Origin: an uncultured delta proteobacterium
GTDB taxonomy: Bacteria > Desulfobacterota > Syntrophobacteria > Syntrophobacterales > Syntrophobacteraceae
Reading direction: 5' to 3'
NCBI GenBank assembly: GCA_963808625.1
Contig: CAWEHK010000019.1
Span: 32,001 to 96,000, forward strand
Length of the DNA stretch: 64,000 nt
Every line of letters begins with the position of its first letter. The stretch's first letter is position 1. The translations under genes and the position numbers were made by a program. Below are positions 1-64,000 of the stretch, piece by piece. Below the pieces are notes generated by a model. That model was not told the origin of the DNA. It searched no databases and saw only the letters and a program-made list of their open reading frames with translations.

Positions 1-402
1 CACACGCTCATCGGAGATCCGCGTCAGTTCCGCCGCGCGGCGGATGTTGCTGGCCAACTGGGGCCGGCCGCAGGCATCAGCGATTTGGGCCTGATACTCG
101 AGGGTCTCCGGGCGGATCTTCATGTCTTCGAAATTGATCTTACGGCTCGTAACCTTCTCCAGGGTTATGTCTTCAAGACTCAAACCGGTCGCCGTCTGCA
201 CCAGGTCCGGTCGTTTCTGTGCCAACGGATAATCCTTTTTGGGATCAAGGCCGTTGCCTGCCGGGGCTCGTGGCTCTTTGGAACTCTCACTCAACGCGAC
301 CACGACGCGCTTCACCGCTTCCTTGACAAGCTCGGGCGAAATGTTAACCCCTTTGGTCTGGGCCATGCGCTCTATCAGTCTTGATAATTGTTCATCGCTC
401 AT
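1..402 (-). CDS. pduE: B12-dependent diol/glycerol dehydratase small subunit (3' end runs off the window)
   Basis: Not in the ORF track. Hand translation from ATG at 402 (GGAGG upstream): MSDEQLSRLIERMAQ...DYPLAQKRPDLVQTATGLSLEDITLEKV...IRPETLEYQAQIA...GRPQLASNIRRAAELTRISDERV, which matches PduE/DhaE motifs; follows pduD. Confidence 0.93.
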   Translation of the reverse strand, partial: MSDEQLSRLIERMAQTKGVNISPELVKEAVKRVVVALSESSKEPRAPAGNGLDPKKDYPLAQKRPDLVQTATGLSLEDITLEKVTSRKINFEDMKIRPETLEYQAQIADACGRPQLASNIRRAAELTRISDERV

Positions 403-465
403 CGTCGACTATTCCTCCAGCAAATGGTCTGCCCATTCCTGAGCAAAGTGAAATCAGAGCCCATC

Positions 466-1110
466 TTAGAGTTGAACTCCGACTTCCTGGGTTGGCTTGT
501 CCGGATTGACGTACTGGGTTTCCTTGTTGTGGAGCAAGGCCGCCAGACCCTGGTAACGGGGCCGCGCCATGGGGTCGTTGCGCACCGGCACCGGGCGGGG
601 GCTTTCCCCTTTGGCATATTTTGCGGCATTGCGCCCCATGGCGCGAAAGGTTTCCAGATCCAGCAGCGGAGACTGTGAGAATAATTCCAAATTCTGGAGG
701 GGTTTGAGGTCTTTCTGATGAATGACCGAAGTGCCTCGCGAGAGGATGCCGATCCCGATTCCCGAGCCACTGAGCTTGGCGGCCTCGTGAGAGATGAAAG
801 CGACGTCCGCCGTGCGATAGACCTTGACCATACGCGCCTTAAGCCCTTGTTCTTCGATCCCGGCGACAATCTCCCGCAACACCTGCTGGTGGGGAATGCC
901 GATAATGGTCTTATTCATCACGGTGCCAAAAGCGGGCGGCACCGCAATAACGACCTCATTCCGGTCGACGCCGGTCCGGGCGACTCCCATTTCTTTGAAC
1001 ACCAGCGGGGTTCCGTCTCCCTTGAACGAGGTGGCAGGCCGTTCCCCTGCCTCCATTTCCCGCAATACTTCAAGGATAATCTCCTTGACCATATCTTCCG
1101 TAATATTCAT
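466..1110 (-). CDS. pduD: Diol/glycerol dehydratase medium subunit with N-terminal encapsulation peptide
   Basis: EVVIAVPPAFG, GIEEQGLKAR, LSGSGIGIGILSRGTSVIHQKDL, NLELFSQSPLL, GRNAAKYAKGESP motifs; N-terminal amphipathic helix TEDMVKEIILEVLREM. Confidence 0.95.
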   Translation of the reverse strand: MNITEDMVKEIILEVLREMEAGERPATSFKGDGTPLVFKEMGVARTGVDRNEVVIAVPPAFGTVMNKTIIGIPHQQVLREIVAGIEEQGLKARMVKVYRTADVAFISHEAAKLSGSGIGIGILSRGTSVIHQKDLKPLQNLELFSQSPLLDLETFRAMGRNAAKYAKGESPRPVPVRNDPMARPRYQGLAALLHNKETQYVNPDKPTQEVGVQL

Positions 1111-1135
1111 TGGTCTCTGCCTCCCTGACTCAGAC

Positions 1136-2824
1136 CTAAACGTCCTCGGGGCTGATGGCTTGCGGGATGTCCTTCAAGGTCTCCCACCGCTCACCTTCGA
1201 GACGATATCCGGTGCCGGGTCCCTGGTAATCGTTGAGGTCGTTAACCGCGCTCAAGACATCGAAATTGGCTTCCAGAATGGCTGAGGTATGGAGATAATC
1301 GCCGGAAATCTTTTGCTTGAGGATGCCCAGCACGGCTTCAGCCACATCACGGAATCCGTGCTTGACCAGCGCCCGGACCACATCGACTCCGTTGCCTCCG
1401 CGCTTCATGAAGTCTTCTATGGCGCGCAGATCTTCGGGCACATTGCGATCCGGTACATCCTTGCTGCCATGGGCATAGGTGACGGCTTCAACTTCCTCAT
1501 CGGTTATCGGCGGGAGCCCCACTTCTTTGAAAACAGCCTGCAAGGCTCGAGCGCCCTTGTTCCTGATCATGATGACATCCGCTTCGGTTACCGGGTGCAG
1601 ACCGCCATCAATCTGAAGGTCGCGCTGCAGGACCAGCCAGTCATCATAATCGTCGCAGTCGTGGGTGGACCCGGCAAACATGTTGTCATAATTGGGCACC
1701 GAGCTGTAGCCCGAGACAATCAGGTCCGTTCCCGGGAGAAATTGCATGAGCATCCGCGCCGTATTGCGAATGGGCGAATGGGTGAAGGTCTGGTCGTTGC
1801 CCGATGCCACTTCGAGGTCCATCAGGACGGTGGCGACATTTTCCGCAAGGACCGCGCGAATGCCCGAGGGAACGGCGCCAGGAACACCAATGCAACTGAT
1901 GGAACCATTTTGCACACCCTGGACTCCTGCTCCCTTGGCGATCATCACACACCGAACCTCCAGGTAAAGCATGGACTTACCTTCAGCGTAGCCCATTTGA
2001 ACCTCGGACCCGGTCCCTGAAGTGTAGCGCATCTTGAGGCCTCTCGAGGCGTAGGCTGAAGCCAGATAAGCTTTTGACCAGGGAGTGTCATCGCCATCCA
2101 CAAACACTTGTTCGGTACCGTAGACGGACACGGTTTCTGCATAGGACGTGAGTCCGCGCATGCCCATGCTGAGTTCGAGCGCTTCCTCGACGGCGCACTG
2201 GGTAATGACGCCGGGGCGTCCCGTTTGCGACCCTACCAGAATGGAAAGCGCGTTCATGGGAGCGTAGCGGCCCACCCCGACGGTGGTTTCTTCCTCACTG
2301 AAGCCGCGATACGCGGCTTCCGCGGCATCCGCCGCCAGGAGCGCGGGGTGGTCTTTCAGGTTGGTCACGTGGGCCTGATTGGAAGGGGTGCGTCGCGGTC
2401 GCAGCTTCTGCATGGCCATCATCAGCTCGACCACGTTCATCTTCTTCAGCACATCCAGGATCTTGGCCGGTGTCATGCCGACGGACAAACGCACGATGTC
2501 GGAGCGCGGCACGTTGATGTCCACAAGCATCCGCGCAAACTGAAGGGAATCCATGGCCATGGCCTTCTCGGCCACGGAAGTGTCGATGCAATGGTCGGCA
2601 ATCCATAAGTCGATCAAGTCGAACTTTTCGCGGGGTTTTCCGTCAAGTTCGACCACCTTACCGTTTTGGATCTTGATTCCAGGTGCTGGATCATTGGGGC
2701 TGTCCATGGCAACCAGGCCCACTTCAATCCACTCCTTGATAAAGCCGTCCTTGTTCACCGGACGCTGGGCCAGCACCTCGAAGCGTTTTTGTCTCTTACT
2801 CATCGGCTGTCCCTTCTCGATCAA
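1136..2824 (-). CDS. pduC: B12-dependent diol/glycerol dehydratase large subunit
   Basis: KRFEVLAQRPVNKDGF, YAETVSVYGTEQVFVDGDDTPWSK, QNGSISCIG, NDQTFTHS, GDYLHTSAI motifs; true start may be the downstream Met (MSKRQKR). Confidence 0.97.
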   Translation of the reverse strand: MIEKGQPMSKRQKRFEVLAQRPVNKDGFIKEWIEVGLVAMDSPNDPAPGIKIQNGKVVELDGKPREKFDLIDLWIADHCIDTSVAEKAMAMDSLQFARMLVDINVPRSDIVRLSVGMTPAKILDVLKKMNVVELMMAMQKLRPRRTPSNQAHVTNLKDHPALLAADAAEAAYRGFSEEETTVGVGRYAPMNALSILVGSQTGRPGVITQCAVEEALELSMGMRGLTSYAETVSVYGTEQVFVDGDDTPWSKAYLASAYASRGLKMRYTSGTGSEVQMGYAEGKSMLYLEVRCVMIAKGAGVQGVQNGSISCIGVPGAVPSGIRAVLAENVATVLMDLEVASGNDQTFTHSPIRNTARMLMQFLPGTDLIVSGYSSVPNYDNMFAGSTHDCDDYDDWLVLQRDLQIDGGLHPVTEADVIMIRNKGARALQAVFKEVGLPPITDEEVEAVTYAHGSKDVPDRNVPEDLRAIEDFMKRGGNGVDVVRALVKHGFRDVAEAVLGILKQKISGDYLHTSAILEANFDVLSAVNDLNDYQGPGTGYRLEGERWETLKDIPQAISPEDV

Positions 2825-3639
2825 ATGTATGGTTGCGTGACGGGCTTAGCTTCCTGACCCCATGCACCAAGCAGCTTGATTCCTATTTCGCGGCCGGCAA
2901 TCACCGCCTGGCGAACGGCGCCCGAATCACCGGTCACCCAGATCATGACCTCGTTGGTGAGGCTGGTTCCCTTTGCCGGCGAAGCATATCCCACCACCTG
3001 GACATCCGCCGCCTTGACCGCGGTATCAATCATCAAGACGCCGATCACGGCAGGCGCTCCAAGAATCAGGCCGAAGGCTTTTCCTTCAGGGGTTTTGAAC
3101 AGGTAGTTCAAGCAGCGGCTGGCGCGCGCGCTGTACTGGAGCTCGAGATGTCCCTGGTCATTGGCATAGACGTCGCCAAAGTATTTTGGCAGGGCTTCGA
3201 GCGTCACCTCGACTGCGCGCCGGGCGTCCGATACGTCCTCAGCACCGAAGATGATTAAATTTCCGTGGCCGGCCCCGCCCTTGGTATCCCGGGGCATTTC
3301 CACGGCAAGAATCTCCGTGTTGGTCGCCTTCACGGCCTCATCCGCCGCCATGACCTGAGGACCCGCCCCGACCCGGCCGCCGATGACCCCGATGGAACGG
3401 AATTTATCGGGGATTCCCATGATGTCGTGAATGATGGGATCGAGATTGGCGATGACAATCCCCTGCGTCTCTCCCAAACCCACCCCAACAAACTCCGTTA
3501 CCTGAACCAGGTCAGGACGGGAAGGCGCCGGCCCGGGGTTGCCTCCCTCGGATGGTTTCGCGCTCGCTTTCCCGGCGGAAGCGGGACCTACTCTTTTCAT
3601 TACCTCTTGCAGGACTCTGTTGATCAGTTCCTCTTGCAT
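2821..3639 (-). CDS. pduB: Microcompartment shell protein, BMC-T, PduB type
   Basis: TEFVG, GAGPQVMAADEAVKATNTE, PRDTKGGAGHG, GHLELQYSARAS, GDSGAVRQAV motifs; N-terminal helix EELINRVLQEVMKR. Confidence 0.95.
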   Translation of the reverse strand: MQEELINRVLQEVMKRVGPASAGKASAKPSEGGNPGPAPSRPDLVQVTEFVGVGLGETQGIVIANLDPIIHDIMGIPDKFRSIGVIGGRVGAGPQVMAADEAVKATNTEILAVEMPRDTKGGAGHGNLIIFGAEDVSDARRAVEVTLEALPKYFGDVYANDQGHLELQYSARASRCLNYLFKTPEGKAFGLILGAPAVIGVLMIDTAVKAADVQVVGYASPAKGTSLTNEVMIWVTGDSGAVRQAVIAGREIGIKLLGAWGQEAKPVTQPYI

Positions 3640-3690
3640 CGGATGGTACCTCCCGGCTTTGTGCAGTTATGGATAGGGCCCGAAATCGAG

Positions 3691-3978
3691 CTATTCGTTA
3701 ACCTGGAGTTGCGGCAAGATCTTTTCAACATCCTGGTGTGGCCTGGGGATCACATGGACCGAGATCACTTCGCCCACCTTCTGGGCGGCGGCGGCACCGG
3801 CGTCCGTGGCGGCCTTCACCGCGCCCACATCGCCCCTCACCATCGTGGTGACAAGGCCTGCGCCGATCTTGACATACCCGACCAATTGGACGTTGGCGGC
3901 CTTTACCATGGCATCCGATGCTTCGATCATGGCGACCAGCCCTTTAGTTTCGATCAATCCCAATGCTTCTTTCACCAT
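3691..3978 (-). CDS. pduA: Microcompartment shell protein, BMC-H, PduA/EutM type
   Basis: [27 protein letters not shown]...[15 protein letters not shown]...[13 protein letters not shown] precedes ATG at 3978. Confidence 0.93.
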
Positions 3979-4128
3979 TTTCAATCCTCCCAATCCGGCT
4001 GAAATAACATTCTGCGAACCGTGGCAGTCTCCTGCCGCTAATCACGATTCGTCCCGTTAAGCCTGGTCTCAGGCAACAACTTCTTTCTTCCCAAATTTGA
4101 ACAATTTTAAGGATCCGGCAGCCGATCC

Positions 4129-4200
4129 GGGTGGGCGTAAAGCCCGCCCCCACGAGAGGCTGTCCAATCCGCTCAGTAGCGGCGGGGTTTATCCCCGCCC
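4129..4200. repeat. REP-like palindrome doublet
   Basis: GGGTGGGCGTAAAGCCCGCCCCCAC and GTAGCGGCGGGGTTTATCCCCGCCC, two hairpins with GTAG/GTGG-type feet, between gldA and pduA. Confidence 0.7.
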
Positions 4201-4370
4201 GCAAGGAATTGGGGATTCTCTCATCCCCATGCAATGCAATCGCTCAATTTGGGTTCTTATCAGCAGCTCGGGCAGTCTCGCGGAAAGCATTCCAGCAACT
4301 GTGCCCTCCGCATGCAATGAGGTATTACAAGGTACGGCGCTGCCCGTGGCAGTTTGCCGCAACGCCATGC

Positions 4371-5477
4371 CTAAGCCCCGCCCTGGTAGTCTTTGGCCAA
4401 AGCGTCCGCCGTCCAGATTGCCGCCTCAACCATGTCCGCGGTTACGTCAAACCAGGTGGCATGAATGGTTTCGCCCGGGGCCGTGGTGGCTTCGGCCACC
4501 TGGCGGATTTCTTCCCGCGAGGGATTGTGGATGCCCAAATCATCCAAACAAACAGGTAATCCCACGGTCAGGCAAAAATCCAACACCTCATAGATTTCAT
4601 CGGAAGAGCGGCCTTCCATAACCAACTGGGTGAGGGTGCCGAAGGCCACTTTTTGGCCGTGAAGTTTGTGATGCGAACTCTCCAGGACGGTAAACCCATT
4701 ATGCACGGAGTGGGCGCCGGCAAGGCCTCCGCTTTCGAAGCCCAAACCGCTCAACAGAGTGTTGGCCTCCACAATAGCCTCGACGGCCGGCGTCACACAC
4801 TGCTTTTCCACTGCCAATTTGGCCTGGAGGCCGTATTCCAGCAAGGTATCGTAGCAAAGGCGGGCTAACGTTGTCGCGGAACGGGTGGGAGGAAATCCTC
4901 CGGTGAGCACGTTGGGCTTGCAGCTCTTGGCACAGGTGTCCGCCTCCCAGAAGGTGGCGAGAGCATCCCCCATACCGGAAACCAAGGTTTCCACAGGAGC
5001 GTTGGCGATGATGCGGGTGTCGACGAGCACGCAGTCCGGGTTGTGAGGCAAAACCAGGTAGCGTGCAAACACGCCGGCATCGGTGTAAACCACCGACAGA
5101 GCGGAGCAGGGAGCGTCCGTTGCGGCGATGGTCGGGACCACAATCACCGGGATTTTCATGAGGTGGGCTACCGCCTTGCCGGTGTCGATGACCTTGCCGC
5201 CCCCGGCGGCAATGATGAAATCAGCGCCCTCCTTGCGGGCGATGTCCACCAGGCGATTGATTTCATTGTCCGAGCATTCCCCGTTGAAATGTTCCTGGAA
5301 ACAGCCGAGGTCTTTCTCCTTGAGGCTGGCTTGAATCGACTCGGCACAGGCGGCCAGGGCTCGCTTGCCTCCGGTCAGCAAGGCCTTGGTGCCAAGCCTC
5401 GCTGCGTGCAAGCCGATTTCGTTGATGGCTCCCTGTCCTTGAACATAACGACTTGGTGCAATTAGGATCCGACTCAT
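4371..5477 (-). CDS. gldA: Glycerol dehydrogenase (family III metal-dependent alcohol dehydrogenase)
   Basis: APSRYVQG, FNGECS, GGGKVIDTGKA, PTIAATDAPCSALSVVY, ANTLLSGLGFESGGLAGAHSVHNG, HGQKVAFG. Confidence 0.93.
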   Translation of the reverse strand: MSRILIAPSRYVQGQGAINEIGLHAARLGTKALLTGGKRALAACAESIQASLKEKDLGCFQEHFNGECSDNEINRLVDIARKEGADFIIAAGGGKVIDTGKAVAHLMKIPVIVVPTIAATDAPCSALSVVYTDAGVFARYLVLPHNPDCVLVDTRIIANAPVETLVSGMGDALATFWEADTCAKSCKPNVLTGGFPPTRSATTLARLCYDTLLEYGLQAKLAVEKQCVTPAVEAIVEANTLLSGLGFESGGLAGAHSVHNGFTVLESSHHKLHGQKVAFGTLTQLVMEGRSSDEIYEVLDFCLTVGLPVCLDDLGIHNPSREEIRQVAEATTAPGETIHATWFDVTADMVEAAIWTADALAKDYQGGA

Positions 5478-5819
5478 AACATTCCCCCTATTGTGACTGA
5501 TCTATTGGAGTCTGGAAAATGCATGATGACGCAAGAGGTCAGCATGCTTACTAAACGCCGGCAACGAGACGCTTCGTGCAGATGATTGCCCCTGTTTGGA
5601 GCTGACTCTGAATCTGAAAGATCGATGATGTGTCGCAGGGAGTGAGCGCAGGGCAGTGACAGGAAGTGTGTCTCAACGTTGGAGATGTCAGCAGTGCTGA
5701 GCGTGAGAAGAGAAAAACACGGCAAGGAGAAAACTCCCTCCGCGAGTCTACTGAAAACGTAAAGAATTGCAAATGAAAATCCCTCGTAAGAGTGAAATTA
5801 CCTACTCTCTGGATCTCCC

Positions 5820-6638
5820 CTAAACGCGGTAATGGAGCTCGCTTTTAAGAGGCAGGCCCACCGCCAGCTTTGCCGCAGCATCCTCGATGCGCTTGCGTTC
5901 GGTGGGACTGCGGACAATGCCGCGGAGCACGATATGCTCGCCATCATAGGCGACATCGAGGGTGGTAGCCTGGAGGGACGGATTCACGCAAAGGCCTGCC
6001 TTGATCTTAGCGGCCGCAGCACGCATCTGAACCAGTTTTCTGGTTTCCTCGCTACCGAAACGATCTTTTTCCATGAGAATCGCCTTGACCCGATCGGTTG
6101 CCTCTTCGATGGTCTGGATTCCCATATCGAGAATGAGGTCATATTCTTCAAAGTTCTCCCAATGCTTGCTGTACAGGGAACGAATGAAGCACGACCGCTC
6201 CCCGTCCTTCTTTTCGAGCAGCCATTGGGCGGTTTTTCGGTCCACCGCATCCCTTTGCATCACGTTTTCGATCCGCAATTCCAGGGGTCCAACCACATGA
6301 ATCGTGAGCACGTGGGGAATGCCTTTCAAGAGGAAGTTCGCTCCCATGCCGATGATCACCACCCGGTCATCCGCCGCATAATTCAGGACCGCACTCTGCA
6401 GCAGGGCGCCAAAACCTCTGAAGGACCAGTCATACTTTTCCCAGATCGTGGGGCAATGTTCATCCAAGCCCTTGCCCCATTCTTCCCATTTTTCGCCGGC
6501 CGCGCGGATATCATTCAGAATTCGTTCGCGATCAAAGTAAGCATAGCCCAAATCGTCGGCGACTCTTCGGCCGATCTCCCGGCCGCCGCTTCCAAACTGT
6601 CTCGATACGGTCAAAATGGCCATGTTTCCCTCATGCAC
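5820..6638 (-). CDS. Cytidylate kinase-like family protein with C-terminal BON-like domain
   Basis: N-terminal ILTVSRQFGSGGREIG P-loop-like motif, VVIIGMGA, YDLILD; C-terminal IKAGL...LDVAYDGEHIVLRGIVRSPTERKRIEDAA resembles BON. Confidence 0.75.
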   Translation of the reverse strand: MHEGNMAILTVSRQFGSGGREIGRRVADDLGYAYFDRERILNDIRAAGEKWEEWGKGLDEHCPTIWEKYDWSFRGFGALLQSAVLNYAADDRVVIIGMGANFLLKGIPHVLTIHVVGPLELRIENVMQRDAVDRKTAQWLLEKKDGERSCFIRSLYSKHWENFEEYDLILDMGIQTIEEATDRVKAILMEKDRFGSEETRKLVQMRAAAAKIKAGLCVNPSLQATTLDVAYDGEHIVLRGIVRSPTERKRIEDAAAKLAVGLPLKSELHYRV

Positions 6639-7392
6639 TCTTATCCGGTTCAGGATCAGGAGGAAGCCCCACTTCGCTCGCCGGGCGTTTTGCCCTCTCG
6701 GAACTGATCATCCACTTCATCCAGAGTTTGCCAACAATGATCACGCCGACGGCTAGGACGGCTTCCACCGTGTATTGCACTATCTTTGAAGGAGCCAGGA
6801 AATCGACCACCACCGGATCCGTCATGATCATCTCGCCGCCGACTCTTCCCAAGACCGCGGCCCCCACGTAAATGATGATCGGGTATCGATCCATGAGCAG
6901 CGAAAGGAGGTTGCTCGTGAAAACCACCAGGGGAATGCTCAAGCCCAGCCCGAAGAGCAGCAGGAACAGGTTGCCGTGAGAAGCACCGGCCACCGCCAGC
7001 ATATTGTCAATGGACATGGTGATATCTGCAATCACAATGATTTTGATGGCCTGGGCGATGGTCGTGGCTTCCCGTTCGATCCCTTCCTCCGGCACGCCCT
7101 CAATGAAAAGCTTTACGGCTATCCAGAGAATCACTAAACCGCCAACCAGCTTGATGAAGTTGATCAGCAACAACTGCGAGACGAAAAACGTAGCAAAGAC
7201 TCTGAGTAAGACCGCCGCCGCCGCTCCGAAAATAATCCCTTTGGTTCGCTGCTCGGAGGGCAGCGACCTCACCGCCATGGCGATAATCACAGCATTGTCT
7301 CCGGCCAGAATCAGATCGATAATGACGATGCTAAGAAGGCTGGAAAAAAACTCCCAGTTCAGATGAATCGTCCCAAACCACCCCAGGTCCAA
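6631..7392 (-). CDS. TerC family (YjbE-type) integral membrane protein
   Basis: IVIIDLILAGDNAVIIAMA, IIVIADITMSIDNMLAVAGASHG, FGLGLSIPL; multiple TM segments; overlaps the start of the next gene. Confidence 0.9.
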   Translation of the reverse strand: MDLGWFGTIHLNWEFFSSLLSIVIIDLILAGDNAVIIAMAVRSLPSEQRTKGIIFGAAAAVLLRVFATFFVSQLLLINFIKLVGGLVILWIAVKLFIEGVPEEGIEREATTIAQAIKIIVIADITMSIDNMLAVAGASHGNLFLLLFGLGLSIPLVVFTSNLLSLLMDRYPIIIYVGAAVLGRVGGEMIMTDPVVVDFLAPSKIVQYTVEAVLAVGVIIVGKLWMKWMISSERAKRPASEVGLPPDPEPDKSA

Positions 7393-7448
7393 AGCTCCAA
7401 CTCCTTATTCTGCGGTAGCGATTGTCAATTCCTAAAAGAGCACGAGTG

Positions 7449-7560
7449 ATCGCGCGGCGGATAATCAAAACTGTTTTTGATGAGTTCCGACCCCTCAGCG
7501 GGCTCTTCGAGGTCCGTGCAGTAGATGGCGGTCACTCTGAGATTGCGCTCGTCGAAAGTG
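7449..7560 (-). pseudogene. Degenerate partial duplicate of the C-terminal half of the small membrane protein at 8294-8584
   Basis: FDERNLRVTAIYCTDLEEPAEGSELIKNSFDY vs IDERGLRATAIYYTDFEEPAEGSERIRDSLDY; the upstream TM half is absent. Confidence 0.75.
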
Positions 7561-7679
7561 CAGCGAAGATCATAGACAACCCCATGGCCCGCGTCAAATT
7601 TCCTCTTTTGGCCAGGCAGGCCGCCGCGGTGGCAATGGTTGCCGACACACCGCACTGGCATTTCCGCAGGGCTAACCTG

Positions 7680-8257
7680 TCAAGCGAAAACCTGTTCGGC
7701 GAGGTCCCGCCGCAGCCGCTGGGATTCCTTCTCAATGGCGGCGATGATGTCGGCGGCGCCCTCGGCGGCGGCCAACTTCGGTTTGATCGCCGCGTAGAAC
7801 GCTTCTTCCACCCTGTACAGTCGGTTCAGGGTCAGCAGGTAGTTGGTGCGGGTGTGATAGGCGTTGCGCACAAGGGTCTCATAGTTGTCACCCTCGACCG
7901 CCAGCAAGTCCCGGTAATGGTCGACCAGGACGTTCATCCAGGCGGCATAGGGCTTTTCGAGTTCATCCGCGAGTCCGTATTGATGGACCGTCTGGTTCAC
8001 CTCTGTCCGGTGGTCCGATTCAAGGACCGCGATCGCGAACTCCAACGCTCGCCGCCGGGTGACCATGAAGTCTTCGTCGAATTTCATCCGGCCGGTCTTG
8101 TACTTCTGCATCGGTGGATGAAGTGGAGGAACAGCAACGGCACCAGCACCATCCAGAAACTCACCCGGGGCTTCTCGAACACGGCCGCACCAACGGCATT
8201 GGCAAACGCCAGCTCCCGCGCCAGGATGAGTTCCTTCTTTTTGTCCAAGTCCTTCAT
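7680..8257 (-). CDS. Conserved hypothetical protein with one TM segment (resembles the deltaproteobacterial NF038143 family, from memory); one frameshift near 8113
   Basis: ATG at 8257 gives MKDLDKKKELILARELAFANAVGAAVFEKPRVSFWMVLVPLLFLHFIH, which joins the 7680..8111 ORF (MQKYKTGRMKF...) if one base is restored. Confidence 0.7.
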
Positions 8258-8293
8258 GGTCGACCTAGGGTGGATCGCGGAATGGGGCGGCGG

Positions 8294-8584
8294 TCACTTC
8301 CCGCTGCCCGGCATGTAGTCGAGGCTGTCGCGGATGCGTTCCGATCCCTCGGCCGGTTCCTCGAAGTCCGTGTAGTAAATGGCGGTGGCCCTCAGGCCGC
8401 GTTCGTCGATCACCTGCGCCATGTGCCTGGCACCGGGCACATGGCGGGCCAGCGACCCGACCCCGAAGATCAGCGCCCAGATCATCACGAACCCGATGAT
8501 CAGCTTCAGCCAGGGGCCAAAACCTGTCTGCGGGGTTGAGGCCCCGCAGACAGTGCTGTCAGCGAAGGTGCAATTTGTGGTCAT
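8294..8584 (-). CDS. Small hypothetical membrane protein
   Basis: MTTNCTF...WLKLIIGFVMIWALIFGVG (TM)...IDERGLRATAIYYTDFEE; co-oriented downstream of the YeiH-family gene; a second degenerate copy supports coding status. Confidence 0.7.
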   Translation of the reverse strand: MTTNCTFADSTVCGASTPQTGFGPWLKLIIGFVMIWALIFGVGSLARHVPGARHMAQVIDERGLRATAIYYTDFEEPAEGSERIRDSLDYMPGSGK

Positions 8585-8760
8585 GCCCTTGGGAACCGTC
8601 CAAAAACGAATGGCACTCATTTCAGCCCTTTTGCGAACCACGAAAAACACAAAGAGTACGAAGAAATCACTTCATGTTCTTCATGGTAAAAGAAGGCCAT
8701 CTATTTTTTTGGGCCGCCCCCTTATTACTATAACGAGGTTTCCGCAGGGGGCATTAATCT

Positions 8761-8826
8761 GTGGGGCAGGCTTTCCAGCCTGCCTTCTGCCCAGTCCGGC
8801 ATGGCAGGCTGAAAAGCCTGCCCCAC
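8761..8826. repeat. REPIN-like inverted palindrome pair
   Basis: GTGGGGCAGGCTTTCCAGCCTGCC-spacer-GGCAGGCTGAAAAGCCTGCCCCAC; near-identical arms at 38789-38847. Confidence 0.85.
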
Positions 8827-8861
8827 GCGGCTTGGACCTTCTTCAAAGTATCCTTGCAGCA

Positions 8862-10619
8862 TTAGATGCCGGCCGTGACCTCCGGGAAGATAAGGTAGAA
8901 CATGATATAGCCGATCAGCAGGGTGAAGCAGAGCTGAAAGGTCTGCCCGAAGACGTAGAGAGTAATGGGCTTGCCGCCCTTGAAGTAATGGCCGAACTCT
9001 CTGAAATCGGTCTCGAGGCCGATGCAGGTGAACGCCAGGGCGAAGAACCATTCACGCGCAATGCGTGTGAAGCCCCGGAGAACGCCGTGGTCGATCATCA
9101 CGGTGCTCATATCGCTGCCCACGCTCTGGTCGATGATGGAAAAAACGATCGAGGCGATGATGAAGCCGATAACGAACTTCGGGAAGCGGTACCAGATTTC
9201 CCACCAGCTCACGGTTTGACCCGGAGCGCATTCCACTCTGGCGCACCAGTACACGGCCACGCCGAAAGCCACGACACCGATCAGCACGTTCTGGATCATC
9301 TTGATCGTTGCCGCTACGTAGAGGGCCTTTTGACCCAAAAAGGCGCCGGCCGCAGCCACGGCGCCAGTCGAATCGATGGTGCTGCCCATCCAGGCTCCGG
9401 CCAGGATCTCCGGCATTCCTACCAGCTTGGCGAACGCCGGCTGGCCCACCATGCAGATCGCCGTGAAGACCATGGAAAGCCCAATGGCCAGCGTCAGCTC
9501 CTCTTTTTTGGCCCGGCAGGCCGCGGCGGTGGCGATGGCCGCCGAGACGCCGCAGACCGACATATCGGCCGAAATGGTGATGTTCAGGGTCTTGGAAGGC
9601 ATTTTGACGATCTTCTGGCCGAACCAGTAGGTCAGGATCAGGGTGATCGGGGTGCAAATCCAGGCGATAAAGATGCCCGGTTTGCCGATGGCTAAAATCT
9701 TGTTGAAAAGGATTTCGGCACCGAGCAGAACGAGCCCGGTCTTGATGTAGAATTCGGTGCAGACCGCGGGCTGCATCCATTTGGGGGTGCCGACCGTGTT
9801 GCTGATGAGGAGGCCGAAGGCGATGGCCCACAGCGGAAAGCCGAAGCCCCAGTATTTCATCAGGGCCTGGGTTTCGGCCATGTAGGCCAATATCGCAATA
9901 ATGAAGACCGCCGGGAAGGCGATGACGAACCGGCTGAACGGGGTGCCCATGATGGCCTTGCCGATGCCGAAGAACACGGCCAGGATGATGCACAACCCGA
10001 TCAGATAGGGTATTCGGTTATAGGGTTTGACATTGAACTTGCTGTCGGCTTTGGAGAAGGCGTCCTTAGCTTTCTGCCAGGCGTTGATCTCCTTCTCGGC
10101 TGCGGCGTTGAGATTTGGGTCCTTGAAGCCTGCTGCTGCAGCGGCGGCCTGAGCGGTCTTGGCGCTTGCCAGCGCGGCTTCGGCAGCGGCCTTGGCTTTG
10201 TCCGCCGCCTCTTTAAAGGGCGCGCCCATGGCCTTGGCGGTTTCCTCGCTGCGGTAGAGGGCGTCTACCGGGTTGGTGTCCCAGTCACTGGGCGCGGCCA
10301 GGAAGTTCTGAATGGTCTTGGCGAAATCCTGGTTGGTTGCCCGAACTCCGCGTTTGGCTGATGACGCATTATACCACTCGATCGTTTTGAAGGGCGCCTT
10401 GGCGGCCTCTTCCTTCATCGTCGCATTGTACTTGGGGATTTCGGCCGCTTTCTCCGGCGGTCGCGGCAGGTAGATGACCAGCCCGATGATGAGAAGCAAA
10501 AACCCCATCCAGACAGCCATCCAGTCTTCTTTCTTGTAAAGATCCTTAAGCGAGGTCTTGCCGCTTTCTATAACTACATAATCCGGTTCCGCTGGCGACG
10601 GTGTTTTGGTTTCTGCCAT
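8862..10619 (-). CDS. YeiH / putative sulfate exporter (PSE) family transporter, long form
   Basis: EDWMAVWMG, EFYIKTGLVLLGAE, SADMSVCGVSAAIATAAAC, AWMGSTIDSTGAVAAAG, KMIQNVLIG, RFPKFVIGF, FTCIGLET; Ala/Lys-rich soluble insert after TM1; GGAGG before ATG at 10619. Confidence 0.88.
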   Translation of the reverse strand: MAETKTPSPAEPDYVVIESGKTSLKDLYKKEDWMAVWMGFLLLIIGLVIYLPRPPEKAAEIPKYNATMKEEAAKAPFKTIEWYNASSAKRGVRATNQDFAKTIQNFLAAPSDWDTNPVDALYRSEETAKAMGAPFKEAADKAKAAAEAALASAKTAQAAAAAAGFKDPNLNAAAEKEINAWQKAKDAFSKADSKFNVKPYNRIPYLIGLCIILAVFFGIGKAIMGTPFSRFVIAFPAVFIIAILAYMAETQALMKYWGFGFPLWAIAFGLLISNTVGTPKWMQPAVCTEFYIKTGLVLLGAEILFNKILAIGKPGIFIAWICTPITLILTYWFGQKIVKMPSKTLNITISADMSVCGVSAAIATAAACRAKKEELTLAIGLSMVFTAICMVGQPAFAKLVGMPEILAGAWMGSTIDSTGAVAAAGAFLGQKALYVAATIKMIQNVLIGVVAFGVAVYWCARVECAPGQTVSWWEIWYRFPKFVIGFIIASIVFSIIDQSVGSDMSTVMIDHGVLRGFTRIAREWFFALAFTCIGLETDFREFGHYFKGGKPITLYVFGQTFQLCFTLLIGYIMFYLIFPEVTAGI

Positions 10620-10997
10620 ACTACCTCCTTGTAGGAGCCCTTTACGGGCGGAAGAAGACACATCATGGCGCCTCCCTCGCAAGCCTGCCTCAGCGATGCC
10701 GAGAACAGGAGTGCTCCCTCTTCCGTCTTCAGAGGAAAACCCTCTATTCTTGCGATGTCGGAGACGGTGTCATCGTCTTTGGCCGCCTTGCCATCACCTC
10801 CTTTCGCGACGCCGCCAGCAACAATCCGAAAACCATGTTGCGCCGACGATTAAGGGTTATCCAAAGACAACTTGTCCTTCAGTTTGAGAGCCTTTTCATC
10901 CACGAAGTCACACGAAAAACTGCGAAGACACACGAAGCAAGCATTTACGTGGTAAACTATCGCAAACTGAGCAGATTGTGTCAAGTTCGTGGTCATC

Positions 10998-12044
10998 TCA
11001 CCGCTCGAATCTCTTGACGCAGGTAAGACAGGATTGATTCGGGTTTCCAATGGCCAGTCCTTCTCGAAACTGTCGGAACGCCTCACTCTCCCAGATCGCC
11101 AGCGGGTCCAGGGTGAGGACATTGCCGAAGATGCGGCGCCTGGGATCTGGCCCGGCGGCTGGCAGTTTGAGATAGACACATGGGGATGCGGAACCGTCAG
11201 CGGCCACGAAAAGCGAACGGGCGATGTTTTCACGACAGCTCATACCGGATGCGCTCGGGTCCGGCAGGCTCCAGTGGCATTCCATACCCAGGCGTCGAAT
11301 TTCGGATGCCGTTTCCTGAAGAATGGAAGCCGCTGCCGCCAGCTTCCCGGGTTCATCGAGGCCGAAACCCTCGGGCTTCAATTCAGCGCTCGGAACATAG
11401 TCGAGGGTGCTGATCACCGCCGCGTGCACGCCGAGGCGCTGCATCAGGGCCGGCAGACCGCGCACCGCTTCCATGTTCGAGGCCAGCATCAGGTAGGCGA
11501 GATGAATCTCCAGGTGCACTCCCTGGCGTGCGCGCCGGACGGCCTGGAGGAGGGATATTGCTTCACCTACCCTCTCGAAGTCTACTCCCTGACGGGAGGC
11601 GTTGGTTGCCGCACTGGTGCCGGCCAGCGAGAAGGCAATGATATCCAGACCGCTTTCCACGATCTGCAGGGCCAGGTGTTCGTTCATGATCAGGCCGCAG
11701 GTGGTGGTGGACACGGCACTCCCGGTCTTGAGCGCCAGCGCGGCCATCTCGAAGAAGGCGGGATTGAGCAGCGGTTCTCCCCAACCCTGGAGATGCACGC
11801 GGCTTGAACGCCGCATCAAGGGCCAGAGGCGGGCGAAGGTTGCCATGTCCATGTCTCGCCCCGGCCACTGCTCGTGCATGATCGTGTGGGGACAATAGCG
11901 GCAGCGGCCGGGACAGCGGGTCGAGACCTCCACCTGGAGGCAGTCCAGGAGGCGCCGAACCCCGAAAAGGCGTTCGCGAAGAGTCTCCCAGATCCCCGGT
12001 TCGCGGAATGATCGCTCGGAGGTTTTGTCCGATACTCGCTTCAT
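10998..12044 (-). CDS. Radical SAM protein with C-terminal SPASM/Twitch-like domain
   Basis: CPGRCRYC (CxxxCxxC), LQGWGEPLL; C-terminal C...FVAADGSASPC...FGNV...IWES...CLTC. Confidence 0.9.
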   Translation of the reverse strand: MKRVSDKTSERSFREPGIWETLRERLFGVRRLLDCLQVEVSTRCPGRCRYCPHTIMHEQWPGRDMDMATFARLWPLMRRSSRVHLQGWGEPLLNPAFFEMAALALKTGSAVSTTTCGLIMNEHLALQIVESGLDIIAFSLAGTSAATNASRQGVDFERVGEAISLLQAVRRARQGVHLEIHLAYLMLASNMEAVRGLPALMQRLGVHAAVISTLDYVPSAELKPEGFGLDEPGKLAAAASILQETASEIRRLGMECHWSLPDPSASGMSCRENIARSLFVAADGSASPCVYLKLPAAGPDPRRRIFGNVLTLDPLAIWESEAFRQFREGLAIGNPNQSCLTCVKRFER

Positions 12045-12058
12045 AACGAACTCACCGT

Positions 12059-12137
12059 GTCACCCCCGCATGCTTTTGGCGAGGGTCCAGGGACATAACA
12101 GTTGACCTGGATTCCCGCCAAAAGCATGCGGGTTGAC
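12059..12137. repeat. GTCA(T/C)...GAATCCAG-type palindrome pair
   Basis: GTCACCCCCGCATGCTTTTGGCGAGGGTCCAG...CTGGATTCCCGCCAAAAGCATGCGGGTTGAC; relatives at 24786, 25551 and 61156. Confidence 0.8.
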
Positions 12138-12181
12138 GCCTGGTAACGGTGGCCCTCTACTCCTTCACCCTGAATTAAGTT

Positions 12182-13026
12182 TCAGCGACCGAAAATGCTG
12201 GAGAGCCTTTGCAGCAGTCCCGGCCGAGCCGGTGCCCAGCTTACCTCCACATACGGGAGGAAAGGAAGCGCTCCCCATTTACGTTTGAAGAAACCAACTC
12301 CGGTATTGATGCCCAGCCCAAGGTTCATGAGAGTCTGCCCGCGTTGATAAGCCTCTTCCAGAAGTCCCCCAAGCAGGAGATCGGTGCTGCCCGGTGGAGC
12401 CAGCCGGGGGTCCCGGAAGCAGAACATGAAGAAAGCGGTCCGGAAGGCACTGAAATCACCCACGACAAAAGCGGCCAGCTTGCCGTCGGCGAGTCGCCCG
12501 GAAAGCACCAGGCTGCCGGGAGAGGCCGCGAGGTAGTGGGGCAGATGCTGAAAAACGTGTCGCGTTCCTGGCTCCAGATGGCGCTCGTCGAGGTAGCGCT
12601 GGACCAGCGCCAGGTGATCATCGCCCCATTGGTGTCCCCTCTCGACGGTCAGCTCCCGACTCGCCCGGCGAATAAGGTTGCGCACCTTCTGGAGGAGGTA
12701 GAGGATGCGGCACCGGCAGGGAATAATAGCAGTCCTCGGTAACCTGGCTCTCCGCCCGGGCCTGGGGCGGTCTGGCCGGTCCGATGACGGTGAGATACGC
12801 AGGTCTCTAATTTTGAGCGCTTCACTGACAGCCTCGGCCATGGCTTCCGTATCCCGAGGGTCATGCAAAGGATAACCTACCAGCACCAGCTTCTTCTCCG
12901 AGGCAAAACCCACACAGTCTCCCACCAGCTCGGCTCTGTTCCCGAGACGGTACGAACGTACGGCAGAAGTTGTTCGGGGACCACCGCCTCAGCGGTTACT
13001 CGAGCCAGGAGATCCGGGCCGATCAT
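12182..13026 (-). CDS. Fem/GNAT-fold acyl- or aminoacyl-transferase-like protein (frameshifts near 12930 and 12700-12790)
   Basis: MIGPDLLARVTAEAVVPEQL.. joins ..LVLVGYPL..GSTDLLL..LMNLGLGINTGVGFFKRKWG; ATGA overlap with the upstream gene; paralogous to the N-terminal half of 13023..14714. Confidence 0.7.
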
Positions 13027-14714
13027 TTCGCCCTCCTGACCGTGAAGCCCGCCTGACTCAGCATGGGACGCAGATCGAGCAGGTGTGCCGATCCCACCAG
13101 TACCGCACAACGGCCCCGTTCCAGAAATGGGCGCATCCGTTCGAGGAAGACGGCGTCGCGGCGATTGATGACCCATTCGGTGCGGGTGGGAAACTCGATG
13201 CTGGTGCCCATCATGCGCTCCAGGTTCCCTCTCAGGTAGGCGCGTTCATTGCGTTTCAAATACCCGTGCCAGCGGGGGCACTGGCGAAAGAAATTGATAA
13301 TGCGGGGGATCGGGATGCTCTCGAGGGTCTCGAGCTGCTCGGCGATGGTCTCCATGCCCCGCACCGTCTTTCCCATCTCCCTAGCCAGGTGCCACGCCTC
13401 AAGATCTACCGAATAACGCCAGTCATGACGTGCCAGAAAGCTGGTCCAGAGCGAAAAAAAGGCCATCCAGGGGCGGGTTTCGGCGAGAAAATGACGCACA
13501 TCCGGCGCGTTGGGAGTACTGAATCCCAGCAGCCGCGCCCAAAAACCCTGTGGTCCACATACCACTCGCTCCAGACGACGGATCTCCTCCTCCGTCAGCA
13601 GTTCGATGAGCCGGGGGCTTCCTGCGGCTGGGCTTCGCCCCACCTCCGCCACTCGGTCAAGGCTCGCCTGATCGAGCGGCCCTTCGAAGAGAACCGTATC
13701 CACCCGTTCAAAGAGTTCGCGAAAGGAGGTTTCGAAGCTGCAGCAAAAGAAGTGCGCCGTTCCGCCAAGCCAGGAACGACTCTCGTCTTTTTCGACTTCC
13801 CAGAGCATGGCGAAGTGTCGCTGCGGGGGGAGGCTGGCCAGAAACTCCCGCTTGGACATGGCTTCACCGGGCATGGCGCGCAACGCCCGCATGAACTCGT
13901 TCATCTCGGTACGGGCCTTAGCTTTTGCCTCCCAGGCCGCCATTTCATAGGGTAGCGATGGAGTCCCTCCCCACTTGGTCTTGAAGCGACGAATGCCATC
14001 GTTAACGCCGAGACCGAGATGCAGAAAATCCTTCTGCTCTCTTCTCGCCAGCTCGATCATTTTCAGAAAGAGCAGATCGGAAGCGTGAGGGGTATAATGG
14101 ATACGGGAGTGAGCCCCGAGGAGATAGGTTAAAAAACAGCCGGGAGCCGTGTCCAGCAGCAGGCAGGCGGCGAGATGACCGCGCTCGTCCCAGGCATCGA
14201 GGAAGACCAGACCAGGAGCCCGGGAGATCACATGGTCGGTGCGCGCGTAGAGCTCGCGGACGTTAGGCGGCAGGGGCACGCGAGCCAGGAATTCGGCCCA
14301 AAGGCGGCGGTGCGCCGGGGTGAACTGCGCGCCCTCTTCCACTTGGAGCGAGGTCGCGGCCTGGGCCGCCTGGCGTTCAAGACGGGACGGTACAGGTATA
14401 TCAGAAGGGAGGGTATAGTAGAAATCCTGATTAGTGCGGTAGTGCTGCAGGCGACTGGGAAGGGAGGGGCTGATCGCCCAACACCTCGTGGCCCGTGTCC
14501 GGGATAAGGCTTCGGCCAAGGCTTCGTCAAAACTTAGCGATGAATCATCTCCCGAGAGCGGATAGCCTACCGCCAGCAGCCAGTCCTTGGCAGCAACAAA
14601 AAGGTAGGGACCCAGGAGGAAGGCCGAACCGTCCGACATGGCCTCCATAAAGGCCACGGAATGTTCGGGTACCGTCGCCTTTGCCAGGACGGCATTTATC
14701 TCGGAAGGATTCAT
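13023..14714 (-). CDS. Fusion of a Fem/GNAT-like domain and a TraB/GumN (Tiki-like) domain
   Basis: N-half: VPEH, VGYPL, ASDLLF, LHLGLGVNDGIRRFKTKWGG; C-half: LWEVEK..SWLGGTAH, VLFEG, SVDL, GMETIAEQL, RRDAVF, VLVGSAHL (TraB/GumN signature); alternative GTG start at 14750. Confidence 0.78.
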   Translation of the reverse strand: MNPSEINAVLAKATVPEHSVAFMEAMSDGSAFLLGPYLFVAAKDWLLAVGYPLSGDDSSLSFDEALAEALSRTRATRCWAISPSLPSRLQHYRTNQDFYYTLPSDIPVPSRLERQAAQAATSLQVEEGAQFTPAHRRLWAEFLARVPLPPNVRELYARTDHVISRAPGLVFLDAWDERGHLAACLLLDTAPGCFLTYLLGAHSRIHYTPHASDLLFLKMIELARREQKDFLHLGLGVNDGIRRFKTKWGGTPSLPYEMAAWEAKAKARTEMNEFMRALRAMPGEAMSKREFLASLPPQRHFAMLWEVEKDESRSWLGGTAHFFCCSFETSFRELFERVDTVLFEGPLDQASLDRVAEVGRSPAAGSPRLIELLTEEEIRRLERVVCGPQGFWARLLGFSTPNAPDVRHFLAETRPWMAFFSLWTSFLARHDWRYSVDLEAWHLAREMGKTVRGMETIAEQLETLESIPIPRIINFFRQCPRWHGYLKRNERAYLRGNLERMMGTSIEFPTRTEWVINRRDAVFLERMRPFLERGRCAVLVGSAHLLDLRPMLSQAGFTVRRAK

Positions 14715-14856
14715 CACGGCACTCCATCCAGAAATACGGAAAGGAGTCACACGGACTGCGGGTCAACTTTTTATGGCCTAATCGCTTCTCAAGAGTCAAT
14801 ATATCATATCGTACGGGATTTCGCTGCGATAACCCTTTAGAGAGCGGGGAATCATC

Positions 14857-17084
14857 ATGACGCAAGCGCTTGACCATTACTCGGAATGAAGTGCTGTTTG
14901 GAGCCGACGCAACCTCGGGGATAGTGGCCGTAGAGCAGGTTTCCGGGAATCGAATGCGGCTTTTCAGGCGCGGGACGGATGGCCTGGTGCAGGAAGACGA
15001 GGCCTTCCGGCCCTTTATGGTATTGGAAAAAGAAGGGCTTCTCGATGGCTTCAGGAAGCCCTTTACAGGCCACGCGCTCAGTTCCACCAATGCCTTTAAG
15101 TTCCTGGCTCTATTTGAGAATTGGGGAGATTGCGAGAGCGCCCGAGACCACCTGCGCAAGACCAGCGGGGAATCAGCCTCCTCCCCGACGGCACCCTACC
15201 TCTATCTGGCCGATCCCGTGCATCAGCACCTGCTGCTCACCGGCAAGACCCTCTTCAAGGGCCTGGCGTTCAAGGATATCCATCGTCTCGCCCTCGATAT
15301 CGAAACCGCTTGTGCGCCGGGGTTTGAGTTTTCAAACCCTCAGAGAGAAGAGGATCGCATCCTCTCCATTGCCCTGATGGACAATCGGGGGTTCGCGGAA
15401 GTGCTGTTCGGCGGGGATATGACGGAAAAAGAGATGCTCCAGGCTTTGGGCGAGAGGATCATGGCCCTCGACCCGGACGTCCTGGAAGGGCACAACCTCT
15501 TCAATTTTGATCTCGAATATATCGTTGCCCGGGCCAGGATGCATGGCGTTAAACTGCCCTGGGGACGCAACGGCAGTGAGCCCAGGATTCGTAAATCCCG
15601 CTTTACGGTAGCCGAGCGCATCATTGATTTTACCCGCATGGACATCTTCGGCCGGCATGTCGTGGATACCATGTTTCTGCTGCAATATTACGATGTCACG
15701 GCCCGCGAGCTGGAGAGCTACGGGTTGAAATCCGCCGCGCTTCACTTCGGCCTGGCCGATGAGGACCGGACTTATATCGATGGGGACAGGATTCAATGGG
15801 CTTATGAGCATGATCCGGAAGCCCTCAAGCGCTACAACCTGGATGATGTGAGGGAAACCCTGGCGCTCTCCGAGCTTCTCGGGTATCCGTTTTTCCTGCA
15901 AGCGCAAATCTTCCCCTTTTCCTACCAGAATATTTTCGTGCGGGGCAATGCGACCAAGATCAACGCGCTGTTCCTGCGGGAGTATCTCAGGAGGCGGGCT
16001 TCCATCCCCAAGCCCATGGCCAGGGGAGATTTTGAAGGAGGCTACACGGATGTCTTTGTCGAGGGCGTGGTGAAGAACGTGGTGCACTGCGACGTCGCAT
16101 CACTTTACCCCTCGATCATGCTCTCTTTCAGCCTGAAGCCGGCAGGGGACAGCCTGGACATCTTCCTGCCCCTCCTCCGGGATTTGCGCGCCTTCCGCCT
16201 GGAAGCCAAGAGAAAAGGCCCATGAGGTCGCCTCACCCCACGATCGGGACTATTACCAGGCACTCCAGCAGACCTTCAAGATCCTCATCAATTCCTTCTA
16301 CGGTTACCTCGGGACGGCGCTGCATCATTTTTCCGATCCCGGTTTGGCGGCCGAAGTCACCCGCCTGGGACGGGAGCTTATCCGCAAGATGCTGGCGTGG
16401 CTGGAAGAAGAGGGGGCGACGCCGGTCGAGATCGACACCGACGGGATTTACTTTGTGCCGCCTCCCGGCGTGGTCACCGAAGAGCAGGCCGGGGCGCTGG
16501 TTGCGCGGCTTTCCCAGAGCCTTCCGGAAGGCATCGAGGTGGAGATGGATGGGCGCTATGTCTCGATGTTCTCGTATAAGAAGAAAAACTACGCGCTGCT
16601 CGATGCGTCGGGAAACGTCACCATAAGAGGAAGCGGACTTCGTTCAAGGGGAATGGAAAAATACCTGCGGGAATTTCTTGCAGCCATGATTCGCCTGCTG
16701 CTCGAAGGGAGAGGAGAGGAAGTCAGTCAGCTCTACAAGGGCTTCGACGAGCGCCTGAAACAGCACCAGATGGACATTGCCTTGCTGGCAAAAACGGAGA
16801 CCCTTACCGAAACTCCTGAGAACTATCAACTAAAAATCAAAGCCAAGAAGCGCAACCGGGCGGCGGCTTACGAGCTTGCCTTGAGCTCGGGACGAGATTT
16901 CCGCGCCGGCGATCAGGTCTCCTATTACGTGACCGGCAGCGACAAGAAAGTGCGCGTTTTTGAAAACTGCAAATTCGCTTCCAGCTACGATCCGACTCAA
17001 CCGGATGAAAATATCGCCTATTATCAGGCCAAATTGCTTGAGCTGGTGAAGAAATTCCAGGATTTCCTGCCCCGGATGCCTTAG
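14857..17084 (+). CDS. polB: Family B DNA polymerase (Pol II-like) with 3'-5' exonuclease; frameshift near 16215 and probably near 14868
   Basis: ExoI ALDIET, ExoII GHNLFNFD, ExoIII YNLDDV, motif A DVASLYPSI, motif B KILINSFYGYLG (read in the second frame at about 16280-16315), motif C EIDTDG. Confidence 0.9.
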
Positions 17085-17110
17085 AGGCGGCAAAATGGTA
17101 CCTTTAATGC

Positions 17111-17250
17111 TGGTTCCAAGCTCCGCTTGGGAACCCACCTCTTCGGAAGCTCCAGCCTCGTCGGACGAGTGGATGCCACGTGAAACTCAAGAGGCACGGG
17201 AAGCTAGGAGCTTCGCGGAAACCTGCGTTTACCATAAGGCTGAGCCTGCG
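17111..17250. repeat. Palindromic repeat cluster between convergent genes
   Basis: GGTTCCAAGCTCCGCTTGGGAACC hairpin, then GGAAGCTCCAGCCTCG ... GGAAGCTAGGAGCTTCG arms. Confidence 0.65.
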
Positions 17251-17282
17251 GAAGAGTTTCGGTATTAGTGAGCTCCCCCTTT

Positions 17283-18488
17283 TTATAAGGTTGGGTCGGG
17301 GGAATTCTCCGTCGAGTTTTGCGCGAAGTGTGAATTTTCAGACAAGCCCTTAATTGTGGACACGCCGAGGCGGAAGAGGATTTCCAGGGGTTCGACTATT
17401 CGGTCGCCGGTTCGTGAGCTTCCGATCGTGACGGCATCTTCGGGCTGTTCATCCACCCAGGCCGCGAGCAGGGTCTGGGCGACCGCAAGGACGACCGGCC
17501 CGACGAAGATCCCGATGAGCCCCATGGCCATGAGTCCCCCGATCACCCCGGCGAAAATGAGGAGCAAAGGCAGGTCCGCCCCTTTTCGGATCAGCACGGG
17601 ACGCAGGAAGTTGTCCATGGTGCCGACAATGATGGTCCACACCAGGAGGAAGGTCCCCCACCCCCAGTTATCACTCCAATACAGCCAGGCCACTGCAGGT
17701 GCAAGCACGAGAAACGGGCCTACCTGGGCAATGCAGAGCATGGCCATCATCGCGGTCAGAACGGCCGCGAAGGGCACACCGGCGATGGCGAGGCCGACGC
17801 CGCCCATGACTGACTGGGCAAACGCCGTTACCACGACGCCGAGTGCTACCCCGCGAATGGTCTGGCCGGCGAGACGGGCTGATTTCTCCCCCCGCGGTCC
17901 CGCCAGACGACCCCCGAATTTCAGGATGCGCTGTGCGGCATGTTCACCGTTGGCATACATGGCTGCTGCGAGAACGACCGTGAGCAGGAACTGCACGAAT
18001 AAGACGCCAAAACCGCCGACCTCGAAAATGAACCATTTGATGACACTCACCGCGTAGGGTGCAGCCTTGCTGGAAAATTGCTCGATGCCCGCAGCAGCCA
18101 CCTGCTGCCAGGCCTGGTGAGCCTTGTCGCCGATAAACGGGAGCTTTCCCACCCACTCGGGCGGGGGCGGCATTTTGAAAGTGGCGAGAGACCTGGCCCA
18201 TCCCAGGACCTCGTCTGCGTTGGAGACAATCGTACCGATGGCCAGCGAGAGGGGAACGACCAGGACGCAGAGGAGCATGAGCGTCATCAGGGCCACGGCA
18301 AGCCATCGCCTGCCCCATAGCCAACCCTGGATGGTGGTCATGAGCGGCCAGGTCGCAACGACGATCATTGCCGCCCACACGATCGCTCCCAGGAACGGCC
18401 GCAGAATCCAGATGGAAGATCCCATGAGCGCAACGATAAAGATCGCTGCCAGCACGGGGCGGGTGATGTCTCGCTCGGTTGCGGCCAT
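17283..18488 (-). CDS. ydiK: AI-2E family transporter (YdiK-like)
   Basis: SIWILRPFL, WAAMIVVATWP, IRGVALGVVVTA, DNFLRPVLIRKGADLPLLLIFAGVIGGL, GIFVGPVVLAV. Confidence 0.88.
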   Translation of the reverse strand: MAATERDITRPVLAAIFIVALMGSSIWILRPFLGAIVWAAMIVVATWPLMTTIQGWLWGRRWLAVALMTLMLLCVLVVPLSLAIGTIVSNADEVLGWARSLATFKMPPPPEWVGKLPFIGDKAHQAWQQVAAAGIEQFSSKAAPYAVSVIKWFIFEVGGFGVLFVQFLLTVVLAAAMYANGEHAAQRILKFGGRLAGPRGEKSARLAGQTIRGVALGVVVTAFAQSVMGGVGLAIAGVPFAAVLTAMMAMLCIAQVGPFLVLAPAVAWLYWSDNWGWGTFLLVWTIIVGTMDNFLRPVLIRKGADLPLLLIFAGVIGGLMAMGLIGIFVGPVVLAVAQTLLAAWVDEQPEDAVTIGSSRTGDRIVEPLEILFRLGVSTIKGLSENSHFAQNSTENSPDPTL

Positions 18489-18560
18489 GACCGGTACCTC
18501 GTTGTTGTTGGTTTCGCAGATATCCTGCCGGGGCGTCAGGCCCGCGCGTGCGCGAATTCA

Positions 18561-18642
18561 GTGGGCGGGTTGGAAAACCCGCCCTCCGGTGAATGGTCAT
18601 CCCCGCCGTTGCGCGAATTCAGTAGCAGGGCGGGTGCTCACC
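18561..18642. repeat. REP-like palindrome doublet
   Basis: GGCGGGTTGGAAAACCCGCCCTCC, repeated identically at 24669-24692; local direct repeat TGCGCGAATTCAGT at about 18549 and 18610. Confidence 0.75.
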
Positions 18643-18645
18643 TCA

Positions 18646-20140
18646 TCACTTCTTTGCCGCTTTCCTGGCTTCCAGCCAATCTTCAAGCTCCTTCAGAGTC
18701 TTGCTCAGGTGATAACGGCCATCGGCGAAAACTCCGTAGTCGCCACCCCCCGCCATTGCCGACGTGAAGCGGATGTTATTAGCGTGAAAGAGCCACATAT
18801 CGCTCCACAGTTTCTCGCTGAACTCATCAAAAGGATTCCCGCCCTTGTCGAGTCCGGCAGCCAGGCCGCGCTTCCAGATATCTTTCATGAGTTGGGTCCC
18901 GGCCAGCGTGGCCGCGTTGGTCTGTTCGATGGTGTTGAGAAAGCGCGACCAGTGGCCTTCCACCCAGGACTTGGCGTGACAGCGCTGACAACTGGCCTGC
19001 ATCAGTTGGGCGGCGGCCGTTCGGTCCTGGGGGTTGAGGAGGAAACTACTCGCGAAGCCACCCTCGAAATCGGTTGGCAGGGGCAGTCCGTCCTTGTTGC
19101 GGATTGCCGAGAGGTTAGCCTCCTTCGGATGAGGATGGGCATATATGAGCCCAAAGATACGCCAGGGCATTCGGTTCTTCACTTCATGAGTGCGCTCACT
19201 CACGACCTTGCCATCGCCGTCAACGAGAAGACTGATATGACAAGCGGCACAGGTCGGCGCCGTGAAGTCCTTGCCGATGCTCCAGGGTACATTCTTGAAA
19301 TTCCATTCCGCCTGCTTGGCGGAAAAAATATTGCCATGCTTGCTCGCTTCATAAATCTTGTTTGCCGGAGTATCCGGGCCCACGTGGCATTCCTTGCAGG
19401 TGTAGGGTTTACGCGCCATCTCGATGGAGAAATCATGTCTTGTGTGGCAGGCTGTGCACGATCCCCGAGTGCCATCCAGATTGATGCGCCCGACACCCTG
19501 GTTGGGCCACCCGGAAATGATCGGAAATTCCATCTCGCCCATCTCCGTTTCGCGCGATTTTGTGCCGGTTACTTCAAGCTTGGTGCCGTGGCAGTAGAGG
19601 CAGGATTCAGCCTCGGTAGCGGCGTTGGCGGGCTTGAGGACGATCTTCCCTTTCTCGAGCACCGGTGAGCCGTTGATCGAGAGCATGAGTTGCTGGTAGA
19701 GGCTGTTGTCAACCAGGTTGCCGTAGGCGTGAGCCATAAGGTTCTTGTCGAACTGCTGCGCCTCCTGGACGTGGCAGGTCGCGCAATCGGCGGGGCTCAC
19801 CACAATATGGATATCCTGACCGTTATGGTCGAAGGTGTCCTTGTGCTCCTTGGCGCGCAGAGTATGGCATTCGGCACAGCCGATCGAGACATTCTTCAGT
19901 TCGTCGGGAACGTCCTGGACGGAAATCTTGCGACTCAGGCCCTGAACGGCCAGGGCTGCGGCCGGCGTCGTCGCCGCATGCCGACTTTTTTTCCAGCTTT
20001 CAACATGCCCCGGATGGGTCGTTGCGTGACAGCCGAGACATTCCTCGGTGGCACTGCTGGGAGTGACTTCGCCGTCCAGCTCCCCTCATCCCCGCAAAGG
20101 TGGCAATCAAAAAAACAAGGGCAACTGCTACTCGCTTCAT
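18646..20140 (-). CDS. Octaheme cytochrome c, hydroxylamine oxidoreductase (HAO) family; frameshifts in the 5' part (about 19930-20090)
   Basis: Signal-like MKRVAVALVFLIATF; eight CxxCH: CLGCH and CAECH (hand-read upstream), CATCH, CLYCH, CTACH, CKECH, CAACH, CQRCH; GWPNQGVGRINLDG, HTRHDFS, YEASKHG. Confidence 0.85.
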
Positions 20141-20252
20141 GGCTCGGTCAACCTCCTGACGTTTGCACAACTCATGACGGACCCTCTACGTTGTTGAAGA
20201 TGTATACTCCATGTTGGAGTCAGTTGTCCATCAGTGTTGTGGGGAGGGTGTA

Positions 20253-20441
20253 GTCAGAAGTGGGAGTTCGCCGTGGCTTCATGTGACCATTACCTGATTG
20301 CGAATGAGCCTGCATGGTTTCGGTGGGCGCAAAAAGACGCGCCCACCCTACGCCGTGGCCCAATTGTAGGGTGGGCACAGCTTTACCGTGCCCACCAGGA
20401 CAGAAGACCCTGCCTTTCAGTAATTTCCAACTCCCACTTCT
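20253..20441. repeat. Composite repeat: 14-bp inverted repeats enclosing a REP-like doublet
   Basis: CAGAAGTGGGAGTT ... AACTCCCACTTCTG enclosing GGTGGGCGCAAAAAGACGCGCCCACCCTAC and GTAGGGTGGGCACAGCTTTACCGTGCCCACC. Confidence 0.7.
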
Positions 20442-20754
20442 GTTCACACCCTTGTGGGGAAGCGGAAACAGGCGGTTTGCCACCCTTGGCCGGGGTCCCG
20501 TCAGTAATTCTCTTTCGCCATTCCCCGAAGAGAGCATATAAAGGGTGTTGTCAGGACCGGTCCCAACTCTCTCGGCGTGGCCGAGGGTCAACGGAAGTCC
20601 GGATGAGACTTAAATTCCTCTTTACAAATGAAACCAACGGAGAATACTGTTTGATGCTTCGAACAGGAAGGACCTCAGACTCCGGCGTGAAAGCCGGTTC
20701 CAGACAACGCGCAAGAGTTGAGCGGCAAGGTAGGGAAGGCATAGCGGAGGACTC

Positions 20755-21165
20755 ATGCAACCACTTTCCGGCGTTGGAACACTGTCTCCCTGGGAGCCGG
20801 GCATATTCTCCCTGACCGTCTACAGCATTCTCGTCCTGGTCTTTGTCGCATCCCAACTCTTTCTTGCGGCCTGGTTGGGGGAGAAGAAACCGGGCATCGA
20901 GAAAGCGAGACCCTATGAGTGCGGCGTCATCCCCACCGGCTCCGCCCGTCTGCGTTATCCCGTTCCTTTTTATCTGGTAGCCATTTTTTTCCTCATTTTT
21001 GACGTCGAGGGCGCTTATATTTTCACCTGGGCCGTTGTCTACCGGGACCTTGGCTGGTCGGGGTGGATGCAGATGTCCTTTTTTATCGTTTTGCTGCTCA
21101 TCGGGCTCGTTTATCTCTGGAAAAAGGGAGGGCTTGATTGGAGGCCGGCTTACAAAACAAAGTAA
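20755..21165 (+). CDS. nuoA: NADH-quinone oxidoreductase subunit A
   Basis: [29 protein letters not shown]. Confidence 0.95.
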
Positions 21166-23600
21166 GCGACCGCTTCCTTGGGGTTGCGGATCTCGTCATC
21201 AACTGGTCCCGCCAGTACAGCCTCTGGCCGCTGTTTTTCGGGCTCTCGTGCTGTTTTGTGGAAGAGGCGACGGCTTTCACCTCCCGCTACGATATGGCCC
21301 GGTTCGGCGCGGAAGTGCTGCGTCCTTCCCCGCGCCAGGCGGATCTCCTGATTACCTCCGGCACCATCTTCAAGAAGATTGCCCCGGTCGTCCTGCGCCT
21401 GTACGAACAGATGGCGGAACCCAAGTGGGTCATCTCCATGGGCTCCTGTTCCAACTGCGGCGGGATGTACGACGTCTACAGCGTAGTCCAGGGCATCGAC
21501 CAGATTCTGCCGGTGGATGTCTACATCCCGGGATGTCCGCCAAGGCCCGAGGCGGTGCTTCAGGGGCTGGTGCTGCTGCAGGAAAAGATTGTTGCCACGG
21601 AGCGGCCGGCGCGGTCGGTTTTTCATCTCGGGGAGGGCGCGCAGGGGAGCCAGCGACCCATCTTGATCGACGGTCTGACGAAATCGCGCGATCCGCGTGG
21701 TCCGGGCATGCAGGGGACCGTAATCCGGGGAACTTCGGCCGTACCACCCAAGTTCTGGGGCAGCCGCGCCGATGATATGTGGACCCCTCCCGCGCGCCGC
21801 ATCGAGTTGAACGCGCACGACCAGTCTCTGGCGGCAACGCTCGAGCAAAGGTTTGGCGACGCCGTCCGGCAGGTCCCCCACACTTCCGACATGCTGACGT
21901 TCGAGGTGGAGCAGAGCCGTGCCAAGGAGGTATTGCGCGTGTTGAAGGCGGAAGTCTCACCACGGTTTTTGCGCCTCGATGACCTGACCGCGATCGATGA
22001 GTCCGCCCGCCGGGACCGCATGCCGCCGAAGGAATTGGCCGAGGCATTGACGGATATCGGGGAGGGGGGCACCCGCAAGCGGGTGGAGCGCCAGGTGTAT
22101 CCGGACTTTACCCTTGTCTATCACCTCCTTTCTTTCGATGGGCCCGCTCGCCTCCGCCTGAAAGTGGGCCTGACGGGAGAAGATCCCGTTGCCGATTCGA
22201 TCACGGACATCTGGCCGTCCGCCAACTGGTATGAACGGGAAGTCTTCGACCTCTTCGGGATACGCTTCGAGGGCCATCCGAACCTGCGCCGCCTGATCAT
22301 GCCCCACGACTGGGACGGCCATCCCCTGCGCAAGAGCTATCCCGGCCGGGCTACCGCGATGCCTCCGTATACGCTCGACGACGCTCGGAAACACCAGCCG
22401 CTCGACGGCGGGGTTTACGCGAAGCAGGCCGCCGGCGAAGAACAGCTCGTCCTCAACATCGGCCCCTCCCATGTCAGCACCCATGGGTTGCTGCGCTACA
22501 TCGTCTCGCTCAACGGGGAAGACATCACCGATCTTAACCTCGATATCGGCTACCATCACCGGGGTGTCGAAAAAATCGGCGAGCGCCAGACCTGGCACCA
22601 GTTTATCCCATATTGCGCCCGAGTGGACTACCTGGCGGGCGCGGCGAACGACCTCCCTTACGTCCTGGCGGTGGAGACCCTGGCGGACATCAAAGTGCCG
22701 GAGCGGGCGCAGGTGATCCGCGTGCTGCTCTCCGAGCTCTTTCGCCTGAGCAACCATCTCGTCTGGTTTGCCACCTACGCTCATGATGTGGGGGCGATGA
22801 CGCCCAATTTCTACGCCTTCGCCGAGCGGGAAATGATTCTCGATATCGTTGAGCTCATCACCGGGGGCCGCCTGCATCCTTCCTGGTTCCGTCTGGGAGG
22901 CGTTGCCGCCGACTTGCCGGACGGCTGGAAAGAAGCGGTGGATGCGTTCGTCAAGATCTTCCCCGGGCGTCTTCAAGAATATGAAAATCTGATCAGGAAG
23001 AACCCCATCTTTAAGGCTCGAACCCAGGGGATCGGGCGTATTTCCCTTGAAGACGCCATGGACTGGGGTGTTACCGGCCCGAATTTGCGGGCGTGCGGGC
23101 TGGAATGGGACTTGCGCAAGAAGTTCCCCTACTCGGGTTACGAGAACTTCGAGTTCGATATCCCAACGGCCTACCGAGGGGGATTGCTACGCGCGCTATC
23201 TCGTGAGAGTCGAAGAAATGCGCCAGAGCCTGAGGATCATTGCACAGGCCGCCGCGAATATGCCGCCGGGCCGCCATGTGACCGACGATTACCGATACGT
23301 GATTCCGGAGCGCAAGGATATGCTCAAGCATATCGAAAGCCTCATCCATCATTTCATCAATGTGACGGGCGGGCCCAAAATTCCCCGAGGCGAGGCCTAT
23401 CGGTCGTGCGAAATCCCGCGCGGCGAGCAGGGTTACTACGTGGTCAGCGACGGCCTCGGCTACGCCTACCGCATGCGCATCCGCGGCCCCGGATTTGCCA
23501 ACGTGCAGGTCATGCCCCTGCTGGCAACGGGGGAGAGCATCGCCGACCTCATTGCGATCATCGGTCGGTTGACTATATCTTGCCGGATATCGATCGGTGA
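21138..23600 (+). CDS. nuoBCD: Fused NADH-quinone oxidoreductase subunits B/C/D; two compensating frameshifts (about 23170 and 23565)
   Basis: Nuo[24 protein letters not shown]; Nuo[19 protein letters not shown]; Nuo[24 protein letters not shown]; the segment [17 protein letters not shown]...EIPRGE lies in the alternative frame; ends DIDR. Confidence 0.92.
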
Positions 23601-23667
23601 GCTCGTTTTTTTTGCCACGAATGAACACGAAGGAAGACGAAGACACACGAAGATACGGAAAGAAACC

Positions 23668-24654
23668 ATGTTGGCGTGGACCACAGGAATCCTCATACTG
23701 ATCGTTAAGCTGGGCATGGTGCTGGTGGTTTTGCTGCTTCTGGCGGCCTACCTGGTGTGGGTGGAGCGCAAATTCCTGGCCCGGCTGCAGATTCGCTATG
23801 GGCCCAATCGGGCAGGGAAATTCGGGTTGCTGCAGCCCATCGCGGATGTCGTCAAGATGCTTACCAAGGAAGACACGGTGCCGGATGGGGCCGAACGGCT
23901 GATTTTCATGCTCGCTCCTGCCGTCGTTGCGGCCACGGCCTTGTTGATGTTTGCCGTGATTCCCCTCGGTCCCGACCTGACCCTCTGGGGATTGAAGGTC
24001 CCCCTCGTGGTGACGGACCTCAACATCGGCCTGCTTTTCGTTTTCGCATTGTCGTCTTTGGGAGTCTATGGCGTCGCTCTCGGCGGTTGGGCCTCCAATT
24101 CCAAATACAGTCTGCTGGGGGGAATACGGGGAGCGGCTCAGATGATCAGCTATGAGCTTTCCCTGGGGCTCTCCCTGGTGCCGGTTGTCATGCTGGCCCG
24201 CTCCTTCAGCCTCGTGGATATCGTGCAGGCCCAGGAGCGGTATCCCTTCATCCTCGTTCAGCCGATCGCCTTTGTCATTTTCGTTGTCAGCGCCATGGCC
24301 GAGAGCAAGCGTATCCCGTTCGACCTCCCCGAGGCCGAGAATGAATTGGGTGCGGGCTTTCATACCGAGTACAGCGGCATGCGCTTCGGGCTTTTCTTCC
24401 TCGGGGAGTACGTCAACATGCTGGTTTTGGGGGGCATCGTCGCGGTGCTCTTCCTGGGAGGATGGCGCGGGCCGCTTCTGCCGCCCTTCGCGTGGCTTTT
24501 CATCAAGATCGCGGTCGTGGCACTGTTCATGATCTGGATGCGGGGGACGTTGCCCCGTCTTCGGTACGATCAATTGATGGCTTTGGGGTGGAAGGTATTG
24601 ATCCCGGTAGCCCTGGTTAACATTGTGGTGACGGGGGCAGTGACGTTGCTCTAG
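23668..24654 (+). CDS. nuoH: NADH-quinone oxidoreductase subunit H
   Basis: WVERK, RYGPNRAG, LLQPIADVVK, AAQMISYE, PFDLPEAENEL, PRLRYDQLM. Confidence 0.95.
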   Translation: MLAWTTGILILIVKLGMVLVVLLLLAAYLVWVERKFLARLQIRYGPNRAGKFGLLQPIADVVKMLTKEDTVPDGAERLIFMLAPAVVAATALLMFAVIPLGPDLTLWGLKVPLVVTDLNIGLLFVFALSSLGVYGVALGGWASNSKYSLLGGIRGAAQMISYELSLGLSLVPVVMLARSFSLVDIVQAQERYPFILVQPIAFVIFVVSAMAESKRIPFDLPEAENELGAGFHTEYSGMRFGLFFLGEYVNMLVLGGIVAVLFLGGWRGPLLPPFAWLFIKIAVVALFMIWMRGTLPRLRYDQLMALGWKVLIPVALVNIVVTGAVTLL

Positions 24655-24728
24655 ACGCCTGAAACCCTGGCGGGTTGGAAAACCCGCCCTCCTTTGACAA
24701 GAAGACCGGAGCAGTGATCTTGCGCTAA

Positions 24729-24915
24729 GAGCGTGTCTAAAGAAAGTGAGGGTGCTTGTCGGATTTTCCGAATGAACCCCGCAACGTCATTCCCGCATGG
24801 TTTTAGCGGGAATCCAGATTCTCAAAGGCCTGGACCCCCGCCAAAGCTTGTCCCAGCAGGCTTTAGGCGGGGAGCATGCGGGGGTGACGCCAAGAAGGGC
24901 TTTTTGGACACGCTC
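24729..24915. mobile_element. MITE with IS5-family-like ends, carrying an internal palindrome pair
   Basis: TIRs GAGCGTGTCTAAA / TTTGGACACGCTC (one mismatch), flanked by TAA / TGA; interior GTCATTCCCGCATG...GCGGGAATCCAG...CTGGACCCCCGC...GCATGCGGGGGTGAC; no transposase. Confidence 0.75.
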
Positions 24916-24973
24916 TGAAAGCTTGAAACCGAAAGCTGGGAATTATCCCATAAAGAGAGGAGAGCGCGAGGTT

Positions 24974-25511
24974 ATGGGAGCAGGCTGGGAAGCGATAAAG
25001 GCGCTGGCGTCCGGATTCGCCACCACATTCGAGCCATCTTTTTCGCAAGCCGATCACGGAGGAATACCCGGAGTTCAAACGCCCGTTGCCGGTTCGCACG
25101 CGCGCGGTGATCGTCCTGACGCGGGACCCCGATGGCGGCGAACGATGCGTGGCCTGCTACCTGTGCTCGGCCGTCTGCCCGGTGAGCTGCATCTCCATGC
25201 AATCGGCGGAAAGAGCAGACGGGCGTCGTTACGCTTCCTGGTTTCGCATCAATTTCGCGCGCTGCATTTACTGCGGCCTGTGTGAGGAGGCCTGCCCGAC
25301 CTCTGCGATCCAATTGACGCCCTATTTTGAAACCTGTAAGAGAAACATTTTGGACCTTGTTTACGAGAAGGAAGATCTCCTGGTGGATCACCAGGGGAAA
25401 GACAGAGAATACAACTTTTACCAATATGCGGGCGTGACCACCGCGGTGGGCGGCAAGGGTGAGCATATCCAGGAAGATGAACCGGTGAACCTCAGGACGA
25501 ATCTTCCCTGA
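24974..25511 (+). CDS. nuoI: NADH-quinone oxidoreductase subunit I (5' frameshifts)
   Basis: CVACYLCSAVCP and RCIYCGLCEEACP 4Fe-4S motifs; FRINFAR; LVYEKEDLL. Confidence 0.92.
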
Positions 25512-25550
25512 GTACAGAAAAGCAGTAGAAAGTGCCCATTATCCCCGGTC

Positions 25551-25618
25551 GTCATTCCCGCATGCTCCTGGCGGGAATCCAGCAATAGCGCCTGGGTGCT
25601 CGCCTTCGCGGGCATGAC
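25551..25618. repeat. GTCATTCCCG...GGGAATCCAG palindrome pair
   Basis: GTCATTCCCGCATGCTCCTGGCGGGAATCCAG...CTGGGTGCTCGCCTTCGCGGGCATGAC. Confidence 0.8.
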
Positions 25619-25701
25619 GACTGCAATTTGGAAGCTCATCTAGACGGTGTTTTACAAGGGTTTGCACCGATTAGTGACAACTTCGGCTCTACGGGTCTCC
25701 A

Positions 25702-26224
25702 ATGACATTGTATGCTCTAATCTTCTACATCGTGTCAGCGGTTACCGTGCTGGCAACCGCCGTGGCCGATCACCAGGCGCAATCTCGTGCATGCGGTGAT
25801 TTACCTGATTTTCTCCTACTTCGGCACCGCCATGCTTTTTTACCTCTTTGGGGCGCCCCTGCTGGCGGCTTTGGAGGTGATCATCTATGCGGGAGCCATC
25901 ATGGTCCTGTTTCTCTTCGTGCTCATGATGATCAGGATGGAGTCCTACCAGGAGGTCATGTTTCCACTGTGGCAGTGGCTTCCCGCCGCGGCCTTCGGGC
26001 GGATTTACCTGGTTGCTGGTTTTCGATCATGGTTTTCGGAACTCCGGGAACAGAGGTCCGCCTGCGATCTCGTGTTGGCCACCCCGCGGGATTTGCGCTG
26101 TATGTCTTCAAGGAACACTGGTTGTCCATCGAGATCGTCTCCCTGCTGCTGCTGGTCGCGCTCATCGGCGCCCTGCACCTGGGAAAGGGAAAAGCGAAAA
26201 ACCAGGCTCGAGGAGGAAGCATGA
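25702..26224 (+). CDS. nuoJ: NADH-quinone oxidoreductase subunit J (frameshifted)
   Basis: HAVIYLI, EVIIYAGAIMVLFLFVLMM, IEIVSLLLLVALIGA spread over two frames. Confidence 0.88.
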
Positions 26225-26527
26225 TCGTACCATTCAGCCATGTTCTGCGTTAGCCGGAATTCTTTTCGTGCTGGGCATGTTCTGCGCCGTGGCGCGCCGC
26301 AACCTGATCATGATCGTGCTGGGGGTGGAGATCATGTTGAACGCCGCGTCCATCGTCTTTGTGGGGGCCTCTGCGCTGGCACAGCCTCGAGGGCCAGACT
26401 TTCGTGCTGTTTATTCTGGCCATCGCCGCGACGGAGGTTTCTGTCGGGCTGGCCATCATCGTCTACGCGTTTCGGCGGACGGGTTCCTTTGACCCGGGAG
26501 CGTATAAGCGCGGTAGATGGGCTCTAA
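26221..26527 (+). CDS. nuoK: NADH-quinone oxidoreductase subunit K (frameshifted; end approximate)
   Basis: RRNLIMIVLGVEIMLNAA; GQTFVLFILAIAATEVSVGLAII. Confidence 0.88.
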
Positions 26528-26545
26528 GTATCCTTATATTTTCAA

Positions 26546-26614
26546 ACCACGGAACACACGAAAAACACGGAAAAATCACTTTTTGTCTTTCGGGTGTTTC
26601 GAGTATTTCGTGGT
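26546..26614. repeat. CACGAA-unit inverted repeat element
   Basis: ACCACGGAACACACGAAAAACACGGAAA...TTTCGGGTGTTTCGAGTATTTCGTGGT. Confidence 0.75.
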
Positions 26615-26675
26615 GAAAGATGGTGACTTGTTTTTCGACAACCCCTAAGGTGTTAATAGATCTGCGAGGAGCAAG

Positions 26676-28585
26676 ATGACCACCGTTTTAACTGAAGATG
26701 CGACCCTGTTCGGCGGTCACTTGTCGACCCTGTTGCCCTTCGCTGCTTTCGTCCTGATCATGATTTTGCCACGAGTCCAGGCCGCGGCTTTCCGCCGCGC
26801 TCTCCCTCGGGGCCGTTGCGGTATCCTCTTGGCTGCGCCCTGTTTCTCCTGATCAGCCACTGGGGAATGAAGCAACCGATTCAGCACACGGTTCCTGGCT
26901 CGATTCGAGCAACATCCAGGTCCCGCTGGGTTATCTGCTGGATCCGGTCAGCCTGCTGATGCTTACCGTGGTGCGTTGATCAGCCTCCTGATCCAGGTTT
27001 ATTCCTTGGGTTATATGGCTGGGGATCCCGGTTTTTCGCGCTATTACGCGCTCATGTCCCTCTTTGTCTGGGCGATGATGTGTCTGGCGGTTGCTCCCAC
27101 GATGTTCCAGCTCTACATCTTCTGGGAACTGGTCGGATTGTCGTCCTACTTTCTGATCGGTTTCTGGTACGAAAAATTCAGTGCCAGCCAGGCCGGTAAG
27201 AAAGCCTTTGTCATGACGCGGGCAGGGGATGTGGCCTTCTTTATCGGATCCTCGTGGTTTTGATGCATCTCGGCAATCTCAATATTCTGGACATGGACAG
27301 CCCCGAAATTGCCGCGCGCATGTCCCCGACCCTGCTCAATGTTTCTGCCCTGCTCATTTTTGGGGGCATCATCGGCAAGAGCGCACAGTTTCCGCTGATG
27401 ACCTGGCTGCCTGACGCCATGGAGGGGCCTACGCCGGTGAGCGCCCTGCTCCATTCCTCGACCATGGTTGCCGCCGGGGTTTACCTGTTCGAGCGTCTTT
27501 TCCCCTTTTTCAATCTGTCTCCCGTCGCCACCACCTTTGCTTTGTATCGGCGCGATCAGCATGCTCATGTCTTCCACCATGGCCATGGTCAGTCGCGATA
27601 TCAAGAAGATCCTGGCCTATTCCACCATCAGTCAGCTTGGTTTCATGATCATGGGACTGGATGCCGGCGATTTTTTCTCGGGCGCTTTTCACCTGACCAC
27701 CCATGCGGGTTTCAAGGCACTGCTGTTCCTTTGCTCCGGCGTATTCATTCACCACTATGCCACGAACGATATCTTCGAACTGGGTGAACAGGGCTGCCGC
27801 GGACTGAGAGCTCCGATGGCCTGCATGGTCATCGCCGCCGGTGCCCTCGCCGGATTGCCGCCCCTTTCAGGATTTTTCAGCAAGGAGGCAATCCTCGCGG
27901 GGTTGGCCCAACTCTCCAATCCCATCTGGCTCGGGGCGGGTCTCCTGGGGGTCTTCCTGACTGCCTATTATGCTTTCCGCATGATCTTCATTCTTCTCTT
28001 GCCACCGGATGTCCAAAAGGCCCATGAGGAGAACTCCGGCGATTCCGCTTCGGATCGCCATGCCGGCCGTCACCAGGGAGCTTACCGGGTAATGGTCTGG
28101 CCGTTGCTTATTCTGGCGGGTATTACGGTGCTCCTGGGATTTCTCCAGCACCCTCTGGAACAATTCCTTGCGACCGACCTTACCGCTGCTCCGCTATCCG
28201 GAGCACGGCACTACGCCTGGCTTCCCTATATTGCGCTCATGTTATCGCTCGGGGGAGTGGCCTTGGCCTGGATCGAGTTTGGTCGACGCAGGCCCGGCGG
28301 GTTGGATTCGTGGAGCGGGTGCCGTTTTTATACAAGCTCTTTGCCGAGCGCTGGTACCTCGACGATTTGTACCGCTTGCTTGTGGACCGGCTCATCGACA
28401 GAGGCATTTCCAGACTCTTTTTTGAAAATGACAACAGGGTGATTGACGGCGGCATCGACGAAATGTGCAAAGGCACGGTTGAAAGCGGCCGCTTCGTGGC
28501 CCTCCTGCATCCGGGCATGATTCAGCACCGTTTGCTGATGACGCTTTGCGGTCATGGTGTTGCTGTCGCTTTACTTTTCTTTTAG
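26676..28585 (+). CDS. nuoL: NADH-quinone oxidoreductase subunit L (several frameshifts)
   Basis: [93 protein letters not shown]. Confidence 0.9.
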
Positions 28586-28600
28586 GACCGTGATCACGTG

Positions 28601-28635
28601 ACCACTAACCACTAGTCACTAGTCACCAGTCACTG
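28601..28635. repeat. Heptamer tandem repeat (5 units)
   Basis: ACCACTA ACCACTA GTCACTA GTCACCA GTCACTG between nuoL and nuoM. Confidence 0.8.
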
Positions 28636-28658
28636 AACCAGCTAACAGGGTTTTACCG

Positions 28659-30142
28659 ATGCCCATGAGCCTATGCCGGTTTTCCATACCTTTCCGCCAT
28701 TCTGCTGAGCTGCGTGGTGGGCCTGCTGGCAATCATGGCCATCCCCGAAGAGCGCAAAACCTGCTCAGATGGGTGAGCGCAGTCTTCTCCGGGATCACCC
28801 TGGTTTTGTCCGCGTACCTCTTCTTCGCCTACGACAAGGGCCAGGGCGGGCTCCAATTCGTGGAGAAAGTTTCGTGGGTCCCGTCTCTCGGCATCTCACT
28901 ATTTCAACGCTGCCGACGGCTTCAATCTGCCCAATGCTCCTGCTTACCGGCATCGTGTTCTTCACCGGTGTCCTCACCATGTGGGAGCTCGAGGTGCGGG
29001 TAAAAGAATTCTATGCCCATTATTTTCTCCTGGTGGCCGCTGTTTTCGGGCTCTTTATGAGCATGGATCTCTTCTTCATCTTCGTCTGGTACGATGTTTC
29101 CCTTTTCCCCATGTATCTGCTGATCGCCGTCTGGGGCCATACCCGCAAGGAATATGGCGCCATGAAGCTGACCCTCTACCTGCTGGCGGGGAGTGCGCTG
29201 ATTCTGCCGGCCATCGTCTATCTTTTTACGAAGTCGGGCCTGCATACCTTCGATCTCCTGTCCCTCATGCAACCCGGGGTCTTCACCGCCGCCCAGCAGA
29301 AGTTCGCTTTTCTGCTGCTCTATTTGGGCTTCGGCATTTTGGCCGGCGTGTGGCCGTTCCACACCTGGTCGCCGGTGGGCCATGTGGCGGCGCCGACGGG
29401 GGTGAGCATGGTTCACGCCGGCGTCCTCATGAAGATGGGTGCCTTCGGTGTGCTGCGCGTGGCCATCTTCCTCTGCCCGGAGGGTTGGAAGTACTTCGGG
29501 CAACTCATGGGGCTGCTGGCCGCAGTGGGCATCATCTACGGCGCACTCGTGGGTCTGCGGCAGACCGATCTCAAATACGTCATCGGGTATTCGAGCGTGT
29601 CGCACATGGGCGTCGTCGGCCTGGGACTGTCGACCGTCTCGGTGCAGGGACTCAACGGAGCCGTATTCCAGATGTTTACCCACGGCGTCATGACGGCCTT
29701 GCTCTTTTCTTCGGTGGGCTACATTTATGACCGCACCCATACGAAAATGATCGATGAGCTTGGCGGGTTGAGCCGAATCATGCCGGTCGCCTCGGCCTAT
29801 TTCATTGTCGCGGCCCTGGCGGGCATGGGCGTCCCGGGCCTGGCAAATTTCTGGGGGGAGCTGCTGGTCTTCATTGCGGCGTTCAAAGTCTATCCGGTGC
29901 GGGCCGTTGTGGCGGTGCTTGCCCTGCTGGTCACGGCGCTCTTCATGCTTCGGGTCGTGCAGCGGACCTTTTATGGCCCCCGGAACGAACGGTACGCGCA
30001 GCTTCCCGACGTCACGTTTGGTGAGGGCATTCCCCGCATGATCCTCGCTGCGGTCCTGGTGCTGTTTGGCCTCTGGCCATCGCTCCTCCTTGACGTGATC
30101 CAGGCCGCTTCGATTCCTTTCATGAGTGGATTGCCAAGATGA
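28659..30142 (+). CDS. nuoM: NADH-quinone oxidoreductase subunit M (5' frameshifts)
   Basis: PMYLLIAVWG, WPFHTWSPVGHVAAPT, AGVLMKMG, IGYSSVSHMG, QMFTHG, PGLANFWGE. Confidence 0.92.
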
Positions 30143-31558
30143 AATGGATGGCGTTTGCCCCTGAACTATACTGCCTTTTGGCGAGCGCTCTGGTTCCTCG
30201 TGCTGTCGCTGACGGCCGGCCCGATCCGAAGCGGGAACACCGGACCGCGCTCTTTCTGGCGTTACTGGGAGTGATCGTTAGCCTGGCTGCGGTCGGGGCG
30301 GACGGCTATCTCTTCGAAAAGGCTTACCGCGTGGACTTGTTCTCGCAGATTTTCAAGGTAATGCTCTCCACGGGGCTCTTTCTGATCACCTGCATGTGCG
30401 GGAAACTCACCGACATCAGGGACCGCGCACCGCCATGAATTCTATACTTTGCTCTTTGTCTGCACCCTGGCGATGATGCTGCTGGTCAGCGGGAACCATC
30501 TTCTCACCATTTACGTCTCCCTGGAGCTCTCCAGTTATTCCCTGTATGTCCTGGTTGCCCTGAGAAGAGAGCAGGATTTTGGGCTTGAAGCGGGCATCAA
30601 ATATTTCCTGGTCGGCATCTTTGCCTCGGCGGTGATGATCTTCGGGCTTGCCCTCCTTTACGCTGCGGTGGGGACCGCCTATCTCGATGAAATCACGAGG
30701 GTGCTGCCGGGAATCATCAGCCAGCCGGCGGTCATTCTCGGCCTGCTGCTCACCCTCAGCGGGTTCTTCTTCAAACTGGCCGTCTTTCCTTTCCATATCT
30801 GGGCCCCGGATGTCTACCAGGGGGCGATGAACCAGATTGCCGCCTATATCGCCACGGCGTCCAAGGTGGCAGCCATCGCCGTGCTCGTCCGCGTGATTGC
30901 TTCCGCGGGGGAAGGCAGCACCTACCTGGTTCAGGTCCTGGCGGTGCTGTCGATCATTTCGATGACCGTGGGCAACCTGGCGGCCATTGCGCAGCAGGAT
31001 TTGAAGAGGCTGCTGGCCTATTCGACCATTGCCCATGCCGGTTATGTGCTGATCGGGATCTTGAGCCTGAACGCCGCCGGGTATGCCGGAGCGATGTTTT
31101 ATGCCATGGCGGTGCTGGTCATGAAGTTTGCCGTCTTTCTGGTTGTGGTGGAGGTCGCTCAGGACGGTCGGAACGTTCAGATCGAACAGCTTGCCGGGCT
31201 GCACCGCCGCTCGCCGATTCTGGCACTGGCGCTGATGGTGTCGCTCTTCAGTCTTGCCGGCATCCCCCCCACGGTCGGCTTTACCGGGAAATTTCTGGTT
31301 TTTCTGGCAGCTATGGAAAGAGGTTACTTTAGCCTGGTGCTCATTGCCATGATCAACGTCGTCATTTCCCTTTATTATTATCTCCTTGTCATCAAGGCGG
31401 CCTACCTGCTCGAACCCGAAGAAGCATTGCCTCCCCTTCGCGTATCGCCTTCCATCCAATTGCTTTCCGGACTGCTCATTGCGGTGATGATCGTCGCCGG
31501 TCTGTTTCCCAGCTATCTCATCGAACTTGCCGAAGCCGCCGCGCGGGGTTTGGGATAA
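30139..31558 (+). CDS. nuoN: NADH-quinone oxidoreductase subunit N (5' frameshifts)
   Basis: EAGIKYFL, FKLAVFPFHIWAPDVYQGA, KRLLAYSTIAHAGY, SLAGIPPTVGFTGKF, SLYYYL. Confidence 0.92.
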
Positions 31559-31826
31559 TTATTTTTGACTTTCCGGGTCGTTCGGCAGGAATCGCATGTC
31601 ATTTCTGAAGATGCCAGGAAATAAGAGGAGATTGCTTGCCTCCGTTACGTGCGCACAACTGACGCACAGGGGGCAATATCCACAACGCACAAACTGTTGC
31701 CGCTGCCCTGCATAGGGGAAGCGGTGGTAAAGTGGAGGAAACTTCTATCGAACGCCTCAAGAAGGACGGGGCAATTGGTAAAGACCCCGGCAGATTGATC
31801 ATGATCAAAACCGCACACCGCGGATT

Positions 31827-32468
31827 TCATTCAAACTTGCTCTGATCCTTCCCGTACTCTGGATGATAAGGTCCTGCGGGCAAGCCAGATGGCGGGAGAA
31901 AGACCAAAACGTTTGCTTCCTGCGCCAGGGGTTTGTAGGTAGTGATCAAGGCATGCACGGCAGCCTCGACCAACATGCCGATCAAGCCACCGCCACCGCT
32001 GCCGGACGATTTGACGATATGCTGGGTGCGTTGCCACAAGATCGTGCCAGTGCGAGTGTCTTTCAGCACATATTCCGCCTTTACCTGGATGGACGACGAT
32101 AGCACCACATATGTAGTGCTCCACTCCTTAATCGTCACCAGTAGCACGGCATCTGCCCCGAAGAGATCCAAGAACCTCTGGCTTGGCATCTGGTGGATGT
32201 GTCCTGCCTCGCTCAAACCCAAGTCGCGCAACAGCATCTCAGTCAGAAAGATGGGGAAAACGTAATAGCCACGCTCAGCTAGAGGAATGCTCAGGGACGG
32301 CGAGAAGACGACGGGCGCGGTGATTTCCGGCGAATCATTGACCACTGGTACGATCACAATGGAGCGTGGTGGATGAGCACGGAAGGCTGTAAGATCGGCC
32401 TTCTGGGAAACCGCGCAGCCAGACAGGAGGACTGAGAGGGCAAGGGTGCAGAGCATTCTTTTCTTCAT
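31827..32468 (-). CDS. DUF799 / GNA1162-family lipoprotein
   Basis: Lipobox LLSGC; PRSIVIVPVVNDS, PLAERGYYVFP, FGADAVL, LPAGPY. Confidence 0.85.
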   Translation of the reverse strand: MKKRMLCTLALSVLLSGCAVSQKADLTAFRAHPPRSIVIVPVVNDSPEITAPVVFSPSLSIPLAERGYYVFPIFLTEMLLRDLGLSEAGHIHQMPSQRFLDLFGADAVLLVTIKEWSTTYVVLSSSIQVKAEYVLKDTRTGTILWQRTQHIVKSSGSGGGGLIGMLVEAAVHALITTYKPLAQEANVLVFLPPSGLPAGPYHPEYGKDQSKFE

Positions 32469-32902
32469 GGTTCTCCTCCTTCCGTTTCCAATGGCGCTGG
32501 CTCGGCTTCCGGCGATGTCTTTTTCTTGATGCGGTCAATCAGCCTATCCATTAGAATAGTCGATTCAGGAAAGGCTCGTTTTTCCTTTTCGAAAAAAGCC
32601 AGCGCACCGGCAGTGTCACCGCGACGAAATAACAGAAAACCATAATCAGCGTAAACACCAGGAGGAACGCGCTGGCTGCCGCCATAAGCAGCCATCTGTT
32701 CGCGCACCATTTGCTCAGCCTGAGCCGAATCCTCCCTTTCGTAACGTTGTTCCAGGCTGCCCTGATAGCGCCCCCAATCATAGAGTTGCGATGACGTGGC
32801 GCAGCCGGATAACAGTGCGATGCCAAGCAGAAGACAGGCGTACCGAGTGATACCTGGCTTGCACCAACCTCGTTGGTCTGGCGATAATTCCCGGCTCTTC
32901 AT
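32465..32902 (-). CDS. DUF4810-family lipoprotein
   Basis: Lipobox LLSGC; LYDWGRY, VPPGVYADYG, EKRAFPES. Confidence 0.85.
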   Translation of the reverse strand: MKSRELSPDQRGWCKPGITRYACLLLGIALLSGCATSSQLYDWGRYQGSLEQRYEREDSAQAEQMVREQMAAYGGSQRVPPGVYADYGFLLFRRGDTAGALAFFEKEKRAFPESTILMDRLIDRIKKKTSPEAEPAPLETEGGEP

Positions 32903-32925
32903 GATGTCATCCTTTAAAGTTGAAG

Positions 32926-33624
32926 CTACCTGAGAGAAGAACGTCGCGCGTCGAGCGTGTTAACTACATTGTTCAACAGGTTTACGATGGCTGCATCGAT
33001 TGCTTTGCCCTCAAGGGTTGAATCAAAGCCCGCGGTGCCGCCAAAGCCGAGCGTGGCACTGGCGCTGATAGTGGCTTCGCCGCTGCCTTCCTGGGTGTAG
33101 AAAACCTCTCCGGTTTTGGGATCGACCAACCGCAACACCACGCGAGCTCGGGCGCGCTGGGTCTTCTGCTTGCCCAGCAGCCAGACCCCGCCAGTGGTTT
33201 CTCTCCCCAGTTCGGCTACGGAACCCAGGATCAAGGCATCCAAGCTTTTCAAGCTTTGCTTAAACTGTTTCTCAGTTTCCCCCATGAGCGCAGACTCTGC
33301 ACGCAGTTTGGAGATATCCGGACGTTCCACCACGGTGAACCGCTGGGTGGCAATCAAATGCCGGGCCAGTATATCACTGGCTTGTTTGCCGATGCGATCG
33401 CCTGACTCATCGGTAAACAACCCGCTACCGTAGACCGATTCGTTGGTGAAGCGCCCAATCCCAATAGTCATGCGTTCCGATGCTGGCAAAGGCGCGACCA
33501 TCACTTGAGGTCCTCGGTCATCGACGTTCTCGTGAATGGCACGGTTGACGCAGCTTGCTGTGAGCAAAGCCGCACCCAACGCAAGCGTAACAACAAAGGT
33601 CGTTTGGCGTAGTTTGAGTCTCAT
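32926..33624 (-). CDS. CsgG/HfaB family lipoprotein
   Basis: Lipobox LTASC; IGRFTNES.YG, DRIGKQASDIL, RFTVVER, LILGSVAELGR, GFGGTAGFDSTL. Confidence 0.87.
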   Translation of the reverse strand: MRLKLRQTTFVVTLALGAALLTASCVNRAIHENVDDRGPQVMVAPLPASERMTIGIGRFTNESVYGSGLFTDESGDRIGKQASDILARHLIATQRFTVVERPDISKLRAESALMGETEKQFKQSLKSLDALILGSVAELGRETTGGVWLLGKQKTQRARARVVLRLVDPKTGEVFYTQEGSGEATISASATLGFGGTAGFDSTLEGKAIDAAIVNLLNNVVNTLDARRSSLR

Positions 33625-33804
33625 GGAAGACCTCCCTGAGGGGCATTCAGGTGATTGAACTATCAGGGGGATAAGGCAGTAGCTCCATCCCCTGGATAAG
33701 GCTCTTGCGAACAGTGAGTATTTAATACCACATATTTATCGTTATTCACAACTTATAAATCGTTCCAAGTCCCATCGAAATCACCATGACCTCATCCCAT
33801 GCGC

Positions 33805-34240
33805 CGTGGCAATCACACGTCATTTGACTGAACAAAGATAAACCGTGCCAGGCTGTCTTGGTGAATTAGATCCCGAGGAGCAACAGCACATGGAAGAAGC
33901 TATTGGCATTTCGGTAAAGGGCCATTTTTCATCGCTTTCCGACCCACGGATTTTGCTCAAGACCCGTCATCGACTCGTAGATGTGATCGAGACCGCCTCA
34001 GGATACTTTTGGTCAACTCTTCGCACTCATCAATCCCGAGGAATTCGGCAAATGTTTTTGAGCTGGAGTCGCAGCATGCTGCCGAAAACCTGGCTATGAT
34101 CCGCTGGTTTGCCCTAAGTCTCATCAAGCAGGGTCCGATAAGAAATATTGACCTAAAGGCCAGCCGAAAACGAGGTGGTCGGAACAATGATTATCTGCTG
34201 CATCGGCTGCAGCTCGCCTGGTTTTCGTGCGATTGCCCTG
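33805..34240 (+). mobile_element. Internally deleted ISAs1-family (H-repeat) insertion sequence remnant
   Basis: Transposase N-terminus (HFSSLSDPR..KTRHRLVDVI) joined to C-terminus (AAENLAMIRWFALSLIK..KASRKRGGRNNDYL); imperfect TIRs CGTGGCAATCACACG / CGTGCGATTGCCCTG (12/15). Confidence 0.82.
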
Positions 34241-34441
34241 GGTAAGGTTTGAAAGAGTCTTGTTGATATAAACTCTAACGGTTATAAAGATCACGTGTTC
34301 CGTCGGTTATCAGCCGCTCGAGTACAAGTCTCTGTCATCGATTTCCCCGCTCCGGATCCATCTTTCCAGGCCCAAGGCGGCACTGCGGCACCCTCGCACA
34401 GTCATCAAGCAATGGCCACAGGTTCAAAGGAGGAAACAGCG

Positions 34442-36655
34442 ATGAAGTCAAGGTCAGTTTACTGTTCGTTGCAGGCACTGCTTGTCGTGAGCTTGATCGC
34501 GATGCCGGCGGCTTTTGCAGAGGCCGTGACGCTACCCTCCATCAACTCCACCAGCCAGAACCGGACGGATCTGCCGGCGACTCCGGTGGCGAAGAGTCCC
34601 TTCGTCAGTCTCAAGAACTTCCGGATCATAGCCGCCAACGACCTGGGGATGCACTGTGGCGACCTGGATTATCGCGTAGCGGCCATTTTGCCTCCGTTCA
34701 ATGTTATCCACTCCCAGGTCATCATCACCAATCCAGGCCCAAGGACCCTTAACGGGGGTGAGGCCGATGTCTATTATTCAGCCGCTTCGAACCCCAAAGA
34801 CCCGGCCCTGCAAAAGCCCACAGATGCGCCGGTCTACAAGACGAATTTCTGGGACGATAACCTGTTCACCGGCACCGGCCACCCCCTTGCCTTCGATGCC
34901 TATGACGCCTTCTATCCTGCGGGTGTCCTGGGCCTTTTCCCGCTCACGTTCGACCTTGGATTGCCGGTACCCGACCTGGAAAGGCTCTACCTGGGGGACA
35001 AACAGCTGGCGGCTGACCAGCAGGCCATGCCCAGCGTGAAAAAAGTCAATCCACCCGCAAGCAACCCCTACATCGACAACCGCTTGCAGAAGTTCCAGCG
35101 GTTTATCACCAACTACCCGTTTTTCCTTAAATTTGCCTTTGGTATGACACTCCCGGAGCGCAACTGGTTTGCGGCGGAGGGGATCCCGATCGCACCCTTT
35201 GATGATTTTGGCAGGGCAAATCCCTATCCGCTCCTGCGCATCCAGGCCAAAGACAAAACCGGCAAGCTGACCGGCATCAGGGGGCAGATTCTCTCGTCCG
35301 TAGACACGGTGGCGCCCGTGTCGGCAGAAGCCAATTGCTGGCGGTGCCACACCCCTACCAATGCCAGGGACAACAGCAACGGACAGGCGGCGTGTCTTCC
35401 GGGTATTGACCTCAACTGTCCCCATGAGGGTTCACCGTCAAACCGCTCGGGGGTGGCTTTTACGGTGACCCAAGCCAAGGACGACGCGCCCGATGTCCCT
35501 TATGCCGTGAGCCGGGAGTGGGCAGCGGATTGGAACATCCTGCGGCTCCACGATGCAAAACACGGCACCACCCTGGCTGATGCCCCTCCGGTCGCCTGCC
35601 AGCGCTGCCACTACTCGCCGGCCCTGGACTTGGCTCAGCTGGGACCGGTCGGCCCGGGACCGGATGCCAATGGCAAAGAACAGACGATCCATCGCACGAA
35701 TTCGAGAGTGGTGCATGCTTTCCACGGAAACCTGGATCTTTTCGACTATCCCATGCCGAAGCCGACCAGCCCTAACCGGACGAATCCCAAAACCGGCAAA
35801 CCCGTAATCAACGTCTTTGTGACGAACATCCTGAATGAGACCTGTTATCAGTGTCACCCCGGCAAAGAGACGCGCTGCCTTCGCGGAGCCATGTTCAACG
35901 GTGGTCTGGTGTGCCAGGACTGCCACGGCAACATGAAGCAGGGGGGCGATGACTTCTCTTCAAACTTCCCGGTAGTGCCGTTTCCCAACGGAGCTGATTT
36001 GACCAAGCGCATCCCGTGGGCCAACGAGCCCGGCTGCCAGTCCTGTCACACCGGCGATGCTTTGACCACTATCGCCCAGTCCGACCCCTATGTGATCCCG
36101 GCTAAGGACGGTATTCGCCTCCTCCAGGCATACCGAACCAGCGACGCTTCGGCCACTCCCATTTCGGTGCCGACCAGCCGCTTTGCGGAAAATCAGGTTG
36201 ATGGCAAACACGTGCTCTATCGCCTGAGCAAGGACAGCCATGCCGGGATCTTCTGCGAGGGCTGCCACGGGAGTACCCATGCCGAGTGGCCGGTGAAGCC
36301 TTCATCGGGGAGCCTGATCGCCAATGACAACCAACCGGCCATCAAGATTCAGGGACACGCCGGCAAAATCATTGAGTGCACCGCGTGTCATCAGGCCGGG
36401 ACCCTTCCCGTAAACCTCAACGGCCCTCACGGCATGCACGCGGTCAATGACGGAAAGTGGGTGCAAGGCCACGAAGACTTCCTCGAGAAACAACCACTGA
36501 CCAGTTGCCAGACCTGTCATGGGAAGAAGGGTGAGGGGACCGTGCTGGGCAAGGCCGCTGCCGCCAGGAGTTTTTCCGTAGAAGGGAAAATCGTGAGAAT
36601 TTCCAATGGTCAGTTGGTGAAATGCACCCTTTGCCATAGCAATCCCATAAAATAG
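34442..36655 (+). CDS. Large secreted multiheme cytochrome c (9 CxxCH)
   Basis: Signal peptide (..MPAAFA), NDLGMHC motif, CWRCH, CQRCH, CYQCH, CQDCH, CQSCH, CEGCH, CTACH, CQTCH, CTLCH; AGGAGG before ATG at 34442. Confidence 0.9.
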   Translation: MKSRSVYCSLQALLVVSLIAMPAAFAEAVTLPSINSTSQNRTDLPATPVAKSPFVSLKNFRIIAANDLGMHCGDLDYRVAAILPPFNVIHSQVIITNPGPRTLNGGEADVYYSAASNPKDPALQKPTDAPVYKTNFWDDNLFTGTGHPLAFDAYDAFYPAGVLGLFPLTFDLGLPVPDLERLYLGDKQLAADQQAMPSVKKVNPPASNPYIDNRLQKFQRFITNYPFFLKFAFGMTLPERNWFAAEGIPIAPFDDFGRANPYPLLRIQAKDKTGKLTGIRGQILSSVDTVAPVSAEANCWRCHTPTNARDNSNGQAACLPGIDLNCPHEGSPSNRSGVAFTVTQAKDDAPDVPYAVSREWAADWNILRLHDAKHGTTLADAPPVACQRCHYSPALDLAQLGPVGPGPDANGKEQTIHRTNSRVVHAFHGNLDLFDYPMPKPTSPNRTNPKTGKPVINVFVTNILNETCYQCHPGKETRCLRGAMFNGGLVCQDCHGNMKQGGDDFSSNFPVVPFPNGADLTKRIPWANEPGCQSCHTGDALTTIAQSDPYVIPAKDGIRLLQAYRTSDASATPISVPTSRFAENQVDGKHVLYRLSKDSHAGIFCEGCHGSTHAEWPVKPSSGSLIANDNQPAIKIQGHAGKIIECTACHQAGTLPVNLNGPHGMHAVNDGKWVQGHEDFLEKQPLTSCQTCHGKKGEGTVLGKAAAARSFSVEGKIVRISNGQLVKCTLCHSNPIK

Positions 36656-36836
36656 GCTATTGCGGAAAACCATATCGGCGCGGGGGTACTTTAGATGATC
36701 GCCGTCTTTACAGCCTGTGATCTCTCTCTGGAGCCGCGTCTTTTTTGACGGGAAAAACAGAAGCACGCCATTTGCCAGTTGCATAAATGTCCGAGGATAG
36801 AGTGAGCAGTTCTTTCGCTCAGGGTGTAATCTCGCA

Positions 36837-37406
36837 GTGACTCTGGAAAGGTACCGCAAGAAACGGGACTTCATGCGAACCGCCGAGCCGCCGGGAACCG
36901 CGGAACTTGCCCCACAGGGGGAGCAGGAGCTGCGTCGTTACGTCGTCCAAAAACACCACGCCCGCACCCTCCATTATGATCTCCGCCTGGAGGAGGATGG
37001 TGTTCTGAAGAGTTGGGCGGTCCCGAAGGGGCCGAGCCTCGACCCGGCGGACAAGCGGCTCGCGGTGGAGGTGGAGGACCATCCCCTGGAATACGGCGAC
37101 TTCGAGGGGACGATCCCCGAGGGGGAGTACGGCGCCGGACGGGTCATCGTCTGGGACCGGGGTACGTTTGTCCCGGCGGGGGGCAGCGAGTCCTTCGGGG
37201 AAATGCTGGTCAAGGGAGCCGCCAAAATCCGGATTTCCGGGGAAAAGCTGAAGGGCGGTTTTGCCCTCGTGCGGACGCGCTGGGGCGGCAAGGGGAACAA
37301 CTGGCTCTTCATCAAGGAACGGGACGAACATGCCCGCCCCGGCTGCGACGTGACGGCAGCGGAACCCCTTTCGGTCCTCTCCGGAAGGGATGTCGACGAG
37401 CTGTAA
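36837..37406 (+). CDS. Stand-alone LigD 3'-phosphoesterase domain protein
   Basis: YRKKRDF.RTAEP, VVQKHHARTLHYDLRLE, SWAVPKGPS, KRLAVEVEDHPLEY, GEYGAG.VIVWDRG. Confidence 0.92.
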   Translation: MTLERYRKKRDFMRTAEPPGTAELAPQGEQELRRYVVQKHHARTLHYDLRLEEDGVLKSWAVPKGPSLDPADKRLAVEVEDHPLEYGDFEGTIPEGEYGAGRVIVWDRGTFVPAGGSESFGEMLVKGAAKIRISGEKLKGGFALVRTRWGGKGNNWLFIKERDEHARPGCDVTAAEPLSVLSGRDVDEL

Positions 37407-37538
37407 GCACTTCGATAAGGCTGAGCTGTGTCATGAAATACATTCTGCCGAAAACTCAAGCATGACCAAGCTTAACATTATAGTCTCTGCGATTTATACT
37501 TGTTTTGGCTGAGATCCTTCATTTTGGTAAACTTAGGA

Positions 37539-37627
37539 ATTCACCGCAGAGGACGCTGAGATCGCAGAGAAATCTAATGATTCCTGAGCGTAGTTTCTCC
37601 GCGTACTCTGCGCTCTCCGCGGTGAAT
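37539..37627. repeat. CGCAGAG-unit inverted repeat element between convergent genes
   Basis: ATTCACCGCAGAGGACGCTGAGATCGCAGAGAAA...TTTCTCCGCGTACTCTGCGCTCTCCGCGGTGAAT. Confidence 0.8.
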
Positions 37628-37685
37628 AAAGAAACAACTCATCCTTAACCGCTATAGTTCAGAATTGCTCGAATATTTCATCGGG

Positions 37686-38363
37686 CTATATGGTTTCGGA
37701 CTCGTTGATTGCTCCTTCGGGGCAGGCCAGGACGCAATTGCCACACTCGTCACAACGCTCTCCGATAATGCGGTAAGGACTTCCAGGCTCGATGGCCTTA
37801 AAGCTGCAGACTTCCATGCAGGCCCCGCAGCCAGTGCAATCCTCCGTGATCGTGCAGCCGGCTTCATGGTAGACTTCCCCGCCGAAGGAAAAACGCTTGC
37901 GCTGCAGCTTGTAATCACGGCTTTGCATTTCAAAATCATAATCGAATATTTCGCCCTTGCCGCGGTAAAGGCAAAACACGCGTATCGCCGGGTAGCGGGA
38001 AATATCATAGACCGCGAACCTGAAACCTTCATAACCCGCATCAGCCTTTTCTTTGACCGCATCGTAGGTGATTTCTCGAACCTCGCCGGTGATGCGCAAG
38101 GTAAACCCCGGTAGCATGAGCGGCATGCCGTGTTCATCCTTGCTTGCGACTGCCCCTGAAGGAAAAATACCGCACACGGCCAGCTCGGCGCTCTTCGTCA
38201 ATTGGCGGTAGAATGGTTTCGTATTCATAGTCAAGAAATACAGGCCGTCATCATCGTAACTGAAAAAACGGGCAATCCGTGAATGAATAGTCCCACCGTC
38301 CAGGGTGGAAAAACTGAGACAGCCGATTTTCTCAATTGCTTCGAAAATATCTTGTATATTCAT
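37686..38363 (-). CDS. Pyridoxamine-5'-phosphate-oxidase-like (split barrel) domain fused to a 2x[4Fe-4S] ferredoxin domain
   Basis: FSTLDG...HSRIA...GLYFLTMNTKPFYRQL; C-terminal CTGCGACMEVC and CDECGNCVLACP. Confidence 0.8.
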   Translation of the reverse strand: MNIQDIFEAIEKIGCLSFSTLDGGTIHSRIARFFSYDDDGLYFLTMNTKPFYRQLTKSAELAVCGIFPSGAVASKDEHGMPLMLPGFTLRITGEVREITYDAVKEKADAGYEGFRFAVYDISRYPAIRVFCLYRGKGEIFDYDFEMQSRDYKLQRKRFSFGGEVYHEAGCTITEDCTGCGACMEVCSFKAIEPGSPYRIIGERCDECGNCVLACPEGAINESETI

Positions 38364-38788
38364 AAGATTGGCTCCTTGTTCCATCTTTGCCCAAGATCGG
38401 TCAGAGTTCCTTCGACCATCTCCATCGATGCCGTGTTGCGCTGCGCCACCCGTACTGATGCGCTTGAGCTGAAAAGCCAAAAAGAAAGGCAGAGCCATTG
38501 CTGACCCTGCCCGCTGCAAAAGGTATGGTGTGTAAGACTGGCAACATTAAGAACTGGACTAGGTTAAAAAAAAGTTAAAAATACGCAAAGTGTAATCTGG
38601 CTTCAGGCATGGCTTATTGACTCATCCCCGCGGCAAAAAGCATCATGATAAAGAAAATTGGTTGCAGAAAGAGATCACAACCCTCCTCGACCCCAAGTCG
38701 ATAACTTTGGGATGACCTCTTGAGAAATTCCGTGAGCCTAATACCAAACGCTCTTGGGTGTTGTGCGCTTTCCGGGCTTTGCATCGCT

Positions 38789-38847
38789 GTGGGGCAGGCT
38801 TTCCAGTCTGCCATGACTGAATTGGCAGGCTGAAAAGCCTGCCCCAC
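38789..38847. repeat. REPIN-like inverted palindrome pair
   Basis: GTGGGGCAGGCTTTCCAGTCTGCC-ATGACTGAATT-GGCAGGCTGAAAAGCCTGCCCCAC; same arms as 8761-8826. Confidence 0.85.
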
Positions 38848-38884
38848 AAATTGGAATAGGGCAGGGTTGTTTTTGGACTGCGCC

Positions 38885-40174
38885 TCAGTGTTTGAATGCC
38901 CGCTGTCCCGTAAAAACCATGGTCACATTGGCTTCATTACAGGCTTCAATGACTTCCCAATCGCGCATCGAGCCGCCCGGTTGAACCACGGCGGTTATCC
39001 CCTGACGAATGCCCACGTCGACACCATCCCGAAAGGGGAAGAAGGCATCGGATACCATGGCCGCACCGATCAGGCCGCCTCGAGCTTCCCTGGTGTCGCT
39101 GTCAATGGCTGCTTTCTGTTCCAAAGGACGTTCGCCCTTTTCGACGGCCAGTTCCAGTTCTTTGTACGGCATGCCGTGGCGATCGTAGCAAAGCGCATCG
39201 GCGTATTTCTGATAGGCTTTATAGACGGCGATTTCGGCAACGCCCACGCGATCCTGTTCGCCCGTGCCGATGCCGACCGTGCATTCATCCTTGATATAAA
39301 GAACCGAATTGGAGGTCACTCCCTGTTCCACAAACCAGCCAAAAAGGAGGTCCTGCATTTCCTGCGCGCTCGGTTCCCGGTTGATCCGGTAGGGCTTGCC
39401 ACTGTAGGTGGTTTCTGCCAGGGCCAGGTCTTTGGCCCCTTGAACCTTGTTCAGCGGGGATTGCTGGACAATCAGGCCACCATCGATGAGCGATTTGAAA
39501 TCAACGAAACGCGCGGTCAGGTAGTCGGGCAGGCGATCAATCCTGGCTACCTGAATGATTCTCAGATTGGGGCGGCGCTTCAGAAGCGCCAGGGTCCCTT
39601 CCTCGTAATCCGGCGCCGCAACCACCTCGAGGTAATTCTCGGCAATGAGAGACGCGGTTTCTTTGTCGACCGCGCGGTTGAGCACGAGACAGCCGCCGAA
39701 GGCGGCAATGCGATCCGCGCGATTGGCTCGAAAGTAAGCATCAGTCAGGGTCTTGCCGTAAGCGGCGCCGCACGGGTTATTGTGCTTGAGGATCACGGCG
39801 GCCGGCTTTGCCATCAGGTATTTCAGAATATTAAGCCCGTTATCGAGGTCCGTGAGATTGATTTTCCCGGGGTGCTTGCCCTCCTGCAGCATGTCCTCTT
39901 CTTTAATGGCACTCACGAGGCCGTTGTCGGGATCGATGAAGCGACAGCCGCCAAGCGCAAGATGACCGCCAAGCAACTCGTAGAGAGCCGCCTCCTGTCC
40001 GGGATTTTCACCGTAACGCAAGCCCTTTTCGATGAGTTCGCCCGATTTCTCATCCGGAAATTTCCAGCTTCGTTTGCGATAGAGCAGCTCTTGATCGCCA
40101 AAACTGATGCGCAGGCTCTCCGGAAAGTGGTCCTCCATAACCGTACGGTACATTTTTTTTAAGTCCTGGCTCAT
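38885..40174 (-). CDS. purH: PurH-like protein: AICAR transformylase-type domain without the canonical N-terminal IMP cyclohydrolase domain
   Basis: LRYGENPGQEAA, LKHNNPCGAA, AAFGG, SNSV, GTGEQDRV, SDAFFPFRDG, QPGGSMRD, FTGQRAFKH. Confidence 0.85.
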   Translation of the reverse strand: MSQDLKKMYRTVMEDHFPESLRISFGDQELLYRKRSWKFPDEKSGELIEKGLRYGENPGQEAALYELLGGHLALGGCRFIDPDNGLVSAIKEEDMLQEGKHPGKINLTDLDNGLNILKYLMAKPAAVILKHNNPCGAAYGKTLTDAYFRANRADRIAAFGGCLVLNRAVDKETASLIAENYLEVVAAPDYEEGTLALLKRRPNLRIIQVARIDRLPDYLTARFVDFKSLIDGGLIVQQSPLNKVQGAKDLALAETTYSGKPYRINREPSAQEMQDLLFGWFVEQGVTSNSVLYIKDECTVGIGTGEQDRVGVAEIAVYKAYQKYADALCYDRHGMPYKELELAVEKGERPLEQKAAIDSDTREARGGLIGAAMVSDAFFPFRDGVDVGIRQGITAVVQPGGSMRDWEVIEACNEANVTMVFTGQRAFKH

Positions 40175-40191
40175 GGCAAATCCTCCTCAAT

Positions 40192-40220
40192 AAAAGAAGC
40201 CCGGATCATCTCCAGGCTTC
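40192..40220 (-). terminator. Probable intrinsic terminator after the fadL-like gene
   Basis: Minus strand GAAGCCTGGA-GATGA-TCCGGGCTTC-TTTT. Confidence 0.6.
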
Positions 40221-40248
40221 CAATACAAACACTGAAAAACGATTCGAA

Positions 40249-41564
40249 TCAGAATTTATAGCCCAGGCTGCAGCCGATCATGTTGGCATGGCCATTCGAG
40301 AATTCGGATTGATAAACGGGCGAAAGCACATTTCCATGCGGCGGCACATCATCGCGATCGGTAATCAGAAGGTACGCATAGGAGAGGTCCAGGCTCCAGT
40401 TTTTCCAATGGAACCCCGGGCCAAAACTGAAGAGAAACCGATCGTTAGCCGGGACAAGGTAATCCGCGTAGGCGCTGTCAAAGGCTTCCTTGTCCCAGGC
40501 GAAACCCGCGCGAAGGTCCAGCCACTTTGTTGTCTTGTATTCGGCCCCCAGGCTGAGGCGCCAGCTGTCATGCCAGTTCTTTGGCTCGACGATATAGTGT
40601 ACCGAGTCCCGGTACGGGTGCGGTCCCGTAGCTGATGGCCAATTCGTTGTAGGTACTCCACCGTGTCCAAATGGCGTCGACTTCAAGACTGAGGTCCTTG
40701 ATCGGATAAAAGGCGGCACCCAAAAACAGCTCATCGGGAAGCGTAATATCCCCACTGGCGCTGGTGGTGTTAAAATAGTTGGCGGAGCCTGGAATAGCAG
40801 CAAATTTGGGCGATTTCGTGAATGTGGCCGTCCCGCTCACGCTTTGCTTTACCTGGGTTCGATAGGACATCCCCAGTTTCATCCAGTCGCAGGCATTGTA
40901 ATGAATGCCAAAATTGAACCCATACCCGACGCTGTCTCCTTCAAGCGAGCGATCCACATCAAATGAGGCATCACCTGGCCGGTTTATTAACAACCCCCCG
41001 GGGATCTTCCGCTTCAGGGTCAAATCAAAGTACATGATATCGAAACCGGCGGCGAACGAGACCTGGTCGTTCAGCTTGAAGGCTATGGTGGGATTGATGT
41101 TGATCGTCTCAATGACCGCCTCATAGCTATTATACCGCCCCGGCCAGTTCTGGTCAAATTCAGTACCGAGTCCGAAAGGGGAGAAGATCCCCAGGCCAAA
41201 CCAGACCAGGTCGGTGGCCTGGTAGCTGAGGTAAAAATGGGGTGGGAACCACACATTGTCCTCGGTCGAGGTGGTCGTGGTGGTCACGCCCGTCTGACCC
41301 CGGCACATGAGTGGTCACATCGGTCGTGGGCATGATAAAAGTGGCGCCCGCCATCACCTGTAACCCCGGGAGCTGGGTGATACCGGCAGGGTTAAAGAAG
41401 AGCGCCGAGGGATCGTCAGCCTTTCCAGCCATAGCGCCTGCCATAGCGTTCCCCCGAGCGCTGGCCTCATACAGTGCAAAACCGGCACCATCACACAAGC
41501 CGGCGTTGAACACCATGCCGGTCGCGACCACCAGCAACAAGAACAACCGTGACGTCACCTTCAT
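40249..41564 (-). CDS. OmpP1/FadL family outer membrane transporter (frameshifts near 41305 and 40625)
   Basis: Signal peptide then GFALYEASARGNAMAGA, DDPSALFFNPAGITQL, FSPFGLGTEF, ININPTIA, NWHDSWRLSLGAEY, C-terminal YKF. Confidence 0.88.
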
Positions 41565-42101
41565 TTTAACCCTCCTCCCTCGCTGGAACTCCAAAATTTC
41601 CCTTTGTCTAGCCCCTGTCCCAAAGTTTTCCGGTTTTCCAGAATGCCCCAGGATATCAGGACGACAGCAAAGACCCACACCTCGCCACCGCTAATGAGAC
41701 GGCCTCAGGCGGCGGTTTTCCCGTGGGAGAAACATACCGCCCCCAAGTATCGTTCTTTGCAACAAGTACTCGACCAGTTTTCATGACCGGGGCAAAACCG
41801 GAAATCATGAAAACGGGCATCCGCCGACATGGTCGGCTATATAATTGGCGCCGCTCCGGCAGGGCAGTTCACCGCCGGCCACTATTTTTCCCAAGATTAT
41901 TTAAGAATCAGAATTTCCAGGTAAAGCTGCCAGAAGCTAGCAAAGTCAAAAGTCTCCGTCAAGGAAAATCCTGCTCCATGCAGGCCCCGTAAGGCCTTGC
42001 AAACAAAGCGTAAATCTCGATCCGGCAAACTCCCCATGCAAAAAAGAGACCCCGTACCGTCAAAATATGGTAATGAAGAAGACTCTGGTGAGCTCTGCTA
42101 G

Positions 42102-42251
42102 GAGGCTGTCTGAAAATTGGTCGAAGGTTATGGGGCAGCGGCGATCAAACCTTGTAGGAGTCGGCTTCCAGCCGCGACTAAATCTAAATCGCGGCAAGAT
42201 GCCGCTCCTACAGATGGACTGACCAGTTGCATGTCATTTTCAGACAGGCTC
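42102..42251. mobile_element. 150-bp MITE with a perfect CTAG target-site duplication, carrying a REP-like doublet
   Basis: CTAG-GAGGCTGTCTGAAAAT ... ATTTTCAGACAGGCTC-CTAG (15/16 TIR); interior TGTAGGAGTCGGCTTCCAGCCGCGA...TCGCGGCAAGATGCCGCTCCTACA. Confidence 0.85.
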
Positions 42252-42338
42252 CTAGTGAGCGATACCTGCCAGGTGAATGATTGACGCCCGGCTCCGGGCC
42301 CTTCCAAGTAAACGTTTACGCCGAGGAGCAAGAAAAAA

Positions 42339-43424
42339 ATGGAGAATTGGCAGCCTCTTGCCGCTACCACGATGGTTGGCAGCATGCCCCACAAAGATCG
42401 CGACAAGGTCATCGAGCTCATTCTCAAAACCTTCACGGAGGTGCCGGTGTGGCCCCAGTTCCCTTCCTTCCAGCCGGAACAGATGATGATTCAGTATCTG
42501 GAGGGTCTGCCGGGGGTCCGCGTGGAGCAGGGACAGGTGCTGGTCCGGATTGATGCTCCGCAGTTCGAACAGGAGCTGATCGAATTCTATGCAGATTATC
42601 TGGAAGTGGAAGAAGGGGGCGGGGACCTCGAAGGTTCCAGGTTTGCAATGGGCCCGGAGACAGGGATAAGCTTCTTTCGGTTTCTCGATAGGATGGAGCG
42701 AATCCCCCCCTCCTTTCGGGCGCTGAAGGGCCAAATCGTTGGTCCCTTCACCCTGCTGACCATGCTCAAGGACCGCCAGGATCGAGCCCTCATTTACCAT
42801 GAACAAATGCTGGATGTGGTGGTCAAGCATCTGGCCATGAAAGCCAAGTGGCAAATCCGCCGACTCAAATCGTTCGGACGTCCGGTGATCCTGTTTCTTG
42901 ACGAACCGGCCCTGGCCGGGTTTGGGTCGTCCGCATTCATAGCCATTTCTGAGGAACTGGTACAGAGAATGCTCCGAGAGGTCGTTGATGCGGTTCATCA
43001 AGCCGGGGCCCTCGCGGGTGTGCACATTTGCGCCAACACGGCTTGGGACCTGGTGTTCAAAAGCGGGGTGGATATAATAAATTTCGATGCCTACAACTAC
43101 TTCGAGAAATTCGCCCTCTACCGCGAATCATTTCTGAAATTCATCGAACAGGGCCATTTCATGGCCTGGGGCGTGGTCCCGACGAACGATCCCGAGGTCA
43201 TTCTGGGGGAAAGTTCCCAGGGCCTTGCCAACCGTTGGTTAGAACGCATAGAAGAGCTTGTGACGCCGTCTGTTTCCCGCTCTAAGATCCTCTCACAGTC
43301 GCTCTTTACCCCGAGTTGCGGCTGCGGCTGCCTTTCTGAGACGGCCGCAGAACGGGTGGTGCAATTGACCAGGCAACTGGGACAAATAATGCAGAGATCT
43401 CTTATGTTTATACTCTTTGGTTGA
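42339..43424 (+). CDS. Core (single-barrel) methionine synthase, MesB-like
   Basis: TMVGSMPH, WPQFP, KGQIVGP, FLDEP, Zn-ligand motifs GVHIC and TPSCG, AWGVVPT; 361 aa with no MetE N-terminal barrel. Confidence 0.78.
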   Translation: MENWQPLAATTMVGSMPHKDRDKVIELILKTFTEVPVWPQFPSFQPEQMMIQYLEGLPGVRVEQGQVLVRIDAPQFEQELIEFYADYLEVEEGGGDLEGSRFAMGPETGISFFRFLDRMERIPPSFRALKGQIVGPFTLLTMLKDRQDRALIYHEQMLDVVVKHLAMKAKWQIRRLKSFGRPVILFLDEPALAGFGSSAFIAISEELVQRMLREVVDAVHQAGALAGVHICANTAWDLVFKSGVDIINFDAYNYFEKFALYRESFLKFIEQGHFMAWGVVPTNDPEVILGESSQGLANRWLERIEELVTPSVSRSKILSQSLFTPSCGCGCLSETAAERVVQLTRQLGQIMQRSLMFILFG

Positions 43425-43955
43425 GATTCATTGGTAGATGCATCGAGGCATATCAGGTTCATACGAAAGACGCGTTCTCCGGGGAGAGATCTTTTGACAA
43501 CGAGATTATTAGTTTATTACGTTAGGTACGCTATTGCGAGAACAAGGGTGATTTTTGCCAATCCCTCTCAGCACAACATATTTCCAGTTCGACTATTTTA
43601 CACTGCTCATGGCGCCTTGGTTTAGCTTTCTGGCCTCCCCTCCGTGGTCGGGAAACGGAGGGGAGAGACAACGCAGGAGTGTATACTTTTCATTTTCGCT
43701 TTGAGGCAAAAGAGATAAAGGGGTCAGAAGGCGGACTCGCGTCAGACCTTACGGGCGGGGCCGGCAACCATCCCAAAGCCAACCTGCAAGTCATCAGCAA
43801 GACAGAAAAATTATAGTTTTTTGAGATTTAGAACATTGCCCGCCGTGACGTTCACGGCTGCCCGCCTCGACGGGGCCTTCAAGAGCTCCAACCGGGAAAA
43901 TGGCAGTTATTTGAGAATCCTTCAGAGGGTGTACTGCAAAGGTAGGGTGATCACG

Positions 43956-44372
43956 ATGCAAGTCGAATACAAGAACATCGATCCCAAACTCATCGTCAAT
44001 GAGATCCGAAACGGCCGTTCGCTGGAATCCGTGCAAAAGCTGTTTGGGCTCAAGTTCAAGAGTGAAGTCCAGGATCTGTACCTGCGCGGGCTGATGGAAC
44101 TGGGTGAGATTCCCCAGGTGGCATTCAACAAGACAACCTCGCCGCCATTGCCTGCGTCAAAGCCGGGACCGCCTATTGCGCGTCGTCCTGGCGGGAACAA
44201 TGCACCGCCCCCCATGCTCATCCAGACCTCCAACTTCCGCACCATTGGTCAAAGCGGCAGCATTACCCTGAATAAGACACTCCTGATTGAACAGTTGGGA
44301 TTCCAGGTCGGAGACTTGTTTGAAATCTACCGTGAAGATGACAGGGTGGTCCTGAAGAAAGCAGGGTCGTAA
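43956..44372 (+). CDS. Hypothetical protein with Pro-rich linker and C-terminal AbrB/SpoVT-like DNA-binding domain
   Basis: RTIGQSGSITLNKTLL..LGFQVGDLFEIYREDDRVVLKK swapped-hairpin pattern. Confidence 0.68.
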   Translation: MQVEYKNIDPKLIVNEIRNGRSLESVQKLFGLKFKSEVQDLYLRGLMELGEIPQVAFNKTTSPPLPASKPGPPIARRPGGNNAPPPMLIQTSNFRTIGQSGSITLNKTLLIEQLGFQVGDLFEIYREDDRVVLKKAGS

Positions 44373-44433
44373 GACTAGCGCTTGTTGCTTCAAGCCCTTT
44401 TCCACCCCGCGACCCGGGCAGGTTCCCATCGTA

Positions 44434-45105
44434 CTAGCGTCGCAGACTGTTGAGCACGTGCAGGAACCGCCATAAGGCAGTCAGGTTCGTTCCGAGCGCC
44501 AGGATCACAAGCACCACAAGTAAAACAAGGTCCTGCAGCGACTGCTGATTTCGCAACCCGGCAAAGAGGTTCACCACCGGATTGACCAGGCCGGCAAAAC
44601 CCAGCAGCACAATCCGCTCCCCTCTCTGAAACATTCCCGCGAGGCAGCGTACGCCAAGTCCTTCGGCACGGGCACGAGTATAGCTGACCATCAAAGACCC
44701 AAACAGGATGAGCAGCATGGTGAGTGAGACCAGCGGTGTTGTCGCGCCCTGGCGATAGAAATAGCACCAGATTCCCAGGTAGATGATCAGCTCCGTGTAG
44801 CGATCCAGCACCGAATCCAGGAAGGCGCCGAACTTCCGGCTCTGCCCCAGCGCCCTTGCCAGACCACCATCGAGGGTGTCGAACAGACCGGTCAACAGGG
44901 TGAAAAGGCCGCCAAAGAAAGGGTAATAAACAAAGGAAACCCCGGCCATCACACTGCTCAGAAGTCCCAGGAACGAAACATGGTTGGGCGTTAACTTCAG
45001 CTGGATCAGCCAGGGAATCAGGCGGCGATTAAGTAAGCTATAGTATTCCGTTTCAAGCGCTGTTCCTTTGAGCATACGTAACCTTCGATCAGGATCAAGA
45101 TGCAT
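44434..45105 (-). CDS. CDP-alcohol phosphatidyltransferase family protein
   Basis: TPNHVS, DTLDGGLAR..GAFLDSVLDR signature, SLMVSYTRARAEGLG. Confidence 0.9.
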   Translation of the reverse strand: MHLDPDRRLRMLKGTALETEYYSLLNRRLIPWLIQLKLTPNHVSFLGLLSSVMAGVSFVYYPFFGGLFTLLTGLFDTLDGGLARALGQSRKFGAFLDSVLDRYTELIIYLGIWCYFYRQGATTPLVSLTMLLILFGSLMVSYTRARAEGLGVRCLAGMFQRGERIVLLGFAGLVNPVVNLFAGLRNQQSLQDLVLLVVLVILALGTNLTALWRFLHVLNSLRR

Positions 45106-45214
45106 GGAGCCGAGGCATACGGGAAATTCTATAGCTGAAGAAGGTCAATTCTCTTTCTCGCTAAACTAAGGTCGCCAGCCACTTCCATTTGTGGAAGCAG
45201 CTTGTTTGGACTCT

Positions 45215-46480
45215 TTATTCCGGCTTCAAGGCCACCCCGGAACCCGTTTCCTTAAAAAGAGCGAAAGCCAGCAGAGGGTATTCATTCAATCGTACCTCCA
45301 GTTCCCTTCCCACGGCTACTTCTACCACATGAGGTTCCAAAATGACATAGCCAAAACAATCCCTGACCAGGGCGAAGACCGACGCACCCTTCGGCTCAAC
45401 CGGAACGAACCGGGGCGGCGCCGTTTCCAGGTTCAGCATTCCCCTGACGGCTCGATAGAATCCGGGCTTCTGCTTGAGGGGCTTTTGGAGCCTGGCTGCG
45501 ATCAGTGGACCGGGAATTCCCTGGAGCCCCTGCCAACGGCGCAGCATGGGGGCCGCGAGTTCGGCAAAGACAATTTGCGCCGCCCAGGGATTACCGGAGA
45601 CACCGAGGAAGACCTGCCCGCCCCTCACCCCCAGGGCGGTGTTCTTCCCCGGCGTGAGGTTGATTCCCCTGAACAGCACCCGCACCCCGAGCCGTTTCCA
45701 TGCCTCCATCATAAAGTCCCTGTCCCCCTTGCCCATGCCTCCGGTGGTAATAACCAGATCGGCAGCGACACCCTGCAAGCGATCGGCGATGATTCGAGGC
45801 TCATCCCGGACCACCCCCAGGCGGCTTGGCATCCCTCCCTGAAGCTGGGTCAGCCAGGCGAGCAGATGCATGTTATTGCAGTAGGTAAAGGGACCTTTTT
45901 CAACGGCGCCCAGGGCCCTCACCTCGTCCCCCGTGGCGAGCAGAGCGACTCGCGGCTGCCGATAGACGGCAACCCGGTCATGTCCCAGGCCGGCCATGAG
46001 CGCCAGTCGCACGGCGGTAAGGACCGTTCCCCGGGAGAGCAGAAATTCGCTTTCCTTTACCTCGTCTCCGGGAAGGGTTACGCCGTTTCCGTGAGCATAG
46101 GTTCGGGTAAGGCGAAGGTTTTCCCCCTCGACGGCGACCTCCTCGTCGGGAGCAACGGCATCGGCAGACGGCGGAAGGGGCGCCCCGGTAAGAATGCGCA
46201 CGGCCTCTCCGGAATGGATGGCAACCGCCGCAACATGCCCGGCGGCAAGGCGCTCGCTCCTGACCCTCAGCAGAACCGGGGTGTCGGGAGTGGCCCCACG
46301 TGTGTCGGCGCTGCGCAGGGCAAAGCCATCAAGGCGGGAGCGGGATTCGCCGGGAAGATTGCGATCGGCGACAACCCTTTGGGCAAGGACCCGCCCGAGA
46401 GCGTCTTCAATCCGCACGCTTTCGATTTCCAGGGGCGCGATGAGTCCGGAAGCCAACTGCCGGGCCTCGTTCAGGTCCAT
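45215..46480 (-). CDS. moeA: Molybdopterin molybdotransferase
   Basis: ALGRVLA, SRLDGFAL, RILTGAPLP, VALLATGDEV, VITTGG..GDRDF, GNP. Confidence 0.9.
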   Translation of the reverse strand: MDLNEARQLASGLIAPLEIESVRIEDALGRVLAQRVVADRNLPGESRSRLDGFALRSADTRGATPDTPVLLRVRSERLAAGHVAAVAIHSGEAVRILTGAPLPPSADAVAPDEEVAVEGENLRLTRTYAHGNGVTLPGDEVKESEFLLSRGTVLTAVRLALMAGLGHDRVAVYRQPRVALLATGDEVRALGAVEKGPFTYCNNMHLLAWLTQLQGGMPSRLGVVRDEPRIIADRLQGVAADLVITTGGMGKGDRDFMMEAWKRLGVRVLFRGINLTPGKNTALGVRGGQVFLGVSGNPWAAQIVFAELAAPMLRRWQGLQGIPGPLIAARLQKPLKQKPGFYRAVRGMLNLETAPPRFVPVEPKGASVFALVRDCFGYVILEPHVVEVAVGRELEVRLNEYPLLAFALFKETGSGVALKPE

Positions 46481-47046
46481 TGCAACTCCTCCAGGTTTTC
46501 CGGAGTGTTGACGTTCTTGAAGCTGAGGCCCTCAGGGTCGACCTTGCGCCATTCCTTTTCCGGGAGTTCTTTCACTTTGACTTTCCGGTAGAAACTGGTG
46601 ACCTTCCTCTCACCCTTCTCCAGAGCTGCTGCGATGGGGGCGAGACAGCGGCGGGAATAAATCGCCAGGAGCGGTTCCGGGCGACCGTTGAGGATCGGGA
46701 CCACGGCATCGCAACCTTCCTTCAACGAAGACATCTTCCTGGCCAATTCCTCAACCAGGAAGGGCATATCGGTGGCTTTGAGGAAAACCCAGTCATGAGG
46801 GCTGAAAAGAAGCGCCGTGAACACGCCCCCAAGAGGCCCCTGGTCCCTTACCACATCCTGCACCAGGGTGGCTCGAACATGAAGATAAGGAAGCACGTCA
46901 TTGGCGATTACCAGGACGGGATCGCCAAAGCCACTCAATGACGCCACCGCGCGCTCGATGAGGCTTTTCCCTCGAAAGGTCTCGAGGGCCTTATTTCTTC
47001 CGTACCGCAGGCTCTTGCCTCCGGCGAGGATCGCTCCCGTAACCAT
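46471..47046 (-). CDS. mobA: Molybdenum cofactor guanylyltransferase
   Basis: ILAGGKSLRYG.NKAL, GPLGG, ATDMPF, EPLLAIY, FKNVNTPE. Confidence 0.92.
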   Translation of the reverse strand: MVTGAILAGGKSLRYGRNKALETFRGKSLIERAVASLSGFGDPVLVIANDVLPYLHVRATLVQDVVRDQGPLGGVFTALLFSPHDWVFLKATDMPFLVEELARKMSSLKEGCDAVVPILNGRPEPLLAIYSRRCLAPIAAALEKGERKVTSFYRKVKVKELPEKEWRKVDPEGLSFKNVNTPENLEELQWT

Positions 47047-47704
47047 TTATTCTTCTTCCAGCCGGATCTGGATCTCGATGTTTCGCGGCTGTTTCCATCC
47101 CCTCAGGCTGGCGAGCATACCGACGATTCCGCCGATGACAAAATCCTGCACGAAGTCTTTCATCGGTATCTTCTTGCCGTCCGCAACCACCATGAGGCGA
47201 GACCTTTTGCGGCCTTTCAGAAACCGTTCTTCGAGCAGGTCGGCAACTCCGGATACTTCGTCGAAGCGGAAGCGGGGAATCTCGAGTTGAACCGGGTCTT
47301 CGGTTACAATCGCCAGCAGATTGTCCTTTGGCGTGCAGATGGGCTTGGCTTCAATTGCTGAGCGAAACACTTCGATTTTGGGAAAGTGAGATTGCTTATA
47401 CCCTTCGGTAATCAAAATGTCCTCATCCCAGAAGCAGCGACCGGCGATCTGTTCGAGAGGCATCTCGGCCGCGGTTTGCCGAATCGCTGCCAACATCTGT
47501 GGGGAAGCGATGGCAACGGTCTGAGCGCCGGCCTTGCGATGCCGCCACGTATCTTTTCCTTCACGATCCATCTCAAAACCGTGAACATCGTGTTTCACGG
47601 TGCCGACCCGATAGCCCCGGCCCTCGAAGCTCGGGAATCAACTGCTCAAGAAACGTGGTTTTGCCGGAATTAGAAGCCCCAACGATGCAAATAATGGGCA
47701 ACAT
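47047..47704 (-). CDS. mobB: Molybdopterin-guanine dinucleotide biosynthesis protein B (frameshift near 47610)
   Basis: MLPIICIVGASNSGKTTF P-loop joins KHDVHGFEMDREGKDTWRH..AGA, ITEGYK, PKIEV. Confidence 0.9.
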
Positions 47705-47881
47705 GGTGATTTCTCCTTTAGAATGGTTGTGCGCAATGCATGAAGATCGATCACAGACCTCGATGATCGCAGCACTATCGCACAGCCCCATAACACTGTC
47801 AATGTGGGGCTCGCCGCGCGCGATGCCATTGACCGGGCTGGGCGCGTGTGTTAGCTTGCCCGCGACTGGAGGTAATGAAAA

Positions 47882-48689
47882 GTGATTCCCTATCCTCATA
47901 TCAATCCCGACGTGATTACCATCGGGCCGCTCCACGTCCGCTGGTACGGACTCATGTACGTCCTGGGGTTTCTGGCAGCCTACTTCCTGGTTCAGAAGCA
48001 GGATCGGTCCCGCGAGATGGGTCTGGTCGGCGCCACGGCCCAGGACCTGATTTTTTACATAGCCATTGGTCTCATCGTTGGCGCCCGCCTGGGATATGTC
48101 GTTTTTTACGATTATAATGAATACCTGACTTATCTCAAGAATCCACTGGAAATTATTGCCACCTGGCACGGTGGCATGTCCTTCCACGGCGGACTGCTGG
48201 GCTCGGTGATCGCCTGCTGGTGGTTCTGTCGGCGGCGAAAGCTTCCCTTGGCGGCGGTACTCGACAGCCTGGCGGTCACCGCTCCCATCGGTCTGGGTCT
48301 GGGTCGCCTCGGGAACTTCATCAATGGGGAACTGCTGGGACTTCCTTCCAATGTACCGTGGGCCATGGTCTTCCCCGACGGCGGCCCGCTTCCCCGGCAT
48401 CCATCGCAGCTCTATGAGGCCGTCATGGAAGGTCCCGGTCCTCTTTTTCCTGCTCTGGTGGCTGCGCAAGCGCGGATTTCGAGACGGGATGATGATTGTC
48501 TTTTTCCTGCTCTTTTATGGTGTGATGCGGTTCTTCATAGAATTTTACAAGGAACCCGATCCTCAGATTGGGTATCTCTTCGGATACTTCACCATGGGAC
48601 AGCTTCTTTGCCTCGCGATGATTCTCGCCTCGGGATTGTTGGCCCTTTTTCTCCGGCATGATCGGGCAAAGGAGCCCCGACATCCATGA
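47882..48689 (+). CDS. lgt: Prolipoprotein diacylglyceryl transferase (frameshift near 48435)
   Basis: RWYGLMY, GARLGYV, GGMSFHGG, GRLGNFINGEL, RHPSQLYE, RFFIEF..EPD, TMGQLL. Confidence 0.95.
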
Positions 48690-49684
48690 AGGCTTACCTG
48701 ATAAAGAGGCTGCTGCAGATTATCCCGACCCTTCTCGGGATTACGTTCATCACTTTTCTCATCATCCAACTGGCACCGGGAAGCCCTGCCGCACTGAAAC
48801 TGCAGATGAGCGCCCAGGGCCAGATGAGCGATCGCACCATCTCCCAGCAGATCATTGAAGAGACCAAGAAGCTTTACGGCCTCGATAAGCCGCTGCCCAT
48901 TCAGTACCTGCTCTGGGTCAAGCGGGTTTTTACGTTCGATTTCGGGACCTCCTACAAAGACCACCGCAGGGTCTGGGATAAGATCGCGGAACGACTGCCC
49001 ATAACCATTCAGTTGAACATCATATCCATTTTCCTGGTCTATCTCATCGCCATCCCCTGCGGCATCTATTCTGCAACGCGTCCCGGGACCTTTGCCGATC
49101 GCCTGCTCACGTTGTTTTTCTTTTTCCTCTATTCGCTGCCAAGCTTCTGGGTTGCGGTTCTGCTGATCATGCTTTTTGGCGGCGGCGACTTCTGGGACAT
49201 TTTGCCGGTTTACGGCATCTCGTCCATCGGTGCGGAAAATTGGCCTTTCTTTCCCTGGCTCGCTGACAGGATGTGGCACCTGGTGTTGCCGATCATCTGT
49301 CTCACCTATGCCGGCTTTGCCTATCTTTCACGACTCACGCGCGCCAACATGCTCGAGGTCATTCGGGAAGACTATATCCGGACCGCCCGTGCCAAGGGTT
49401 TGAGCGAGCGCCTGGTGATCTTCAAACACGCTCTTCGCAACGCTTTGCTGCCGATTGTGACGCTGCTCGCGTTTCTGCTGCCGGCGATGTTCGGGGGCAG
49501 TGTGATCATCGAAAGCATCTTTTCCATTCCGGGCATGGGCCAGCTCGGCTTTGAGGCCGTCCTGAGCCGCGACTACCCGGTAATCATGGCCATCACCACC
49601 ATTTCCGCACTATTGACGCTGGCGGGATTGCTGCTCTCGGATGTCCTCTATGCCGTGCTCGATCCTCGCATCAAACTTGAATGA
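48686..49684 (+). CDS. Peptide/nickel ABC transporter permease (DppB/OppB-like)
   Basis: YLIKRLL, DFGTS, LPSFW, DYIRTARAKGL, HALRNA, ESIFSIPGMG, RDYPV, LDPRI. Confidence 0.92.
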   Translation: MKAYLIKRLLQIIPTLLGITFITFLIIQLAPGSPAALKLQMSAQGQMSDRTISQQIIEETKKLYGLDKPLPIQYLLWVKRVFTFDFGTSYKDHRRVWDKIAERLPITIQLNIISIFLVYLIAIPCGIYSATRPGTFADRLLTLFFFFLYSLPSFWVAVLLIMLFGGGDFWDILPVYGISSIGAENWPFFPWLADRMWHLVLPIICLTYAGFAYLSRLTRANMLEVIREDYIRTARAKGLSERLVIFKHALRNALLPIVTLLAFLLPAMFGGSVIIESIFSIPGMGQLGFEAVLSRDYPVIMAITTISALLTLAGLLLSDVLYAVLDPRIKLE

Positions 49685-50754
49685 TGAATGGGAGTGAGAT
49701 TCCCCTGCGTATGGAAGCGACCGGCGTAGCAGCAACCACGATTCCTCGATCCTACTGGCAGATGGTTTGGCATCATTTCAAGAAGAAGCACCTGGCCTTG
49801 GGCGGGCTCTGGATTTCACTCCTGCTGTTCCTGATGGCAATCTTCGCACCCCTGCTCGCAAACGGTCGCCCCCTTTTCTTTTCTCACCAGGGTCAGTGGT
49901 ATTGGCCGGTCTTTTCCGGGATCGACGGAATCGGCCCTTACACCTGGAAGGACCTCAAAAAAAACAGCCCGTTTGTGTGGCAGGGAAATATCGAAGGCCG
50001 CGGCGATTGTGCGATCTGGCCTCCGGTGCCTTATTCGCCGACCGAGTACAACCTCCTGGAGAGTCTCGCCGGGCCCACCGGTCAGCATTGGCTGGGGACC
50101 GATGACAGCGGCCGCGACGTGTTGAGCCGCATGATCCACGGGTCGCGCGTTTCCCTTTCGGTCGGTTTTGTTGCGGTGGGGATCGCCCTCGTGATCGGCA
50201 TTTTCCTGGGCGCGCTGGCCGGGTATTTTGGAGGCTGGGTCGATCATGTGATCAGCAGGCTCATCGAGGTTCTCCTGACCATCCCGACGTTTTTCCTCAT
50301 CATTGCGATTATCGCTTTTCTTCCGCAGAGCATCTACAATATCATGGTAGTGATCGGTCTCACCGGATGGACCGGCATTGCGCGGTTTGTTCGCGCGGAA
50401 TTCCTGAAGCTGAAACAGCTCGATTTTATCATGGCCTCCCGAGCGCTCGGCGCCTCCCATGCCCGCATCATCCTGCTTCACATGCTGCCCAACGCCATGG
50501 CCCCCGTCCTGGTTTCCGCCGTCTTCGGGATCGCCGGGGCCATCCTGACCGAATCCAGCCTCAGCTTTCTCGGGTTTGGCGTGCCGCCTCCGACTCCCAG
50601 CTGGGGGGACATTTTGTCACAAAGCCGGGATTACATCGAATTTGCATGGTGGCTGACGGTCTTTCCGGGCTTTGCGATTTTTCTCAGTATCACGGCGTAC
50701 AATCTTGTCGGTGAAGGTCTCCGCGATGCCATGGACCCCAAACTGTTCGAATAG
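49681..50754 (+). CDS. Peptide/nickel ABC transporter permease (DppC/OppC-like)
   Basis: HWLGTDDSGRDVLSR, HMLPN, ESSLSFLGFG, SWGDIL, GEGLRDAMDP. Confidence 0.92.
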   Translation: MMNGSEIPLRMEATGVAATTIPRSYWQMVWHHFKKKHLALGGLWISLLLFLMAIFAPLLANGRPLFFSHQGQWYWPVFSGIDGIGPYTWKDLKKNSPFVWQGNIEGRGDCAIWPPVPYSPTEYNLLESLAGPTGQHWLGTDDSGRDVLSRMIHGSRVSLSVGFVAVGIALVIGIFLGALAGYFGGWVDHVISRLIEVLLTIPTFFLIIAIIAFLPQSIYNIMVVIGLTGWTGIARFVRAEFLKLKQLDFIMASRALGASHARIILLHMLPNAMAPVLVSAVFGIAGAILTESSLSFLGFGVPPPTPSWGDILSQSRDYIEFAWWLTVFPGFAIFLSITAYNLVGEGLRDAMDPKLFE

Positions 50755-50777
50755 CGAGGAGCTCAACGATTAACCCC

Positions 50778-52154
50778 ATGCTGGTCCCCATCCCGCAACA
50801 GGAAACCGTAGTCTTTACGGTCAGTGAACTGAATACGCGCATCAAGGCGCTGCTCGAATCCAACTACCGGTTTGTGTGGGTGAAAGGGGAGATCTCCAAC
50901 CTTCGCATCCCGGCCTCGGGCCATTACTATTTCACCTTGAAGGATGAGCAGAGTCAGATCCGGGGGGTTCTTTTTCGCACGCAGCATCGGCATTTGCGAT
51001 TCGTCCCGGAAGACGGGCTGCAGGTAATTTGCCAGGGTCGCATCAGCGTCTATGAACCCCGAGGTGAATATCAACTGATCGTGGAAATTATGGAACCCCA
51101 GGGGCGGGGGGCGCTGCAACTGGCTTTCGAACAGTTGAAGAAGAAACTCGAAGGGGAAGGCCTGTTTGATCCGGCGCGCAAGCTGCAGCTCCCGCTATGC
51201 CCACAATCGATAGCCGTCGTTACCTCACCCACCGGCGCAGCCATTCGCGATATCATGAAGATTTTTCAGCGCAGTCCCTACCCCTTGACGGTTACGCTGC
51301 TGCCGGTTCGGGTTCAGGGCGAGGAGGCCGGCAGGGAAATTGCCGCTGCTGTCGCAACGGCGAACGCCCTCTTGCCTCAATTTGAGTGGGAGTTGATGAT
51401 TGTCGGCAGAGGCGGCGGCAGCGTTGAGGATCTCTGGCCCTTCAACGAGGAAACCGTCGCCAGGGCCATTGCCGCTTCCCGGATTCCCGTGATCTCGGCC
51501 GTAGGGCACGAAATTGACTTCACCATTTCCGATCTGGTCGCCGATCTGCGGGCACCGACGCCAACGGCCGCCGCCGAGTGGGTGGTCTCCCGGCTTGAAA
51601 CCCTGCAGAGAGAGCTTGCGAAGCACCGCGATCAGATGCTCAAAACCACCATTCACAAAATCGATTATCAGAAGCAACGGCTCCACTTTCTGGACAGGCG
51701 CCTGGTGGACCCCAGGAGGCGGCTTCAGGATTTGCGGCTGTTCGTGGACGATCGTATGGAACGCCTGCAACGGGCTTTTGCCCGGATGGTCGAGCGGCTG
51801 AGAACGCACCATACCCATCTTTCAGGGCGCTTGCTGCTGGTTCAACCAGGCAAGGCCGTGCAACAATATCAAAGCGCCCTGAATCAATTCCGGCGGGACC
51901 TCACCCTCAATTACGAGCGGCGGCTCGAGAATCTCCGGCTTCAACTGCAGGAACATGCCTCTAAACTGGAGAGCCTGAGCCCTCTGGCGGTGCTCGCCCG
52001 GGGGTATGCCATTTGTTCCCGGTTACCCGACCGAACCATTATCAGGAAAGCTTCTGAGGTACGACCGGGTGAGGAAGTTTTGATTAAGCTTTCGCAGGGT
52101 TTCCTGGAATGCACGGTAAACAAATCCACAGAGGAGAATTCTCCATCCAAATAA
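50778..52154 (+). CDS. xseA: Exodeoxyribonuclease VII large subunit
   Basis: GEISN, SGHYYFTLKD, TSPTGAAIRD, RGGGSVEDLWPFNEE, GHEIDFT, LARGY. Confidence 0.97.
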   Translation: MLVPIPQQETVVFTVSELNTRIKALLESNYRFVWVKGEISNLRIPASGHYYFTLKDEQSQIRGVLFRTQHRHLRFVPEDGLQVICQGRISVYEPRGEYQLIVEIMEPQGRGALQLAFEQLKKKLEGEGLFDPARKLQLPLCPQSIAVVTSPTGAAIRDIMKIFQRSPYPLTVTLLPVRVQGEEAGREIAAAVATANALLPQFEWELMIVGRGGGSVEDLWPFNEETVARAIAASRIPVISAVGHEIDFTISDLVADLRAPTPTAAAEWVVSRLETLQRELAKHRDQMLKTTIHKIDYQKQRLHFLDRRLVDPRRRLQDLRLFVDDRMERLQRAFARMVERLRTHHTHLSGRLLLVQPGKAVQQYQSALNQFRRDLTLNYERRLENLRLQLQEHASKLESLSPLAVLARGYAICSRLPDRTIIRKASEVRPGEEVLIKLSQGFLECTVNKSTEENSPSK

Positions 52155-52163
52155 GACCGTCTT

Positions 52164-52249
52164 ATCCACGAATTCACACGAATGTACACGAAGCTATTTT
52201 TGGTCTGCTCTTTTTCTCATTTCGTGTTTCTTCGTGTCTATTCGTGGAT
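52164..52249. repeat. CACGAA-unit inverted repeat element between xseA and xseB
   Basis: ATCCACGAATTCACACGAATGTACACGAA...TTCGTGTTTCTTCGTGTCTATTCGTGGAT. Confidence 0.82.
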
Positions 52250-52271
52250 TGTTTTTAAAAAAGGAATTGAC

Positions 52272-52532
52272 ATGAGCAAAAAGAAGAGCGAGCAGTTTGA
52301 AGATGCGGTAAAAAGGCTCCAGGCAATCGTGGAAAAGCTCGAGCGCGGAGATTTGCCCCTGGAACAGGCGATGGAGTCCTTCGCCGAGGGCATGCAGCTG
52401 GTCCAGCTCTGCCACCAAAAACTCGAGGAAGCAGAAAAAAAAGTGCAAATCCTTATGAAAGATCAACAGGGGGCCTGGTCGACTGCCCCTTTTGAGCCCC
52501 TCTCGAGGGACAATGCCGAAGAAGCTCCCTGA
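52272..52532 (+). CDS. xseB: Exodeoxyribonuclease VII small subunit
   Basis: FEDAVKRLQAIVEKLERGDLPLEQAMESFAEG..L..AE.KV. Confidence 0.95.
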   Translation: MSKKKSEQFEDAVKRLQAIVEKLERGDLPLEQAMESFAEGMQLVQLCHQKLEEAEKKVQILMKDQQGAWSTAPFEPLSRDNAEEAP

Positions 52533-52609
52533 GCAGGCAAATTTCTAAAAGTGTGGAAAGGCCTGAGCAGGCGTGTTACATTAAATACGATTGATTGCAG
52601 ATTAGCTGA

Positions 52610-53524
52610 ATGGATTATTACGGGATGCCGGATTTCGATTTGAAGCGCTATCTGTCCGAGCGCAAACAGTTGGTCGACGAGGCCCTGGACAAGTATGCGC
52701 CGGCCCCGACGGGGTTGGAAAAAAGCGTATCGGAAGCCGCCCGTTACAGCCTCTTTGCCGGGGGAAAACGGCTTCGCCCCATTCTCTGTCTTGCTGCGGC
52801 CGACATTTTGAATGGCAGCAGGGAACTGGTCATGCCTGTCGCCTGCGCCTTTGAGATGGTCCACACCTATTCGCTCATCCATGATGATTTGCCGGCTATG
52901 GATAACGACGATTTCCGCCGGGGCCGCCCTACCAATCACAAGGTGTTTGGGGAAGCGATGGCGATCCTTGCCGGTGACGCCCTCTTGACGGAAGCGTTCA
53001 GTCTCATTGCCGGCGCCGCAGAACGGGCTCAAATAGCGGCGGACAAGTTCGTCCGGGTCATTGGCGTGGTCGCCAGAGCTTCAGGATACCGAGGCATGGT
53101 CGGTGGCCAGGTAATCGACCTCGAGTCCGAGACGCGTGACGTGGACCTGACCACAGTAGAATACATGCACCTTCGGAAAACCGGAGCGCTGATTTCAGCC
53201 TCTTTGGAAGCGGGCGCTATCCTTGGCGGTGGAGATGATCGCCAAGTCGGTTTTTTGACTCGCTACGGACATCATTTAGGGCTGGCATTCCAGATCACCG
53301 ACGATCTTCTGGACGTCGAGGGAGACGCTCAGCTTATGGGAAAGACCCCCGGTTCCGATGTTGCCAAAAACAAGAAGACCTATCCCGCGCTCCTCGGAAT
53401 TCCCCAAAGCAGGAAAGCGGCACAAACCCATGTGCAGGAAGCTGTTGATGCGCTTGCCATTTTTGATGACAAGGCGGAACCGTTGCGCGCCATCGCCCGT
53501 TACCTTCTGGTGCGAAAAGCATGA
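52610..53524 (+). CDS. ispA: Farnesyl/geranylgeranyl diphosphate synthase
   Basis: GGKRLRP, HTYSLIHDDLPAMD.DDFRRG, KTGAL, FQITDDLLD. Confidence 0.95.
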   Translation: MDYYGMPDFDLKRYLSERKQLVDEALDKYAPAPTGLEKSVSEAARYSLFAGGKRLRPILCLAAADILNGSRELVMPVACAFEMVHTYSLIHDDLPAMDNDDFRRGRPTNHKVFGEAMAILAGDALLTEAFSLIAGAAERAQIAADKFVRVIGVVARASGYRGMVGGQVIDLESETRDVDLTTVEYMHLRKTGALISASLEAGAILGGGDDRQVGFLTRYGHHLGLAFQITDDLLDVEGDAQLMGKTPGSDVAKNKKTYPALLGIPQSRKAAQTHVQEAVDALAIFDDKAEPLRAIARYLLVRKA

Positions 53525-53542
53525 TCTAGGAGAAATCAAAAC

Positions 53543-55489
53543 TTGAACGAGCAAGTCGGCAAAACCTTTCTTTCCCAAATCGATAACCCTTCACAACTGA
53601 AGCGCCTTTCGCTGGCGCAACTGCAGCAATTGGCCGGCGAAATCCGCGACATGATCATTCAAACGGTAGCTAAAAACGGCGGGCATCTCGCCCCCAATCT
53701 GGGAGTCGTAGAGCTCACCCTCGCTTTGCATTACGTTTTTGATGCTCCCTACGACAAGATTATCTGGGACGTCGGGCATCAGGCCTACACGCATAAAATC
53801 CTCACGGGCCGCCGTGAGCAATTCCACACCCTCCGTCAGTTCGAGGGGATCAGCGGTTTTCCCAAGCGCATCGAGAGCATCTATGACGCTTTCGGGACCG
53901 GTCACTCCGCGACCTCGATCTCTGCCGCTCTGGGCATTACCGTCGCGAACGCACTCAAAGGGAGTCCGCACCGCACCATTGCCGTTATTGGGGACGGCAG
54001 CATGACCGGAGGAATGGCTTTTGAGGCGCTCAACCATGCGGGCGATCTCGACAAGAACCTGATTGTGGTGCTGAACGACAACGAGATGTCCATCTCTGCC
54101 AACGTCGGAGCATTATCGTCATTCCTGAGCCGGAAGCTCTCGAGCAAGACCATCATGCACCTGCGGCGGGAGCTCGAAAATTTCCTCAAGTCCGTTCCCG
54201 GCCTGGGTTCAAACATTTTGAAGCTCTTGCGGCGCAGTGAAGACATGCTGGTGGCACTTTTCACCCCCGGCATGCTCTTCCAGGCGCTTGACTTTCATTA
54301 CATCGGCCCCATCAAGGGGCACCGTCTGGATCGCCTCATCGGTACTTTTCAGAATGTGCGCCACCTGGAAGGACCGGTCCTGGTACATGTCCTGACTCAA
54401 AAAGGCAAAGGCTACGGTCCGGCCGAGAGCGATCCTGCCAGCTTTCATGGGGTGGGTTCATTTGAGATCAGCACGGGAAAAGGCTGCCGTCCGCCCGCCG
54501 GGACCCCGCTCTATCCCTCTTATACTCAGGTCTTTGGGGACACCGTGGTGCGACTCGCGGAACATGATCCCAGGGTCGTGGCCATTACCGCGGCCATGCC
54601 CCAGGGCACCGGCCTGGAACCCTTCTCTGCTCGTTTTCCGGACAGGTTCTTCGACGTCGGCATCGCGGAGCAGCACGCGATCACCTTCGCCGCCGGGCTT
54701 GCGGCTGAAGGCTACAAGCCGGTGGTGGCCGTGTACTCGACATTTCTTCAACGAGCCTACGATCAAATCGTTCACGATGTCTGCCTGCAGAACCTGCCCG
54801 TGGTTTTCGCCATGGACCGCGGCGGCCTGGTGGGAGATGACGGCCCGACCCACCACGGCGCCTTCGACCTCTCCTTCCTGCGCCATATTCCGAACATGGT
54901 GCTGATGGCCCCGAAGGATGAGAATGAACTGCAGCACATGCTGCAAACCGCACTCAATTGCCCTGGTCCCGCCGCCATTCGCTACCCTCGCGGAAATGGG
55001 ATTGGGGTGGCGCTGGACCACGATTTGCGCAATCTGCCCATCGGCCGAGGTGAGCTCCTGCGGGAAGGGGAAGATGCTCTGCTGATCGCTATCGGCTCCA
55101 CGGTCCGAGCGGCCATGGAGGCGGCCGAGCGCCTCGATCACGAGGGTATCCGGGTAACAGTAATAAATGCCAGGTTCGTGAAACCACTCGACGAAGATCT
55201 GATTCTCAAGTGGGCCAGGAAGATAGGCAGGGTCATCACGATCGAGGAAAACGTGCTCCAAGGCGGTTTTGGAAGTGCGGTCCTGGAGCTTTTCCAGGAG
55301 CAGGCTTTCTTTCCCCGCTCTTTGATCCGCCTTGGCCTGCCGGATTCCTTCATCCCTCACGGCACCCAGGCCATCCTCAGAAACCTTTACGGCATCGACG
55401 CTGAGGGCATTGAGCTCGCCGTACACAGGCTATTGGAGACCGGCCATGGGCGGCTCCTTCGAGCGATTGGACAAACTGCTGGTCGATAA
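53543..55489 (+). CDS. dxs: 1-deoxy-D-xylulose-5-phosphate synthase
   Basis: [60 protein letters not shown]. Confidence 0.97.
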
Positions 55490-56310
55490 AGGGCTCAGTG
55501 TCAGCCGGGAACGAGCGCAGGCGCTGATTCTGGCTGCCAGGGTGCTGGTTGACGGGCAACGGGTCACGAAGGCAGGGCAAAAAGTCGCCGCGGAAAGCCG
55601 GCTCGAGGTGGTGGGTGAGGACCACCCGTTCGTTGGTCGCGGTGGTCTCAAGCTGCAGCATGCCCTCGAGGAATTCGGGCTCGATATCAGGGGCCTGGTG
55701 GCGATGGACGTGGGCGCCTCAACCGGCGGCTTTACCGACTGCCTGCTGCAATATGGTGCAAAGCGGGTCTATGCCGTCGATGTGGGCTACGGCCAACTGG
55801 CGTGGAAGATCAGGCAGGACCCCCGAGTAGTGGTCCTGGAACGCCAAAACATTCGCCACCTCGCGCAAGACCGAGTCCCGGAGCCCATTCAAATTGCCAC
55901 GATAGATACCTCTTTCATTTCACTCAAGCTCGTCATTCCGGCAGTGATGCCATTTCTGGGCCGTGCTGCCGTGGAAAACATCAAAGACTACCGCCACCGC
56001 CAACAGGGATGCCTCCACTCAGTACTCAGCACTCAGCACTCATCACTCCTCGTTACCTGATCCCATGCTCATCGCCCTCATCAAGCCGCAGTTCGAAGCG
56101 GGCCGCGTTCATGTGGGAAAGGGAGGAGTCGTCCGCGACCAGAAAGTCCACCAGGCGGTCTGCGATTCCCTTGCAGAATTTTGCCGATCATGCGGTCTCC
56201 ATGTCAGAGGGATCATCCCTTCTCCCATTCTCGGTCCCAAAGGCAACGTGGAATTTCTCCTGTTTGCCACCTGGAGCAGCCCCGCCAACCCCTCCGATCG
56301 TCCTCGTTGA
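55446..56310 (+). CDS. tlyA: TlyA family rRNA methyltransferase with a repeat-derived insertion and a frameshift near 55975
   Basis: S4-like [35 protein letters not shown]; resumes in the second frame at [17 protein letters not shown]. Confidence 0.9.
56017..56051. repeat. Heptamer tandem repeat inside tlyA
   Basis: ACTCAGT ACTCAGC ACTCAGC ACTCATC ACTCCTC. Confidence 0.82.
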
Positions 56311-56781
56311 TGCGACTCCACCTTGTATTCATCGGGAAAACCACCTTCCCTGAGCTCGAAACCGGCATCAATCGTTATCTTGACCGGCTGCGTTCTTATG
56401 TTCCAACGCAAATACATCTTGTTAAAGCGGAAAAGATCCCTCCCAAAGGCACCGAGGATGCGGTTAAGGACAAAGAAGCCGAGCGCGTTCTGAAGCTCCT
56501 CGGGAAAAAAGACTGCCTCGGCATCTGGGACCAGCACGGAAAGGATGTGGATTCGACGGGCTTTCGCGAAATTTCTGGACGATCTCCGGAACAGCGGGGT
56601 TTCGGATGTGTGGATGGTGATTGGCGGGCCTCTCGGAGTTTCGCCGCGGCTTTTGGCGCGCGCAGACTTTGTCTTTTCCCTCTCCCGCATGACTTTTCCC
56701 CACGACCTCGCCCGCCTGATGGTCATGGAGCAGATTTATCGCGCTTTCACCATTCTGAGAGGGGAACCCTATCACAAATAA
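56310..56781 (+). CDS. rlmH: 23S rRNA pseudouridine-1915 methyltransferase (frameshift near 56560)
   Basis: [50 protein letters not shown]. Confidence 0.93.
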
Positions 56782-56805
56782 AAACGACGAAAGAGGTCCT
56801 TGAAA

Positions 56806-57024
56806 TCAGACGGCAAGCACCTCGGTGACGGCCGGCACTTCTTCCTTGATGATCCGCTCGATACCCGACTTCAAGGTCATCTGGCTCATCGGGCATCCAT
56901 GACAAGCGCCGGTCAAACGCACCTTCACCACGGAACCCTCTACATCCACCAACTCCACATTGCCGCCGTCCCGCTGCAGCATCGGTCTGATTTTTTCCAA
57001 CGCCTTCTCAACCTGTTCACGCAT
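56806..57024 (-). CDS. NifU C-terminal domain (Nfu-type) Fe-S carrier
   Basis: IRPMLQRDGGNVELV..LTGACHGCPMSQMTLKSGIE. Confidence 0.92.
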   Translation of the reverse strand: MREQVEKALEKIRPMLQRDGGNVELVDVEGSVVKVRLTGACHGCPMSQMTLKSGIERIIKEEVPAVTEVLAV

Positions 57025-57289
57025 CTTGATCTCCTCCCAATGATTTAGTGTAAAGCTGGTATAATCAGTAGCCGACGCAAAAGCAACGAAAAGAAGAAAA
57101 AAGCGGGCTGGAAAGTGTGGCATCAGGGTCTCGCCGGTCGTGGCCTGCTTCCTTATTCGAATTGGAAAATGAGTGGTTTTGAGTAGTTAGATTGAAATGG
57201 CATTGATTTTTCCGACGCTTTTCTCTAGGATGAAGGCATTGATCCGGGTTTGAACGCATGACGGCAATCTGTTGGAGGAGAGAAGACCT

Positions 57290-57824
57290 ATGGACAGCTA
57301 CCGATTGGTCCCGTGTATCTCGGCAGAAGAAGTGGCCAAGCAGGTCAACGACCTGGCGGCGCGCATAAACCGGGATTATGAGGGGAAGAGCCTCATTGTG
57401 ATTGGGATCCTGAAGGGGGCCTGCATCTTCCTGAGCGATTTGGTCCGGCGCCTTTCGATGCCGGTCGAAATTGACTTTGTGCGCCTGGCAAGCTACGGCA
57501 AGGGGTCGGTAACGAGCGGCGAGATCAAGATTACCAAGGATGTTGAACTGCCCATCGCCGGTCGCCATGTGCTCGTCGTCGAGGACATCGTCGACACCGG
57601 TACCACCCTGATCTGGTTCCTCGATTATCTCCGAGCAGCGGCAGCCGGAATCCGTGAAGATCTGTGCCCTGGTCGACAAATTGGAGAGGCGTGAAGTTGA
57701 AGTACCGCTTGACTATGTGGGAATTCGCGTGGACAAAGGTTTTCTTGTCGGCTATGGTCTGGATTTTGGGGAAAAGCACCGCAATCTGCCCGCGATTCAT
57801 GAAGTCGAATTTTTGAAAGAATAA
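57290..57824 (+). CDS. hpt: Hypoxanthine phosphoribosyltransferase (frameshift near 57635)
   Basis: GILKGACIFLSDL, LASYG, VLVVEDIVDTGTTL; second frame FLVGYGLDF...RNLP. Confidence 0.93.
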
Positions 57825-57826
57825 CA

Positions 57827-58578
57827 ATGATTGTCACCTGTGAAGCATGCGATACCAAATTCAGTCTCGATCCTGCCCGGCTAAGAGGGCCCAGGAGCAA
57901 GGTCCGGTGTACCCGTTGCGGACACATCTTCAGTCTGGTTCAGGAAGAAGAAGACGTGTTGGACATTGACGTTGCTGAGGACATGGGGCTCACGGCAGAA
58001 GAACCCACCCTCGCGTCTCCCTCGCTCAAACCCGCGAGGTCCTGCCGGGTTCCAACAGGGCCACCCGAAGCGAAAACTGCTCATCTGGCTGGCGCTTGTC
58101 CTCGCTTTCAGCGCCGGGCTGCTCGGAGTCGCCAGCTACCTGACTTCAGACTCTCAAGTCAAGCCCCCGCCAGGGACCGCTGATGCGCCATCGGTAAAAG
58201 TCCTCGACACAATCCAGGGTTTCTTTTGGGAGAATGCTCACGCCGGCCAGATCTTTGTGGTGGAGGGTGAGGTTGAAAATCAATCGGCAAAACCGGTCAG
58301 TTTTATCCTCGTTGAGGGAAAGCTCTTCAACACTACCAACCGCGTGGCCATCACCCAGAGGTGTTATGTGGGAAACGCCATGAGCCGTGACGAGCTCGGT
58401 CGCCTCAATATGACCGAGATCCAGAACCGGATGATGAACCGTGAGGGAAAAAGCCTTCGCCAACGTTAAGATACCGCCCGGAAAACGGGTTCCGTTTGTG
58501 TTGGTTTTTCACAACCTGCCGGAGTTAAAGGCTTTGAGTGATTACAGTGTGGAGGTCATCAGTTCAAAATCGGATTGA
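57827..58578 (+). CDS. MJ0042-type zinc-ribbon / DUF3426 membrane-anchored protein (frameshifts near 58040 and 58460)
   Basis: MIVTCEACDTKF..KVRCTRCGHIF; TM LLIWLALVLAFSAGLLG; FVVEGEVEN. Confidence 0.8.
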
Positions 58579-58761
58579 AATCTTTGGGGCGTGAAATCAC
58601 CGAGCATCTTACCGGTTCCGCCGCAAAGCTCAGGGCGAACCCTCGTGGGCCGCTTTCCCCGGTATGAATGGCCAACCTATTGAAGTGACAAAAAGAATTG
58701 ACAAGCTTTCGCGTTCGATGTTACAAGACGCTAATCTCAACTTCTTGAAAGCATTAGATAA

Positions 58762-60081
<1,320 letters not shown>

Positions 60082-60113
60082 CAGGTCTTTCCAACTGAAA
60101 AGGAGCTTCAGTC

Positions 60114-60407
60114 ATGACCAAGAGTGAGCTCATCGAAGCACTGGCAAAAGCTGAAGGCATCACCTTGAAGGCTGCCGAAACCGCAGTAAATGTGGCTTTT
60201 CAGAGCATGGAACAAGCGCTCATCAAGTCAGATCGGCTGGAAATACGCGGTTTTGGAAGCTTTAAGGTCAAGAACTACGATGGCTACCGGGGAAGAAATC
60301 CCAAAACCGGAGACATCATCGAAGTGAATTCAAAGAAGCTGCCCTTTTTCAAGGTCGGGAAGGAACTGAAAGAGAGAGTAAATGATCTGCCCCCAGACGA
60401 AGAGTAG
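60114..60407 (+). CDS. ihfB: Integration host factor beta / HU family DNA-binding protein
   Basis: MTKSELI, EIRGFGSF, GRNPKTG, PFFKVGKELKERV. Confidence 0.88.
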   Translation: MTKSELIEALAKAEGITLKAAETAVNVAFQSMEQALIKSDRLEIRGFGSFKVKNYDGYRGRNPKTGDIIEVNSKKLPFFKVGKELKERVNDLPPDEE

Positions 60408-60446
60408 CATGCATAGGCAAAACCGTTACGCCGCAGCCTTTTGAGT

Positions 60447-60722
60447 TCAGTCTTGACGCACAAATAAGAAATAGAGGTTTACCACGGCCAGGACGACACA
60501 ACCGCCGATGAATTCAAGGAGGCTATCGAGGGGGATCGTCCGGTTGGAAGGCGGAAATGTGACTTGCAGCAGATAAGCAAGAGCGGCAAGCGAAAGAATA
60601 AAAATTATCGTTCTCAACCGCTTTCTGTAGACCAGGTATCCGAAGATAGGCAAACCGATCAGCCACACAAAGGGGTTCCGGAGCACCGCCTCCCATTTAA
60701 GATCAGCAAGCAATTGCGCCAT
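60447..60722 (-). CDS. Small hypothetical membrane protein (3 TM)
   Basis: Three hydrophobic segments; fills the gap co-oriented with acyP and ligA. Confidence 0.6.
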   Translation of the reverse strand: MAQLLADLKWEAVLRNPFVWLIGLPIFGYLVYRKRLRTIIFILSLAALAYLLQVTFPPSNRTIPLDSLLEFIGGCVVLAVVNLYFLFVRQD

Positions 60723-60794
60723 CTTACGAGAATCATAAGTAACGAGAAAATTGATCAGCGCTTCCCAAATTTTCTTTCGCCTGTTCCACGACGT

Positions 60795-61079
60795 TTACCT
60801 TCCGTAAGTAATGACAAAGCGATCGAAGGCCCCTTCATAAGCCTCTTCCTTCACTTCGACCTCGTCGACAAAGCCATAAGGACTGCCTCGCCGACACCAT
60901 GCTATCATCCGTTCAACCCTGTCCGCATCCCCCTCGAAGAGCGCTTCCACACTCCCGTCCCGGAGATTCCTCACCCACCCGGTGACCCCTTCACTGATCG
61001 CAGCATCGCGGGCAAACGCTCGAAAGCAGACCCCCTGGACCATGCCTCTTATCCGTACCCGAATGCGCTTTTTTTGCAT
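60795..61079 (-). CDS. acyP: Acylphosphatase
   Basis: [21 protein letters not shown]. Confidence 0.93.
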
Positions 61080-61155
61080 CGCGGCCTCGCCTGATTCCAG
61101 CGTCCCATGAGCGACTGAGTACACCTCCGCACAATAGTCACCTTAATCCCAACGC

Positions 61156-61218
61156 GTCATTCCGGTGAAAACCGGAATCCAGAAAACCTGCCTGGATAAA
61201 GGCTTTCGCCGGTATGAC
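61156..61218. repeat. GTCATTCCGG...CCGGAATCCAG palindrome pair
   Basis: GTCATTCCGGTGAAAACCGGAATCCAG...CTGGATAAAGGCTTTCGCCGGTATGAC. Confidence 0.8.
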
Positions 61219-61296
61219 GATCAGATTCGGGAGCCTTATTGATCGGGAGCGTTACGGAGATGTCTCTCCACACTCGTTCACCATATCTGGCAGCAA

Positions 61297-63495
<2,199 letters not shown>

Positions 63496-63572
63496 TCAGA
63501 GGGTGTCTAAAAACCCTCAACAAGTGCCTTTGTGATAGGTACCGTGACGCTCCAAAAGTCCAAAATCGTCTC

Positions 63573-64000
63573 CTAACCCAGGGAAGCGACGGCCTTCAAG
63601 ACTGATTTTGCCAATTCGGCCCGCGTCCGGATGAAGCCACGCTCCCTGAAACCATGGACCCATGTCAGCGAAGAAAGATCGTCGGAAACCACCAGGGCAG
63701 CAGCTATAAGGATACCACGAAAAGCAGCGACGGTGAACAACGCGGAGGTTTCCATCTCCACCGCGAGGACCCCCGCCTGTTGGAAGGTTGACACCTTTTC
63801 GACCGTCTCCCGGAAAGGAGCATCCATGCTCCACACCGTCCCTTCATGGACCCTCATCAACCCTGCCGGTAATAACTCTTTGAGCGCATCGAGCAGCTTT
63901 CGGGAGGGTCCGGGCTGAGGATGTGAGATCGGGTAGTGAGGCGACGTTCCCTCTTCGGAATAGGCGCCGGTTGGCAACACGAGGTCACCGATCCTGACAT
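63573..64000 (-). CDS. Nucleoside phosphorylase (PNP/UDP family), 5' part outside the window
   Basis: EEGTS.HY, WSMDAPFRET, LAVEMETSALF, VVSD. Confidence 0.85.
   Translation of the reverse strand, partial: VRIGDLVLPTGAYSEEGTSPHYPISHPQPGPSRKLLDALKELLPAGLMRVHEGTVWSMDAPFRETVEKVSTFQQAGVLAVEMETSALFTVAAFRGILIAAALVVSDDLSSLTWVHGFRERGFIRTRAELAKSVLKAVASLG

Follow-up and report, generated by a model that had tools for sequence, protein, structure and literature searches.

A conserved three-gene unit of two Fem-like transferase domains, a TraB/GumN domain and a radical SAM enzyme in Desulfobacterota, possibly acting on lipid head groups

The three genes and their products

The window, a stretch of 64,000 nucleotides from an uncultured delta proteobacterium, carried genes A, B and C adjacent and co-oriented on the minus strand (Table 1). 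Three genes thus encoded four enzyme domains: Fem-a, TraB, Fem-b and the radical SAM (rSAM) domain. A preliminary description, made from the sequence alone, had reported three co-oriented genes with an ATGA coupling of the first two, and ORF inspection agreed, the ATGA at 13023-13026 being the overlap of the gene A stop and the gene B ATG. The start of gene A was most likely the ATG at 14714, giving the length of most orthologues, and not the GTG at 14750.

Table 1. Features of the locus in window coordinates
Feature	Position	Strand	Description
Gene A	13023..14714	-	563 aa; a FemX/DUF2156-fold domain (Fem-a) at the N-terminus, joined to a TraB/GumN (TIKI) domain
Fem-a domain	13929..14714	-	aa 1-262 of gene A, double GNAT; structure-model fold match and conservation
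TraB/GumN domain	13032..13808	-	aa 303-561 of gene A; PF01963, Atlas TraB clusters
Gene B (Fem-b, paralogue of Fem-a)	12182..13026	-	About 281 aa by orthologue length; three single-base indels
Gene B C-terminal amphipathic helix	12185..12217	-	LLQRLSSIFGR with a hydrophobic moment of 0.66; predicted to anchor the protein to the membrane
Palindromic repeat between B and C	12051..12180	.	Genome-wide family, about 82 merged loci
Gene C	10998..12044	-	348 aa radical SAM enzyme; C44-C48-C51 and a four-cysteine, putatively Twitch-type domain
YeiH/PSE-family transporter (PF03601)	8862..10619	-	Downstream of the unit, same strand; recurrent but optional neighbour

Every motif named earlier for the transferase-like and TraB/GumN domains was found in genes A and B. 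Gene A carried VPE15, GYPL50, ASDLL211, LGLGVNDGIRRFKTKWG233, GTAH318, ETIAEQ455, RRD518 and VGSAH540, and gene B carried GYPL, GSTDLL and LGLGINTGVGFFKRKWG in its long open frame and VVPE in the first frame. The conserved residues of Fem-a were H135, D213, N238 and F244-K245-x-K247-W248. A Pfam scan matched the C-terminal part of gene A to TraB_PrgY_gumN (E 2e-31), with PF01963 scoring 110.3 bits against a cut-off of 26.8 and model positions 1-263 of 263 covered. Among 75 sequences, H321, E344, D437, E455 and R519 were present in all 75, D520 in 74 and H544 in 73, a residue set which we take to correspond to that of Tiki. TIKI enzymes are characterised by a His/Glu motif (PMC6254334). The full-length match and the retained His/Glu set supported the complete TraB/GumN domain claimed in the preliminary description. 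A PDB sequence search with this domain gave zero matches to solved structures, and fold searches with the whole gene A protein were filled by the GNAT domain. A simple hydropathy scan found no transmembrane or signal segment in any of the three proteins, which bore out the reported lack of a signal peptide on the fusion, and the TraB domain is read as cytoplasmic.

Comparison with three related loci (L002-L004) placed the gene B indels near 12931, 12808 and 12699. Because the contigs of relatives differed by opposite indels at 12928, 12808 and 12691-12693 (low depth, 1-2 contigs each), and PolB flanking the unit was likewise split, the three indels are probably assembly errors. The palindromic repeat between B and C was missing from one relative's contig and is outside the system.

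Gene C matched Radical_SAM (E 8.5e-13) and SPASM (E 1.5e-8) in the Pfam scan, and contained both CxxxCxxC and one four-cysteine auxiliary cluster motif. Since only four C-terminal cysteines were conserved (C270, C289, C339 and C342, invariant in 31 aligned sequences), its C-terminal domain fits the single-cluster Twitch type. Of the SPASM-type assignment made earlier, the CxxxCxxC and the C-terminal cysteines stood, but not a peptide-maturase cysteine set; we rejected gene C as a SPASM peptide maturase, in which two auxiliary clusters need at least seven C-terminal cysteines. The closest solved relative by sequence was BtrN (E 2.6e-15; only two short stretches aligned), whose auxiliary cluster is bound by four cysteines (PMC9012708).

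Distribution of the unit

The order Fem-a, TraB, Fem-b, rSAM recurred in genomes and metagenomes. At metagenome TraB loci, Fem was upstream in 70 of 72 and downstream in 60 of 64, and rSAM was downstream in 44 of 48. Natural fusions joined A with B (P0005 and P0012) and B with rSAM (P0010, P0013, P0026, L003 and L004). The rSAM family was present in 36/38 Fem-positive versus 50/363 Fem-negative genomes, and the TraB subfamily in 12/13 Fem-positive versus 0/13 rSAM-only genomes, counts that overstate independence because the sampled genomes are related. The unit occurred in about 9% of the sampled genomes of the phylum (38/401), and also in records that bear the labels Nitrospirota, Bacillota/Clostridia and Hyphomicrobiales. 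Fem-a/TraB and Fem-b genes were present in two cultured isolates, Desulfobulbus alkaliphilus DSM 24258 and Desulfurivibrio sp. C05AmB. The unit is a conserved set common to many anaerobic sulfur-cycling bacteria. A literature search found no description of it, and its standing as a candidate undescribed system held, as it matched no described pathway.

A comparison of gene C with TIGRFAM metalloenzyme-maturase models had been suggested, and the nearest families were TIGR04317 and TIGR04311. Gene C scored far under both cut-offs (105.9 bits against 380, and 110.6 bits against 400), and 12 relatives reached at most 191.5 and 164.6 bits respectively. The role suggested for these two families, maturation of a tungsten or molybdenum enzyme, would suit the presence of an aldehyde:ferredoxin oxidoreductase (AOR) gene in the vicinity, seen in 6 GTDB genomes from two families and at 7/79 metagenome loci. 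However, scores of 99-192 bits remained well short of either cut-off, and true TIGR04317 genes coexisted as separate genes in 3/30 unit-carrying genomes. Moreover, AOR was absent from 5/38 Fem-positive genomes (93-100% completeness), including two with whole units (G353 and G199), and from 5/30 rSAM-only genomes, but present in 28/40 genomes with neither Fem nor rSAM, and the family with most adjacency had 11-27 AOR matches per genome. We consider this role very improbable.

Fold of the transferase domains and their donor

In VIA fold searches the Fem-a model reached Z 19.8 to FemX (6snr) and 19.1 to Sbb17, 2hqy and 4ii9, and the model of a Fem-b orthologue (pLDDT 95) reached Z 16.7-19.6 to folds of tRNA transferases. 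With either model, the nine highest-ranking matches were FemX, FemA, Sbb17, DUF2156-like 2hqy and MprF/L-PGS (Z 16.5-19.8, 236-265 residues aligned). Both domains modelled as the FemX/DUF2156 fold, with two GNAT subdomains in that arrangement, in line with the GNAT/Fem fold first proposed. A profile of 121 Fem sequences gave four weak PDB matches, all DUF2156/LPG-synthase proteins (E 0.018-1.3), and 7 of the 8 NCBIfam families weakly matched by these sequences were arginyltransferase, FemAB-like or MprF models. F247 and K248, of the F-K-x-K-W motif, were each 97% conserved among 186 sequences; their putative equivalence to FemX F304/K305, the catalytic lysine and the aromatic residue before it, is drawn from motif position. 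The FemX pair and a basic helix are described as hallmarks of GNATs that depend on tRNA (PMC9351520, PMC12945691, PMC7334510). A positively charged helix lay between the GNAT halves here too, as in tRNA-dependent double GNATs (B 113-125 in the model), with a mean net charge of +3.2 to +3.8 in Fem-b and a weaker +1.6 to +1.9 in Fem-a (mean K+R 4.2-4.9 and 3.3 respectively). The ranking of the folds, together with the F-K motif and the basic helix between the GNAT halves, suggests that aminoacyl-tRNA would be the donor for both domains.

Alternatively, both could be acyl-CoA or acyl-ACP acyltransferases with TraB as a deacylase. Acetyltransf_6 (E 1.5e-6) was the sole Pfam match of gene B over cut-off, tandem acyl-CoA GNATs gave Z 13-15.5 (up to 15.5 for Fem-a and 14.1 for Fem-b), and some members are named 'GNAT family N-acetyltransferase' in source records. 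Yet the tRNA-dependent group was ahead of the rest by 1-3 Z units in both searches, and the F-K motif and basic helix were kept, leaving acyl transfer improbable. FemABX-like synthesis of peptidoglycan side chains, trimmed by TraB as a peptidase, would agree with FemX and FemA among the top folds and with the paralogue series in which Fem enzymes act. It is nevertheless quite improbable: cell-wall genes were only single neighbours (MurJ in L129, NlpC/P60 in L135, YkuD in L012), the unit is patchy, and we know of no part that a Twitch rSAM plays in such synthesis. The fold itself leaves a lipid acceptor unchosen, because Sbb17, with a soluble amino-sugar acceptor, and FemX, with a peptidoglycan precursor, fit at least as well as MprF.

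Candidate substrates and comparison with known systems

The suggested neighbourhood analysis confirmed the trio as conserved but not a co-occurring substrate gene: none was conserved beside the unit, whose flanks were diverse. Comparing 987 ORFs from different lineages, we found no short ORF that was conserved at up to 700 nt from the unit, in keeping with the lack of a nearby precursor peptide noted earlier; a precursor may be encoded at a distance. This bears on protein or peptide processing, in which TraB would cut an N-terminus like Tiki, Fem would tag the new end like Ate1, Bpt or L/F-transferase, and rSAM would modify that same protein or peptide in a RiPP- or N-degron-like manner. Arginyltransferase, which modifies proteins, was the commonest weak NCBIfam match (23/121, best E 2.4e-7), Tiki proteins are N-terminal proteases, and some graspetide loci encode Tiki/TraB peptidases next to SPASM enzymes (PMC8939145). 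Besides the missing precursor, however, there are only four auxiliary cysteines, Pfam scans of gene C and fused relatives contained no RRE/PqqD domain, and L/F-transferase (2dps) reached only Z 11.8-11.9; such processing appears unlikely. The peptide/protein or cofactor maturation first envisaged was weakened by the Twitch type, the BtrN relation, the low TIGR scores and the carriers without AOR.

The rSAM gene was also found alone, often adjoining a YeiH transporter. All 36 genomes carrying a distant YeiH subfamily held the rSAM family, which points to a tight link between the rSAM family and this subfamily. Among 29 long metagenome loci, 17 had a downstream YeiH gene. Sulfite export has been proposed for the family to which YeiH belongs (PMC11582611). 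This recurrent neighbour fits a soluble substrate better than a lipid. In a soluble pathway like BD-12/streptothricin (Orf11, Sbb17) or dehydrophos (DhpH-C then DhpK), the molecule oxidised by rSAM would be an amino-sugar, a cyclitol or a sulfonated alcohol, a pair of tRNA-dependent ligases would each add a residue in turn, TraB would trim or deprotect, and YeiH would move substrate, product or released sulfite. The Z scores to Sbb17 (19.1 for Fem-a, 19.3 for Fem-b), the two tRNA-dependent GNATs of dehydrophos, and the soluble aminocyclitol substrate of BtrN (PMC9012708) are consistent with it. On the other side, genes for precursor supply, such as aminotransferase or sugar-nucleotide genes, were not conserved near the unit, 9/38 Fem-positive genomes had no YeiH match (E 1e-60), and the window's own YeiH belonged to a subfamily with a weaker rSAM link (13/30 with rSAM). 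It would also leave the amphipathic tails needing another explanation, and we regard it as possible but doubtful.

C-terminal tails that were amphipathic and non-acidic occurred in 59/72 stand-alone Fem proteins versus 113/411 unrelated proteins. Gene C had an aromatic amphipathic N-terminus (PGIWETLRERL, 11967-11999), and 23/51 rSAM N-termini versus 83/411 controls passed a combined amphipathicity test, a weaker signal than that of the Fem tails. The amphipathic character of the Fem-b tails and of the rSAM N-termini points to a predicted location at the membrane surface. Aminoacylation of a lipid by a freestanding DUF2156 protein that lacks membrane-spanning segments is on record (PMC8913301), and lipid-aminoacylating synthases usually have a hydrolase as neighbour (PMC7334510), the known partners being of alpha/beta or VirJ type and not TIKI. 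A lipid substrate is suggested by these helices together with the precedent of MprF/ErdS, in which a synthase is paired with a hydrolase.

Our leading explanation, at a probability of about 0.4, is that a lipid head group is oxidised by radical chemistry, aminoacylated from tRNA and deacylated at the cytoplasmic side of the inner membrane. The target of the Twitch rSAM would be a head group of sugar or polyol type, oxidised possibly by BtrN-like alcohol dehydrogenation because of the enzyme's four-cysteine domain; both FemX/DUF2156-fold enzymes would attach amino acids supplied by aminoacyl-tRNA; and TraB would hydrolyse an aminoacyl group off again. The fusions and split loci suggest two sub-modules, rSAM with Fem-b and Fem-a with TraB. 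The rSAM would act first, since it occurs without Fem/TraB genes, which almost never occur without rSAM. The lack of a conserved substrate gene and the arginyltransferase matches count against this explanation. More tentatively, the unit may be a new membrane-remodelling pathway, in which an rSAM-made head group receives a one- or two-residue tag from two tRNA-dependent ligases, with cytoplasmic Tiki-type editing and YeiH coupling. If so, it would provide a new amino-lipid class, it would give a bacterial TraB/GumN subfamily its first defined substrate, and it would couple radical chemistry to aminoacyl-tRNA transfer in a new way. We know of no defined substrate for bacterial TraB/GumN proteins; in this unit one cytoplasmic subfamily is linked with a pair of tRNA-type transferases and with a Twitch radical SAM enzyme, and the hydrolase would be expected to act on the product of its partners.

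Among known systems, MprF/aaPGS (LPG_synthase_C, DUF2156) with an AcvB/VirJ-type hydrolase, fungal ErdS/ErdH and freestanding ErgS share the double-GNAT fold (Z 16.5-18.3 to 6lv0, 4v36, 9j8q and 6lvf), and MprF/aaPGS resembles the unit in the basic inter-domain helix, a putatively equivalent F-K motif and a transferase gene adjoining a hydrolase gene. In contrast, the unit has two ancient paralogues, a cytoplasmic TIKI/TraB hydrolase and a radical SAM partner, and no flippase or membrane domain in A, B, C or long representatives. Gene B scored 14.6 bits to PF09924 (cut-off 27.5), about 23-24 of 25 representatives fell below the cut-off (passing scores 34.3 and 38.8 bits), and canonical PF09924 proteins were separate genes in 16/37 carriers. 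FemABX proteins (FemXWv 4ii9, FemX 6snr, FemA 1lrz) ranked first or nearly first among the fold matches (Z 16.7-19.8) and also keep paralogues together, but the unit's domains are shorter (about 265-283 versus 335-400 aa, 8-14% identity), lack cell-wall gene linkage and are partnered with TraB and radical SAM. No FemAB Pfam match was found in A, B, C or representatives, and TIGR03019 matched weakly in 6/121. The natural-product tRNA-dependent GNATs (Sbb17, Sba18, Orf11; DhpH-C, DhpK; VlmA; PacB) agree in size and fold (Sbb17, 286 aa), and dehydrophos likewise places two such ligases in one pathway, whereas the unit has no surrounding biosynthetic cluster and resides in anaerobic Desulfobacterota, not Streptomyces. 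Gene C shares four auxiliary cysteines with the Twitch dehydrogenase BtrN, but is longer and has the amphipathic N-terminus; it differs from its nearest curated families, TIGR04317 (W_rSAM_matur) and TIGR04311 (rSAM_Geo_metal), in showing no dependence on AOR. Finally, the TraB domain shares the His, Glu, Arg and Asp set of Tiki/TraB/PrgY/GumN proteins (the TIKI superfamily, including erythromycin esterases), but represents a cytoplasmic subfamily, free of signal peptide or anchor and tied to the Fem pair.

Genes of the unit and their surroundings

The three minus-strand genes were found where the preliminary description had placed them. Gene A encoded a Fem domain (Fem-a, a FemX/DUF2156-fold double GNAT) fused to TraB/GumN, gene B its paralogue Fem-b, and gene C a Twitch-type radical SAM enzyme (rSAM). 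No membrane span was detected in A, B or C, a promoter and terminator scan gave nothing clearly above chance, and among sequencing runs no RNA run was listed as a carrier, all shares being 0.13 or less. Compared with the related loci L002-L004, B was broken by three single-base indels. We read these as probable assembly errors, since opposite indels were present at 12928, 12808 and 12691-12693 in the low-depth contigs of relatives, and since the neighboring PolB was also split in the window (it is intact in L004 and in locus L001). The hairpin between B and C was rejected as an RNA or SECIS element of the system because it is a genome-wide repeat and was missing in one relative's contig. As noted before, no conserved precursor peptide candidate lay beside the unit.

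Features of the window around the unit
Feature	Window position	Orientation	Remarks
Gene A	13023-14714	minus	563 aa; PF01963 TraB/GumN at 303-561; weak N-terminal Acetyltransf_6 signal
Gene B	ATG overlaps A stop as ATGA, 13023-13026	minus	Fem-b paralogue
Gene C	10998-12044	minus	Radical_SAM and SPASM matches
Family B DNA polymerase (PolB)	14870-17084	divergent from gene A	frameshift-split
Long perfect hairpin between B and C	12051-12180	intergenic	repeat family, about 82 loci in the genome
Second, different repeat family	about 10890-10950	intergenic	43 BLAST hits
YeiH/PSE-family transporter (YeiH), short membrane protein with YYTD motif, HYxxLL (NF038143, frameshifted), TerC/YjbE, cytidylate-kinase-like+BON gene	5820-10619	minus	
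Diol/glycerol dehydratase and microcompartment-like genes	1-5477 and upstream contig		translations judged by eye; glycerol dehydrogenase (NF006941) adjoins

Conservation of the unit and its partners

Gene-neighborhood analysis established that the trio is conserved in GTDB genomes, in genomes of the phylum and in metagenomes, in sets that share a few genomes (L009 is G353 and L019 is G376, among others) and are not independent samples. A GTDB genome search with A gave 43 loci; B followed A in 37 of the 40 with room, and a close C came next in 24 of 37. Where the locus was without C, a family rSAM was located elsewhere in 9 of 10 checked genomes, and a second Fem copy was found elsewhere in 3 of the 4 genomes lacking an adjacent B. 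The Fem profile (121 sequences) matched 38 of 401 phylum genomes, with at least two matches in 34 of them, and the Fem family comprised 527 representatives at 50% identity. More distant loci carried four separate genes in the order Fem-a, TraB, Fem-b, rSAM. The metagenome set consisted of 79 loci reached through TraB alone, drawn from the 80 best among 470 confirmed stretches; where there was room, the neighbors were mostly Fem upstream (70/72), Fem downstream (60/64) and rSAM next (44/48). Fusions joined A to B (proteins P0005 and P0012) and B to the rSAM (P0010, P0013 and P0026, plus loci L003 and L004, close relatives of each other). In genomes G025 and G333 the unit was split, with Fem-a and TraB at one site and Fem-b beside YeiH at another, where G333 also carried the rSAM. 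Searches of plasmid and phage collections gave no Fem-b match. Lineage-specific neighbors (a YeeE pair, SHMT, GT2, transketolase and M20 peptidases), seen at 4-8 loci of related genomes, were set aside, and a gene A of 975 aa at locus L028 was rejected as a mis-called start. Single loci also varied: at L119 (G041:C10, 5642-6971), in one genome, the Fem pair was immediately followed on its own strand by two genes, one for a freestanding DUF2156 protein and one for a small GNAT; an apparent internal deletion in L138 (G121:C10, 5531-7429) joined Fem-a and the TraB start to the C-terminal rSAM part (632 aa); L190 carried two TraB genes, in the order YeiH, Fem, TraB, Fem, TraB, rSAM, YeiH.

We found the rSAM family, scored by a profile at E 1e-60 (a threshold picked after a score gap was seen), in 36 of 38 Fem-positive versus 50 of 363 Fem-negative genomes; in the two Fem-positive exceptions, G313 and G326, the unit lay at a contig end. 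The TraB subfamily was present in 12/13 Fem-positive versus 0/13 rSAM-only genomes. In a quick tree, at least three rSAM lineages adjoined Fem genes, and the window's lineage lay nearer to the stand-alone copies than to the four-gene lineage. From these counts and lineages, Fem-a, TraB and Fem-b make up a block that depends on this rSAM family, whereas the rSAM is able to stand alone. A second family member of the four-gene lineage, frameshifted at its N-terminus, stood alone about 25 kb away, outside the window (G000:C19:17369-18452). Stand-alone family rSAMs at L158, L159 and L164 were accompanied by ArsR, a SaoE-like permease, thioredoxin and an arsenate-reductase-like gene.

YeiH, proposed as a sulfite exporter in parts of PMC11582611, bears on the main rival explanation, in which the unit would act on a soluble metabolite moved by this transporter. 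YeiH/PSE transporters lay beside a stand-alone rSAM in 12 of the 19 fetched loci with an rSAM called. A distant YeiH subfamily, 37-42% identical to the YeiH of the window, coincided with the rSAM family in 36/36 genomes; the near subfamily, to which the window's YeiH belongs, did so in 13/30. We hold the soluble-metabolite explanation to be rather unlikely. The distant subfamily and the Twitch rSAM family may form a system of their own; the two genes often adjoin, also without Fem/TraB genes (for example L145, L148, L149, L156 and L157). Other lineages, too, have parts of the window's YeiH-containing block next to members of the rSAM family (L006, L009, L122, L145, L146, L150, L153 and L243).

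Properties of the three enzymes

Structure prediction bore out the GNAT/Fem fold suggested earlier for both Fem domains: the AlphaFold models were double GNATs (A, pLDDT 82.9; an intact B orthologue, pLDDT 95.3 and pTM 0.90). In both wide fold searches the first nine rows were FemX, FemA, Sbb17, 2hqy and MprF/L-PGS (Z 16.5-19.8), followed by acyl-CoA enzymes (Z 15.5 and 14.1 or lower). The Foldseek result for A agreed with this tRNA-transferase-type ranking, and the weak sequence matches of the Fem family pointed the same way. Acyl-CoA transfer would suit the enzymes ranked next, and we consider it very unlikely given their place below all nine. F247 and K248 were 97% conserved (186 sequences) and, judged by position, would be the counterparts of FemX F304 and K305, which together with a basic helix are hallmarks of tRNA-dependent GNATs in passages of PMC9351520 and PMC12945691. 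Aminoacyl-tRNA is thus predicted as the Fem donor, much more firmly than any choice of acceptor. Fem-a and Fem-b formed two clades, each spanning three-gene and four-gene loci and each with its own diagnostic residues; P17-E18, G51-Y52-P53, D99, H138, D216 and F-K-x-K-W were kept in both. They look like two specialized enzymes or a fixed pair.

Four C-terminal cysteines of the rSAM were invariant (31 sequences, all lineages). The closest solved sequence was BtrN, a Twitch dehydrogenase whose auxiliary cluster is held by four cysteine ligands, as part of PMC9012708 describes. The comparison with TIGRFAM metalloenzyme-maturase models, suggested in the preliminary description, did not make C a member: its nearest curated families, TIGR04317 and TIGR04311, have been suggested to act in tungsten/metal maturation, and its scores were far below cut-off. 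Moreover, true TIGR04317 genes were present separately in genomes G208, G071 and G134, and aldehyde:ferredoxin oxidoreductase occurred in 33/38 unit carriers, 25/30 rSAM-only genomes and 28/40 others, and so is neither required by the unit nor clearly enriched with it. A tungsten maturase was rejected on these grounds, and tungsten maturation is the least probable of the explanations weighed.

Five putative catalytic residues of TraB were invariant and two nearly so (75 sequences); they would match the Tiki numbering. Among TIKI enzymes, which have a His/Glu set, are both proteases and esterases, according to part of PMC6254334. Sequence searches found no solved relative of TraB, the 20 stand-alone copies started without a signal peptide, and an internal helix was not supported as a membrane anchor (3/70 over 0.6).

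A possible pathway at the membrane surface

An amphipathic, non-acidic C-terminal helix was found in 59 of 72 stand-alone Fem proteins versus 113 of 411 unrelated proteins of the same loci. The median moment of the Fem C-tails was 0.58 versus 0.45 in unrelated proteins (a shuffle control was also run). Similarly, rSAM N-termini were shifted (0.59 versus 0.43), and 43/51 rSAMs versus 161/411 controls had at least two W/F there. Kinship among sequences inflates all of these counts. The ends resemble the membrane-targeting helices of MinD; they could also be protein-contact surfaces. Protein tagging by the unit is, in our estimate, quite improbable.

We tentatively favor, at a probability of about 0.4, a membrane-surface pathway. 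The rSAM would oxidize a head-group alcohol at the membrane surface, Fem-b (its fusion partner) and Fem-a would attach tRNA-borne amino acids, and TraB, the fusion partner of Fem-a, would take off one amino acid for turnover or deprotection. A role in peptidoglycan, which would also draw on the FemX- and FemA-like fold, appears highly improbable. An anti-phage system was rejected: PADLOC gave no match for Fem or TraB, and its radical SAM matches were only generic, at the viperin level.

Every domain of the unit is of a known fold class. The combination of TraB/GumN with a radical SAM enzyme and a tRNA-dependent transferase was absent from NCBIfam and PADLOC and had no description in the literature searched, namely article texts mostly from outside subscription journals. 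The suspicion of an undescribed system was upheld, in that this is a real, conserved and undescribed enzyme unit. As precedents for the mechanism we liken it to MprF and the ErdS/ErdH pair, which follow a synthase-plus-hydrolase logic, and to ErgS, a freestanding, lipid-modifying enzyme, as portrayed in portions of PMC7334510 and PMC8913301.
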